From positions 186,001 to 246,708 of the forward strand of contig QPGO01000123.1 in the NCBI GenBank assembly GCA_008632985.1: a stretch of DNA of 60,708 bases. Reading direction: 5' to 3'. The number at the start of each line of letters is the position of its first letter. Positions within the stretch are counted from its first letter, which is position 1. Below, piece after piece: positions 1-60,708 of this stretch. The notes beneath the pieces were generated by a model. The model ran no database searches. It was not told the DNA's origin and saw nothing but the letters and a program-made list of their open reading frames with translations. The position numbers and the translations under genes are program-made. Source of the stretch: Psammoneis japonica. Lineage: Eukaryota.

Positions 1-3000
1 ATGGCGCCTCCAAGGGAACGAGGGGGTGCCATGTGACGTCGCCCACCCAAAACTCTCCATCAACAGCATTCAGCTGAAAGCCAGTGCAATTGGGTTGTTG
101 GTGCACACGTGTTGGAAAACAATGACAACCTTGAAAGAAAGGGGGTCACAAAAGCAAGCCATCATCTCTCAGCAGCGGCCACGCAAAAAACATTAAAACA
201 GCAAGCTCAAGCTCATGGAAAGCTCATGCTGCTGCAGAGCCAATGACAAAAACAATGGCTTCATCACAGCACAAGCCAACAAAGGGTGCTGTCTGCCAGC
301 ACGGGTTTGTTGCCAGCTTTTGAAGAGCTGCTCCTGCACACAGCCCTGTGGCAAAAAAAACAAGTCACAAAACAGCAGCGCCAGAGTGATCTCAGCATGG
401 CACTGTGCCACATTGAAATGATGTTGCAAGCTTTGGAGTTGTTGGCACCAGGGAAGGTGGCACATGAGTTGTCAGCATTGGAGCAGCAGCATGGCAGGCA
501 GGTGGCAGGTGGTGCATCAGTGCATCAGCAGGTGGCATTTGAGTGCAGCGGGTGGCACCTCAGCTTGTGGCGGCATTTGGAGCAGTCTTTGTTGGAGCAG
601 CTGGCCAAAAGGTTTTTTGCAGTGAGGTGACAAGCTCCACTTCTTTGTCATCAACCATGCTCACCTCACTGGCAATGAGAAAGCTGTCTGAGCACTCATC
701 CACTGCTGGCAGGGATGTGCTCCAGGCAGCCCAGGGTGGAGCTCTCTCTGATGTGGGTCTGCAGAGAGCTCTGTGTGTGAGCTCTGCAGTTCACACACTG
801 GGCAATGAATGTGTTTGTTTTCAAAATTTGAACAAACAACCACTCAACATTTTGGTGACATTTGTGCATGCTGGCGCACCCTGCAGACACATCAAAGAGC
901 TGCTTCATGCAAAAACTGTGCAAAAAGTTGTTGAATGGATTGCCCAACAACTGTGCTACAAACTGACACAAAATGCCACCAAAGTCATGCAAAAAAATGC
1001 ATGTGCACAATGCACAACCTGTGGTGCACATGAAACAAAAACTCAAACTTGATTTCACTCAGTGGAGTCGCACCTTTGCCCAGCAACAGTGGCGCTGGCT
1101 GGCCCACACTTCCGCACACCCTCCTGGGGGTGAAGCAGAAGCTCATGCAGTCAGCCGGTCAATGTGCCACTTTGCAGGGATGCACACCAGAGACCACTGG
1201 TTGAGATGAAGCTCTGCACAAGAATGAGGACATTGCTTTCTTTTGGAGAGAACACAAGCACCCAAACTGCCACAGCAAAGGATGGTCACGTTGTTTAGAA
1301 GAGGATTCAAAGTTGGCACAAACTCTGAGAAAAAAACCTTGCTTCCAAGGATGGGTCTTGTCTTTAACAAAGACTGGCCAAGTTCCACATTTGCATGTGA
1401 TGGAGCAAAAGCAAACAGCTCACTGCTTGCTGGCAAGTGTGGAAGAGGGGCCATTCAGGACTTCATGCAGGTGTTTGAAACAGGGAGCCTTGGCAACATG
1501 ATGAGAAGGATGTTGGAAGAAACATTGCTCTCACACAGAATTGACAGCAAATCTTGCACAGAAATGCTGATCCTTGCAGCAAATGGATGATTGTCCAGTG
1601 GCGCCAATGGTTTGTCCAAACAAACACACACAAGCACCACAGCAGGGACAGTGCTTTCACCACATGAAGTGAAGAAATTGAGCAGCCAGCAGGAGAAAAG
1701 GAAATTGTTGAGGGCTGATGGGTGTGGATGGAAGTTCATTGCATGGGAAACATTGTGGTTGTCAGTTGGTGTTTCTGAAGTGTGCAGAATTTGCACCAGA
1801 TCCTGCACAGAAAATGCGCCCAATCTGCAAAAAATTGCCAAATGAGTTGACAAGCATGCAAACCACAAGACATCAATGCCAGTCATTTTCCATTGGAAAG
1901 TGCTGCATTTCATCCTGAAATGAGGGGGCACCAATGTCAGAAGTGGCCAAAAGGGTTTCAGGGGACCCAGTGAAACACCATCTGAGAACACATGCAGGGG
2001 CTGTGAGTGGGCAGCTCATGTCAGGAAATGTGTGGTGCATGACCAAAACAATGCCAATGTCACAACCCAGCAGTGTGAGGCCCCACTCAGAGCTGGAGAC
2101 TGTGTGTTTTGGGACATGCAGATGTCATTTGCCGGGACAAGCTTCTGTGCCTTCTTGCATCCCATCCCTTGGTGGTGACACATGCAGTGCAGCAGGTCAA
2201 ACAATTTTTTGGCACAGCACATTTCAAAAAAAATCCTCTTCTCACCTTTTGCTTGCCATTTTTTTCACTTTGTGAAGGTTGATGTGGAAAGTGCAGTTGG
2301 GCCTGCATTTGCTGGGAGGAGGTTTGCCCATGAAGAAAGGAAGGAGGCTGAAGCTGCCTCTGTTGGGGTGGCAACTTTGCATCAGCAGCAGCACAACCCA
2401 CATTGGGGACATCTCTTCCAGCTGGCATTGAGTTGTTGTCATCAAAGCCATAAAAATCATTGCTGGTTGGACATGCAACATCATCTTGAAGAATTGACAA
2501 GTTTGCATGACAAAGCTGCTGGCAAGCCAGTGCCAGCCGGTGTGCAGTGTGACATTGAAGGGACACCGCCAGGCATCCCTTTTGCATTTGACGCTTTTGA
2601 TTTGCACAGATCACATGCTTTCTTTTGAAACAGTGGCTTCTTGGTCTTTGCTGTGAGTGCATTGTGTGAAGATGCACCAGCTTTGCAAGTTCTTTCTTGG
2701 ACTGCTTTTGGCCTTGGGCCAGCACAGCACTGTGGACACAATTCCAAAAAAAAATCCAGTGGAGCAACTCCAGTGAAAAAAACAAATCCATGGCTCCACA
2801 TCAATGTGAAATGGAATCATTGTTTCCATCAGCAAAGCACAGAATGAGTCTTGCTTCTTGTGGCTCCAGTGGGTGATGGAGAACTCATGTCACTTGATCA
2901 TTGATCAGAGTGCTTGACTTCTGCAACCGGACAGAAGTGTCATTCTTCAAAAACTGCCATGTTGAAATGGAGTGCACAGAGAGATGCGATCTCTTTTGCA

Positions 3001-3430
3001 TTTTCCTTTTCCAAACTGGAGAGTGTGCAGTCAACCAAGTGCACAGTGCATTTCATCCCTTTGCCCCACAGTGTGGCACCTTGGCAGTGTCAATGAGAAG
3101 ATCATCACAACTCTCATTGGCCACCTTGCACCACTCCTGATCAATTCCAGTGGGCAACGGAGATCCCGCATCATTTGATCATTGATCAGAATGTTTGTCA
3201 TGTGCAGTGGGGTGGAAACATCCTCATTCAAACTGCCAGAATCAAGAAAAGACATGGTGATGCAATCTCTTGCACTTTCCTTTTCCAGATTGCAGACTGC
3301 GCAATCAATCACACATCCACCGCATTCCGTCCATTTTGCCCGGCGGTGGCACCTCTGCACAATCAACAAGAAGATTGTTGCAATTGTCAACGGCCACCTT
3401 CATGCCCCTCCTCCAACCACTGTTTCTTGA
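1..3430. other. Degenerate CpG/TpA-depleted block (unidentified decayed sequence)
   Basis: CG and TA are rare and TG/CA abundant; only short His/Cys-rich, Tyr-poor ORFs; composition returns to normal at ~3450-3550. Confidence 0.8.
2893..3400. repeat. Diverged tandem duplication, ~280 bp period
   Basis: ttgatcattgatcaga...gatgc(g/a)atctctt...ttccttttcca...gtggcacc occurs from ~2895 and again from ~3175. Confidence 0.7.
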
Positions 3431-3629
3431 GCATGATGACTCCAATGAAATCATCTGATTTTACAGCGGGCCTGAGTTTGGCTGCTCGCTCCCTTTCCGG
3501 CTGAGAATGTGATGCACACGCTGATTCACCTCGTCCAGGCCCAATGCTGTACGGCAGTAGAAGTTCGTTGGACAATTAAGCTGTCTCGACAATTAAGTAC
3601 ATTAGCAAGAGAGTGATATATCATAATAT

Positions 3630-4988
3630 CTAGTGTCTCTGCAAGAATGAATGCTTTAGCAGCGTTTTGTAATGCGGGCGATCTCGTGGGGATATCTTTA
3701 GCATGGATTTCAAAAAGTCAACAGCTTGCGCCTTTTCCTCTTTGCTTACTCGGTCATTGTCGAGTCTCGGGAAAACTGTCTCTTCGCAATTCATCAAGAA
3801 TGGCTTGAATTCTCGCTTTTCAATGTCAGATCGATCCAGGTCTACAAGATCTGCAAGGTCAAACTCTCCATCGTCGGCGTGACTGCTTACAGGAATCATG
3901 ACATTGCCTCCAATGTGTTCAAGCGTAGCTCGCATTCTATCGTAGTGTACTGGGGGATCTTGCTTGAATGACGACCCGTCGTCCCATGAACAAGGGAAAT
4001 ATATTAAGCGAGCAAACAGAATGCCAATTGACCAGACGTCATATTGCCAAAGATTAGCGTATCGCAGCTTGACTTTTTTTCCATTCATGACCACGTGCTC
4101 AATCCAGGCTTCGGGTGGGACAATGCCAAAGTTGACGTCGATAGCATAGAAATCTTCATCCACAGTTTGGCCTGAATTCCAGTCAACAAGGAGGGCACCG
4201 CCATCGCTCTTGTCATAAACAACGTTGGTTCTGACAAGCAAATCGCAATTGTTGAGACCAAGACCAATTGCGTAGTCCATTTGACTTAGAAGACTTCTCA
4301 TAAACGTGCGAATTTGATGCAAGCTTCCCATGTATTCATCCTTGGTAACCCAGTCTGAAACAAAGTCAAGATGCGGCACGATGTGAACCACCAGTCGATC
4401 TTCTTTGGCAAGACGCGTGGCTTGTTTTGTTGGCATGGAATTCCAAAACGTTCGAATCTTGTGTCTGCCACTTACAATGTTCTCTGTTGCGTTCAGTCCA
4501 AGAAAGGGATTTGTCACATTCCTGTCAGCAAACACCAGCTCCATTATTTTGTGCGTTCGTGCTGCCTCCTTATCTGCATTCAAACGTTCCATTGCATCAA
4601 GTTCGTACGTTGCATATCTCATATACCATGCAAGTTTGAGTAGCATTCTTGACGGTTCTCTTTCTTCTTGCTCCCACCACCACTTTGGAAGAGTTACATC
4701 ACAAACTAAGTTGACACCACCACGCGCGTAGTATTTACCAAGCACCAAGTCATCAAACTTCAATTCTCTTTTGCTTCTTGGTGCTTCTAGTGGCAACTTT
4801 TGAATCATTTCCTTTTGATACGGAAGATTGGATGCATCCATTGTGGTATTTCTGAGTAATAAAAATTGTGTCAGTTGTGAAAATATCCAGGCAACAGCCA
4901 AGAGCGTGAGATAACGACCGATTTTGGCACCAAAGAGACGGCTCTTCCTTTTCGCTGACGACGCCATGGTTTGTGCAAGCTTCGCCAT
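3630..4988 (-). CDS. Divergent Ser/Thr protein kinase-like protein with N-terminal signal anchor (452 aa)
   Basis: Intact ORF; hydrophobic YLTLLAVAWIFSQLTQFLLL; kinase motifs ARGGVNLV (G-loop), LLKL, NCDLLVRTN (HRD..N equivalent), VDWNSG (DFG equivalent), PPE, YDVWSIG, AVDFLKSMLKISPRDRP..LKHSFL. Confidence 0.8.
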   Translation of the reverse strand: MAKLAQTMASSAKRKSRLFGAKIGRYLTLLAVAWIFSQLTQFLLLRNTTMDASNLPYQKEMIQKLPLEAPRSKRELKFDDLVLGKYYARGGVNLVCDVTLPKWWWEQEEREPSRMLLKLAWYMRYATYELDAMERLNADKEAARTHKIMELVFADRNVTNPFLGLNATENIVSGRHKIRTFWNSMPTKQATRLAKEDRLVVHIVPHLDFVSDWVTKDEYMGSLHQIRTFMRSLLSQMDYAIGLGLNNCDLLVRTNVVYDKSDGGALLVDWNSGQTVDEDFYAIDVNFGIVPPEAWIEHVVMNGKKVKLRYANLWQYDVWSIGILFARLIYFPCSWDDGSSFKQDPPVHYDRMRATLEHIGGNVMIPVSSHADDGEFDLADLVDLDRSDIEKREFKPFLMNCEETVFPRLDNDRVSKEEKAQAVDFLKSMLKISPRDRPHYKTLLKHSFLQRH

Positions 4989-5273
4989 TGTGGAACGCCG
5001 AAAATCAAAATGCAGATTTTTTTTTTGCTAAAGCGATCGACCGTCAATCCATCGTACGTTGAGACAAAAAGGCAAGAATATGGAGAAATTGGCATCCGAA
5101 ATCTGTCTGAAACAAAGAAAAAGCGAGGAAAATGTTTGGAAACGCCAAAACCAAGGAGAAGACCGTTGGGACGTGCCGTTGGCGATTCAACGGACGTCAC
5201 TGCAGTCTTTGTATGCTAAATATCTCGAGATCGGTCGCCGGCAGAGTTTTTGAAACTCAGGAACGCCGGCCCA

Positions 5274-5664
5274 NNNNNNNNNNNNNNNNNNNNNNNNNNN
5301 NNNNNNNNNNNNNNNNNNNNNNNNNNNNNNNNNNNNNNNNNNNNNNNNNNNNNNNNNNNNNNNNNNNNNNNNNNNNNNNNNNNNNNNNNNNNNNNNNNNN
5401 NNNNNNNNNNNNNNNNNNNNNNNNNNNNNNNNNNNNNNNNNNNNNNNNNNNNNNNNNNNNNNNNNNNNNNNNNNNNNNNNNNNNNNNNNNNNNNNNNNNN
5501 NNNNNNNNNNNNNNNNNNNNNNNNNNNNNNNNNNNNNNNNNNNNNNNNNNNNNNNNNNNNNNNNNNNNNNNNNNNNNNNNNNNNNNNNNNNNNNNNNNNN
5601 NNNNNNNNNNNNNNNNNNNNNNNNNNNNNNNNNNNNNNNNNNNNNNNNNNNNNNNNNNNNNNNN
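5274..5664. other. Assembly gap (N run)
   Basis: Run of N. Confidence 1.
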
Positions 5665-5672
5665 GCCAGTGA

Positions 5673-6613
5673 CGATTCAGCAAGTCGCATGAAACCGAAA
5701 GTCGAAGATACAGGGCAAGAAATTGCGCGCTGGCGATTTTCACCCTGTGCGCGTTAACGGTTGGAATAATGGCAGGTAAAGCCGGTTCATATCGAGAAAA
5801 AGGGTCTTTGGAAGTGCATCCGGCGGTGGACTCAAATTTCGATTCAGAGAGTGACCTATTGAATGTGGGCAAAGGTGGCAGCTGCAAGAAGCAACCAGAT
5901 ACAAAAATAGGCAACACCACAGACGGCGATTTGAACGGCACACAGAATGGCGGTAAGGCAGAAGACTGGGAGAGTTTTAATGCCTTGCAGCTCTACGACT
6001 ACCTTGAATGTGTCTATTATTCAGAATACGAGGTGGAGTTTCCAATTCGCAGTCAGGAGACCTATCAATTAATGCGAGCCACATTTCACAATGTAGTTGG
6101 ACCAGAAAATCTACAATCGGTCTACCCTTGGATGGTTCCAATGGATTCAAATACCCATACGTCGTCAAACAAAGCCCTGGTAAAGGCCGAGGAATCTTCG
6201 CTGCTGCAGATATTCCCAAAGGAGACCTGGTTTGGTCCAACGATAGAACCGCCATATTTCCAAATTCTTGGTATTACCGAAAGTTTTTGCTATCGTTACC
6301 TCCAAGCATTGCCTGTGACTGCATGCAGTGGACTTATATCTACGATCTATACGGCTTGGGTAAGGACAACAAGAAAATCATGATTGATCTCGATGAAGGA
6401 GCACTGTGCAATGACGGCGAAGCTGACGACGGTAGCGACATTACCAACATCGGTTGGGATAGAGATTTTGCCAGAACTGCTGATTCAGGAAACGGAATGC
6501 ACCTTTTAGCTCTTCGGGATATCAAAGCCGGAGAAGAGTTCCTTTGTGACTACACGCAGTTTACATCTGAAGGCGAGGTGGACTGGGCAAATCATGATCT
6601 CAGCTGGGTTTGA
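5673..6613 (+). CDS. SET-domain protein with N-terminal hydrophobic segment; apparent 1-bp frameshift at ~6105-6110 (pseudogene or assembly error); true start uncertain
   Basis: Frame 1 (CALAIFTLCALTVGIMAG...RATFHNVVGPE) continues into frame 2 (STIG...YVVKQSPGKGRGIFAAADIPKGDLVW...ALCNDG...ALRDIKAGEEFLCDY), which carries SET motifs. Confidence 0.7.
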
Positions 6614-6849
6614 CGCGAAAAAAAAGATGCCTTGTAGCAATGATGATGACATTGACGACATCGACGACGACAGCTCCGCAGCTACCAGATGTTATTCAAT
6701 GGCAACACCGAACCTTTACACAAGAGATGGATCAACAGATTATCATGAGCTAGCGCCATAATTCATAATATTGTAGTTCAGTTCCAAGGGTGAGGAACAA
6801 GAATTTGCGGCAGATGCAATGCGTTTTGCTTTAATTAAGTCGTGTAGAT

Positions 6850-8200
6850 GTCCCAAGTTTCCAGTGCCTTTTTTGAATGATGTTGCCCCTGTGCCCGCCT
6901 TTGTTCCTGCTGTGTTCTTGATGGGTGTTAGCACAGTGGCGTGGGAACAGCAAGCAACTGGGACCAGTTTTGGCCCATCCCTTGCTGACAGTGTTGTGAA
7001 ATTGCAGTCATGACTTGTTGGATGACAGAAATGGTTTGGGGTGTGTGTGAGATTTGCTGTTTTTGTGAGCTCAGTTTTGTTTCTCCATGTGTTTTGCTGG
7101 GTGCTGAGTCAGAGTTTTCACTTTCCATGGTTGTTGCAACATGATGGTGCAGTCCATGATTGACTGCTCTGTGATTGCTTGTCTTGTCCCAGCACGTGCT
7201 TGCAGAGCTTGCCAATGCACCAAAACCTTGGGTGCATCTTTTGCTGCACACCAAGGTTGCCAGATTCTGTGCATTGGCAGGCACCACCAGTTGCAGTGGC
7301 CGTGCTTTTGTTGTCAGTCATGCCCCACTTTGCCAAAACATTGAACATGGCTTCATGACTAGAAATTCACAGATTGGTTGACGTTGCCCATCAGATTGGG
7401 AGAGCAAATGCTCTTTAAAACAAAATGAGCCTTTGGTGTTTTGCACTTCCACAGTTTGGCAAGCCAAGCCAAGCAGCCAGGATTTGGTCAACAAGAGAGA
7501 ACGTTTGAGACTCTGAGACAGCAACCTCGTTCATGCACCAACTGCATTTTTGCTCAAATCACCCATGGAAAAACTGACACAATGGCGTCATTTGGCTCTG
7601 CCAGAAGGGCTTGAGCCAACAATGGTGTGGCACCACAATCCTGCTGTGTCTTTGCCATGCTGCACCAAATGTCGGCAAAATTTGTCAAGGGCTCTTGGCT
7701 GTTGCCTGTCTCCTCTGCACACTTTCTTCACTGAGGTTGGGTGATGTTCATTTGTGGCCACAGATGTGCAACCTCAGCAAAGGTGACTCCATCTGCACAC
7801 CAGCGTTGCTGGTGTGGTGATGCTTGTTGGAGGCTTGACGCTGCGCACTGCCACACACATGGTGGTTGGAGCCTTTGCGCCAGAGTGTCTCTTGTCTTTG
7901 TTTGAGGCTTGGCAATGCCATCACAAATGGGGTTGGAGATTTTGCACTGCTGTCACTTGTGGCAGTTGGAGCCTTTGTGCCAGTGCACTTGTGGCAGCAG
8001 GTTTGAAGCTTTTGCACCCCGTTGGGTGGGGGCACCACGAACTTGTTGGTGGTGGCCGGGGTGGTTGGAGCTTTTGCACTGCTGTCACTTGTGGTGCTGG
8101 TTGGAGCCTTTGTGCTGGTGTCATGCATGGTGGTTGGAGGCTCCTTTCTAACATGAAAAATGACAAACAATTCCTCCTTAGATTGTCACACGGAGGCAGT
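6850..8200. other. Degenerate CpG/TpA-depleted block
   Basis: Abrupt loss of TA/CG after ~6850, recovered by ~8250. Confidence 0.75.
7860..8145 (-). pseudogene. Decayed S/T-rich 'TKAPT..SDSSAKAPT' repeat coding region, resembling diatom secreted-protein linkers
   Basis: Repeated ggttggagc(c)ttt(g/t)gc and ttttgcactgctgtcacttgtgg units; minus frame reads DTSTKAPTSTTSDSSAKAPTT...GTKAPTATSDSSAKSPTP. Confidence 0.5.
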
Positions 8201-8389
8201 CCCTCTGAGCTTGAAGTCTGTCTTTCATTCCGTGATTGTGAGAAGACCGTGCGGGGAGACAAAACGACGCACGATGACACACAAGTCATTACGCACTGTA
8301 TTTCACAACTTCGTCGAGGGAGAAGCAACAGCAAGTTTGATCGTCTTTGTGTGTGTTGAACTATATTTTCAAAAACAAGACACATCATC

Positions 8390-9280
8390 ATGAGTGAAGA
8401 CTCTCCGATATCCCCTCGTCAGGCCATGGCAAAACAGTCTTCGTTTGCACGTTCCTTTTTCAGTTCCGAAGCAGCGGCAAACCCTCCCGTCTTTGATGGT
8501 AACGACGATGACGACGACGATTACCGTCCCGACAGTCGTCGTTCTTCCCGCCCAAAGTCGAGTAGTAGCAGTAGACGCAGCAAGAAACCTGCAGTCAATA
8601 CGGAAAACCTTGCCATGGCTGCCGCAAGAGATACTACTACCCACAACAAGAAACCAGCTGCAGCAGCAGCAGCTGCGCTCAAGTCGGATTCCACCGCTGA
8701 AGATTCCTGGTATACCGGTGGCAATGATCATCTCTTGCAGGATGCTCCACCGGGTGGAGACAAGACGGCGGATGAAAGTTGGAACGATGATGAAGTATTG
8801 GAACAATACAGGCTCATGGCACAACACGAAGCCACCGCACGTGTTTTGGAAAACACGGGCTTTGATGCACGGGAATACGAACGCCGTCGCAAGCTCGAAC
8901 AACAGCCCGAACCCAAAAAGGACGGTAGTAGTAGTCTGTATGGTGCGAGCCGCAAACCGCGACAGAAATTGCCGGAACCACGAAAGATTGTCACGTCCAG
9001 CAGTGACATGTCTGGCATCAAACCCGTGGAGGCTCCCAAACCGCCTCCGCTCAAGCATACGCGTTTGATTGAACAAAAGGTGGAGCGTGTGCCCGAACTA
9101 TGTCCTGGACAAGCCATTACGGGGAGTGCGTCCGGACAAGTGTTTTCCGCGGATGAAATTGTGGTGAAATGCTTGGGGTCGTGCGACAAGCAGTTGCGTG
9201 TGCATCGGTATGCCACTCTGGTGAGTTGTCCGGTTTGTCACACGGTAAGTCCAGCCACGGCTATTCGTGCGGGAAGTTAA
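8390..9280 (+). CDS. Hypothetical protein, largely disordered, with C-terminal Zn-ribbon (CLGSC...CPVC), 296 aa
   Basis: Intact ORF in sequence of normal composition; paired Cys motifs at the C-terminus. Confidence 0.75.
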   Translation: MSEDSPISPRQAMAKQSSFARSFFSSEAAANPPVFDGNDDDDDDYRPDSRRSSRPKSSSSSRRSKKPAVNTENLAMAAARDTTTHNKKPAAAAAAALKSDSTAEDSWYTGGNDHLLQDAPPGGDKTADESWNDDEVLEQYRLMAQHEATARVLENTGFDAREYERRRKLEQQPEPKKDGSSSLYGASRKPRQKLPEPRKIVTSSSDMSGIKPVEAPKPPPLKHTRLIEQKVERVPELCPGQAITGSASGQVFSADEIVVKCLGSCDKQLRVHRYATLVSCPVCHTVSPATAIRAGS

Positions 9281-9424
9281 ATGTGCTGTGAAACAATGTA
9301 CTGGCAGAAAATATCCTAAGGCTGGAGAACAAGAACGGATTGCACAAGAAGATTTATACAATGTTAGCCTGAAACTAAGTAAAGTTTGTTTATGCCTACC
9401 CCTCTGCGAGAAAAACTCTCCGAC

Positions 9425-9883
9425 TTAGTTCATTTTATCCAATGGCCTATTGAAACCACCTTTACGATTCATGTATTGCCGGTATTTGCGTGCCTTGTTT
9501 TTCGCCGTCGCTCCCCGTGCCGCCGAGCTCGCGTTATCCTCGACGGCTTGTCCCTTTGTGGATGCAAAATCACCAAATCCCAGCAACCGTTGCATTTGTT
9601 CTTGTTCGTCCAATCCCTCCAATTCTTCCTCGTTCACAGTTACAAATTCTTCCTTGGGTTTGGGGCGTAATTTTTCTTTTTCTTTCATTTCGTTGGGTTC
9701 TTCCAATTGGCGTTCTTCGAGTTCATTTTCAGCACGCAATCGTGCCATGCGCTCGCGGCGTTCTTGCTCGAGTCGTTCGCGGCTTGCAGCAGGACTCTGT
9801 GACCGAGTCCGTTTTTTGTTTCGGGTAGTTTTTTCGGTTGCAACAACGCCATGGTGCCTGTCATCTTTGTTGCGGTCCGACAT
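9425..9883 (-). CDS. SNRNP27: U4/U6.U5 tri-snRNP 27 kDa protein
   Basis: R/S/E-rich N-terminus and signature LLGFGDFASTKG...RKYRQYMNRKGGFNRPLD. Confidence 0.93.
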   Translation of the reverse strand: MSDRNKDDRHHGVVATEKTTRNKKRTRSQSPAASRERLEQERRERMARLRAENELEERQLEEPNEMKEKEKLRPKPKEEFVTVNEEELEGLDEQEQMQRLLGFGDFASTKGQAVEDNASSAARGATAKNKARKYRQYMNRKGGFNRPLDKMN

Positions 9884-10205
9884 GGCTTTGCTGCTTCTTC
9901 TTCTTCTTCTTTTGTTTTATATTACAGTGTGTATTATTGTTGCGTGTTGTCTGTTGCGCTGGCTGTAGTATGTTGTGTTGGTGCTTTTCTTTTTCGGTTT
10001 TGGCCTTGTGTGCTTCCCGGCCTGAGTGTGATGGATGGACAGACATTGGAACGAAAATCTGACCTCACATTCTTTTGCGCGTTTTTTTCACACAAACGAG
10101 AAAATTCTTCAGAAATTTTACTCATTACAATTAATTGTTGCATTGACTGTAATATTGCTATTGATGTAGAGTTTGAGCCTTGATAGGTTTTTTTTCTTGT
10201 TGGTC

Positions 10206-11678
10206 ATGAGAGTTCTCGCAAGATCCTCCGTGTTTTCATCATCACTTGCTCCATGCGGCAAAAAACGACGACACTACTTGAGTGTCTATGCCATGGGTGA
10301 AGGGTGGACGGGAGCATTGGGAACGGGGGACTTGGATTCCAACATTGATGGTCACGACGATCAAGAGGAGGCGTCTCAAATACCACCGCCGCTGGTATTC
10401 GAGGGCAAAACAAGAGCTCTTGCGACCGGTTGGGGTCACACAGCACTCATTACTGAAAACGAAAACAAACTCTACGTTTGTGGTCGACCACAAGATTTTC
10501 AAGCTCTCTTGAGATTAAAACGTTTACCGGGCTTTTTACGACAGCATGCCGTCAATCATGCACTGCGAAACTATTTTACTCGAGAACAAGACACGACACT
10601 GGTCGGTCGGGTCTTGTCGTGGATGGTGGGACAAGAACTCGATGGCCAGGACGGTCCGTGGGCGAATGCTCGACAACTTTCCGTCTTGCCCAATTTTACA
10701 CCTATACCACTACCCGACGGGGATGAGCCGTCGTTGAATACAAATCAAAATCGAATTTTAGCGGCGAGTGCCGGTTTGACGGCTGTCATTGGAAAAAGCG
10801 GTACACTTTATACGTTTGGCACCAACACGCGTGGTCAGTGTGGAGTGGGGGAAACGAGCAACAATGTATGGACACCCCAACGTGTGGTGGGACTCAGCAC
10901 ACAATTTGCACACGACGGACGCGACAAGTTAGAACAAGAGTTTCCCATGGTGAGTGTCGCCTTGGGATTGCAGCACGGACTTGCCCTGGATGACCAGGGC
11001 AATTTGTTTGCGTGGGGCAAGGGTGAACGTGGCCAACTGGGGCAAGGACAACAACAAGAGGTGCAAAGCTCGACACATGCCTTGCGTGTCACTCGTTTCC
11101 AACTTCCCAGTAATCTTGATGGATCACGACGACTTGAGGACAATCCCGTTGTCACAAAAATTGCCGCCGGCATGAATCGATCGGCGGCTCTCACAAAAGA
11201 CAATCATGTCTATGTGTGGGGCAAGAATATATTGCCGCCGCCACTTGCCGACAAAAAGAAGGCATCCATGATTTCAGACTCACCCTGGCCACACTTTGTT
11301 GAGGGCCTTCCCAAAAATATGCAAGTATTGGACATTGCCTGTGGCTCACATCACACGGCCATTTTGCTCGAGGACGGCAGTGTCTTTTGCGTTGGCCTTA
11401 CATCCGACACGGCCCAACTCGTGTCGCACGCCATGGAAATTGTTCCACCCGGTGTCGTGGAATTGCCGATTCAACAGTTTGATGCTCACTTTGATCGAAC
11501 CACAATTGTGGGACGAGGTGGCAAACAAGTCTTGCAGGTTCACTTGTGGCAAGATGAGGAGCTACAAGAAGATGGAATCTTTACTCCGCCGTGGGTCGAG
11601 CATATCTTGAAAGATGATGACACGAGAATAAGAGAGATACAGCGTGGATGGTTGCACACGATCGTTGCAACAATGTAG
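10206..11678 (+). CDS. RCC1/BLIP-II repeat protein, possibly mitochondrion-targeted
   Basis: RCC1 repeats (TGWGHT, LYTFGTNTRGQCG, ALGLQHGLAL..LFAWGKGERGQLG, IACGSHHT); ATG at 10206 followed by an R/S-rich presequence-like stretch. Confidence 0.85.
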   Translation: MRVLARSSVFSSSLAPCGKKRRHYLSVYAMGEGWTGALGTGDLDSNIDGHDDQEEASQIPPPLVFEGKTRALATGWGHTALITENENKLYVCGRPQDFQALLRLKRLPGFLRQHAVNHALRNYFTREQDTTLVGRVLSWMVGQELDGQDGPWANARQLSVLPNFTPIPLPDGDEPSLNTNQNRILAASAGLTAVIGKSGTLYTFGTNTRGQCGVGETSNNVWTPQRVVGLSTQFAHDGRDKLEQEFPMVSVALGLQHGLALDDQGNLFAWGKGERGQLGQGQQQEVQSSTHALRVTRFQLPSNLDGSRRLEDNPVVTKIAAGMNRSAALTKDNHVYVWGKNILPPPLADKKKASMISDSPWPHFVEGLPKNMQVLDIACGSHHTAILLEDGSVFCVGLTSDTAQLVSHAMEIVPPGVVELPIQQFDAHFDRTTIVGRGGKQVLQVHLWQDEELQEDGIFTPPWVEHILKDDDTRIREIQRGWLHTIVATM

Positions 11679-13149
11679 TACCTAGAAAGAAGAAATCTCG
11701 AGTAGTAAAGAAAAAGAGCTCTAGTAGAGCATTACTTTTTTAGAAAAAAGTTTGTAGTCACGCACAGCGTCTACTCGGCGCTAATGGCTGCGAGACGCAA
11801 CGTAGTCCTGAATGACTCCATGGAGCTAATATGGCTTGAATTTGTACCGACAACGACTTGTGTCGTCCTCAATCATGTAGATATGTAAGAATATGTATAG
11901 CCAAAAATAAAGAATATGCAAGGTGTTTGATGGTCATCAAAATAGGCTCAAATGATAATGTTCATCGAGTCGGAGCCCAAAGCAACTTCGACACTGTCGT
12001 TGTTGCACGGATAATCCATGATTGGATTGGCTCGTTGAAGCACTCTGCATGCATCTAGAGCTGCTCGTGTAATTTCTTCATGTCGTCGGAGGGACGATGG
12101 TCTTGATGGCATGGTGGCATCCTGGTGACAACCGCCGCACGACGAGTCGGATGGAACGAAGAATGCTGCTGCTACAGGAAGCATGCAAAGGAAAACGCCG
12201 TATTCTGCACCCGTCATGTTGACTACTTGTGGATGGAAAGTGTTGCGATAGCAAGTTGCAAGCTGTGATGGGTTGGTCGTGTTTGTTTCACTTTTTTGTG
12301 AGGCTCTTTTCGGTGCTATTTTTTTGCCGAATCTTTCGTTCGTTGAAGAAAACGATCGCGTTAACGCTTTCCGTTATCTATAATATTCAACATCATATTT
12401 CGTTCAATGATAAGCCGTTTTCGGATTCATCGAACTATCAGCGTTTTACGGGATAGTAAAAGATATTCAGTACTAAGTGATTATTCTAGTCGACATTGAC
12501 ATATTTGATACTGTGTCCGGTCATTTACGGACATCTTTTTTCGAAAACAATCCAGGATAGACGGGTGAGCTTTTAGCCTCTCGAAAAAACGGACGCAAGC
12601 CGTTGCATCGCAGTCCCATTCGAGGACAAGTAGTGTCTTGCATTCCAGAAGATGCTCTACTCTACTGTAGTAGCTACTCTATCTCTCTAGTAGTAGAGCT
12701 AGAGAGTAGAGGGCCATACTCTCTACTCTAGAGAGTAGATGGAGGGGCTGCCCTTGAACCGCGTGAGCAACAATGAGCAGTGTGGTCCAGCGATGCACAG
12801 TTTCTCATTATGGTGTTTCGGAGCATGATTTGCACCATTTCTCGGATGCTCTATGTGCAATCGTAAAAACTCCGTTACAAAGCGATGAAACGGTGGGATC
12901 AAGAGACAAGGATGAGGAAGCAAAGCAAGGAAGAAATGTGGAGATTTGATGATGAACTGCACGGGACCATGTGCGCGACGTAACGGTGGGATCAGAGATT
13001 CTAGACGAAGCAATCTCTACAATCGATTTAGATGGCAACGAACAAATGCCAGCGTTACCAACAGGTTTCACCGAAAGTTTTGTCCCAGGGTGCTGCCGTC
13101 GCTGCATCGGTTGCATGGATTTCACATGAAACATCCTCGAGGTTTATTT

Positions 13150-16100
13150 TCATGCACTGGCACCCGTGCCGGTGTCATCCCTCTTCGTGCGCTCGTTGTA
13201 AATTTCAGTGTCGATGGTGTCGGAGGCCAAGTACCGCCACACATGAACCTGCGAATCCAAGAAGCGATATGATTAGAAAGTTGTTGGAAGAACTGCTCAA
13301 GTAACCCCAACCGAATCGTGGCTTGGACTTACTGTTTTTGTTTGACCATATCGACGAATACGTCCAATTGCCTGTGTCTCGTACGCATCATATTGCTGAC
13401 GGCTATCAACAAGCAATGGGTGGACCTGCCAGCAGAGAGCGCAAAGCATTGCAAATTTTGTTAGACACGTCCCGTCGAGAGCCGAGAAAATCAAAGTCAA
13501 CTTACAAATACTGCGTGGTTGCAAGTGGTTAGATTGACACCCGCCGACGTCTCATCATCTAGCGTCAGCAAAAGACATCTGGGGTCGTTCGCACCAGGCT
13601 CGACTTTCTGGAGTACGTCCAACGCCTTTACCTGTTTTTGAACGGAACCCTTCACTTGAAGCGTCTTGACATTCCGTTTTTCAAGCGCTTCCGCTACCTT
13701 CTCCTTCAAGTCCTGAAATTGTACGAAAACTATGACTCGATCTCCATCCTGAACTAGACTCTGCACCTTGTCGACAATCAAAGTCAACTTTGCTCCATAC
13801 TGTCCCCCACCCGGGCCCAAGTCCAACTTTGCGCCAAGACTGTCTGCGGGAACAACATGGGCGCGTTTTATCTGAGCTCTACACGACGGGTCAATGCAGG
13901 TTTCTGCGTCGGCACACTTGTTTAGACAACGCAAGCATCCCACGTGCCCGCAGCAAGATAAGACTCCAGAGTTTTCCATATCGATTCCCTTCTGTTTCAT
14001 GCACTGTGGCGAGGGGCAGCTAATGGTCGTCTCCTGCTGAAACTTGCATACCCATTGAAAATAGCGCAAACTCCGAATACGGCCACAGAGCTCTTTGCAA
14101 TCAGATCTGACAGTATGCATATGGTTTCGCAACGCCCATTTCATTTCTACCAGAGAACTCTCGTCTTCGTCTTTTTTGGAGGAACGCTTCCGCTTCTTGC
14201 TTCCTTCCTCGTCTTTTGGAATTTTATCTGACGCAGCTTCAACAATCTCTGCCAGCTTGCTGTGAATTTCGTCGTCCGCGCCACCCGGAATGGATTGGCT
14301 CAGCTTCACATCAGCAAGGAAAATTGACAAAGTGTCTTGAACCTCATCCTTTTCGGTTCGGGGACAGCCTTCCCAGTCCGGTTGTAGCTACATGCAGAAC
14401 AATGCGAGAAGACGAATGAGCTAAGCTACAACGGACTTATGCGCGCAAAGCGTTGAGACCGCATGAAACCCTTACCGTCAAGATGCATTTCCGCTGCTTC
14501 AGTGCGCTGACAATCGAGTCTTTGAGCTGGTTTTCACATTCCTGTAGCTGTTCTTGTCGAAGCTTTGCGATAAACGAGCAAGTTTCAGCCGCTGTTGCTT
14601 TTTCCTTCCCACACATGTTGAAGTGAGAACACCGCTTCAATAAAGCCTCCTCAGCAGACGCTGAGTTTTCAAGCACCTTTTGCATCCGATTGTCTCTGTC
14701 TGACTGAGTTGCCTTTTTCGATTTCCGAGCTTTCTTCTTGTTCATTTCTAAGCTCTTTAGATGAGTTTCGAGCTCCAGATAAATAGCTTTTTCCGCCGGG
14801 GGGAGGTCAACAAATTGCATGTGCTCCTCGAACTTAATTTCGTCAATCTCGGCAATGTTTTGTCTAACAAATCGATCGAGAAAAAGCTGGGCAACCTCGT
14901 GTCGCCGTTGATGCCATTGAACTGACCGCATTTCGAGCATTTCGGAGAATTTCTCAAGACCACTCGTCTCGCTGGAATTCTTGTTGCCTCGCCTGGTACC
15001 AGGTAAACTTTCATCTACGCCCAAATGGATGCCTAAAAGCTTTGCTAAGCTTTGAACGTCGTTGAAATTCTCGTGAGGTGGCGTGCCTGACAAGCACCAA
15101 CGAAAGGAAGACTTGAGACCAAGAACAAGCGTGAGCACACGAGCTCGGTCCTTCTTTTCTTCCAGGTAATGAAACTCGTCTACGGTAGAGATGTAAATAC
15201 AACATGTGGTCAGCGCGAAAGAGAAATGTTCGTGCCGATTGTGCTCATGGCATCCACGTACCTACGACAATTCTATTCCAAAAGAACATTTCCAGGGGCG
15301 GGCATTTCATTTTGCTACTGTCTTTTTTGACTTGAGCCGTCGATAAACCCCATGGATCAAATTCCGTCTTGACCGTACCTGACTTGCCTTTGGCGCGAGA
15401 TGATGAAAGTTTTCTATCACGACCACTGCTTCCGACTTTCGTTTGCTCCTCTGAAACAGCTTTGTACACTGCTTTCTTGCCATCTAGACGAACCGTCTCC
15501 TCGACTTCTTTCTCTGAGTGTGCAAAGGAGTCTCTCTCGATGCAATCGAACACATTAGAACAGTCTCCCTTCAAAGAGACGACTCGCTCCGAGAGCCCTG
15601 TTAGGCATTCGTTGTAAACCGCATCAAAATGTTTGCCTCCCTTTCCGCTGGGTAAACTGCTGGGGTCAGCCCCGGCAAGCCGCGCCAATCTACGGAAGTA
15701 CAATTCCGAGCTGAGAACGGTGAAGTTCACAATGACAATGTCCGCTTCTTGGATTTCTTTCGACGTTATTTTGTTGAAGCCGGACATGTCTTTGAGAACG
15801 ATAACCCTTTTGCTTTCGCCAAGAAATTTCTTGACTTCGTTTGGCTGTAGATGCAAGGAGCATATTTTGCGGTTTGTTAGATTTTCAAGTCATCAGCACG
15901 GATACGAAGTAAGAAACGAAACGAGAAGGAGAACGTACCCACTGAGACATCAAATGACCGGGTACAATGACCAACGTTGCACGGGTGGACACGAATGAGT
16001 TACTGAGCTTTTCGAGAATCGCCGGCGGATCTCCGTTTACACTTGGAGCGGCATCGATGAGCCCAAGCGTAATGGCAGTTTTTCCATAGCCGACCTGGTC

Positions 16101-19100
16101 AGCGACGATTCCTCCTCGAACTAAAACAGGACGTCGCACTCTCGCTTCCGCACGCCAGTTCAAACTTGGTAGAACGCTCTCCGCAATCTCTTCTTCCATG
16201 AAGGGATCTTTGGACGATTCTTGCGACAGCATCCAAGAAAGGGAGCGGAGCTGCTCCGGTCGCAGGTTGTAAGCACTGAAATTTGGAGGTTGCTCGGCTT
16301 CAGGCGTCATTTTGTTGGATGTGAAGTAAAGTTTCGGAAAATTGCCAGAGCTTTTCTCCACGTGCGACACAATCCTCCAATGAAAACAGATTTCTTCTCC
16401 CGCAACCTTCGCATTCTCACGCTCCAAAGATTGTGGGAAGAGCCCCAAAGCGCGATTCGTGAGACTGTTGACGTTGCATCCAACCTGAAACTTCAATTTC
16501 TTGGCCGCATCACTGGCGTTCGTCACTCCTGATGCGGCAAATAGATGCACTTTCCACGGATTGGGACGTTTCTTCAACGCCTGCTCGTAAACCGAAGCCT
16601 CTTTGCCGTCCTCAATCGGAACAAACAGTTGCTTGCCTCCTTTGGACACGACAGACCATTTTACATGAGGCCTGACAGGAGCGCAAACCTCGGATGGATT
16701 CCCCTCCATTTTCTGACTTGTACTGCTTCCAATAGAAAGCCATTCCTGGCAAAATGCATCGGGGATCGACAACCTCGATGTCGCAAACGCGAGACTCTGA
16801 AAAAGAAAAGCACTTTTTTGCAAATGAACTTCCATCGTCTCACGTCCAACACCTCCACGCGCGCATTGCTTGTACAGCTTCTCACCGCCAGCCATTGGAA
16901 TGTCAGCGCTGAGAATCTCGGGACACCGCTTCCACCCATCAGGAGCCAAAGTAACGGAGAAAGTTCCTTGCTTTGCTGGGGACGAAACCGTGTTCCGTGA
17001 ATCGTCACTGATTACTATGATCGACACGTTCGCCTTGATCCACACAGGTGCGTATGCCCGAACCAGCTTCTCCTTTTCGGGAGTCACTTCCGACTCCACC
17101 GCAAACTCGGGACGGTATTTGGCATCGAGGCGAAGAGCGATGTCTCGGTATTCGCCATACTCCGTACGCGCACGACTGTTTGAAAAGATGTAGTAATCTT
17201 CCGCACCGAGAGTGCAACGACCGGACTCCAGGAAAAAGTACATTTGGTCTTCGTCACAATCGACTCTCTTGTGCAGCGATCCACAAGCTGCACCGCATTT
17301 AGGGAGCACGATGTATTCACCGTCTACCTTCTTATCTAGACATGACCCTCCGTTCGACTTCAATTGAATGGTCAACTTTTCAAAGCGCCTCTCCTTCTCG
17401 AACGCTCCTTTCAGTCCCAGTCTGGAAGCCCAGCTGCTGACAAGTTCCCCAGATCCCGTTATGGACAGCTCCACGGCAGAATCCGTGGGAAGCAACACCT
17501 CCCACTGACCACGCAAGAGGGAAGAGGCGTCAGCTTTAATAAGCATCCGGGCGACAGGTCGCTCCAATGCGTCTCGTAAGAGCCCTCGCTCGGATGGGGC
17601 CTGCGCAAACAGAAACCATTGAGCGCCAGTGAGAGAAATGCGCAACTCAACTCTTGAGCAACTTGCGCTTTCAAAATGCACAGTCCAGCAATTAAGGTTC
17701 CTCGTCACTTTCGAGAATCTGAATTCAGTAGACTTCGTTGCTGCATCCATAGCGTTTTTCCAAGCTTCCCACAAGGCCTTGTCCATTCCTTCGGGCATGT
17801 TGATGCTTGAAATACAGTCAAAGCCACCTAATTGAAAACGCATGGGAAGCAGTTTGAGTAGCTCCGCACGAAATGAGTCAGGTTGAATACGCGTCTTTCC
17901 ACAATCTGTAACTGGGCGAAAGTCGTGCTCTTCGTACTTGCGAGGTGGAAAGGCGAATGCTGCGCTCGACGTCTGGCCACACTGCTGGCACGAAACGAGA
18001 GAACTCGTCGGAATGCACTTGTCGTATCCTTCGACAAGGCACTTTCTTGCAGACGAATCAGCGCGCTGGAAGAAGTCTCTAGAAATCGTGCAGTCGGGGT
18101 TGGCAGGACCAAGGCAGAGTGGTGAAGTACGATAGTCCCCCATATCCATGACAATTTTTATTTCGTTGCTTGCTGGGACCAAAGGTCTTGGAACAAGATT
18201 GGGGACAATGGCAACCCCTTCTACGTCTTTGATCCTTTTCTGCCTTTCGCAAAGTGCACTATGCCCTAGCAATAGAGCAGTGAGCATGCACGCCCCAACG
18301 ACCGTAGTGGACATGGCGTTGCCTGCTAAATCTTTAAGGTTCTCTTCCGTTTCCTTTGTCAAGAGCAGATCATCTGCCGGAATCCCTTGTAGAAGAAGAA
18401 GTTCCTAAACGGCAACAAATGCAACAAAACTCGAACTTGTAAGTAACGATGAATGATGGAAACGACACGCAAGACTTCCAATGCAAAGAGCATAACAGCC
18501 ACTTCAACGCGACAAACATAGAGAAAAAGGAACGCTGAGTCGTAGATAAGTGAGTGCATTGCAAAGAATCCTACACCGCAACCCGCGCAACGAAACAAAA
18601 TACAGCAAAGCACATCGAAAATCAAAACGCTAAAGGACGATACAACGACCCAGCAGAAATTTCAACCCAGTGCAATCAACGAAACTGCGTTCATACCTCG
18701 CCAACAAGTACACCTCCCCTGTTCGTAACGTACGGGACTCCGGTCGGAGTCAGGCATTGACAGAGGCCCAATTTTCCTGTGCAATAGATAACAATCTTGA
18801 TGAGGACAGTTCATCAGCCTTTTTTCACACATGTTCAGTACGTACCCATGGTATCTCGATCAACGTTTTGACTCAGGTTCCAAACACAACTTTTGTAGGT
18901 GCAGTCCACACCCTCCTTCGCCAGCCGCAACGTATTAATATCGCTTAAATCATGAATTCGATTCACCTGCGCGTTCATCCATTCGTTCCATGCGAAACTT
19001 GGCATTGTGGTGTTGCCGGAATCGGACCATCCAGTCAAAGGCCGCTGCGAAATGTGCAGTTCCGTAAGATGGGTGAGAAATTACGATATGATACAAAGGT

Positions 19101-21123
19101 GGCGTTTGAGACATAAGGACATTATTGATCTAGCTCACCTTGTCACCAAGCTCTTCAATGGTACGTTGACGCAAATGTCGGGATTCACACTTTGCCCAAT
19201 CCGTTCGATTCGTCGACGATTCCGAGCCAGCGGATAGTCGGGCTCTACCGCGAAGCACACGAGGATCGTTGTTGGGAAGCATAAAGGCATCTAGCGTGGC
19301 CGACGCCGGGCGTTGTAACTGTTGAAGCATGTATTTCCATTTTTCAACCGTCCTGGACGACAGTGCTTTGCTACCCTTCATCACAGCAAAGAGGTATCCG
19401 CGTTGACGTGTGTGCGGCTACAGAAACGTAAGCAGAAACAGCGGTATGAGGCACGAGAACGCAGCAAGAGAAATGCACATGAAAATGGCGACTCACAATA
19501 TAGTATTGCTTTGTATCCACAGTCTTGAAGGTTGCAAAATACCCCATACTCTCAAAGAGCTCTACTTTTTTCGGCCATGGCGCTCCATAGACGTTCTCAA
19601 GAATGACAATTGGAGGCTCCGCTTTCTTGACCCACTCAATCATGCCCCGAAACGTCTGTCCAGATTCTCCTTTTTCTTCAATAGTTTTCTGTGTAGGGAA
19701 GAGAGAGATATAGCAAGATTGAGAAAACGACAATCCATACAAAAGACAATCTTGTTTCGAATCCATTTCGCATACCTTTTCGTTGTTGAGATTCGAATAG
19801 TCCACACACGACGTTCCCGCCACAAGCATATCGACACAGCCCGGTGTATTGGGCACATTCGCGAGCGATCCATACGCCGTGTAGGCTTGATTTTTTCCTA
19901 GCTCTCGAATGTCACGAAACAATCGAGGGGGCTGAAAGTTGCGCTCAATGTAGGCTTGCTTGAAGGGTTCAATCTCGCAGCTAAAGACGTGTTCAATCAA
20001 CAACTCGCCGTCCATGTCGTGTTGTTGCGCATAATCTTGAATCGAGTTGGACAACATGTCGAGCGCCAATACGGGCGATTCGGTTCCAGAACACATGGTG
20101 GCGATGCGGAGTGGACGGTCTTTGAGTTTGAGCAACAGTGGCTTGAGCATATCCGGATCATTGAGCTGCTGAAAGACCATGTCGTCAAACATGGCCTGTG
20201 GATGAGAAATTATGGGCAAATCGTCGCCGCCTGTATAAGCCTGCTTGACGTTCTTCTTGCCCGGGGTGGCAGTAGCTTTCTTTTTCTTTTTGCTTTCAAA
20301 CTTTCCAGAAAGAAAGCCCCAGCCACTGGCGGCGAGAGGCTTTTTCTTTGAGGCGGTAGAAGACTTGACAGTCTTTGTCGTGGAGTCGGAATCGTTGGAG
20401 GCTTTCTTCGTGGCGGAAGTCTTCTTTTCCGGCTCCTTCTGGGCTGCTTTTGCCTTCTTGGAGGGCGGTTCATTTTCTTCCTTACACGATTCCAACTTCT
20501 TGACGGATTTGTTTACGGATTTCGCCTTGTTTGAGGGAGGCTCGTCCTGAATTGATTCCTCTTCGTCAACCTCCTCATCTGACAACGACTCTTCAATCAC
20601 TCTCCGTTTCTTCACAGAACGAACGACCGGTGTTGCACTCTGAGATGACGTCAAGCAAAAACAATCACGTGCGTGAGATACACTGTAAGCTTCGATACAA
20701 AGACCTTATGATCGTCTTCTTATGATAAACTTATGATCGTCTTCGTGTGACAGGCTTACCTCTTCCTCCTCGTCGTTCTGATTGATTTCTTCATCCGAGG
20801 CACGTCGTTTTGAGCCCGAGTCATCACCGAGCCCAACTTCAATCTGCAGGTAGTCAAAGCAGCAAGTGTGAGGTGTAAGTCTTACGGTAGAATGCTGTCG
20901 ACTTATGGTGTCTTCTTGATGCTCTTACCTTTTGCTTCTGCTCGTTAACATCAACACTACTGCTGTCCTTGTCGTCTGCGGTCAATGACACGTCGCTTGC
21001 CACCGTGGAGGGCGTGCTGCTGTCGCTTCTCGTCGCTTTTGCCTTTGGCGTTGCTTTCTTTGAGAAAAAGTTGAGCAGACTCTTTTGGCCGGCGGCAGCG
21101 GCTATAGGCGTCTTCTTGCCCAT
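13150..21123 (-). CDS. DNMT5: DNMT5-type cytosine-5 DNA methyltransferase fused to SNF2 ATPase with RING finger; 13 exons, ~2239 aa
   Basis: Hand-spliced exons 21123-20929, 20843-20760, 20639-19776, 19688-19497, 19417-19139, 19044-18846, 18776-18697, 18404-15939, 15844-15262, 15179-14476, 14387-13506, 13425-13333, 13248-13150; all GT-AG, total 6720 nt in frame. MTase motifs ATMCSGTESP, FSCEIEPFKQAYI, AGTSCVDYS (catalytic Cys), ILENV, IPHTRQRGY, LQGIP, LAGNAM. SNF2 motifs GGIVADQVGYGKT, VVDEFH, RWCLSGTP, GVNLT, QAIGRIRRYGQ. RING CCGHVGCLRC...CIDPSC. Confidence 0.93.
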
Positions 21124-23340
21124 GGTTGCAACAACAACAGCACAAATAACAACAAGTGATGAATGCTACTGTGGGCCCCTACTTTGCCTGCAGAGATGCG
21201 TTCTACACCGATTTTGTATGGAGATCCTACGTAGGATCCTTTTGGTTTTTTGGCGCGCCCTTCGCACCACCTTCGCGCGTCAATCAATCTTATTCGAGTT
21301 AGCCGATCGTGCTAGAATGACGAAGTCCTTTCAATCAATCAATCAAGCGATGGCAATGCGACGGACATGGCATGGAGCGCATGGCTTTATTCGTCAGTTT
21401 ATTCTTGTTCTCATTCATTTCAGTCGAGCTTTAAAATGGCAGTTGCCATTTCACCACGATGTTGGATCTTTGTTGGCACAACTCACAAGGCAGCTGTGCA
21501 GAAGCAGAGGGCAGTGCAGGCTTGAAAGGCACGCGCCACCAGCACAGCCACACCTGTGTGTCATCACACATGCACTCTCAAATGTCACCAACAAAAGTGG
21601 CAATGGCAATGGCAATGTCCTCATCATCATTGTTGACAGAATGAAAGCAGGTTTGTTGAAAATGGCCACACACTGTCAGTGTCAACAACAGCGGGCTGAG
21701 GGCGTTTTGTTGTTTGTCACATTGTGGCAGAGAGCCCGCTGCTGATGCTGAGCACAGGTGTGGCTCACAATGTTCACGGAAAGGCTTTTTCTGTGATTGC
21801 CAAGAAATCAACTCAGCGTGTCAAGTGGAAAGGGCAAAGCAAACTCTCCCAGCATTGCTCGTCACCACAACAACTCCATTGCCAGAGCCTGTGTGCTGAA
21901 GGCACAGGGCAACCATCTTTCAAAATGGAGTGAACTTGCAGCTGCCTTTTCCAAGTGCAGAGAGCCCATTGCAAGCTTGATCCAAATGATGTGGCTTGTT
22001 GATTGAATGTGGCTGCCATTCATGGACAGCTGAGGCATGGTGATGAAATGGTGAAGGCAGCTCAGAAAAGCATTGAGGTGGACAAATGTTTTGTCAATGG
22101 ACACGTCCATTTAGCCACCACCTGCTGGAGGTTGGATGATTTACCCCACTGCCTTGAGTCTCTCTAACGGGGACTGCAAGTGAATGCAAACAATTCTCAG
22201 ATGTCATTGGGTGGAAAAAAGAGACTTTGACAAGGTGCCAAATTAATTTGAGAAATGTTTGTCTCTTGCTGAAGGCACTCATGGTTCACGAGACTCTTTC
22301 TCAACTTGTGTCAGAGGACAGATCGGCACCTGTCATTGGAAAAGAGATTGAGTTTTCCAGAAGCTCCAAGGGTGCTTGGAAAGGCCCAACAAGAAAAGGC
22401 TGTTGGGTGGAAACTGCAAATGCACCAAGGTTGTTTGCAAAGCCACAAATGATGATGTAAAGAGGAGTCAGAGTTCCAAAACCTGCAACTGCAGCAGCAC
22501 TCAAATGGCTTGCATCTGGTCATGTGCCACCCCCCGACCCCTGGAACCCTGATGCTCCCCTCACACCAGAGCTGCAAATTGTTTGTGAAGGCATGCCAGA
22601 TCACATTGGAGGATGATCTAAGGCATTTTGGAGGGGATCTGCAGAAGATCTTTGTTGGAACTAATGGATTGTAGATGCAACGCACAAGGGCTTTCCACTG
22701 GCAAATTACATTGGATGGCAAAAAAATGTGCAACCCCCCTGCAGATCAATGCACCCAGTTGGACCTGCCACTCAGCGTGCCATCATCAAGAACATCATTG
22801 ACAAATGCAGGCCATGGACAAATCAAGCGGAGCTCAATCACATCACATTGAATCAAGCTCCAATGCACCTGAGTCAAATGGAAAGAAAATGGAGTCCCCC
22901 AGGATGGTCAGAAATCCCTGCTTTAGAGGCATCAGTGTTCATTGCCTCAAAACGTTGTTCATGGATGAAGTCAAGCAAGCTGGATTCACCAATGAGGTGA
23001 AGGCACACAAACTTGAAGACCTTTCAGGCAAGCCAGGGCTTGTCTGATGAAAGGGGGAAGTTGACACCTGTCCAATGCAAGGGTTGTGGGAGTGGTGCAT
23101 GCACACAGTGTTGAAGGCAAAGGCAGTGTTGGTGATGTGGCTCACATGCTTTCATGTGCTTGGGGCAAGTTGCTGCTGTTCTTGACTCATGCCACACTCA
23201 TTGACAAAGAATGCACATCCCCATCTCTCTTGACCTGATGTGACGCTTTTTTCTCATGGAACATCTGACAAGGCACAAAATTGGCAATGCTGTTGACACC
23301 CTGGCAAACCACTGTAAAGAGAATGTCAGAGTGCCAAAAG

Positions 23341-25065
23341 CACAGAGGTGGCAATGAGTGAAAAGACTCCCCAAAGACTGGGACAGCAATGCAACATGTG
23401 TGCAGGCAATCAAGAATGAGAGAAGCAAATCTCAGAGAGATCTGCTCAGCTGTCTGAGTCTGACCATCATCCACAGAGTCAGGATCTGACACCCTCCCCT
23501 GATCTGCAATGTCTTGCAAGACAATGCAGGTCACAAAAAAAGAAGAAATGTGACAGCATGCCATGAAAAGCAACCTTGCCAATGATGCAAGGCACCAAAA
23601 AACTGGGTCACACAAGAAACGGTCAGGCTCAATGCCCAGTGTGTTGCGAAGAGATCACAGTGGGCAACAATGTGACCAAAAAGTCTTCAACAGCAGCAGG
23701 GCATGTGCTGATCCACAGAAGTCTTTGACAAAAAACATCAATGGCAAATTCCAACAAATCTTCTGGACAAAACAAGTCCTGTGCCAAAGAGTGCTTTTGT
23801 TGTTCAACAAACAATCAATTGCCAAGGGACACTCTGGTGAGTCACACTGTTGCCAACACTCATCAGGACAGATGGGGCCAAAAAATTGAAATCCACCATG
23901 GCAGCAGATGATGCAGTGAAAATGAAGCAACAATGACCCACTTGACAAAACAACACTTCTGCCACAGTTTGCTTCTCCCCTGAAAAACACATTGGACAAA
24001 CAAAATGCATGGCAAAAGTTTTCAACATGGAAGAACATTGAAGCATTGGTGCAGGTGAGCATGGGATGACATTCAAATCATGAAACCAAGTGAGGCATCT
24101 TGCTCAAAGCTTGTCTTGTGGCTTGAATGCAGTGTGCCAGCAGTGGTCCCAAGATGTCCCAGCTTTGCTGTTGCCAGAGCTGCCGTGGGTGGTGTTCTTG
24201 CAGTTCTGGTTGATTTGGATGCAAAAGGCACAGAGCCGAGCTCAGTCCAGTCCAAAAAGTTGCCTTTCACATCTGGGTCAAGATGGATGTGAGCTGTTGT
24301 GATGGTTGTGACAACTTGCATGTGTCCTTGTGATGCAGACTTTGTGATCACCCTCTGCAAGCTTGCGGCTGTTGCAAGGCATGTGTCTCACCTGGTTCAG
24401 ATGGGGTTGAGACCTTGAAGGCGGCTCTGTCAATGGTGTCTCTTATGGCCTTTTCATTCACAGCATCTTGGGCATGCAGTGGGATGCTCTTCTGGATGAC
24501 ATGGTCTCTGATGATGTCCAGAAAATCAGACTTGGGGATGGCGCAATTTGCATCATCAAACAAAAATTGTCTGATTCAAGGATTGTGTCTGAACAAAGGT
24601 TGTTTAGACAAGTGCTTGTGTGAGAGTGCCAGGGATGATCTTGAAAACAGAATTGCATCTTGCTGAGTGTTGGCATGACACCTGGATTCATCAGCATTTT
24701 GCTCATGGTGCACCACGGGAAAAATCCTGGTCATGCTCCTGTGGAATCATGGCATGTTTTCACGGCAAAAAAATTGTCAGACTTGAGCTCAAAAAAAGTT
24801 GCAGGACCAAAAATGGCAGCACTGGCTTGTTTCATCTCACAAAATGATCAAACACAAAAAGAATTGACAGCACAGAGAAATTGTGACCAGCACAAGGCCA
24901 CGACCTGTCAGTGCACCAAAAGGACAGAGGCAGCAATGGGTGAAAAGACTCCCTGAAAACCTGCACAGTGATGCCAAACATGTGCCAGTGATTGAGAATG
25001 AGGAGAGAAGCAGATCTCAGAGAGATCTGCTCAGCTGTCTGGGTCTGACAGTCATCCACAGAGTT
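23341..25065. repeat. Dispersed diverged duplicate (~23341-23480 vs ~24920-25065)
   Basis: Shared acagagg...gcaatg..tgaaa(a)gactccc...agagatctgctcagctgtctg(a/g)gtctgac..tcatccacagagt. Confidence 0.7.
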
Positions 25066-25399
25066 TTGATGCTGAGGGAGAAAGACCTTGAGGTGGCAGC
25101 CAAATGCTGAATCTTTCTGCATGGGACTCATGCAGGGCTGCGTGAATTAGACACCAGAAGTTGTGTAGAAAAAACACAAAATCACCGCACTCATCCGTGA
25201 CCAAAACTGGTGACAAAATTTCTGTTTGTCGTGCAGCGAATCCTGCAGAAATTCTTGAACAGATTTTCCTGGGACTCGAAACCAAACATGACTTGCAGGC
25301 AACAAGATGATGATGACAACCTTTCACAACAAGACCCAGGAAATCATTGTTGATGGGGATTGTGCAGCAGACATCAGACATTGCCATGCCACCTGCAGA

Positions 25400-27070
25400 G
25401 CAGTCACAGATTCGTGAACTGCTCTTCCATGCGGCGGGTGGTGAAGCTGCAACAAGATCTGGCTTGTCCTGGGGTTGGTGAAGACTGAGATTGAGGACAG
25501 ACAGGCCAGTGTTGAAAAGGATGAAGAGACAATCCTTCAAAGTGAACGAGAGACTGGCTTTGCAGCTGTGAATGTGTTGATCAACAACCAGCTCCGTGAA
25601 TGGGTTTTGAACATCATTTGTGGGTTTGTCGCCAATGAAGACAACTCACAGTCACCAATGGTTGGGCAACTTAACAAGTTCAGGACTGGAAACAAAGCCA
25701 GCATTGTGATGATGGATTTTCATTGGTGTGGTGTGGCTCTGAAATTGTTTCACATGAGTCTTGAATTTTCCAAACAAGACATGTTTGGGAGCAACCATCC
25801 CTCCCTGGCATCCACTCACCACAAAGTTGGCTTTGCCCACACACAAAAAAGGGAGAATTCAATGCTGCAATTGAGAACACATCATGACAGCATGCAAGGT
25901 GCAAAAGTTGTCACTCTCAGGGATGGATCACCCTCACACTGCCAATTCATGCAGAGCCTTGGCCCATCTTAAGTTGGCAGCAGGAGAAACAGTGGAAGCA
26001 GATAAAATGGGAATCAAATCCCCGCAAATTGAAGAGGACATCCTTGATGGGTGAGGGAAATTGTGGTTTGCCCTTTTGCACAAGCCAGTTGGGCAAGCAC
26101 ATGTGAAACAAGGAAACCTTGTTGAAGGGATTGTTGAGTGCCAGTCATGTCATGCTTCACAAGTGGAGAACTTTCAGGGCTGTGATCATCCAGAGGTTGC
26201 ATGCACCCTTTGTGACATTGGAGCTGCTCTTTTGTGTAATGGTGTCTACAAGCATGCCCTGGCTTGTTTTCTCAAAGCCCAACCAGTTGTTGAGAAAGTC
26301 TGTGGATCCACAAATGACAAAGCATTGTTGCACAATGCTCTGGTTCTTAATGACATGGGCACATGCATGAGCAAAGTGGGCATTGTGGATGAAGCGCCCG
26401 AGGCTCACAAAAAGAGTTTTGAAATGCAATTGTTGGTTTTGGGTGAGGTTCATCTGCTTGCAGCTGATTTTCTCAGCAACTTGGGGGCTGCTTGTCCCAG
26501 CAGGGGAAGAATGAAGAATCCATTGTGCTGCATGACAGGTGCCTTGAGACAAGAAAACAGTTGCATGATGTGGGACATTGGCTCATCAGTCAGAGTCACT
26601 TAGACCTTGGAGTGGTCCACCTCAATGTCAATGACACATGCATTCTGCAGATTGAGCATTGGAAGATGCCACTGAAAATCACAAGACTTGTCTTTTTAAC
26701 AACTCAGGCCTTGGCCCAAAGCTGTGTTTGTCCAAAGAAGCGAGGCCTCACTCTGAGAGCCCATTGAGTTTCATGGGGCATTCAACAAGCATGTTTGTCA
26801 GCGAACTGTGATGAAAGATGTAAAAGCATCTCCTGCATGGCTCATGTCTTTTGGGTGAGAGAGCATGTCACACTGACGGGGTTAACAAGTCATGCCCAGA
26901 TGAACTCTCAGTGTGATGAAATGGTTGAGGTGCATGGAAAGAACCCCAGTGGTTGGTTCATTGTCAAGCTGCACAGAGTTGAGGGATCGCCATTGGAAAT
27001 GAAGAAGTTAAAGCTGGCAAATCTGATGCTTGGTGCTTGGCACAAAAAGTCACAATTTGCACAACATTGA
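25400..27070 (+). pseudogene. Decayed kinesin-light-chain-type TPR protein gene
   Basis: Fragments FGSNHPSLASTHHKVG, DHPEVACTLCDIG, LVLNDMGTC...LLVLGEVHLLAADFLSNLGAA fit TPR_10/12-type repeats, with stops, frameshifts and His/Cys at expected Tyr positions. Confidence 0.7.
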
Positions 27071-29259
27071 TGTTGCACTGTGCTGCAAGTGCAGGCAGTG
27101 GCATGCACATTTTTCTTTTGAATTCATGATGACTTCATAAAATGCAACGCATTCTTCAATCTTCAGGGCAAACCAGAGCCACTCTTTTGAGAACACAACA
27201 AGGACATGCATCACATGCAAAGTGCTCACACTCATTGCCAGAAAGGGAGGACATGGGCCAAAATGCAATGAACCACATGCACAATTGTGTGCAATGATGG
27301 GGGAAAGAAGGGTTTGCCTTTGAAGGAAATTGTTTCCAAGACAGTTGACTTTGTCTTTAAAACTCCAAACTGCCCCATTCTCACCCTCAAGTCTCCACCA
27401 AATGGCCACACTGTGTGGACCATCTACATTGGTGCAAAAGCAACCAAAACAACCACAGCAAGCAACAGACCTTGACCTGTGATTGAGGCAAACAAATGCA
27501 GCAGAAATGACATGTTTCTGGATGGAACCATCAAGATGAGCCACCCTGTTGGTTGCAGTCACAACAAAAAGTCAGCATTGGCCAACTTGATCCTTGCAAC
27601 CTCCACATTGTTTGCACAGTGCTTTTCACTGCACCCACTTGGACAATGAGCAATTTTTTCTGTGGCAACATGGTTGTTTGTTCAACAAGGAGGTCCAAGT
27701 CATTCATTGGATGGTCCAAGCACTTGAGCAGCAGGCAGGTCAAACCAAGTGATTTTGGAGGAGAGTTTCACATTGTCTCATCATGTTGCTTGTTGCACCA
27801 ATGCACAACCTGAGACTGAGGTGAGCAGCAACTGAACATCAGCAGAGCTCTGGTGGAAAAATTTGTGTGAAATTTTGAATTTGAAATGCCCGCAAATCAC
27901 CCACCAAGCAAAAGGATTCCCAAGTGGAGCACAGCTTCCCAGCTGTTTGTCAATTGCCGTCAGCATGCAGATGTGCACTGTGCCCCCCCTCCCCCCAACA
28001 AAATGCCTGTTGATCTGCCAATGATGTCCTTCTGCTTTTTAACATCATCATGACAAATGCCTCCAAATTAACTGGAGCTGTTGTTTGTCTCATTGTCTTG
28101 ACAAAAAAGTTGTTGTGAACCCAAAGTCCCCATCAACAGGATTTTGCCTCAGCAAAATTGGCTCCTGAACAGAGAAAAGATTTGGCCAAGACACATCCAA
28201 CATCTCCCCAACAACATTGTCATGCAAACCAGCACAGCTGGCCACAAGGCAGCTGGCCATTGGTTCTCCATGTGTTGATCACCCAACAATGCACCACCAA
28301 AGAAGAAATTGTCATCTGCATCATCATGAAGTGTCCACAGAACCACAAGTTGATGGCACCTGCAGCTCTGTCAGTTGTCACTGCTTGCTCAGGACATGGC
28401 AACTTCTCAGGTTCTCATGGGGGGGAAGCCATGGCATGCACAAATGCCCCTCAGCCATGCTCTATCCAGCACCACTGTTGTCATTTTACAATCAATTGGC
28501 AAGTCATTTTTTGGCAAAGCTTTGTTCTCCTTTTGTTCTCTTTGTTGCTTTTGGCATTGAGCCCTTTCACAATTTCCACACAGCAAAAAATCCATGATTT
28601 GCACATGGCGTGGACATGACAAGACTCTCATCTTCTGATGTGTCAGATTTTGAGTTGTCCACATCTGGAAAATGTTGTGGCTCTTGTTTAAAACTTGCTT
28701 GTGCCAAACAAGAACCCTGGGTTCTTAACAAGTGCTTGTCAATTGTGAACAAAGCAAACCCAATGATTGTTTTTACATTCCAAGTGGGAAAATGTGCTCA
28801 AACTGCAGGTCTCATTGTTTGTTCAATCTTGACAAGATTGCAACCACAATGATTTTGACATGACTTGGTTTGTGTCCACAATCAATCAAACACAAAACTT
28901 GTGACTTGCAATGCATGTTCTTGACAAGGGTGCAATTGCAACTGCTTTCTAACATTGCTCATTTCTGACAATGACAACATTCATTCTGTGTCTCATTGCA
29001 ATGCTTGCACATTGACTGTGTGCTGATTGCAGTGTGATTTGTGCCAGCTGTGTTTTGTCATTCTGCAGTGAATGTGTTTTTGCTTCATGTTTCCTGCTCT
29101 TCCCTCCCAGGCTCTGTCTTGTCTCCTGCCAGTGCTCCCATGCTGCAGTCATTCTCTGTGTTCACCACATGATGGTGTGACATTTTGCTCATTGCGTCAT
29201 CCCTTGCAACTGCTCTCACTCACCACAACCATGTCATTCACTCCATGTCATGACCTTGT

Positions 29260-29540
29260 CTCTTTTGCTCATCATGCCAGTTTGCCAAAGCTTTGCCTGC
29301 AAAGAAGAGAAAAGGGCTTGCAACAGACCAGAGCATTGCATGTGTCTTGTTTTGAATGGGCTTGGCTTGGCACAAATGGCGTTTCTGCTCACCTTTGTGC
29401 ATGACTTTGTTCTTTTGTTCATTGCACCAGCAGTTTGCCAAAGTGTTGCCTGCAAAGAAGAGAAAAGAGCACACAACTGAGGAGAGCATTGTGTGTGTTT
29501 TGTTTTGAATGTGCTTGGTGCAAACGCTGTTTGTGCTTGC
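29260..29540. repeat. Tandem duplication, ~153 bp period
   Basis: gtttgccaaag..ttgcctgcaaagaagagaaaag...agagcattg...ttgttttgaatg occurs at ~29280 and ~29433. Confidence 0.75.
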
Positions 29541-30283
29541 CATTGTGTGGCCCCTGCAGGGCCGTCTTCCCTTCTGGCTCTCCTTGCATGTCAACATGTC
29601 TGAGTGGAAAGATTGGCAAAAGTGCCAGTTGTTTGCATTTGCCAACTCAGTTCCTGCCTCTCTCTCACCTTGTGTCCTGCATTGTCATCCCCCCCCCCCC
29701 CCCCTCAGCTCTTCTGTTGCCTTCCCTTCCTGCTGTCATTGTCATGATGTTGGATGAGCACTGTGTTTTGCATTTTGTGTCTTGTGAGGCAATGATGATT
29801 TGTGCTTTTGCAGCAAAGTCAAGCCTGTCTGCCTGGTGATTCCTGTCAGCATTGCTTTTTAAGTGACAGCTCTGTTTTAAAAGTCCAAACTCACATTGAG
29901 TTTTGAAGGTTTGAATGATTTTTGAAATGACTTGAATGAATCATTCAGTCATTGAGGTTTTGAAAGTGTGTCACCATCTCATTTCAATGCTGCAGGACTT
30001 CAATCTCCATGTGCAATCTGCACTTGATGCCCTCACAACCGCATTTTCTTTTTGGTGTGTTGCAACAATGCTGCCAAAACAATGTGTGAACTCCCCCCAT
30101 GGAGGTGGTGGTGGCCACCCTTGTGCTGCCAACTGTTCCAACACCAGTGGTGCTCTTGGCCATGGTGGTGCAGGTTGGGCTGACACATCTCAAGCTCAAC
30201 CTCAGCCACAACAGTGCAGCAGGAGAAGCCCTCAGAGAAACCAAGGCTCTGCTGCCAGAGCTGCTGCAGCAGCACCAGCTGAC

Positions 30284-30760
30284 AACCCAGCAACCACTGC
30301 CACTGCTGCTGTCTTTGTCAACAACAAAGCTGCTGCCCACCATGCCAATGTGACCAACAAAGCCCCCCAGTGCTCTCCAGCCATTCCACCCAAAGATCTC
30401 AAATTTCCCATGCACATTGGCACAAAATTCCTGTGATTGTTGCTGCATCCCCTGGCACACAGTGGAGTCCACTGTGGCCATCCCAAGACAACTGAGCACT
30501 TGCATTGTCACGCAGATGGCTCCAACCCAGCAACCACTGCCACTGCTGCTGCCTTTGTCAACAACAAAGCTGCTGCCCACCATGCCAATGTGACCAAAGA
30601 CCCCCAGCACTCTCCAGCCATTCCACCCAAATGTCTCAAATTTCTCATGCACATTGGCACAAAATTCCTGTGATTGTTGTTGCATCCCCTGGCACCCAGT
30701 GGAGTCCACTGTGGCCATCCCAAGACAACTGAGCACTTGCATTGTCATGCAGATGGCTCC
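30284..30760. repeat. Near-perfect 240-bp tandem duplication
   Basis: aacccagcaaccactgccactgctgctg at 30284 and 30524, with near-identity continuing to gcagatggctcc. Confidence 0.9.
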
Positions 30761-32065
30761 CTTCTCTCTGCAAGGGTGTGGTGGCTGGTCCAAAGCCAGT
30801 CATGTCAGAAAAAAGGGGCCACGTTGACACAAGACAAGGCCTTTGCTCCCCAACCAGCAAGGTTGTTGTTGGCTCCCTGCCAGAGACACAATGGAGTCAC
30901 AAGGTCATTCAAAGACAACTGGGCACTTGCATTGTCACACAAAAAGCTCAATTGGTGGGGTGGCTGTGGCAAATCCAGTCATGTCAGAAAGAAAAGGGGC
31001 TGCGTTGACTCAAGACAAGGCTTTTGATTCCCAACCGTGGTTGTTGCTGGCTCCCCTGAGATGCAATGGAGTCAGCACCCAGTGCCATCCAAAGACAACT
31101 GGGCACTTGCACTGTCACACAGAAAGCTCTCTTGTCTCTGAAGGTGGGGTGGCTGGGGGCCAAAGCAAGGCAGTCATCAGCTGCGTCAGAAAGAAAAGGG
31201 GCTACATTGGCCCAAGACAAGGCTTTTCCTTCCCAACCATTGTTGCTGTTGCCTCCTGTGGACCCAATGGAGTCTCTTGTGCCCATCCCAAGACAACTTC
31301 TGAGTGCTTGCACTGTCACACAGATGGTTCCCTTGTCTTTGCAGGTTGCTTGTGGCTGGGCCAAAGAACCCAGTCATGTCAGAGAGACAAGGTGCTGCAT
31401 TGACACAAGACAAGGCCTTTGCTTCCCAACCATTGTTGTTGTTGGCTCCTCTGGGATGCCATTGAGTCACCAAAAATTCACAACAAGACAACTGAGCACT
31501 TGCACTGTTGCACAGATGGTTTTCTTGTCTCTGCAGGTGGGGTGGCGCTGGGCCAGCCCCAGTCATGTCAGAGAGACAAAAAGGGCTTTGTTGACACAAG
31601 ACAAATCCTTTGCTTCCCAACCATTGTTGTTGTTGTTGTGTTCTCTGGGACCCAATGGAGTCATTCAAGGCCATCCCAAGACAATGGAGCACTTGCACTG
31701 CCACACAGATGGTTCCCTTGTCTCTGCTGGTTGGCTGGACCACCAACAAAGCCAGTCATGTCAGAGAGACAAGGTGCTGCATTGACACAAGACAATGCCT
31801 TTGTTTCCCAGCCATTGTTGTTGTCAGCTCCCCTGGGACCTGTTGGAGTCATCCAAGGCCATCCCAAGACAATGGAGCACTTGCACTGTTGCACAGATGG
31901 TTCCCTCACTTGTCTCTGCAGGTTGCACGACTGGGCCAAAGCCAGTCATGTCAGAAAGAAAAGGGGCTGTGTTGACACAAGACAAGGGTTTTGCTCCCCA
32001 ACCATGGTTGTTGGCATGTCCCTGACAACCCAATGGAGTCCTCCAATGCCATCCCAAGACAACTG
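30700..32065. repeat. Diverged tandem array of about 7 units of ~180-200 bp
   Basis: Recurrent ccatcccaagacaa..gcacttgcactg..cagatggttcc..ccagtcatgtcaga..ttgacacaagacaa..cccaacc, anchors near 30716, 30905, 31085, 31283, 31485, 31671, 31859, 32049. Confidence 0.85.
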
Positions 32066-33269
32066 CACACATCCTTTGCCACATCTGTGGGCCTGATCCT
32101 TGCACACCTTGTGCAGCTGGGCATCTGTCATCAAACTCACTGCCAGAATGTTGACCACCAAATTCCATGGGCAGCAGCATCCACCAGAGTGGGGTCACCA
32201 ACATGTCGGAGAGACATGGCCAAGTTTCCTGCCACTGGTTCTGTGGCATTGTTGTTGTCACCATCATTCAGAGTCTTCTCCAGCTCATTGCATGGTGCAC
32301 AAAAAATCCCTCACCCATCAACAGCAATGCCAACATTGCCACCCACCCTGCCGTTGTCCACAAAGGTGCCAACCTGCTTGCTGAGAAGGACAGGATGGGT
32401 GTGCTTGTCAAGAGTGAAACCAAGGGTGAAAAAGTTAACCAAGTTGTGTCATTTCATGCAGAAGCAGGTTTTTGGTTCTGGTTGCCTCCAAAATGGGGTG
32501 CAGCAGTGGCAGATCCAGGGCGTTTGTGTCCACTGGTGAGCTTCACCACCAAAATTTGAAAGTTCTGCCTCCTCTTGGGCAATCTCAAACCAGACTTCAC
32601 ATGATTTGTTGGGTTGCCGGAGCCCCCCCCCCCACACACACACACACTCAGCACGTCGAACAATTCTTGCAGAAGCTGTGTTTTGTCAAGGGTGGTGTCA
32701 ACAATCCACAAGAACTTGAACCACACTGATCAATTGAACATGAAGTGAACCCTTTGGAACAGAGGATGTGTGGCCAATGAAATGCAGCCATTGTTTTCAT
32801 TTTGCGATCATGGTGACAGGAAAGATGAGACATTCTTTCCAGTCTCTGTCATCTGGCAATGGCTTTCCAAGCAGCAGCACCATTGCTTGCTTCATGAGAT
32901 GCAAAGACCATGCCTTGGTCAGTTTCTTTGGCAACCACAACAAGAACCCAAGCAACTCTTCCTGCTGTTCCCAGTGTGTCTCTTCCTGCAGAACTGGAAC
33001 TGTGCTTGCCAAAGTCATTGTCAGGGTTCAGGCCAAAATGGAAAAAAGAAGAACACTGGGGATGCTGTTGTTGTTGTTGTTGTTGTTGTTTTCGTCATCA
33101 GACATCCAACCAGGGACAGAGTGGATTGTGACAGGTGTGTGCCATTGTTGTTGGTGGATGTTAGATTGGAGGATGAGTTGTGCAGTGTTCAGCAGAGAAA
33201 AAGGACAAATGCAGCAAAAACAGAGCAAAACAAAGGCACAGAGCTGACAAGTGGAAGGAGAAGGGGACA

Positions 33270-34575
33270 AATGAAGCTGTTCTTGAGAAGTTGAAAACAA
33301 GGACAAAATGAGCCACACAGGTGACTTGCACAAAGACAGAGATCTGCAAAATGGAGGGAAAAGGGAACAAACACAGCTGTTGTTGACAAGTTTAATGCAA
33401 GGACAAAATGAGCCACACAGGTGACTCACCACAATGCTTTTGGGCCGCCTCCGCATGGCCATTGCTGTGATTTTTGACAAAAACGCTGACAACCCACAAA
33501 ATCAAATTTTCTTCTTTCCAAAATGCAGACATGTGACACAACTCAAGTCAACCATGGGATCGGTTGCAACAACAGCAACATTTGTCACCAAGTGCAAGAA
33601 ACACCTGGAGAGTGTGTTAAAACCTCATTGTGATCACAAGGTGTGGGTCCCAAAGAAAGGCATCTTCATTCAATGCCTCCAATTGTCATTGCAATGACAA
33701 ATGTTTTGAAGGGCCAAAGTGGAGTGCATTGTGCAGGCACACTCATGACTTGGACAGCGCATTTGACAAAAATGATGAGACAATCCTGGGCAGCAGTGTC
33801 ATCAGGGAGGTGTCAAAAATCCATGTAAGTTCCAGAGGAGCCCCAAGCAGCAGTGGACCTTGGGGGTCCTGTGAATGTGCCAGCCAACCAAATTGATTCA
33901 CAGCATGGCTTGGGTTGTTCACGTTGTCTGCAAAGAGGCATTTTCAAGTGGCCGGCGCTTTTGAGATTGGGGTCAAACTGTAGAAAATGCCACCTGCAAC
34001 AGGTGAGTGACAACAGCTGGCCAGAACCCTTCTGTCGGACACTCATTTTCATCATTTTGCATGCATGGAGTGATGCACAGTTTGTCAATGATGCAGATTG
34101 AATGCTTTGCAATGATCCAGAAAGCGTCTGCCACACAGAAGGGTGTTGAACATGAGCAACAGCAAGAAAGTCAATGAGCACAGTTGACCCCATTCAACCA
34201 TGAAAGTCAATTTGATCCAGCACTTGGTGAGTGCACACCAGGCAGCTCTCTCTGCTGGGCTCCCAGAGCAATGGAAATTGTTGCTGCAATGACAAGAGCA
34301 GCTTTCTCAAAAAGCAATTTGACAGAGAGTGGCACACAGACTGGTGCTGTCAATGGCCAATTGTGGCTGGTGGCTGCACGCCATGACCTCAAGGAGATGC
34401 AACATGCCATGACAGATTGAACCAGCAAACTCCATTGTGCAGAGAGAAAACACTCACATGAGCCACGCAGGTGGCTCAAACAAAGACAGAGATCCGACAA
34501 ATGTGGGGGAAAAATGAATGAAGCTGTTCTCAACAAGTTTAAAATGTGGGGACAGAACAAGCCGCAAAGGTGACT
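33270..34575. repeat. Short dispersed repeat, about 3 copies
   Basis: ggacaaaatgagccacacaggtgact at 33301 and 33401; related gagccacgcaggtggctcaaacaaagacagagatc...atgaagctgttct at ~34460-34530. Confidence 0.55.
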
Positions 34576-35518
34576 TGATGAAATGAGCAAAAACATTTGA
34601 TCATTTGTGACTCTTGAAAACTGTCGAGAAACAAAATTGATGTCCACGCAAATGGAAGATCTGTGGAAATGATCAGCACAAACATGAAAAAGTTCAATTG
34701 TTGGCAAGCGACGCTCTGGCTGAGCACGGAAACATGATGTTGCAGACACAGGCAAAATGACACTGCTTGTTTTCCCTTGTTGCTGCACCCAAAATCATTT
34801 TCAAAATTCTCCTTGTTGTCATCAGACATTGCACGGTGTGGAAACACACTTGTTGTGCAAGCCTCGTGAGTGCGGATCAGTGTCAGAGGTGCACGCTCAA
34901 TGCTGTGTTGGAGGGAGTGCAGGAGTGCTGCTTCCCGTGCAAAAATCTTGATCTGGAGTGCCGTTCCAACTGGTCACGAGATGCGAGAGACACTGCATGT
35001 TGTGGTGTCGGAATTTTTGACAACGATGAATTTACATGCAGCAGGGCCCTGCTGAGTGGAGTGGTTTGTTTTTTTGGATGAACACTGAAGGGCCCGGCAA
35101 TTGCATGTACAGTGCTGCACAGTACAACACATGCATGCCACCCAGTGCGAGGCAGTCTAACGCTCATGTGTTTTAACTGTCACGAGAAGCCCGTTGGTGA
35201 CTGCATGCGTTTAAATTCGAATTCAATAACGGGCCTATTTCAACATATATGTGAACGATTATTTGATGTTGTGATCGTTGATTTTTGAATGGTATATTAA
35301 AAATTTCAGTACTGATTACGAGAACCACTATGGTAATATTATGCCTCCAAGCGATGATTCGATTCTTCACCTTTCCAAGCCACATCCAATCATAACATAT
35401 TTACACGGTAACATCGGACGGAGTTCATCTCACAAGTTTGCGCTAAAGCAAGCCTTTGTCATTGATATTCTATTTGCAATTTCTCTAAAACACGTGTGCT
35501 GTACTTTCGAACTCGACA

Positions 35519-37551
35519 ATGGGCGCATCGTCAATGGCAAAGCTCATGTTGCTTGCTCTTGCAAGCCACAGCTGTATGCCTGTCTGCGGTACCCCACTAC
35601 TACGACGACTCCTGCGCAATGGTAAAGCTTCAACCATCGGAACAAATCTGAGCGAGGAGTTTGGCATTGCCGAGGACGAGCAGTATTGGGATAGAATTCT
35701 ACAGATGAGTACTATGAATCCCACACCGTCATGCTCTCCCTTTGACTTTTATGCTGTTGAAGCCATTTATGATGAACCTGAAGATGCGTGCACGTTCAGG
35801 TACAAGATCAACAAGGATAGCGAGTGGGAGACCAAACGATTGGATGACAGTGTCATTATCTCCAACGGTGGTGACACTGTCACGTGTCGGGAAACGAATA
35901 ACCAGACTTGTGATGACATCAAGCTCAACTTGGACGCCAACATTGATCCTGAAAATGTAACATGGAATGGCGATAATGGAGAAGAAGAAGCAAAGTCGGC
36001 TAGAGTCAAGTGGGGCACATCAGAAGCGCTGGAACTTATTATCACGAAGGTAGGAGGAACTGCGACTAGAGAAGACTTCGAGAACCTTTTCCTCCAATAC
36101 GACGATCGCCCATTCGATGACGAAGTGATTTTCAACTACACGCTGGATGGAGTCGAGTACGAGATCGTGTTTGAAGATATCGTTCGCCAAGGTCTCATGG
36201 TGAACTTCCAGGCCTGCGTGGAAGTGCCCGACGTTTTCCCACTCCCGGCATCTATCGACCTCAATCCTGAAGAAGAAGTGGCTTGGAAAATATACTGTAA
36301 CTGTGACTACGAAGAAGAAGAGACATGCGAACCAAATTCAGCCAAGATTGAACAGGCCTCTATCTTCTTTGATTTTTCAGATGATTGTACACAATTTCCT
36401 CCGCCACCACCACCACCGCCTCCTCCGCCGCCGCCTCCTCCTCCACCTCCGCCGCCACCGCCGCCACCTCCACCCCCGCCGCCGCCGCCGCCACCACCAC
36501 CGCCTCCTCCTCCTCCTCCGCCGCCACCACCACCACCGCCTCCTCCTCCGCCGCCGCCACCTCCGCCGCCGCCTCCTCCGCCGCCACCACCACCGCCTCC
36601 TCCTCCNNNNNNNNNNNNNNNNNNNNNNNNNNNNNNNNNNNNNNNNNNNNNNNNNNNNNNNNNNNNNNNNNNNNNNNNNNNNNNNNNNNNNNNNNNNNNN
36701 NNNNNNNNNNNNNNNNNNNNNNNNNNNNNNNNNNNNNNNNNNNNNNNNNNNNNNNNNNNNNNNNNNNNNNNNNNNNNNNNNNNNNNNNNNNNNNNNNNNN
36801 NNNNNNNNNNNNNNNNNNNNNNNNNNNNNNNNNNNNNNNNNNNNNNNNNNNNNNNNNNNNNNNNNNNNNNNNNNNNNNNNNNNNNNNNNNNNNNNNNNNN
36901 NNNNNNNNNNNNNNNNNNNNNNNNNNNNNNNNNNNNNNNNNNNNNNNNNNNNNNNNNNNNNNNNNNNNNNNNNNNNNNNNNNNNNNNNNNNNNNNNNNNN
37001 NNNNNNNNNNNNNNNNNNNNNNNNNNNNNNNNNNNNNNNNNNNNNNNNNNNNNNNNNNNNNNNNNNNNNNNNNNNNNNNNNNNNNNNNNNNNNNNNNNNN
37101 NNNNNNNNNNNNNNNNNNNNNNNNNNNNNNNNNNNNNNNNNNNNNNNNNNNNNNNNNNNNNNNNNNNNNNNNNNNNNNNNNNNNNNNNNNNNNNNNNNNN
37201 NNNNNNNNNNNNNNNNNNNNNNNNNNNNNNNNNNNNNNNNNNNNNNNNNNNNNNNNNNNNNNNNNNNNNNNNNNNNNNNNNNNNNNNNNNNNNNNNNNNN
37301 NNNNNNNNNNNNNNNNNNNNNNNNNNNNNNNNNNNNNNNNNNCACCGCCTCCTCCGCCGCCACCGCCACCTCCGCCGCCACCCCCGCCACCGCCTCCGAC
37401 GCCCACGCCGTCTCCAACTCCTGCACCTACCCCAGCGCCTTCTTGCGATGGAAAGTGCCTCCCAGAACCGAACCCTGCGCCTCCTGTTCCTAACAGGAAA
37501 CTCCTTGCCAAAAAAAAAGTCAAGGCTGTTGGCGTGATATGTGGAAAATAG
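35519..37551 (+). CDS. Secreted acidic protein with very long polyproline tract spanning an assembly gap
   Basis: Signal-like KLMLLALASHSCMPVCG; D/E- and Cys-rich domain; CCN codon run from 36398 into the gap and out again, then TPTPSPTPAPTPAPSCDGKC...RKLLAKKKVKAVGVICGK* ending 37551. Confidence 0.8.
36607..37341. other. Assembly gap within the (CCN)n tract
   Basis: Run of N flanked by ccg/cca/cct repeats. Confidence 1.
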
Positions 37552-38083
37552 TTCAAGACAACGAATTCAGATTAGTACTAGCGTGTTCGAATCACCGTAA
37601 CTATTGGCATAATAATAAAAAAGAAATGGCAAAACATTCCTGTAGTTGAGCATCCAATACCAAGATATTTTCCTATGTTCTGGAAGTGCGTGCCGTTGCC
37701 AGTTGCCGACGATCTCATGAACATCAAGTTGTTTGGAGACGCAAGTTTTGCTCCTCAATCTAAGAATCGTGTGCCATCAGTTTCTGCCGCGTGGTTGAAC
37801 AAGCTACTACTCTATCATTTTGTATTTTGCAAAACTATTCCTGTGTAAGGAAATGTCTTTCTTGCGGCGGAGTGGCGATGGAATAGGTAGAATAGACAAG
37901 GTGTGTGTTCCATATAAAACTAATCCTGTAAGAAAAGAATCTAGCTAGTGCCCTTCTTAAGGCGCGAAACCGGAGGCTTTCGGACCCCTGTTAGAGAAGA
38001 AGTTCCCGCACCGTACAGTTCAGGTAAACCCACCGGATTCGTTACCACGCATTAAACATGCAAGTAAGTCATATCCTCCCGAG

Positions 38084-40606
38084 CTAGAGAACACGGCAAG
38101 TTTCGTTGACGGATTCACAAGAGATTTTGCAGCTCTCAACATCCTCGGGGCAGGTGAATGGACCGGTCAGGTTGTTGTCATAGAGCCACAGAGTTTCGAG
38201 GCTAGTCATGTTATAAATACCAGAAGGAATGGTACCAGTCAACTTGTTCTTGAGGAGAGAAAGACGTAATAAATTTGTCAACTCTCCGATTTCGTTGGGG
38301 ATAGGGCCAGTGAGTGAGTTTCGATTCAAGAAAAACATTTCGGCGTTTGTCAGCAGACCAAGCTCCGAAGGGATGGCTCGAGTGAGAAGGTTGGTTCCGA
38401 GGTGAAATTGCTTGACGTTGGAAAGGGCACCGAGCTCACTTGGAATAGAGCTTGTAAAGTTGTTTCCATTCAGAAGGAGCTGCTCTGTGTAAAGAGAAAC
38501 GAAAAAATGCAACTGTGAGTATGAGACGAACCAAGGAAGACTGACAGTCAAAACTCACCCAAGTTTGATTGGAGACCAATGGTAGAGGGAATTGTCCCAG
38601 AAAGATAATTATGACGAAACCAAAGGTTTTTCAAGTTTGTCAAATTCTGGATCTCATTTGGAAATTTCCCAACAAGACGATTGCCTTCAAGGTATAGAAG
38701 AACTATGTTCGAGGAAGAGAAACAAGTAAATAAGTAAGTCACTGATTCTTGTTCAGGCAGTATCTCGACATCGGATTCAAACAACCTGCTATTACCTAAA
38801 GAGCTCAAACGGCCCAAGGTTGATGGGATCGTTCCAGAAAGCTGATTTTCACAAAACGAAAGGTCAGTCAAGCGCGCCAAGCGACCAATCGTGGATGGGA
38901 TTGTTCCGGAGAGTTTATTCTTGTATATGCTCAATTCGGCTGGTCGAAGTAGAGGCAAGGATACGTCGTCATGTAGAGTTAGAATAAGAACAGCCTCTCA
39001 ATACTAACCGTCACGACTCTAACATAACCTCTGTTGAAACTTACTCAATCGGGTAAGGGCGCCAATATCGGTCGAGATTGTGCCTTGTAGACCGCTTCCG
39101 AGCCTAAGTGTCACTGTTCAAACGTACGTCAAACAGGCATCAGCAGGATCATTGGCACAAGAGAAGATCATACACGTAGCAATCAAGCTTACATAGATTC
39201 GTCAAGAGAAATAATTCAGTTGGAATAGTGCCTGTAAATTCGTTCTCCACCATTCCAAGAAAGTGCAAATTTGTCAGGAGTCCAAGCTCCGATGGGATGG
39301 TGCCACTCAATCTATTCTGATCGACATTGAACTCTGTTAACAGAGTCAGCAGCGCAAGCTCTGTAGGAATTGAGCCCGTCATGGCGTTACCAAAAAAGCC
39401 GATTAGTTCAATTGAATTCGAAAGAAACGCAAGTTCCGGTGGTATAGTCCCTTTCAAACCATTGGTATCGAGATCGATGGCAGTAACTTCACCTTGGTTT
39501 GTACACAGAATTTTCATTGTTCCCTTGGCTTGCCACCACCGTCCACATTCAGGACCATCGTCTAACCACAGATCGGTAGTTGTCCAGTTATGTCCGCTGG
39601 TACTGAAGTAAAGCGTAGCTAAAACGTAACGCTGGACGATCTGCATCTGTCCGTAGTCGTCAATGTTGCTATTGTTTGCGAGCCACTTGACTGCCTGGTA
39701 CTGAGGCGTTGATTGATTGAACAGCGCAGCCCCATTGTCGAAAGAACGGTGCGCGAGAGACTCACTCAACTTCTTGTGGAGTGGTGTGGTGGGCTCAGGA
39801 GTCGGAGGCGGCGTAGAAACTGGCACGGGTCCAGTGGGGTTGTCGTCCCGGGTGAGAACGACAGAAAGAGCAATGGCAGCGACCAAAAGCACAAGAATGC
39901 CAGTAAAGAAAAGTCGTTGGCGTCGAAACTCGGGATCGCGTAGGTTGAAGAACTTCTTGAGGATTTCGCCCTTGCCGACAACTTTTGCAACCGCAACATT
40001 CTCTTCGCGCTCTTGTAAGATGCGGTTCTGCTCTTCAAGTTGCTGAATTCGGCGCGCCTCTTCTTCTGTATCCACCAAATGGGCCGATACGAGATTCATG
40101 GAAAAGTCCTGTTCTTGATGAACGCCCCCGACAGCTCCTGGCATCATGGATATTTCCTCTGCAGAAAACCCATAGCTTATTGCATCACCATGAATTCCAG
40201 GAACAGCGTGCGCCCCGGGTGAGTTTTCAGCACCATCGTCCGGTGATTCCACCTCACCTTGGTCTTGTCCATGCATGCGAAAGGCTTCAGGATCATCATA
40301 CTGTTCATCATCACGCTCAGCAACATTAGCAGTCGTAGCTTCCTGAACTCGACCACGCGGAGGAGGAGATGTCCTTGCAGCTGCCCTCTTCTTGATCGAG
40401 GGAAACGCATTCTGCATTTTCTTCTTCCACTTCTTTGTTTCGGTGGAAAGAGGCTCTTCCATGGAAGAAGTGGGAGGGTCTTGTAGAGGTGGAGCACATT
40501 CTTGTCGGTTGTCGGTAGTGCCCGCAGTGTGCCACTTGATATTGCCGGAAAACTTTACCCAAGAACCAGTGGAGCGGTCCGAGTCGTTCTTCTTGTTGCT
40601 GGACAT
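38084..40606 (-). CDS. Diatom-type LRR membrane protein (N-terminal region, single TM, C-terminal plant-like LRRs); 5 exons
   Basis: PGAHAV motif; TM FFTGILVLLVAAIALSVVL; TPQYQAVKWL..IVQRYVLATLYFSTSG..W..W..EC.W cap; LxxNxLxGTIPSELG repeats. Exons 40606-39193, 39113-39045, 38939-38796, 38702-38559, 38484-38084 (GT-AG). Confidence 0.88.
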
Positions 40607-41249
40607 TCGTGTTTCTGCTGAATTGCAAAACAGAATAGGAACCGAGCGCAAACTCTAGTTAGCCAAAAGTCAAAACCGAGGCATAGTGATACCGCGTAAC
40701 AGCATCGACTGCTCCTGGTACTTGCCTTCTTTTGTTGTTCAAGTGTCATCGTGAGTGTATAGTTTCTTTTTTTGTGTGAGGCGAACCGCTGCTTCGAGAC
40801 AAGTAACCCTGATACTGTCCTGACACTCGGCTTCGGGTAGCATTGCAGTAAAGTTTCTACGTGACATCTGTTCGTTCGTCGGTGGGGACGGAGCGCATGC
40901 GACTGCAACACGCATGCTGTTGGAGAGAACGAAAGCATATTCATTGCTATGCGATGACGACGGATGGAGAATTATGAGCTTGAACACAATTGTAGCTAAT
41001 GTAAATGAAATATATTGATTCGTTCCTTTGATTTTGCATGGCTTAGGACAACAGAGCGACCTTGTTGGAATGATTCTCACACCATTCCATTGATTTGCCA
41101 CAGTATCGGCGACAGTTAAGGATGTAAAGCAGACATTTAATTCCGTCGTTCGCGGTGGGAATCAATGACAATGTCAACCTGACGCTACCGGTATGGCCGG
41201 TCGGCTGCCTGCTGGCGGCTGCAAACATCGTGCCTTTTTTTTGGTGAGT

Positions 41250-41480
41250 GTTTTCAAACGAGAGAGCGAGAGAAAAGCTCGGTCAAAAAGATCGAAAAAT
41301 TTATTTAGGAAAAAGAAAAATGATGACGTCACTACTTAAATTAATATTTGACTTACTGTACAATACACCAGATTTCAACGGATATTTTTCGCGCGGTAAG
41401 GACTGAGGCGAGCGCGCGGCGAAATGACGTTGTCAGTCCCGCCTGCGCGAAAGATATTCGGGACTCACCGAGGTTGCGTC
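41250..41480. repeat. Repeat copy A (CG and TA intact), homologous to 42866-43113; possibly a transposon terminus
   Basis: tcggtcaaaaagat..aaaaattt...ccagattt...gttgtcagtccc...attcgggactcacc.aggttgcgtc shared with copy B. Confidence 0.85.
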
Positions 41481-41599
41481 GTGCTTCACCGCGGCAAAAA
41501 ATTCTGACCGATGTGACGACAGTGCGCCGATGTCGACAACTTTTGCTGGCAAGCACATTCGCTGCACCCAATGGGCATTAACTCTTTATCTATACAACC

Positions 41600-44500
41600 G
41601 TCTACTTTGTGCATCAGGTGCAGCCAATTTGATGAAATGGCACCAAAATCATGCACAACAAAACAAAGCACACATTGTGGTGTGTTGACATGCAAAAGCC
41701 ATGGAGCGTCTCGCATTTCGTTGGATGAGCACTTTGTCCTTCCTCCATTTAAGGTGGGCACACTGATAAAAAACACAACATGTTTCTCTCTAGATGGAGT
41801 GTCAAACAATGTGCTCTCCATGATCTGGCCAGAGAGTTGACGACCACTGCTGCAGCATGCGGCGTTTGCCGTCCAACCCCCTGTTGACATTGTTGCTTGT
41901 GTGATTTTTTGGGTGTTTGTTTTGATTCACAATCTGCTTGACCAAGACAGATAGAGAACCCAGGCACTCTTTTCTTTGTTTGGCAGGTGTCAGCATGAAC
42001 TTGACAGCCAACCGAGTCGTGTGCATCGTGTGTGTGCCATGTGTGACACGTCAGCAGTGACTCACAGTCACACACACCCAGTGGACAGACATCAGGACAC
42101 CTGGATTGCAGGAGATCTTATCCGATCTCTCTTCTGCACTCACTTTTTTTTCTGACTGGCACTGCATTGTGTCATCACTGTCCCAGTGTGCGTTAGATTG
42201 TGCTGTGCTGACAGACCCTCTCTGTCTGTCAAGTTGTGAGCGCCATTTCGCCATTCCTCTGCTGTCAGAACACCCACACAAAGCAGAGCTTGTGCCATGG
42301 AGCCCCATTTTCTCAAATGAAACACCATCTGTGTCTCACCATGTTTTGCCACCATCTGTGCTGACAGGACAAACAAACCCATCGATTGACAAAGATGATG
42401 ACCACAAGCATTGATTTTGGACCCAACTCCCTGCACAACAATGCCCACCCCAATTGCCTGAATGCAATGTGTTTGGACATTGTTCTGGATCTGTTGGTGA
42501 TTCTGGATGACTTTGCACCACCCGGTGTCCACAACAATGCCAACAAGATCTTGCTCCGCAAAATCATTGATGAGATGATCAAGCCTCAAGCAAGCTCTGT
42601 CACAGACCTGCAACATGTTGGACCCATCACAGACTGAGCTGATCTCAACCTCAAAGCACCAGGAATTGTCCACATGCAATGTCTGACACCTGCATCACTT
42701 CTGCAAGCAATGACCACAGCAATTGATGCTGCCGGAGAAGACATGACCACAGTCACTGTTGGCACCAACCACCTTGAATTCCACCCCGGAGACAACCTTG
42801 AATGCAACAACAGGGGCCATGATGATGCTGCCCCCTTCCAAGTCACTGCCAAATGCATGCCTTTGGTTTTAAACAAGAGAGCAAGAAAAACAAGAGAGCA
42901 AGAAAAGTTCGGTCAAAAAGATTGAAAAATTTGTTTGAGAAAGAGAAAAATGATGATGCCAACTGGACAAAAAACAGCACTAAATTTCCTGTGTTAAAAT
43001 GCGCCAGATTTGAATGGATTTTTTTGCACAGCAAGGGCTGAGGTGAGTGCACGGCAACATCATGTTGTCAGTCCCACCTGCACAAATCATTCGGGACTCA
43101 CCAAGGTTGCGTCCAAAATGGCGCTGACTGCATCATCCTTGCAGATGGTTCCCTGTGTGTCGGCGCAGTTGACTGGGATGCCAAGGCCTTCCTTTGCTGC
43201 TCCATCATCTGCAAAGACATCTCACTTCAACAAATCCATTCTTGGCATGCTGCACTCACTGAGATTGCCGCCATGCCTCCCATGGCATGCACGTCCACCC
43301 ACTGTGGCCGCACTTCTTCAAAAACCATGATGAATGAGCAAGGATTTGCTGCTGGCAACACTGCAGCCAATGACCTCCCACTCTGCATGCTCGCTCAGAG
43401 CTGGACCAGATGAAAACCATCATCTGTCAGCACCTGCAAGAAAAAGACATGTTCCCATCCAGCTCTCCAAGCTCCTTGACATCATGCATCAATGCTCTGG
43501 AGACAGTTGCCTGGCACTGAAAATGACAATCTTTGATTGCGCCACCTCACACAGCACAAGCATTCATGCAAAATGATCAAGACATGTCCCAAGCAGAATG
43601 ATCTTGCACTCCTGAGCTGCCACACAGAATTTCAAGATTTTCTGCAGCTCAAGGCTGTCCTCAAAGATGCAAATGCTGCTTTGGGCAACCTGGGCATTCT
43701 GGACATTTTTGTCAGCAACACATGACACAGCAAGTTCCTTCATTGCAAGACTGCCAAGGCGTGCAAAGACAGCAATGAGAAGCACCATTGCAAGACAAAG
43801 AAGATCATTTGTTCGCAACCCATGCAGGCAATGCAAACTGCAAGCCAGCACACCCCTCAATGAAGTGGGTGCCACACCCTCTGGCTGAGACTCCAGCACA
43901 TGAAGACACCCCACCTGATGTGCAAGAACACAGCTGGTGGCAGATTCAGCAAGCAAGACTGGGTGGGGACATGGGAAGACTGGGCAAGAAAGTGCGCCCC
44001 AATGCAATCAACACAAAAAGGAACACCATCACCCAGTCAACAATGAAGATTTCAATGAGTGGTGACTGCTGTGGGAAACATCACCAAAAACGGAGTTGAC
44101 AATGACACTGCCCCAATGCTGTGCTTGTTTGCACAAGTCACACTGCTGACAGCAAAACAAGCAGAGAAAGTCCATGGGCAAAAGCATGGTGGTGGGAACA
44201 GAAAAGGAGCAAGACAAAAAAAGAGAAAGAAGGGGGCTGCACCCCCATTGAAGAACCATTCTCCTGCTGCCTTGGGATGACAAGACTGCAGATGCCATTG
44301 TGGGCAAAAAATGGACCAACAAGGAAGCACACACATGATTCTGTGACAATGTGCTGAAATTCATGAAGAGCACTGTGATGTGGAGAGTGGAGAAAGATGG
44401 TCGATTCTGGAAACAGCAACGCTGCAGAGCTTGCTGCAGCAAGCAGCAAGGCTCTGGGGGCTGTTGATGTTGAAAAATCACTGGAAAATTTGGGAGTGCA

Positions 44501-45550
44501 AGGCCATGAAGGACAAGAAGAAGATGCAACAAGAGGGAGATGTTGATGGGGATGACAATGATGAGAATGAAGAAACCCTGCCCCCCTGTGCGCCAGCCGC
44601 CCAACAAAACAGCACAACTCACATGGGAAGACACAGGAACAGAGCAACTCAACAAGCTGCATGTGGAGGCAAAGCAAGACAGGGCAAGTGAGCCAGGTGT
44701 GCAGTTCAAAACAGGGCACAGCAATGACAAGAAGAAGAAAAGTGATGAAAAAGGCAAGGGTGTTCCAACCATGAAAAACTGGCACAGAAGGTGGCAAAAA
44801 CACAAGCCAATCTCAAGCTTTCCAGCAATGACAAGGATGACATGGAAGAGGAAACAGGAAAAGACAATGCAGAAGAAAACTGCTCAAACAAAGATGAGCA
44901 AGACACACAAAAATCCAACAAGCCAGTCCAGCAAATGAGCAGTGCCCGCTGAAAATCTGAAACAGCGCACAGCAGCAAAGCAGCAAAATTGGCAATCATT
45001 GACAACTGTGCACACTGCACTGCATCATTAAAATTAAACACAAAGGTCAGTCTGAAATGTTGCAATGAAAAGGCTTTTGATTGACAGGTTTCTGTGGGGA
45101 TGGAGGGTGGGCACTCTCGTGGGGAAAATGGGTGGCTGTTTTTCATGGCAAATGGTGGAGTTTTCCTCCCAGGAAGGGGGGTCAGACCCCACAGCAATAA
45201 AATGTTCATCTGTCACAGTTGACAAATTTTTGCCATGAGCACAACCAGCAGTCTGTCACAGTGTTAATTTGTCACCTGTGAAAATGTTGAAAATTGCTGT
45301 GAGACAAGCAAGTGGGGTCGATCACTCTGTGATGCGTGCCCTGATGCAGTTTGAGCAGATTTTCTGCTGCTGTCCTGCTCTGTCTAGAACTCTCCTGCCA
45401 TCTCTCACTCATCATGTTCATTGATTTTTTGCACCCACTCTGGGGCACCTCCATGCATCATCCACCTCTTGACACTCTCTCACAACAGCACTCTTGTGTG
45501 TGTGAGAAGGCAGCAACATTCTTCTTGTGTCTCACATGGTTCATTTGTTT
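41600..45550. other. CpG/TpA-depleted degenerate block with ruined unidentified ORFs
   Basis: Composition shift; a read-through-looking frame at ~42390-42870 (+) broken by a stop; no intact gene. Confidence 0.75.
42866..43113. repeat. Repeat copy B (CG->TG/CA and TA->TG/CA mutated)
   Basis: Aligns to 41250-41480. Confidence 0.85.
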
Positions 45551-45845
45551 GAGCTACGACTGTGCCATGTTGACACAGGCTGCATTTAGGGTGAGTTAGC
45601 GAACTTGTTGCGACAGACTGCTTATTTCACACCTTCTTCGTGAAGCAAGCTCTTGCTTGAAAAACAGTGAGAGAAAAACATGAGATTTGCGACGTGACGA
45701 AATTTCGAAATGTGATTCCTTCGACTGAGAATGGTTTTTCGGTTTTCGGTGTCCAAATCGGATTGCGAATTCCGACAATGATGCTTTGTACTTTGTACTA
45801 TCCAGAGAGACTAATCACAGCCAGCCGAAAAACGACAGCAACATC

Positions 45846-46700
45846 ATGGAAGAAGAACAACTGACACTAACGGAACGCATGCGCACCACCACCAAGGCCA
45901 TTCATGACAAGAGCGATCGCTTGGTAAATCTCAAGCTCGCACTGGTGCTTGTGTCGAGGTCGCTCTATGGCGAGGCGCTGGGGCTCTTTATGCCCATTTA
46001 TGAAAAACTCGAAAAGGCCATGGAGCATGAACCCAAGCTGCGTCCTCTTGCTGCTCATTTGGATAAAATGAGACGTACTCCAGGGTTCCTAGCAGACATG
46101 GCTTTTTACCTTGGCAAAGACGTTCCTCTCAAGAAGACAGACAATGAAATTCTCAAATCTTATATAGAACACTTGGAGGAATTGGAGCGAGAGGATCCCA
46201 TGCTGCTTGCCGTTTATGTCTACCACATGTACATGGCTCTCTTGGCTGGAGGATACATTATTCGAAAAACAGTCAAGCGAACTTTGGGATTAAAAGGCAA
46301 CGAGGGCGTGCAGGCATTGACGTTTTCCGCAGACAGCACACAATTGAAAAAGTCCCTGAAACAGTGCATGGACGAGGAATTCAAATTTACCAAGCAACAA
46401 CAAGAAAGGGTGCTGGAGGAGTCAATTAGAATGTTTGAACTCAACAATACTCTCGTGGGCACGGTCAAAGACACGCCGTCCTTTCAACAGGTTCAAGCAA
46501 AGTACATCAAGTGGCTTGCCACTGGGCTGAGCGTTGTGCTTGTTGGCTTGGTTGCCGCGATTATCAGTACAGAAGAAGCCACCAACAAGACTATCAAGAA
46601 GCATGACGGAGGACATGAACGTACAGTAGAGGTAGTTGAAGTGTATGACCACTTTCCGTTAGCAAGCTCGTTGCCGGTACTCGAGAAAGAGCAATCGTAA
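45846..46700 (+). CDS. Heme oxygenase with C-terminal membrane anchor
   Basis: MRTTTKAIHDKSD (proximal His), LLAVYVYHMYMALLAGG (distal helix), EESIRMFELN, TM WLATGLSVVLVGLVAAII; ATG at 45846. Confidence 0.88.
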   Translation: MEEEQLTLTERMRTTTKAIHDKSDRLVNLKLALVLVSRSLYGEALGLFMPIYEKLEKAMEHEPKLRPLAAHLDKMRRTPGFLADMAFYLGKDVPLKKTDNEILKSYIEHLEELEREDPMLLAVYVYHMYMALLAGGYIIRKTVKRTLGLKGNEGVQALTFSADSTQLKKSLKQCMDEEFKFTKQQQERVLEESIRMFELNNTLVGTVKDTPSFQQVQAKYIKWLATGLSVVLVGLVAAIISTEEATNKTIKKHDGGHERTVEVVEVYDHFPLASSLPVLEKEQS

Positions 46701-46830
46701 GATTTATGATACAGTTAAGGTATAAAGTCAATTTGCTGTGTTTAAGAAGTAAACATCAATTCTCTTAACGATAAAAGAGGTTATTATGATTACTAGATCA
46801 TCAGCAGGATAACAGATGATTCCTCTTGCC

Positions 46831-47629
46831 TCAGCGATACAAGTGCTCGCTCATGAGGTTCTTTGCAATCTGCCTCTCCCACTTGTCTCCGTTGGACAAG
46901 AGCTTTTCCTTATCATATAGAAGTTCTTCCCTCGTTTCAGTAGCAAATTCGAAGTTGGGTCCCTCCACAATCGCATCGACTGGGCAAGCTTCCTGGCACT
47001 GTGATCAAAAAGTGAGATCAACAATTCAATCATACAAAAATCGACCTCAAGAGATTGGGAGAACTTACATAACCACAGTAGATACATTTCGTCATGTCAA
47101 TATCATAACGCGTCGTACGACGAGCTCCATCCTCACGCTCTTCCGCATCAATCGTAATGGCTTGTGCGGGACAGGCCGCCTCACAAAGCTTGCAGGCAAT
47201 GCACCGTTCTTCGCCCGACGGATAACGCCTCAGGGCGTGCTCGCCGCGAAAGCGAGGACTGAGGTAACCCTTTTCGTACGGATAGTTAATGGTGACTTTG
47301 GGCTTGAGTGCCACCTCTCCCGACAACCAGAGTGCACGAAAGATTTCCGTCAAGAAGAAAATCTTGGACGATCTCTCAAAAATATCCTCCCACGATGTCT
47401 ATAAACAGCCAAAGGGGAGTGAGAAAAAAAGGCCTGCGTAGAAAACACGTAGAAGCTGGTATTGAACACTCATGATGACGCTCGCATCAACACTACTTAC
47501 GGGAAGAATATTATCCTTGTCTTGTGCCGTGCTCATTTCTCTTGCAGTGCTTCCAACAATCTTGAGACTGCTTGCTGCGCGTTTTGAAACAGCCGCTGAG
47601 CGGCGTGACGCCGCAATCAGGAGCGACAT
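46831..47629 (-). CDS. NDUFS8: Mitochondrial complex I Fe-S subunit 8 (TYKY/NuoI); 3 exons
   Basis: Exons 47629-47501, 47398-47069, 46998-46831; [41 protein letters not shown]...[30 protein letters not shown]-rich presequence. Confidence 0.96.
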
Positions 47630-48689
47630 GGTCGTCAGTTTTACGCACAACGAACAAAAGTGAGAGTTGGGTTGTTGCACGTAGAACTTGTAAGGAATTC
47701 CACGTGGGCGCCGAAAGTCTACCTATGACACTTCCGAGCTCTGAGCTCGCTAAAAGATTCAAACTGCTGCTGTCTGTGCTGTCTGCCGCTCACATTTTCT
47801 TTTTGCGCTTTTTTGCAACCTGGTGACATTCTGTTGAATTGCGAGCTTAGCTTTCCTTCCAGATTTTCTAAAGATTTTTCAGAACATTTTGAAAAGAATG
47901 TCTGAGTCAGAGCATTGCTTGCTCGCTCGGGACTGGAGCAAACATGCACTCCACCAGCAAACACGCGCTGGCACACACGTGGGCAGGAGAAAGAGACCCA
48001 AAATCCAGCACTCTCTCTCCCAGGATTGCGTGAATTGTGAGGACGATGATTTGAAAACATCACCAACCCATGAGCTGGAATTGCAAATGCCTGAAAGCTT
48101 CCTTTGCTGATGACTCAGTGAACACATCATCGTTGTCCAGCTGCGCTCCCTTGGTGGTGGGGCCCTGTTCTCTTGACTGAGCTTGAGAGCCTCTCCTTTT
48201 CTGCGGTCTCAGAAATGGAGCAAGTGGCATGAAAGGGGTTCAGTTCTTGGATGGAGTTTGGGATTTTTGGCCAAATCAATGCTTGCAAAGCATCCTCAAA
48301 GGCAGTGCATTTGGCTGCTGCACAGGCTTGGCAAGCACGGCGCACCGATTTTTCTTTCCTCAACCTCCTGCCAGTGGGACAACATGTGCTTTTTTATGCT
48401 GCAGCAAGACTGGCCAACAGTTGGAGGAGCATGTCTCTAGAGAGTGCACCACCCATGCTGCCAGCATCAGCTGCTCTGTGGTGAGAGCCCCTTTTGTTCG
48501 TTGTCATGTGTTGTTCCAGTCACCTCAAAGAAAGCAACCAACTGTGACAGGAGTTGAGGCATCAAGAATGGGATTCATGACTGACTGCATGATTGTCGCT
48601 GTTGCTGCTGCAACCCTGTTGCAACACAATGAAGAACAAAATGCAGCTGCAGTGCAATTGACACAAAAGGATCAAACACAAAAATGAGT

Positions 48690-49780
48690 GCATCTGCAGA
48701 TCCGGAGCTGTCACCATTGAAATCAGCGCGCCAAAAGCACCAACTCCAACAATGCTTCTGTCTGCCAACAGGGACACAGAATGTCCAAATCCACCATGTC
48801 TGGACTTGCCATTCAAAGGATCATTGATTTGACTCCATTTGTCTGCATTGGTGTTGCATTGCAAGACTGCAACTTGACCGGCATTGTCCAATCATCCACT
48901 GATGTCATGCCAATGACTTCTTGAAGCCAAGACAATTCCATTTCCACTCAATGGCACTGACCAACCAAAAACATCACCAGGCTGTTGCACCACAAGAGTT
49001 TGACCATGTTGACTCCACATCAAAGTCAAACAGTTGTGCAAATGAACAAGAACTCTCTCATTGCTTCCATGTGTGCCAACAGCCACGACCAAATCACACT
49101 GTGATCAAGAGACACAGAAATTCCAAACCAACCAAGTTTGATTTGTCCATTGATTGGATCACCCAGCACATCCCATTTTGACAATGTAGAATTGTGTTCA
49201 AACACTGACACCTGGCCAGCAGTGTCTCCAACCAAATCTGCTCCAACACCGACAACAGCTCCGTCCACATTCAAGGACAAACAGAAAGTCCAAATTGATC
49301 ATCCATGACAATCAAACCAGCCCAGAACCACTGCCATTTTCCATGTGGTCTTTAGAAGCTCCTGCAGCTGGAACATCACCTGCATCCAAGAGCAACACAG
49401 AAATGCCAAAATTTGTCACCAGCATCTTGTCCAAGAATGTCGCCACCGAGTTGAACCCCATGATCCAGTGCAGAGTCACACTCAAACACACAAATGTGAC
49501 TGGCATTCTCTCCACCACTGTTGTTTTTGTCAGCTTCAATGGCAAGAATTGCGTTGTTGCTGTTTGATGAAACAGACTCTCCAAAATCACAAGGGCCAGC
49601 TTTTCCAATCAAATCTTGGCCAATTTGCATCCATTGTTGGGTGCTTGGATTGCATCGATGGCCAACAGCAGAGCTGGGATTGGAGACAATTGCTCTGCAG
49701 CAACATCCATGACACTGCCATTGCAAGACAAGGAGACACAATTGCCAAAATTGTTGCCTTCACCTCCCCCCCCCCCCCAA
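48690..49780 (-). pseudogene. Decayed FG-GAP-like beta-propeller repeat protein gene
   Basis: Repeated W.Q.G.D/PI.G....FG.SVSL..DG..V.VGA units: QWMQIGQDLIG..DFGESVS, VQLGGDILGQDAGDKF, WDVLGDPINGQ...FGISVSL, WSQINDPLNG...FGHSVSLLADRSIVGVGA; many frameshifts. Confidence 0.8.
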
Positions 49781-50199
49781 AGACTTGACCAATGGGATTC
49801 GATGGACTGGCGGGAGCTTCTGGAGGAGATGAAGTGCTGGTGGATCCCCCAAAACAAGCAAGAATTCACAACTTTTGTGGTTGGTTGCAAACTCTGCACT
49901 CTGCCCAACCATTGCAGCAACCAGAGCAACCACTGCATGTGAAAGAAGCATGATTTCTTGCTGCGTCCAAGTCATTTGTGCCTGAAAATCTTGTCCCAGT
50001 TTGGCCAAAGAAGGGTCGCCAGCAGGCAGCTGCTATGGTGGTTGAGGCATGGTTGTCAGCTCCGGTTTGGGTGCTGTCATGACTGCAACATTGTCTGCAT
50101 CTGATCCTCATTGAACTTCCTGTCCACCTTGACCAACCGCAAAAGCCTGGAAACTGCAGCAGAAGCTCTTGGAGAAATTTCCACTGCTTCACTCCAAAT

Positions 50200-51330
50200 C
50201 AAGTCTTCTTGATGTTGCTGTTCCAGCTGTGCATGTTCAAAGCAGGCTGAGACTGAAAATTCTTTTGAGCAGCCTTCTGCTTGGCATGGCAATCCTTGGC
50301 TAAGTGTTGGGCCCAACAGCCATGGAATTCACAGAACTTCAATTCCTCTCCCTCAAATGTCTTGCCCTTGGACTCTGCAGGCTTTGGTTCAACAATGTGC
50401 CAAGCCCATTTTCCTTCAAATTTTGGTTTTTTGCCCTTCTTGCATTTGGCGGCATTTGACTTCTTCTGAGATGTGCTGGCGGCAGAAGGTTTCTAACTCA
50501 ATGACCCCTGGCAAGACTTTTGGATGTGCAAACTCTTGAGTTTGTTGACTTTTGCACAAAGAGCAGTTGGGAGGCTCCACTTCTTCTTGAGAACGAGTGC
50601 CTGATGCTCCATTTTGGCACAAATCATGAGTTGGTTGCAGGTGATGTCTTCTCCATCATCACAGTCATCATTGATTTGCTCTTGATGTGCTTGGCGAAGA
50701 TCTTGTTGGTGCAGGCAGCACATCCGGCAATGATTTTGTGATCAAGTTGTTGGATGTTTTGCCATGGCTTGCCAGGGATTTGAGCCTTGTCCCCACATGC
50801 TTGTTGAAGGGCTTGATGTTGTGCTTGGCAGTGTCCACCATGTGTGCGTCCAAGTCAGCAAGCTGGGAATGATGGAAGTGAGAGGCTGCAGTGCAAGCAT
50901 CAATCTTGGCCTTGGAGAGCAATGTCTTGAGGCAGAGCACACCACAGTCAACATCACCAGCACAACACTGCTCAGAAGCATTTGCCACAACTTGCTTGGC
51001 ATGCTCGTCCAAGGAGTTGTGGAGGCGGAGACAAAGCTGACAGTTGCTCTGAGTCTCCCAGTTCTGCCTGTTGATGTGGGCAGTCATGACCATGCAAACC
51101 TGCTTGGCAGCGATGTTTCCACACTGGGCGAGCATGCTGCGGTTGGCTGCCACAGCTTTGGCATCTCCTGCAATGACATCAATGGCAAGGATGCCTCCCC
51201 AGCCAAAGGTTTTGGACCCAGTGTGCAACTTGTCAAGGAGTGAGAAGACGCTGGGCTTCTTGGTGCTAAAAAGAGTCAGAAGAGCCTCCTTGGCAGTCTT
51301 GAAGATGCCAGCATTGCCCCAATGACTGAG
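50200..51330 (-). mobile_element. Degenerate LTR-retrotransposon gag-like ORF of diatom type; no pol seen next to it
   Basis: LHNSLDEHAK...GVLCLKTLLSKAKID...LADLDAHM...NIKPFNKHV...LASHGKTSNNL then W.QH..KDC; resembles diatom retroelement gag from recall, not from a search. Confidence 0.55.
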
Positions 51331-51334
51331 GTCA

Positions 51335-51781
51335 AGTGCAGTGTGCAGCCACTGCAAGAGTCAATGTGTCACGGCGACGTGTTGCAGCCTTCAAGTGTCA
51401 CAAAGGGCGTGACAAAATAACCTTTTGTCTGCATGCATGCTGCACTGTGAATTCACAGCGGAGTGGTTCATCGCAACCATCAGGCAGGAGGCCAGGGGTT
51501 CGAAACCCTGAGTGGGAGTTGTCTGCAGCAACGTTGATCACTGTCGAACGCGCAAAACTCTGTGCAGTTCTGCATGTTCCTTCACACGCACCCACACTGT
51601 TCCACCAAAACCGTGCAGTGTCAGCACACGTCAGTAAAGAGCCGCATGGACGCGTGGTGCATGGGGAGGAGTGCAATGTGCAGCTGCCAACAAGAGTCAA
51701 TGCATCATGGCGACGTGTTGCAGCCTTTAAATGTCACAAAGGGCGTGACAAAATAACCTTTTGTCTGCATGCGTGCTGCAC
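51335..51781 (+). mobile_element. Candidate tRNA-derived SINE (51449-51781) preceded by a duplicate of its own 3' ~110 bp (51335-51445)
   Basis: A-box-like cAGCGGAGTGG at 51456, B-box GGTTCGAAACC at 51497; 110-bp direct repeats 336 bp apart, each ending in a tgcatgc-type tail. Confidence 0.45.
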
Positions 51782-53549
51782 AAGCAAGGCATCATGGGCT
51801 GAAGCTGGATGTCTTGCAAAGTTTTCAGCTGGAGGATTGTTCTGCACATCCAAGATGGGTTGGATGGCAGCAGGCATGGTGGCTGGCAGCAATGGCAGTG
51901 GTGAAATGAGCGGCATCCAAGGTGGTGTTGTCTTGACGTGCACAACATTGGGCTCTGGTTTCTGCAACAATTTTGAACCAAGTCAGGTCTCCACAGTGCA
52001 GAGGAAGCATGTGGGTTTGTGGCAGTTTGTGCCGCAGAGAGCAACACAGCAAAACAGACAATCATGCAATGTTGGATGTGCCAATTTCTAAATTGCAAGA
52101 ACAGAAATTACACCACTTGACAACCAACATCAAATGAGAGAAAACAAAAAGTGGCTTGCATTTGTGCTGGAACCAACACAGATGAACATGGTGCAAAGAC
52201 TTGTCAAGAACAAGAAGCTCTTGATTGCACAAAGAAGAATGGAAGGAAGGCTCCATTCTTGTTTTGAACCTCAGATTTCCAATTTTGTTGGTTGCATGAT
52301 CTGTGATTGGCTGAGACATTGATGGCAGTTTCTGGGCAGTCATTGCAACTCTTGGACTTGATGGCAATTGACGCATGAATGTGTGCATGTTCCCACACTC
52401 AAAAGTGGAGTGTGGCATGAAAAGTGAGCAATCATCCATGTCATGAGCCACTCTCTGTGGTGAGCTGAAAAAGTGGCAAGAGGGAAAACCGTTGGTGATT
52501 GGCGATTCATGTGCCAACGGCTGATGGTTTTCTGGAGATGACATTGCTGATGTCAGACATGGCGAGCTCCGTTTTCTAAGCCACCTGGAAAAGATGGCAA
52601 AAGCTGCATTGTCGCGGAGCTTTTGACAATGTCCAGATGAAAAGCTGACAGAACACCAAGGAAATGGAGAGAGAGAGAGATTGCAAAAAGCTGAGGGGTG
52701 TTGATGCAAAAAGAAAAGAAAAATTTTTGGGTGCCCATTTTGTGCTGGAATGCTGTTTTGGTGGCAAGTTCATTTTGAATTTGGGGAGTGCACAGTTTGT
52801 TCTGAACTGGCCAATCTTTTGAGATGGGGGCCCATCCACTGGGAGCAATCCATTTAAATGACAGCTTGTGACAGCTCAGCATTTGATGATTGTGCACAAA
52901 CTCGTGACTGAGGAGAGCATCAACTCAGGATTCCATGGATGGATCTCAATGAACAGTGCAAAACTGTGCATTCACATGACATGAAAACAATGTGTGACAG
53001 CTGTTTGCTTGGGGGCTCATTGTCACATCATTGAAACAGTGTTGATGGAATGTTCCATTCTTTAGAAGACATTTGGTCATGTGTCTGCCTGCTGTTGATC
53101 GCGGCAAGATTGAAAGGGCTGTGGAGATGTGCGCCAAAGTGATTGATGCAAACCCATCAAGAGAAGATGACAAGCCATTTTTCACTGGTGCAACTGTGCT
53201 CATTTGGAGATGTTTTGAGCAAATGAAGTTGTCATGGAGCACAAATTTTCCATTGAGTTTGTGACACTCTTTCCAAAAATGCTGATTTGTGGCATTGAGC
53301 TGTGTGCTGGCTGTCACACTCTGACACTCAGGTGATGACAGCATGTGGACACAAATGTGGAGTTGCACGTGGGCACACATGTGCAAAACTGACAAGTGCC
53401 AATGGCGTTTGAAGGGTGCTGCACACACCCACAACTGTGGCACCAGATGGTGCACACAGCACATTGTGCAGCATGCACCAGTTGCCAGAGTGTGACATGC
53501 AACAAAAAAAGCAAAACAATGATGACCGCACCAGTTGTGACTGAACACC

Positions 53550-55680
53550 ACAGTCATTTTGAAACCACCCCCTTTGCAAACCCCTGGCTCCACTGGTGGA
53601 GATGTCGGATCGACCAAGCAGGCATCGACGTCATGTTTGAACAGTTTGACTCAATTGAAGGACATTTCGTCTGTGCATCCCCCAAAGATCCAAAAATTGT
53701 TCGTTTTGCACTTTTCTTTGTTCTTTGTGGAGGCCAATGGCATTCAAAAACCTCTCATCATGTCTCTTCTTTGTCTCCATTGTCCTCTTCCATGAACAAC
53801 ATAACTCGTCATTGTTTTGTTTTTCAGCATCAACGCGCCCACCACAAAACTGAAATGATGCAACAAAAATCACCAGAAGACAATGGAGGACTCTGCCATT
53901 AAACCACTTCATTCAAAGCATTTGTCAGCTGGGCAGGGAGTCCTCCATCATGCTCTGCAAGTTGCTCTGGAGCTGGTCTTGACACTCCTCCCATGAAGTC
54001 AGAATCCTGTGCTGTGTCATGTGTTCAAAAGAGACACGACAACATCTGGTGCCTTTCCTTCTCTCTGTGGAAGTCAACTCGAGACCTTCCAAGAAAGCAT
54101 GGGTGCTGGATGGACTGGTTTGCCAATTGCCAGGGTGTCACTGGTTCCATGTGGGCAACTGATGGACTTGCACCATGCACTGATTTCAAGGTCATCACTG
54201 CCCCCCTGCTCTTTGGCTGCAGGGATTTAGAGCAGGTTGACTCACCACCTTTGAGGGTGTTTCATGAATGCAACAGGCATGAAAGTGGAAGCCAACTGCT
54301 GGAAAACAGGGAGCTAGCGTGCAAGTGTGGCAAGTGGTGTCTAGCATGTCCAGCAAGTCTCCGCAAGCATGTGCAAGCATGGCCTCTGTCGGAACAGGTG
54401 ACTGCCACAGAGAACAAGGGACTGTTTGTCCAGAGCAAGTTTGACAGAATCCTGGCTGCCACCCTTGAAGTCGCCTTCAACATTGTGGATTTACTTGGTC
54501 CCCATGTTTCTGGTGCCAAGCTGACAGACAAGGGACTCTTGGTGGGCCTTGCAGTGTTGTGTCAGTCCATCATGTTGCTGGATTTGTCAGACAAGAGCCT
54601 TTCTCAAGAAATGTCAAAATGGGTGCCAGTGGTGCCAGAGCCACAAGGAGCAGACCCGGCAACTGCACACAGCTTGGAATCAGCAAATGGATGAGAACTC
54701 GAAATGCTCTTCAATCCACAGGTCATGGCTTGCTCATGCTCTTTTGGACCTGGTGAATGAGCAGCCAAGGCCTCAGCAAGGTCTTCAGGAGCAGCACCTG
54801 CAGTGGCAGCCAGTGGAGGTGAAGAACTTGAGGCAGAAGAGGAGTCTCAGCATGGAGCATCAGAGATGTCTTCCCAACGATCTCATGACATTGGAAATCA
54901 GGACAAAAATGGAGACACATGATGTCAACATGTGTCATCATGGCATCCTGATCTTCCTTGATCATGGTCTTCTGGAGATTTGCAAGGTTCAAGCAAATCT
55001 GAGGACCTTGAGGGGCAGCCACAAAGAGAGGAGCCTTGTCAACAATTGGTCCAATGCGCTTGAGGTCTCCAGTCATCAAGCTTGAGGCATGATGAGCTTG
55101 AACAATCTTGTGATGGACAGTTGCGGTGGCATTGCTCTTGAGGACTTGAAGAGTAAATCCATCCAGAAGATCTTCAGGAGCAGATGTCTCATCCAAACAA
55201 AGGGCATTCAGGTGACGTTGAGCATCAGGTGGAAGATGGTGGGGGTTGAATTTGACCACAGTCTGCATGATCTTGGTCAAATCAATGGAAGCAGGGTTCT
55301 TGATCACCATGGCTGCGTGAAAAAAAATCAAATTCCTGTGCAGAATGCTGGCATGTTGTCTGCAGTGGTCGTGGTGATCACAAATCAAGAGAGAACATTT
55401 GCTGTGACAATGATGACAATTTCAATGGAGAAACATTGCCAAATCACAGAATGGGCGTTGTGGTGCACTCGTGTGGAGGAAGACAAACAGCATGCTGCTG
55501 CTCACAACCTTGCAGACTGGCGGTGTCGGGACAAAACAATGGACATCTGGGACAGAGATGACAATCGTGCACCAGATGAGAAAGAGAGTGAGCAAAGGAG
55601 AGATCATCGGATCTCTCCATGCTGTCCACGCTAGTCTGTCCGACACAAAGGAGTGCACTCCCCATCTTGCATGTCTGTCA
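53550..55680 (-). mobile_element. Unidentified degenerate element interrupting the Gypsy RNase H
   Basis: RNase H homology stops at 55681 and switches to a ~270-bp TGACA...TGTCA segment, followed by a 221-codon open frame. Confidence 0.3.
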
Positions 55681-58600
55681 CCACCACAACACTGGCTCCA
55701 TTTGCAAGTGGATGATGGCGGGGTTGCACCCTTCACAGTGGGCAGCATGATCCACCACAATCTGCAGCAGTCTCTGATGTTGGTGAGTGGACATCCATGG
55801 ATTGCTTGGGAGTTTTTGTGGATTGCCCAGAGAAGACTGCTCCTTCTCCAATGCAAAAATGAGGCAGTGCTCAATGCCTTCACACAGTCACAAGTTAAAA
55901 GCACATGGGAAGAGTTGCAGGCCAGACAGTGAAAAATCAAATTTTCATTTGCCACCTGCATCTTCTCTTTCCATGGTGGCCAGCGACACTTTGCCATCTC
56001 TGGGCTGGAGCAGTGTGCATCCCATCCCCTCATGGCTTGAACAGTGTGGCGGATTTGACATCCACAAATTTGCTGTTGAGCACTTCAGCCCATTTGGAGT
56101 TGTTAATTTTGTGACTGAAGTCATGATTCCTGACTGGCTCACAGAGGTTTTTCACATGATGTCTGCAAAGCATGGGATGTGTCACTGGCAGAAGTTGCCA
56201 AACCCAACAAAACTGGAAATGTCTTGGACATTCTGTGGATGTTTCCATCATTTGAGCAGGCCACTCTTGGAGTTGGCTGGAAGGTTTCCGAGCTTGGTGA
56301 GATTGTGACCCACAAATTCATTAAATGATTTTGGGAAAAACAGACATTTCTTGAGTTTCCAAGAAAGATTGCAATGGTGGGCAACATGGAGAATGGCCTC
56401 AATGTGCTGTGGGCCTGTGTTGCATTCTTTTCAACAAATCCAAAGTTGTCATCAATGACAATCGTGGAGCCGTCACTGTCGTTGAGTGTGACACCCATGA
56501 CCTTGGCTTCATTGTCCCAATTTTTGTCCTTCAAGTTGCATGCCATGATGATGCATGCAGTGGGGCCATTCACCACTCTGAAGGGCACAACTGTGTGTCA
56601 ACACTTTCCACCTTGCGGGGCTGCAAATGTCATTTTGGCAGCTGACAGTGCCTTCATCTTGATCTGGTGGCACCCGCTAAATGTGTCAAGCAAGAAGAAG
56701 TGCAAAGCTGAGCCAAACCATGCTCCACAGCACCGTCGCAGCAAGGGGTGTGGCACAAGACTGTTTTTGTCACTTGATTGAGATTGATGTGGCTGATGCA
56801 GAATCTCCAGATAAACTTGTCAATGTTGGTGACATCTTCTTGATGAGGTTTTGGGGGGCAAGGATGATTTGCAATGACCACTCACTGGATGTGACATGGA
56901 CGATGTGTCCATCATCTGGCAAGGCAACAGACTTTTCATGAAGGCAGCAGGGATGTTCTTTGCTGCTTTTAATTTGGCTGCACCTGTGTCAATGATGCAC
57001 TCACAGTCCTGGATGGGGATTTTAATGTTTTCTTTGTAGAACAACACCAGCACTCCTTGATGAGGTGGATGAGACAAGACTCAACACGCATTGGGGGATC
57101 ATCAAGTCACAGATTCTTCTGGAGTTCCTTGGCATCTTGGGCTGGATTGAAGGTCTGAGAGGCAAATTTTGGATCAACATCAAGGTCTGTGCATTCTGGA
57201 CAGGCACTCTTTCTGATGACCTTGCCGACTCAGGCTCTGTGGAGGAATTGGAAGTCATTTTGAACATCTGGGAGGTTCTGGCCTTCAAAGAGATCAGGCT
57301 TCTTGGTGTGACTGGGTGCTTTGGGGATCATGTGAAGATTTTGGCATTTCTGCGATTGACCATTTGACCCTGTGATGAGGTGCATGCAGGACATTGACAG
57401 TGAGTTAAGCAATGTCAAGACATGGCATCATGCATGAGACTGAGATGTGTTGTGCACTGTGGCACTAACCAGAGATGGTGGTCATTGATGGACCCAGGTC
57501 AAAATGGACTTTGGAGAGACTCACAACTGAAAGCACTCTTGCTGGGTTCCATGTTGCAGGAGCAGTTTGTGATGAACTGATGGATTTCTTTGAAGCACTG
57601 TTCTGAAGTGACAAGATTTGAGTTGGATGATGACTCATCATGAGGAAGCAGCTTTGGAGTGGAGAAGGCTGGGTTGTGGAATTCTCCACAGGAAATGGGT
57701 CACAATCAAGGAGTTTAGATTCCATGACATTGTCCTCAAAGTCCATGACTGACTTGGCTGTTGAGATGAAGCTCATGCCAACAGTGCAATTGACAGAAAT
57801 GCTCTTGCCCACTGTGATCTTAAGTGAAGTTGGATGTCCATTCTTGGCATTGCATGGAAGGCAGAATTCCAAGATGGCAGGAAGTTGACAGAGACATTAA
57901 TCTGCATCTTTTGTCATCCTTCTGGACTGTGCCCAACAGTGTGGTGGGTTGGCAGCAATTCTTGGCATGATGCGTGCTCTTGACCAGCTTGGGTGAGGCT
58001 TTGCAACAGGCATCCAGCAGTTGCTGTTGCTGCACACAAGGGCAGCAGCACTGTTGATGACAGCATGGATGCCTGGATTGAACATGCCATTGGGTGGGCC
58101 AAGTTGAAGCATGATGTGTGGTGAGGTGCTGTTCACCAGGATGGGAAATTGAAGCAGATTGTTCACCATGGACTGGAGGATGCAGGTCGGAAAGGTGATG
58201 ACTGTTTTAGAGTTGCTCTCACTCTTGTCCTCTGATGGAGTCAATGATTGCTTGACAGAGTCAATGATGAGACTGGCAAGCTGATTGTTTCTGCCAGATT
58301 TGGACTGTGGAGACAGCAGCAGGGCCAACAGGAGGAGGTTGCTGGTGTTGGATTGGCTCTGATTGCAGCGGCAATTGCCCTCTCAGCATTTCCTCATGAG
58401 ATTGTTGAGATCCTTGTGGACTGACTCAGCATTCTTGCAGATTTCCGGCTTGTTGGAGTGCATGGGAACAGACAATGGTTCTTGTTTTGGAGTCAAAGTG
58501 CAAGTGATTCATGGCTCTGCACCCCCAACATCCTGCTTTGCCTGTGGTCTTGTGATGATTAAGAGCACTCTTTGTGGCACCATGAGCAACAACAGTTTGA

Positions 58601-60070
58601 TCCTTGGCTGCTGCATTTGTGACAGTGGCTGCATCTGTTGTGGGCTGTTGGACCAGGACGGTGAAGCCACGGGTCTTGCAAAGCTTGCCTTGGATGAAAA
58701 GATGGTCGGTGGCCAGATTGGACTCTGCAGTCTTAGCTGCTGTGAAAACAGCTTGGATGAGCCTTGTCTGCTTGGAGCAATGGAGGAGTGTCATCTCCAC
58801 ATGACTACAGAATCCATTTGCTTCCATCTCATCTGAGGGTCAAGATTGTCAACAAAGGCGCACAAGGGGTTAGATTGCCATCGCACATCTGGCTGATTTG
58901 GGAGGGTTGCCAGGATGATGTTGCAGCTGTCACAATGTCACTGGATGGTTGACTGGATGATGGTGCCATTGGATGAGGCAGTGATTTGGTGCACGCAATT
59001 GAGCATCTTGAGCAGGTTGTCAACAAACGCAGGAGCAACATGTGGGAGGACATCCTGTGGGATGAACTTGCAGCCTGTGCTGATGATGAGAGAATCAATC
59101 TTGGTGCCTGCTGTTTCTGCAGATGCCGCAGCTTTGTTGGGATCAGCAGACAAGTTTTTGGCACTCTGCGTTGGCCAGGGCAATGCAAATGCTCTGGCCA
59201 CTGAAGGTGTGGATGTCCACAGGGTTGCCAGCTGCATTGAGTGGTTGAGTGACGTTGTCCATGGGCATCCTGATGAAGAATGTGATGACAGGGTTTCGGG
59301 TGGCATTGTTCAAGGAGTGAAGGTTGATGGCACCTCTAATTTTTGCACAACAATGCCATTGGGTCAGTGGTCTGTGACAGGACTGTCCTGGATTGGTTTT
59401 AACTTGCCTGCAGCGTTGAGGCAGTTCACGATGATGATGTTGCCTGCAGAGTTGTGGTGGGACAGCACTTGGAGATTTGCGTGATGCTTGGGTGATTGTT
59501 TGCCAATGGTTTTACACTCATTGGCTTGGATGTCAATGACTCTGGCAGAGTTGGTCAGGTCACCCATGATGTCGAGTTGGTCAGCAGCAGACAGACTGGA
59601 TGAACTGGCTGCTGCGTTCTTGTTGATGTTGAATGCGAGGCAGCGCTTGGCATTGCCCATGTCAGCAGTGATGGCTGGATGAGACGCGAAGGTGATGCGT
59701 CTGTGGGTGCATGATGCCCGTTTCTTTGGGGTGAACGTCTTGGACAGGGGGTTTGCGAGACACTCGTCCGAAGATGACGGTTTCAAGCGCTTTGGTTGGA
59801 GGAGGCTCCGTCATGGTGGATGGCATGTTGTGTTCGAATGACGGTCAAAGCACCACTTAAAAGTGGCTGGAACGGCGTGAAAAGCGAGTGACAGTCTAGA
59901 CTATGAGCTGCTCTCCGAGGTGAACTGAAAAAGTGGCGACGAAAGAGGGAAAACCAAGCGCATTGTCGCGTTGCCCATTGCATCGGAGAAGCAACACGGC
60001 AATCTATTCAATCATGTTTGCGATGCCGACAAGCTCAAACGCCATCGATTCTCGGAGTCCTTGGTTGGCA
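55680..60070 (-). mobile_element. Degenerate Ty3/Gypsy-like LTR retrotransposon (gag, probable protease, RT, RNase H)
   Basis: RT remnants MPFRVVNGPT (MPFG..NGP) and IVIDD (YIDD); RNase H remnants GMG.TLLQP..EDAGGK..FD, WAIHKN...DC, EG.NPAII.LQM; gag-like ATG at 59814; many stops. Confidence 0.75.
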
Positions 60071-60330
60071 CCAAGCATCGGCGCTAGTCTCTAACCAAGG
60101 GAGTGTGGAAGGATTGGTCGTACGAGGTCTATTGCCTACTCGACGCCGCCTATGATCAATCTAACTATGTCCTGAACCAAGAGCCAAAGCAAAAACCAAC
60201 CAGGACTTGCTATTCGTTTAGTTTTAATACTATCTGTTCCATTTACCCAAGATCAATCAATCTTGCCAAATACACTTGACAAGACTGCTTGCTTTGCAAG
60301 ATTGATCGACCATAGCTCAATTCATTCTAA

Positions 60331-60600
60331 CTACAAAACACTCACAATAGTTGTTTTTTCGAACTTTTGTAAACTCTTCATAGTACTTCTTTGTAGAAGT
60401 GCTCCAAGCTCACACCAAGCAGTACCAGGGTTGGGGGCATTGAGACGAATCAACAACAACTGGCTGGCTCCCGAGAAGGAAATATCGACGGTCATTGATC
60501 CGCTGATCAGGCCACCTGACCAATAGATCCGCTCACCTTCATAGAACACTTCAATCTCATCCTTTATGGTGTAAGGGTTGGCTGATAGTGATGGCGCCAT
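60331..60600 (-). CDS. Hypothetical protein or fragment
   Basis: Open frame in normal-composition sequence, no recognisable motif. Confidence 0.25.
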   Translation of the reverse strand: MAPSLSANPYTIKDEIEVFYEGERIYWSGGLISGSMTVDISFSGASQLLLIRLNAPNPGTAWCELGALLQRSTMKSLQKFEKTTIVSVL

Positions 60601-60708
60601 AGCATTCGTCGAGAAACGACTCCGAATCCTGGAGCAGAGAAACAAACGACGCCCCCAAAAAACGTTGACTTCGTTGTAAAGCGACCAACCTCCACTCGCA
60701 AAAAGAGC

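Follow-up and report, generated by a model that had tools for sequence, protein, structure and literature searches.

Coincident, context-dependent loss of CG and TA dinucleotides in five blocks of a Psammoneis japonica scaffold

Analysis of a 60,708-nt window of the Psammoneis japonica genome (the whole stretch of DNA considered here) revealed five discrete blocks, together approx. 57% of its length, in which CG and TA dinucleotides have been converted into TG or CA. The conversions affect both strands alike, follow a sequence-context rule in the case of TA, and are confined to domains whose sharp boundaries the two losses share. We consider it probable that the blocks are silent, repeat-rich DNA in which two context-specific transition processes have come close to saturation; that TA was mutated to TG/CA in situ, within the blocks, is very likely. 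This would be the second case, after Bigelowiella natans, of a targeted mutation process that erases TA.

Results

Composition of blocks and islands

The depletion of CG and TA in the blocks is real and extreme. Pooled dinucleotide counts (32.6 kb of blocks versus 24.2 kb of islands, the latter being mostly coding and only a proxy for the ancestral composition) gave 315 CG (0.97%; observed/expected ratio, o/e, 0.17) and 115 TA (0.35%, o/e 0.05) in the blocks, compared with 5.71% (o/e 1.00) and 3.56% (o/e 0.52), respectively, in the islands. CA and TG together accounted for 22.9% of block and 14.5% of island dinucleotides, with a TG/CA o/e of 1.84 in the blocks. The GC content (0.479 versus 0.477), the total of the four pyrimidine-purine (YR) steps (24.3% versus 23.8%) and the pooled counts of the remaining 12 dinucleotides were all essentially unchanged, which indicates that CG and TA became TG/CA through transitions. 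Relative to the islands, CG+TA decreased by 7.95 percentage points and CA+TG increased by 8.44, and this balance was roughly kept for individual trinucleotides (TAT+CGT −21.6/kb, TGT+CAT +20.5/kb). The strands were affected symmetrically (3778 TG versus 3699 CA in the blocks), with little bias locally.

In 1-kb sliding windows all five blocks had a CG o/e of 0.02–0.3, a TA o/e of 0.00–0.14 and a TG/CA o/e of 1.7–2.0, whereas the islands had a CG o/e of about 1.0 and a TA o/e of 0.35–0.7. The combination of low TA with high TG/CA was found in 0 of 708 1-kb windows from 396 kb of metagenomic contigs surrounding relatives of an island gene, which served as a background control. The translations of nine long block ORFs contained 0–1 Tyr versus 7–35 His and 9–28 Cys (a tenth listed ORF, whose start is island DNA, was left out of this tally). 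The original prediction, made from the sequence alone, had named five CG/TA-poor and TG/CA-rich stretches with nearly Tyr-free, His/Cys-rich translations, next to islands that keep TA and CG even where non-coding. Sliding windows and pooled counts agree with this picture, as do the ORFs and the non-coding island DNA (for example windows 11501–13000, TA o/e 0.63–0.69, above the blocks).

The edges of the blocks were placed as maximum-likelihood change points, fitted separately for CG and TA (Table 1). They fall less than 0.5 kb from those proposed earlier, and at the nine edges the CG and TA change points lie 2–470 bp apart. There are edge zones in which TA has been lost and CG kept (3158–3460, 34466–35033 and 59573–59857); in the second, at the right edge of block 3 (limits approximate), TA is still missing where CG is back, and the TA depletion of block 5 extends to about 60085. 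Block 1 contains 25 CG and 5 TA within 3.1 kb, and block 3 contains 85 CG and 47 TA in 13.1 kb (TG 1490 versus CA 1527). The window is part of a gapped scaffold, with N runs at 5274–5664 and 36607–37342.

Table 1. Coordinates of the blocks and other features within the window
Feature	Position	Strand	Remarks
Block 1	1..3462	.	CG change point 3300, TA 3462; extends past the left end of the window
Block 2 (short)	6842..8231	.	left CG 6842/TA 6846; right TA 8149/CG 8231
DNMT5-type CG maintenance methyltransferase gene	13500..20705	-	island adjoining block 3, outside the blocks
Block 3 (main block)	21433..35108	.	doubly depleted core 21458-34834; change points 21433/21458, 34834/35108
TPR_12-type repeat gene remnant	26055..26764	+	frameshifted; Pfam TPR_12; single-copy part of block 3
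Tandem array, ~190-bp units	30674..32062	+	about 7 copies (TRF); block 3; high-copy genome-wide
Duplicate, outside copy	41256..41480	+	island-type DNA; CG/TA kept; stand-in for the ancestral state
Block 4	41561..45557	.	left CG 41561/TA 41792; right 45555/45557
Duplicate, mutated copy	42888..43113	+	within block 4; 76% identical to 41256-41480
Block 5	47870..60085	.	core 48045-59615; change points 47870/48045, 59615/60085

The possibility of a sequencing or assembly artefact, to which the two N runs lend some support, is practically negligible. Separate assembly of the public reads X1 (which may derive from the same sample as the assembly) gave contigs containing the block sequence with 0–3 differences per long piece, at a depth of about 57–69 compared with 59–61 for the islands. 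This excludes an error of assembly consensus or polishing, and we know of no chemistry artefact that would convert TA and CG to TG/CA in sharply bounded domains.

Content of the blocks and island genes

Several parts of block 3 (22.9–24.2, 24.85–25.5 and 28.1–34.6 kb) are multi-copy, with a summed contig depth of 245–3127 versus about 60; the highest value was reached in the tandem array. Other parts (21.6–22.9, 24.2–24.85 and 25.5–28.1 kb) are single-copy at an identity of at least 90% and are mutated equally. These include the TPR gene remnant, which has 8578 relatives (best E value 1.6e-47) and in which, as a weak test, 12 consensus-Tyr positions were occupied by His/Cys (5), Tyr (1) or other residues (6). 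The description of the mutated DNA as repeat-associated is therefore apt for the multi-copy parts of block 3 and fails for the single-copy stretches, the TPR pseudogene included. Pfam domain searches found no transposon or viral protein domain in the blocks.

The DNMT5-type gene comprises two large ORFs, each with PDB chain 7r76_A as its sole match (collinear; E values 1.1e-110 and 8.7e-67), and contains the Pfam domains DNA_methylase, SNF2-rel_dom, zf-RING_5 and Helicase_C. An island RCC1 gene marks the host as a diatom: every one of the 9 proteins with a named organism in the list of its 120 best relatives is of diatom origin. In P. tricornutum, also a diatom, loss of DNMT5a is described as removing CG methylation, the main targets of which are transposons (PMC9998398).

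Direction of change

A segment of approx. 230 bp is present both in block 4 and in island-type DNA, and 34 of the 44 mismatches between the two copies are transitions. Of 20 CG sites in the outside copy, 16 were TG/CA in the block copy (9 CA, 7 TG) and 4 were kept. Of 10 TA sites, 7 were TG/CA (4 CA, 3 TG), one was kept and 2 were otherwise changed. There was a single reverse change (CA to CG), and none for TA. This polarised spectrum (16 versus 1 for CG, 7 versus 0 for TA) shows the excess of TA to TG/CA changes that had been anticipated; for TA, the direction rests on these 7 events in one duplicated segment and otherwise on composition relative to the islands.

Where both copies of a sequence are in blocks, TG versus CA at the same site is the main kind of difference. 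Within the tandem array, the units are divided between TG and CA at 13 sites, compared with 2–5 sites for each control class of double transition (pairwise counts: 63 versus 5–14). Four other in-block pairs with mismatches, detected by BLAST, have 1, 7, 3 and 3 TG-versus-CA differences at the same site, and a fifth pair yielded a 57-bp identical match only. Among copies of block sequence elsewhere in the genome (90–99% similarity), 40 differences could be inspected; they were of mixed kinds, 10 between CG and TG/CA and 3 between TA and TG, and no unmutated "young" copy was seen among them. The mass balance, the duplicate and the TG-versus-CA differences between copies, together with the mutation spectrum of B. 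natans (see below), bear out the proposal of a second, locally targeted A:T to G:C process at TpA beside the change of CG to TG/CA.

Sequence context of the lost dinucleotides

The loss of TA is context-dependent, each strand being hit independently. When TA sites were classified by the 3′ neighbours of both adenines, retention relative to the islands was 0.90 for AA, 0.32 for AG, 0.14 for GG, 0.077 for AY, 0.044 for GY and 0 of 248 island-equivalent sites for YY. A model of independent strands, with survival of 0.93 (A), 0.38 (G) and 0.08 (Y), fits these values (chi2 4.31, 3 df, p 0.23), and uniform loss was rejected (chi2 375). The relative loss rates for Y : G : A are about 35 : 13 : 1; thus TAY is erased, TAG is lost to an intermediate extent and TTAA escapes, with 39 such sites preserved across all five blocks. 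TAY became TGY rather than CAY at a ratio of about 2:1, as the context rule predicts. Since TA is palindromic, A to G on one strand is the same change as T to C on the other, and the composition is compatible with an adenine or a thymine route alike.

CG retention fell with the number of strands on which the site reads TCG (0.233 for none, 0.12 for one, 0.068 for two; chi2 35.9, p 1.6e-8), and a 5′ A had no such effect (0.227 for AA). This TCG effect is approx. 2-fold against a baseline of coding-rich islands, and codon composition could cause an effect of that kind. TC was not clearly depleted overall (o/e 0.96 in the blocks versus 1.12 in the islands), and TT was unchanged.

Discussion

Alternative explanations

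It is conceivable, if unlikely, that both losses are due to a single TadA/ADAT2-like DNA deaminase directed by a 5′ T to A in T-A and to (methyl)cytosine in T-C-G, with repair failing only for the products formed at A and at methylated CpG. The CG and TA domains coincide, and the lost A and C both favour a 5′ T (absolutely required for A, and reflected for C in the TCG dependence without influence of a 5′ A); amphioxus ADAT2 is described as a DNA deaminase that acts on A and on the C of TCG, and editors derived from TadA as acting on C in TC (PMC10354150). However, the adenine context given there for BjADAT2 in E. coli is GAA rather than TA (PMC10354150), the TCG effect is small and measured against coding-rich islands, and TC as a whole is not clearly lost. 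Moreover, the edge zones that lose TA and keep CG point to two processes of different speed or reach. Somewhat less likely still is an origin in thymine, through its modification at R-T-A in silent chromatin (for example hydroxylation to 5-hydroxymethyluracil or a base-J-like derivative) or through faulty repair, the altered base pairing with G to give T to C. Given the self-complementarity of TA, the strand symmetry, the two-strand model and the TAY rule (equivalent to RTA) fit such a route equally, and TET/JBP-type thymine-modifying enzymes are present in some protists. Against it stands the preference for adenine deamination in the B. natans preprint, itself put forward there without proof (10.64898/2026.01.13.699255).

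A bias of mismatch or base-excision repair, or of gene conversion, might resolve lesions at YR steps in heterochromatin to CA:TG without a dedicated enzyme. An option of this kind was already named in the original prediction and would agree with the collapse of all four YR steps into one double-stranded step. It leaves unexplained the 3′-neighbour rule with independent strands, as well as the approx. 1000-fold on/off rate in B. natans lines (10.64898/2026.01.13.699255), and is highly improbable. The chance that CG and TA were scarce in the block DNA from its arrival, as foreign or selfish material of viral, transposon or satellite origin (for example from a lineage avoiding restriction or sensing of these steps), is very small, even if most block sequences yielded no unmutated relatives and the multi-copy relatives in the genome are similarly TA-poor, so that this may hold for some repeat families. 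A satellite, a single-copy TPR pseudogene and other DNA in five blocks share one signature that balances exactly with the islands, the outside copy of the duplicate keeps CG and TA, block copies differ by TG versus CA, and TA is gone from edges that keep CG. Scarcely credible is A-to-I editing of retroelement transcripts by an ADAR/ADAT-type enzyme, followed by reverse transcription, despite the preference of ADAR-type enzymes for U before the edited A (10.64898/2026.01.13.699255, discussion). Strand bias is absent overall and slight locally, the domain searches found no reverse transcriptase or retroelement domain, and satellite DNA, a cellular pseudogene and block flanks have been altered in situ. 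The 3′ preference (Y > G > A) also differs from that of ADAR, which favours G.

Proposed mechanism

We return to two processes acting on silenced DNA. The blocks would be silenced, repeat-rich junk DNA (a satellite array together with multi-copy segments and one or more dead TPR genes), presumably in the form of methylated heterochromatin, and both processes would be limited to these same chromatin domains. Deamination of 5-methylcytosine in CpG yields CG to TG/CA, and the loss of CG would most simply be due to such deamination after DNMT5-type maintenance methylation. The second process would change A to G (T to C on the opposite strand) at 5′-T-A-N-3′. Adenine deamination as its chemistry has, in our estimate, slightly less than an even chance; adenine in DNA would be converted to hypoxanthine, and a candidate agent is an enzyme resembling TadA/ADAT2 that would be brought to silent chromatin. 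The natural TadA substrate, U-A-C-G, matches the TAY rule, but we know of no natural TadA/ADAT2 enzyme that targets chromatin domains. Action on DNA has a parallel, since A to I gives A:T to G:C and a 5′-T preference (TC/TCG) is described for C deamination by enzymes of this type (PMC10354150). The loss of TA might serve as an irreversible genome defence, in blocks with no transposon or viral domain detectable by Pfam.

Comparison with known systems

The RIP of ascomycetes converts CpA to TpA, so that TpA rises and GC content falls, in line with papers on RIP indices. The blocks resemble its products in the irreversible transition hypermutation of chosen regions, the dinucleotide scar and the dead genes; unlike in RIP, TpA is erased, GC content is unchanged and duplication is not needed, as the mutated single-copy parts demonstrate. 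In repeats of Pucciniomycotina, C to T hypermutation at CpG prefers a 5′ T (TpCpG; Horns et al. 2012, PMC3318451). In the blocks, too, loss of TCG proceeds at about double the rate of VCG loss, but here the 5′-T effect is modest rather than strict, and that report, as far as its available text goes, describes no TA component. CG methylation in diatoms is reported to be limited to transposons and repeats (Hoguin et al. 2023, PMC9998398), and CpG decay of DNMT5-methylated transposons has been described in diatoms (same source) and Cryptococcus (PMC12344493). A DNMT5 gene is present here as well and CG to TG/CA is the expected scar of methylation, which the blocks would carry; CpG decay alone cannot remove TA.

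The original prediction regarded the process at TpA as lying outside any standard pathway and perhaps undescribed; this has been overtaken by a preprint on B. natans, which reports TpA-specific hypermutation (TpA to TpG/CpA) of integrated foreign (viral) DNA (Mettrop et al., bioRxiv 10.64898/2026.01.13.699255). According to its text, two integrated viral regions of mutation-accumulation lines acquired 231 de novo mutations, of which 230 were A to G or T to C; every GC-ward mutation was at TpA, and mutations arose at about 6e-7 per site and generation. The process at TA in P. japonica is probably the one seen live in these lines. Both involve TA to TG/CA changes on both strands, in discrete TpA-poor and CpA+TpG-rich regions; the genes of the B. 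natans clusters are described as mostly unannotatable, and an ADAT2-like enzyme that deaminates adenine is proposed there.

Our searches of the literature turned up no account of TpA hypermutation in a diatom, nor any of accompanying CpG depletion or a TAB context rule. The preprint text does not use the term CpG, whereas here the depletions of CpG and TA coincide. The order TAY > TAG >> TAA is likewise absent from its main text (in which "trinucleotide", "flanking" and "TTAA" do not occur), while its supplements may hold context data. The hosts also differ, a chlorarachniophyte (rhizarian) there and a diatom (stramenopile) here, as does the recognisable content (integrated viral regions there, no recognisable viral or transposon domains here). 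So does the degree of change: TA o/e is 0.05 over 33 kb here, near saturation, compared with a Rho of 0.45 in the B. natans NCLDV region. The preprint lists 124 TpA-poor, CpA+TpG-rich clusters in the B. natans genome, delimited by a Rho_TpA of at most 0.43 together with a Rho_CpA+TpG of at least 1.52; with values of 0.05 and 1.84, the P. japonica blocks lie well inside both limits.

Composition and extent of the depleted blocks

Observed/expected dinucleotide ratios (o/e) in 1-kb sliding windows revealed five blocks in which CG (o/e 0.02–0.3) and TA (o/e 0.00–0.14) are depleted and TG/CA are over-represented (o/e 1.7–2.0), separated by gene-bearing islands with CG of approx. 1.0 and TA of 0.35–0.7. 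The five depleted stretches named in the original prediction, and the retention of CG and TA between them, were all confirmed by these windows, and the translated block ORFs were indeed poor in Tyr (0–1 residue) and rich in His and Cys. Change-point fitting located the block edges to tens to hundreds of bp; the depletion is therefore confined to discrete regions, which together make up approx. 57% of the window.

Pooled counts gave a 10-fold depletion of TpA with unchanged GC. The four pyrimidine-purine steps are almost constant in sum, the remaining twelve dinucleotides show almost no difference between blocks and islands, and C-containing dinucleotides other than CG stay near island values. 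The cluster thresholds of Mettrop et al. (bioRxiv 10.64898/2026.01.13.699255; Rho_TpA ≤ 0.43, Rho_CpA+TpG ≥ 1.52, Rho being the o/e ratio) were both passed by a wide margin, in runs of 3 to 13 kb.

Pooled composition of block DNA (32.6 kb) and island DNA (24.2 kb)
Measure	Blocks	Islands
CG	315 sites, 0.97%, o/e 0.17	5.71%, o/e 1.00
TA	115 sites, 0.35%, o/e 0.05	3.56%, o/e 0.52
CA+TG	22.9% (TG/CA o/e 1.84)	14.5%
GC	0.479	0.477
Four pyrimidine-purine steps summed	24.3%	23.8%

Coordinates of the blocks and of the features discussed in the text
Feature	Position	Strand	Remarks
Block 1	~1–3300/3462		change-point fit
Block 2	~6842–8231		change-point fit
Block 3 (main block)	~21433/21458–34834/35108		change-point fit
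Block 4	~41561/41792–45555		change-point fit
Block 5	~47870/48045–59615/60085		change-point fit
Edge zones	34466–35033; 3158–3460; 59573–59857		near-normal CG density, TA absent
Duplicate, outside copy	41256–41480		island-type DNA, outside block 4
Duplicate, inside copy	42888–43113		within block 4
Satellite array, ~190-bp units	30674–32062	+	about 7 units, 70–80% alike
237-bp direct duplication	30283–30760		copies 94% identical
Frameshifted TPR_12-type gene remnant	26.06–26.76 kb		only recognizable protein remnant in the blocks
DNMT5-type CG maintenance methyltransferase gene	13500–20705	−	Pfam C5-methylase, SNF2, RING, helicase-C

The blocks were also present in contigs built independently from public reads, with island-like depth and 0–3 differences per piece, which excludes a consensus artefact (the read set may be that of the assembly's own sample). 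Block-like composition was found in none of 708 1-kb windows (396 kb) from 58 metagenomic loci around RCC1 relatives, a control that is uninformative on other diatoms, since such contigs rarely hold repeats. The nine closest of these loci have a higher TA o/e (0.61–0.84) than the islands (0.52; e.g. at 8300–21000); the island value could stem from codon usage or from a faint trace of the TA-erasing process across the genome. Odd o/e values in the windows at 36001–37001 are due to a GC-rich, (CCG/CCA)n-like low-complexity repeat at 36397–36606 and 37343–37443, on either side of a gap of 736 N.

Evidence for loss of TA by mutation in place

Between islands and blocks, CG and TA together decrease by 7.95 points and CA+TG increase by 8.44, with all else constant; calculated per trinucleotide, this balance holds within about 20–45%.

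The direction of change can be read from a segment of approx. 230 bp (the duplicate) with one copy outside block 4, very CG-rich (20 CG), and one copy inside it. The segment itself could be a promoter or a small mobile element. The 20 CG sites of the outside copy correspond to CA (9), TG (7) or CG (4) in the inside copy, and its 10 TA sites to CA (4), TG (3), TA (1, in TTAA) or other changes (2). For CG the reverse change was seen once, for TA not at all (16 vs 1 and 7 vs 0), and 34 of the 44 mismatches are transitions.

When both copies of a repeat lie within blocks, they differ chiefly by TG versus CA at the same site, as expected if ancestral CG or TA had been struck on different strands. 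The tandem array contains 13 such sites, compared with 2–5 in any one of the double-transition classes used as controls (63 vs 5–14 in pairwise counts), and keeps remnants, namely TA at one site in one unit and CG at one site in two units. Four other in-block pairs with mismatches contributed 1, 7, 3 and 3 TG-versus-CA differences, and a fifth, aligned over 57 bp only, was identical. In the copies located at block edges (3146–3400 and 34458–34575) CG is kept and TA is absent.

The mass balance, the duplicate, the TG-versus-CA copies and the edge copies strongly suggest that TA was removed by mutation in situ. The original prediction of an A:T to G:C process acting at TpA was correct as to its nature, given this balance and the one-way changes at TA in the duplicate.

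Strand symmetry and sequence context of TA loss

TG and CA occur in the blocks in nearly equal numbers (3778 and 3699), i.e. the pattern is strand-symmetric overall; among 33 windows, each at most 1 kb long, a strand bias with p<0.05 was detected in 9, and none in the other 24.

TA sites were classed by the 3′ neighbours of both adenines, one per strand, and their retention was expressed relative to islands. It was 0.90 for A/A (TTAA), 0.32 for A/G, 0.14 for G/G, 0.077 for A/Y and 0.044 for G/Y, and not one site was kept in the Y/Y class (0, for 248 island sites). The 39 spared TTAA sites are present in all five blocks. Uniform loss of TA was rejected (chi2 375), and a three-parameter model in which the strands act independently fits the six classes (chi2 4.31, 3 df, p 0.23), with survival of 0.93 when the adenine is followed by A, 0.38 when followed by G and 0.08 when followed by C or T. 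The products agree with this rule, which predicts both the excess of TGY over CAY from TAY (about 2:1) and the conversion of TAA mainly to CAA. Such a footprint would be left by a lesion that affects a single base on a single strand and is read as 5′-T-A-B-3′; the mirror lesion, on thymine in a V-T-A context, accounts for it equally well. Whichever base is struck, any candidate enzyme must reproduce TAY >> TAG >> TAA on independent strands.

Loss of CG and the DNMT5-type gene

CG and TA change points lie only 2–25 bp apart at three of nine edges and 82–470 bp apart at the others. TA loss extends further than CG loss at four edges (by 162, 274 and 470 bp on the right, and by 175 bp at the left of block 5), and CG loss extends further at two (231 and 82 bp). 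These offsets indicate that the two scars share domains and arose in separate events, the TA process appearing to be the faster or wider-spreading one. Residual CG and residual TA were not significantly correlated in 59 block windows of 500 bp (rho 0.21, p 0.10).

CG was converted to TG/CA without loss of other C, as in CpG decay driven by 5mC. Its retention was 0.233, 0.12 and 0.068 with zero, one and two strands reading TCG (p 1.6e-8); this preference for a 5′ T is a lead, being about 2-fold and measured against coding-rich islands. It resembles the TpCpG hypermutation of Pucciniomycotina (available text of PMC3318451) and the preference for TC/TCG that ADAT2/TadA show on DNA (available text of PMC10354150).

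The islands carry an ordinary eukaryotic set of genes (Pfam: kinase, SET domain, SNRNP27, RCC1, LRR, heme oxygenase and ferredoxin), and Pfam detected no deaminase among the genes of the window. Of the best 120 relatives of the RCC1 ORF, nine proteins carry an organism name, in each case that of a diatom, with identities of at most 54%; the host is thus a diatom, with no close relative among those named. The SET-domain (histone methyltransferase-like) ORF at 6008–6610 (+) is found in the short island that separates block 1 from block 2, and the position of this chromatin gene beside silent blocks is probably a coincidence.

The organism encodes a DNMT5 (C5-methylase, RING and SNF2 ATPase), whose gene directly adjoins block 3, the largest, is split over several ORFs by introns or frames, and is itself normal in CG and TA. 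The sole PDB match of its two large ORFs, collinear with both (E 1.1e-110 and 8.7e-67), is 7r76_A, named 'DNA repair protein Rad8' by its depositors, which we take to be Cryptococcus DNMT5. In P. tricornutum, DNMT5a is required for CG methylation, and transposons are its main targets, according to the available parts of PMC9998398 (also PMC12344493).

Repeats and single-copy DNA within the blocks

The blocks are not copies of one another, as self-BLAST yielded nothing beyond the tandem array and a small number of short duplicates. In block 3, summed contig depth (245–3127, compared with ~60) identified multi-copy DNA at 22.9–24.2, 24.85–25.5 and 28.1–34.6 kb, and depth of up to 3127 marks the array as a high-copy satellite family of this genome. 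The stretches at 21.6–22.9, 24.2–24.85 and 25.5–28.1 kb are single-copy at ≥90% identity by the same test, to which duplicates diverged by more than 10% are invisible, and they are depleted as much as the repeats. Depth is that of the contigs of one sample; a second public set covered 3 of 30 bins. The depletion had been proposed to be repeat-associated, which holds for the multi-copy parts and the satellite array and fails for the equally depleted single-copy stretches.

Three Pfam scans (149 ORFs of at least 110 aa in the window; block 3 read through in six frames; 150 of the 153 ORFs of 72–109 aa in the blocks) revealed no viral or transposon domain, including RT and integrase, and in the blocks only TPR_12. 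The TPR_12-type remnant has 8578 relatives (best E 1.6e-47). Among its 12 positions where Tyr is the consensus of 150 homologues, 5 hold His/Cys, 1 holds Tyr and 6 hold other residues, which is weaker, suggestive evidence for TA mutation. A foreign origin of the block DNA is hypothetical.

Known systems and the possible agent

Fungal RIP changes C to T at CpA (or other CpN), raises TpA, lowers GC and affects duplicated sequence only. It is excluded here by its opposite effect on TpA, which is reduced 10-fold at the same GC, and a RIP-like dependence on duplication is excluded, for duplicates of at least 90% identity, by the equal depletion of stretches at single-copy depth. ADAR-type editing of RNA, fixed by retrotransposition, was rejected in view of the overall equality of TG and CA and the lack of RT or integrase domains in the Pfam scans.

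The process had been held to be possibly undescribed; TpA hypermutation was, however, published only months earlier for Bigelowiella natans (Mettrop et al., on whose available text the following statements rest). Of the 302 nuclear point mutations in mutation-accumulation lines, 231 were located in two integrated viral regions; among these 231, 230 were A to G or T to C, and every GC-ward one lay at TpA. They arose at about 6e-7 per site and generation, about 1000-fold over background, and in some lines only. The genome has 124 TpA-poor, CpA+TpG-rich clusters, and an ADAT2-like protein is the proposed enzyme. The words 'CpG', 'trinucleotide', 'flanking', 'diatom' and 'TTAA' are absent from that available text. 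Among the marks of TpA hypermutation, the blocks share with the B. natans type the loss of TpA only, the matching gain of TpG and CpA, the involvement of both strands and the confinement to discrete regions. As to targets, these are integrated viral or other foreign DNA in the B. natans type, and here partly multi-copy and partly single-copy DNA in which the Pfam scans detected no viral or transposon domain.

A literature search that left most subscription journals outside its range found neither TpA hypermutation nor joint CG/TA depletion in diatoms. Within this reach, the new elements are (i) a diatom as host of TpA hypermutation, (ii) its saturation across most of a 60-kb window, (iii) the coincidence of TA loss and CpG decay next to a gene for DNMT5, (iv) the striking of single-copy and cellular-gene-derived DNA, and (v) the rule TAY > TAG >> TAA with independent strands. 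A process that removes a dinucleotide in chosen chromatin domains has been known only since 2026, from one alga, and the TA process drives A:T to G:C, counter to the usual mutation bias. The saturated scar in a diatom extends it to another major lineage, in which genetic tools exist (knock-outs by CRISPR are established for P. tricornutum, a model diatom; available part of PMC9998398), and links it spatially to CpG decay in a genome with DNMT5.

The agent of TA loss could plausibly be a DNA adenine deaminase, an identification that we put forward tentatively; the likeness of the pattern to TadA/ADAT2-like deaminases is one of sequence context only (5′ T, 3′ Y). If true, nature would have its own equivalent of the adenine base editors made in the laboratory, and eukaryotic genome defence would gain a new class. 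In a broader and rather unlikely scenario, a natural DNA adenine base editor of ancient origin, common to diatoms and chlorarachniophytes and targeted to chromatin, would make irreversible changes at 5′-T-A-B-3′ in DNA that is silent or invading. The same 5′-T-directed TadA/ADAT2-like enzyme might then also deaminate methyl-C in TCG and, together with DNMT5 methylation, form a 'methylate, then mutate' defence across the SAR supergroup.

Open reading frames in the blocks

After the erasure of TAA and TAG, TGA is almost the only stop codon in the blocks, which contain 13 ORFs of at least 200 aa, compared with 5.7 ± 2.3 in 100 second-order Markov simulations; much of this approximately twofold excess is explained by the two missing stops. 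In protein searches, neither the 453-aa read-through ORF at 54726–56084 (−) nor the ORF at 50671–51360 (−) had relatives among proteins of near length. The blocks defeat homology-based annotation, and the erasure of TAA/TAG yields spuriously long, Tyr-free ORFs. Further long ORFs of this Tyr-free, His/Cys-rich kind, besides the 453-aa one, are located at 44032–44883 (−) and 52949–53650 (−), and automatic gene prediction would probably list them as orphan proteins.

Follow-up and report, generated by a model that had tools for sequence, protein, structure and literature searches.

To our knowledge, the mutators so far known to be directed at repeats (RIP, APOBEC/AID and the decay of 5-methylcytosine) change C to T. 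RIP of ascomycetes mutates both copies of a duplication in this way and creates TpA, and decay driven by 5-methylcytosine turns CG into TG and CA equally often, at about tenfold above background. The sole precedent found for a host process running from A:T to G:C at TpA is a 2026 preprint on an unrelated alga, the rhizarian Bigelowiella natans (Mettrop et al., bioRxiv 10.64898/2026.01.13.699255). Its main text describes TpA hypermutation in NCLDV and virophage sequences that are integrated in the genome, with a de novo rate that exceeds background about 1000-fold in two viral regions of mutation-accumulation lines, a partial depletion (NCLDV Rho TpA 0.45), and ADAT2 as the proposed candidate enzyme. 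Diatoms, CpG, MITEs and flanking context are not mentioned in that main text, and no diatom report of TpA hypermutation was found in the literature searched, which lay outside subscription journals.

The window analysed here is the whole 60,708 nt stretch of Psammoneis japonica DNA (G000:C122:186001-246708; assembly size 91 Mb). As in the main text of the B. natans preprint, A:T becomes G:C at TpA to give TpG or CpA, on both strands and in restricted regions, and TE-related sequences, enriched in the TpA-depleted DNA of that alga, lie in the erased blocks here. The spectrum is the same, and the process is therefore not categorically new. Unlike the published case, the host is a diatom, about one third of the sampled DNA is affected with depletion to an o/e of 0.05, the targets are MITEs, LTR elements and dead gene duplicates, CpG decay follows, and ATA/TAT is lost ahead of TTAA; rates given below are relative, historical estimates, while that of B. 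natans is de novo. It differs from that case in lineage, scale, near saturation, targets, the coupling to CpG decay and a flanking-base rule. The locus also resembles fungal RIP (RID/DNMT4) in its repeat-associated, dinucleotide-specific, both-strand transitions and sharply bounded blocks, but TpA is erased rather than created (C to T at CpA is seen at just 1/183 sites of young converted copies), and a single copy of a linked pair is converted, B, with A spared (Table 1). Decay of 5-methylcytosine fits the CG half of the pattern, with 7 TG and 7 CA in B and, in young converted MITEs, C to T at 17/200 CpG sites versus 3/432 in other C contexts; the change of TA to TG/CA is beyond its reach, and CG decay here is the slower and later of the two. 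The pair and the MITE family together fix direction, TA-before-CG order, strand symmetry, domain dependence and the flanking-base rule, and the probability that a directional, domain-dependent, TA-first process is real is put at roughly 0.93.

Gene islands in the window have a CpG o/e of 1.02 and a TpA o/e of 0.52, compared with 0.17 and 0.05 in the blocks, where TpG/CpA reaches 1.84; base composition is almost equal in the two. Of the 57 N-free 1-kb bins, 32 are TA-low, and the bins from 42001 to 45500, around copy B, show TpA o/e of 0.00–0.08, CpG of 0.12–0.28 and TpG of about 2.0–2.5. The genome was sampled in 14 arbitrarily placed 10-kb stretches on 12 other contigs. Of these 140 bins, 47 (about one third) are TA-low, 37 of them CG-low as well and 10 with CpG kept; one bin of the 140 is CG-low with TA kept. 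MITEs and LTR elements lie in the blocks together with dead gene duplicates, and TpA loss is confined to such mobile-type DNA and duplicates, the island genes being spared. At paralog-conserved sites of the gene copy in the next block, 6/8 TA and 41/54 CG are TG/CA and no TA is kept; this copy is erased, while eight paralogs of the same large family have a CpG o/e of about 1.0–1.3 over the matched gene. We infer that the blocks are silenced, contigs being by nature blind to expression. Contigs of run X2 (labelled "DNA?") show CT..AC joints at four places and have no cover from 42557 to 45811. One gene of the assembly was used as a homology query, and its named homologues were from diatoms without exception.

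Table 1. Positions of the repeat copies, their component parts and the neighbouring genes and blocks (window coordinates).
Feature	Position	Strand	Basis or remark
Copy A, largely unconverted composite repeat junction at gene-island edge	41256..41480	+	pairwise alignment
Copy B, converted duplicate of the junction	42866..43113	+	16/20 CpG and 7/10 TpA to TG/CA
End of dispersed repeat family	41256..41331	+	homology back to at least 40850; outgroups on C289, C232
Fold-back hairpin in A, 82 nt	41379..41460		28-bp arms, 79% complementary
TA and terminal inverted repeat common with MITE family	41397..41443	+	TA to CA in B
Repeat element starting in A and running into the block	41397..42000	+	TA and CG conversion rise along length
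TpA- and CpG-erased block around copy B	41700..45200		1-kb dinucleotide bins
LRR-protein gene (exon), spared island adjoining A	39149..40654	-	CpG and TpA normal
Heme oxygenase gene, spared island on far side of block	45729..46700	+	
Converted copy of large gene family, next block	48686..49750	+	compared with paralogs

Copy A lies on the upstream side of the LRR gene, 650–900 bp away, and retains 20 CpG and 12 TpA. It is a composite of the end of a dispersed family, a spacer, a fold-back arm (41379-41396), and a TA with the terminal inverted repeat from 41397 onwards. Aligned with 42888-43113 it shows 76.2% identity over 231 columns (E 4e-37), and the start of B is set at 42866 because of a 17-bp tandem duplication (42871-42904). 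Among the genome matches listed (at least 29), A and B alone cover the whole junction, the best others being 88% over 74 bp and 80% over 252 bp. This shared junction points to a single ancestor and equal age by descent, so that A and B appear, by homology, to be descendants of one 225-bp repeat junction. The hairpin predicted in A (-23.4 kcal/mol, z -2.98) is weakened in B (z -1.01).

The differences between the copies run one way. Of the CpG sites of A, 14/18 within 41270-41480 are converted in B, and two further conversions, at 41259 and 41267, complete the 16/20; in the reverse direction, one of five CpG of B is CA in A (16:1, sign test p = 3e-4). Ten TpA of A are aligned without gaps, of which seven are TG/CA in B, one is kept and two are otherwise changed, and the two TpA of B within the aligned part stand opposite TT and TA in A, with no reverse case (7:0, p = 0.016). 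Four of the seven are firmly anchored in the alignment (41302, 41306, 41364 and 41397), that at 41455 is ambiguous, and 41342 and 41345 fall in its poorly aligned middle. At the remaining sites A and B differ in 18/148 (12%), besides indels; tested against this background, the conversions have p = 1e-7 for CpG and p = 0.002 for TpA. The surviving TpA of B, at 42870, 42981 and 42995, are in TTAA, CTAA and TTAA, contexts that are refractory genome-wide. The first-pass annotation had quoted eight changes between the copies, all of which are present in the alignment, and the observation is confirmed. Its remark that other changes are fewer is correct per site and relative to CG and TA together (23), but not against CG alone (18 others versus 16). 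The pair by itself is small, and the weight of the case is carried by the family data.

Site 41306 is TA in all four outgroup copies, while site 41302 is TA in two, GA in two and TG in none. Site 41397 is the terminal TA, which is kept in 4/4 intact MITE copies. At 41455 the alignable family members (L007, L012, L019 and L026/L027) have CA, and the TA is mirrored in the fold-back arm of A. The annotation had named TG/CA in the family at the TA sites as the finding that would count against it; TA is found at 41302, 41306 and 41397, with 41455 left aside, and the directionality that it proposed stands, on the 16:1 and 7:0 asymmetries and on the TA kept in outgroups. Among coding sequences, two of three conserved Tyr positions read His or Cys in TA-erased DNMT paralogs and the third reads Phe, and two DNMT copies differ from one another by Tyr/Cys. 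TA is the ancestral state on three counts: the termini of the MITEs, the Tyr codons that are conserved, and the outgroups.

The MITE family that has its terminal inverted repeat in common with A is about 520 bp long, palindromic, TA-flanked and without coding capacity, as in MITEs of the Tc1/mariner type, and the locus itself is DNA-transposon-like. TA stands at both ends in 4/4 intact copies, and may represent the outermost bases of the inverted repeat rather than a target-site duplication. With a natural copy taken as the reference, 0/38, 1/38 and 2/37 TA are converted in three intact copies, while four young converted copies (two of them partly non-independent) have lost 97/114 TA and 17/100 CG at a divergence of 2.5–3.7% (about 3%) at other sites. 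Copy L039 has 21/26 TA converted and 0/22 CG, copy L017 carries 21 TG and 15 CA at its 38 TA sites, and the terminal flanking TA of the element is itself converted in converted copies. As TA is nearly gone from young copies that keep most of their CG, TpA erasure precedes CpG decay: the first is fast and affects both strands, and the second comes later.

Unrelated MITE copies make the choice between TG and CA independently, with same/different counts of 11/9, 9/9, 10/9 and 11/13, and 16/4 in one pair, whereas duplicated loci agree at 30/0 and 26/0. The changes are therefore heritable, and became fixed in vivo once each copy had inserted. One duplicated segment carries an older MITE, with 30/0 agreement, beside a younger one with 14/4, a difference suggesting that conversion continued after that segment was duplicated. 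An LTR element gives the same picture from five copies, no intact copy being used: among 4738 shared columns, 143 are mixed for TG and CA without CG, compared with 0.3 expected from CpG decay. Each copy carries 78–98 TG and 75–86 CA, and there are about 40 single CG gains against 0.6 expected.

In the four young converted MITEs, A has changed to G at 93/221 sites preceded by T, 12/278 preceded by A, 2/177 preceded by C and 0/164 preceded by G; in the LTR columns the counts are 43/368 after A and 14/350 after G. The secondary contexts thus rank TA >> AA > CA > GA. Surviving TpA were counted on both strands of 93 kb of TA-low and 108 kb of normal bins, giving 0 versus 640 for ATAT, 2 versus 626 for ATAC/GTAT, 93 versus 331 for CTAA/TTAG and 168 versus 338 for TTAA, and in the LTR copies 5/285 TpA are retained at ATA/TAT sites and 44/305 elsewhere (p = 6e-9). 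There is a context hierarchy, in which ATA/TAT is lost first and TTAA/CTAA survives. A strand preference set by the flanking base was considered and dropped, since MITE and LTR data conflict (at ATAA/TTAT, TG 27 and CA 17 in the MITEs, TG 21 and CA 36 in the LTR copies).

Several simpler sources of the pattern were rejected. Adenine methylation (6mA) at ApT as the trigger is at odds with the erasure of GTAC, which has no ApT, to a ratio of 0.02, and with conversion at A[A]T (9/61 columns) and G[A]T (3/72 columns) that is far from saturation. Double deamination of CpG as the origin of the TA of intact copies would demand 72 CpG in 524 bp (38 TA plus 34 CG). Biased repair of T:G mismatches (TDG/VSP-like) would mainly raise TG to CG changes, which amount to only about 1–2% per copy. 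Covariation of CpG and TpA is a mathematical effect, unable to yield an o/e of 0.05 or a loss of TA with CpG kept.

The contrast between A and B could also arise from age instead of position, if an active master had given rise to A only recently, too late for conversion to have reached it. All intact MITE copies are young (0.4–2.8% apart), three of them directly adjoin TA-low DNA, and in the region upstream of A 4/11 outgroup TA are already TG/CA, at 71–77% identity. MITEs L035, L044 and L048, which keep TA at 13–17% from the reference, were at one point taken as old but spared; they differ mutually by 0.4–1.6%, and were dropped as an age control because they form a young second subfamily. A near-identical master is, however, not found among the genome matches listed, the A/B junction was not returned elsewhere, and the 12% difference at neutral sites is the span over which MITE copies lose most of their TA, with the three outgroup-confirmed TA of A all kept. 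The far end of the element that starts in A is itself converted. Its family-conserved CpG are kept/converted 13/1 at 41397-41500, 4/4 at 41501-41650 and 4/10 at 41651-42020 (first versus last, Fisher p = 0.0013), and its TA 1/0, 4/4 and 3/6 over the same intervals. This gradient, spread over roughly 250 bp, places the boundary inside one element, and age as the whole explanation is improbable. The annotation was right that A is largely unconverted; as an intact copy at an island edge it was overstated, A being at the fringe of the block with its own element TA-converted from about 41530. Its dependence on position is upheld by the equal-age pair and by the CpG gradient, and both the domain and the time since insertion matter. 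A still simpler account, an error of assembly or base calling or a reversed polarity with TG/CA ancestral and A derived, is largely refuted and has a negligible chance of being correct. Contigs of short-read run X1 match both copies, with 0 differences in 944 bases of the A stretch and 1 in 2234 bases of the B stretch (at 43567, outside B), although X1 is possibly the source of the assembly and hence no independent check. The CA of family members at 41455 could be read in favour of reversed polarity; against it stand the terminal TA, Tyr and outgroup evidence, and against error the identical choices of separate duplicated loci.

Two further explanations accept the mutation pattern but assign it differently. 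The same directional, domain-restricted process could run through T-side or polymerase chemistry, by a modification of the TpA thymine that mispairs with G, or by error-prone patch repair (pol eta/iota-like) at T:G mismatches in methylated DNA. AA as the second context, in a WA-like order in both LTR and MITE copies, would suit it, as would the loss of TA and CG in the same domains and a rate influenced by the bases on either side of the duplex step. The preference of pol eta for TA over AA is roughly twofold, and that seen here is tens of fold. TA loss is moreover near complete in copies with few or no CpG lost, as in L039, which makes CpG mismatches unlikely triggers. On balance such chemistry seems rather unlikely. 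A RIP-like system with repeat pairing as the trigger (diatom DNMT4/RID) and a reversed outcome has still less in its favour, and we consider it very improbable. The targets are indeed repeats and duplicates, and the genome has 27 matches to C5-methylases, but a C5-methylase would change C to T, and the change here is A to G. One of two linked direct copies is affected with the other spared, and the eight gene-family paralogs keep their CpG, unlike the erased copy in the block. In the available text of PMC9998398, diatom DNMT4 falls into one group with RID, while the target described in the main text of the B. natans preprint (10.64898/2026.01.13.699255) is single-copy.

Under the preferred reading, in which a directional, TA-first process acts by domain, B would have come to sit in a domain of two in vivo mutational processes while A remained at the gene-island edge. 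Once mobile or duplicated DNA has entered such a domain, almost all of its TpA are soon turned into TpG or CpA, a step that the young copies document, through A:T to G:C change at the A of the dinucleotide in either strand, at an estimated 50–100 times the rate of A elsewhere, fastest at ATA/TAT and slowest at TTAA/CTAA. CpG then passes to TpG/CpA about ten times more slowly than TpA; the order is that observed in the MITEs, and the chemistry is presumably deamination of 5-methylcytosine laid down by DNMT5. The target would be set by a methylated, silenced chromatin domain and not by pairing between A and B. At about even odds, the first step may be the work of a host DNA adenine deaminase, converting dA to dI that is read as G, with a candidate enzyme that has an ADAT/TadA or ADAR fold and is brought to silenced chromatin; A-to-G and T-to-C chemistry are indistinguishable from sequence alone. 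Its likely role would be genome defence, with inverted repeats, hairpins and Tyr codons degraded and TA target sites removed. The chain as a whole, deaminase included, could equally well be right or wrong. More tentatively, and with appreciably less confidence, one may envisage a natural DNA adenine base editor of ADAT or ADAR fold, guided by silenced chromatin or RNA, with about 100-fold TpA specificity on either strand, that needs no more than a few percent of neutral divergence to saturate a new insertion, has altered one third of the genome, and belongs to an old SAR genome-defence system shared with B. natans and opposite to RIP.

A DNMT5-like gene (DNA_methylase, SNF2 and helicase, the DNMT5 architecture) lies within the window. 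According to the available text of PMC9998398, DNMT5 methylates diatom transposons, and in Phaeodactylum methylation is lost and young transposons are released when DNMT5a is missing. A single ADAT2 (G000:C26) is present in the genome, with HAE, PCIMC and FGCRN for the HxE, PCxxC and Asn positions, which is ordinary and not diagnostic; ADAT3 was not identified in the deaminase search of the genome. The further candidates are one TadA-like gene and two A_deamin genes (on C40 and C79), none of them unusual, and profile matches show no expansion (dCMP_cyt_deam 9, MafB19-deam 5, A_deamin 4 at 2 loci). The Tet_JBP profile has 0 matches here and likewise 0 in the control genomes. In the protein atlas the L146 exon falls into generic A_deamin clusters only and L144 has no usable match, and comparison with the PDB gives weak ADAR2 matches. 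The A_deamin gene on C79, an ADAR-domain paralog, has 317 homologues and is widespread in diatoms. No erasure was seen around its relatives in other algae (0/478 bins, from 42 of 80 metagenome loci, of at least 4 kb), a weak negative, as these are gene-flanking contigs prone to break at repeats. The wide occurrence of the type and the unerased flanks of its relatives count against the C79 gene as the enzyme.

The flanking-base rule can be set beside the known preferences of adenine deaminases, as given in the available text of two papers. TadA-derived editors (PMC10188366) prefer 5'-YAY and disfavour AA, and ADAR1 on DNA/RNA hybrids (PMC5389660) prefers a 5' T, with TAG the best site. Both convert dA to dI with a 5' T preferred, the context also favoured here, although TadA editors are engineered, ADAR activity is in vitro, ABE accepts CA, and neither is near-exclusive for TpA (PMC10188366, PMC5389660). 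The faster loss of TAY agrees with the YAY preference of ABE7.10 (PMC10188366) and the rank of AA above CA disagrees with it, while the survival of TpA before a purine is a mismatch with the TAG optimum of ADAR1 (PMC5389660). A natural DNA adenine deaminase of such specificity, if it is real, would matter for genome defence and base editing. A practical effect concerns annotation: with TAA/TAG stops and Tyr codons lost from the erased blocks, spurious long ORFs arise there and the ages of repeats are distorted.

Turnover of CpG sites is still going on in mature erased blocks, where nearly all TpA and most CpG have become TG/CA. The assembly was compared with short-read contigs of sequencing run X1, which may be its source, over window positions 43567–55267, and 24 block differences were examined (taken from 27 of the 40 rows listed, out of a table with 602 more rows). 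Among those listed, 15 of the 24 were CG versus TG/CA (seven in one direction, eight in the other), which shows that CpG is still turning over, and one, at 50035, was TA versus TG.

The C5-DNA-methylase family has 27 matches in the genome. Several copies of these genes (L112, L113, L114 and L118, on contigs C301 and C297) are TA-erased and retain much of their CpG, and are therefore gene duplicates that were hit recently. The DNMT5-like gene of the window is directly adjoined by an erased block (21.6–34.7 kb), an adjacency that is probably coincidental. Two deaminase loci lie on another contig. One, L072, carries a second, fused domain that by its motifs resembles a 2OG-Fe(II) oxygenase. Homologues of the other, L145/L146, are widespread in diatoms, and PF02137 is the only domain listed for them, with no dsRNA-binding domain.

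Features of the window and of the deaminase loci
Feature	Position	Strand	Remarks
DNMT5-like gene	window 13497-20705	-	DNA_methylase, SNF2, helicase C domains
TPR-repeat gene remnant	window 25445-26603	+	within large erased block
Degenerate tandem array	window 30670-32083		~190-bp unit; within erased block
Fold-back hairpin	window 41379-41460		82 nt
Open frame, L072	G000:C79:87006-90176		cytidine/deoxycytidylate-deaminase-family domain
Second ADAR/ADAT1-domain deaminase of the genome, L145/L146	G000:C79:343-347 kb		ADAR/ADAT1 domain

The hairpin, in the largely unconverted repeat copy A, prolongs the internal stem of the MITE TIR across the terminal TA, and its counterpart in the converted copy B is degraded. 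At the very border of erased DNA, young intact MITEs (L030, L031 and L033, on contigs C2 and C13) have inserted at TA sites. Transposons that target TA may be driven toward gene islands by TA erasure.

Tyrosine is almost absent from the TPR-repeat gene remnant, and the units of the tandem array are about 74% alike. The summed X1 contig depth is very high at 51000–52300 (up to 34,000) and 55000–56200 (up to 3,400), identifying both as portions of high-copy repeats.
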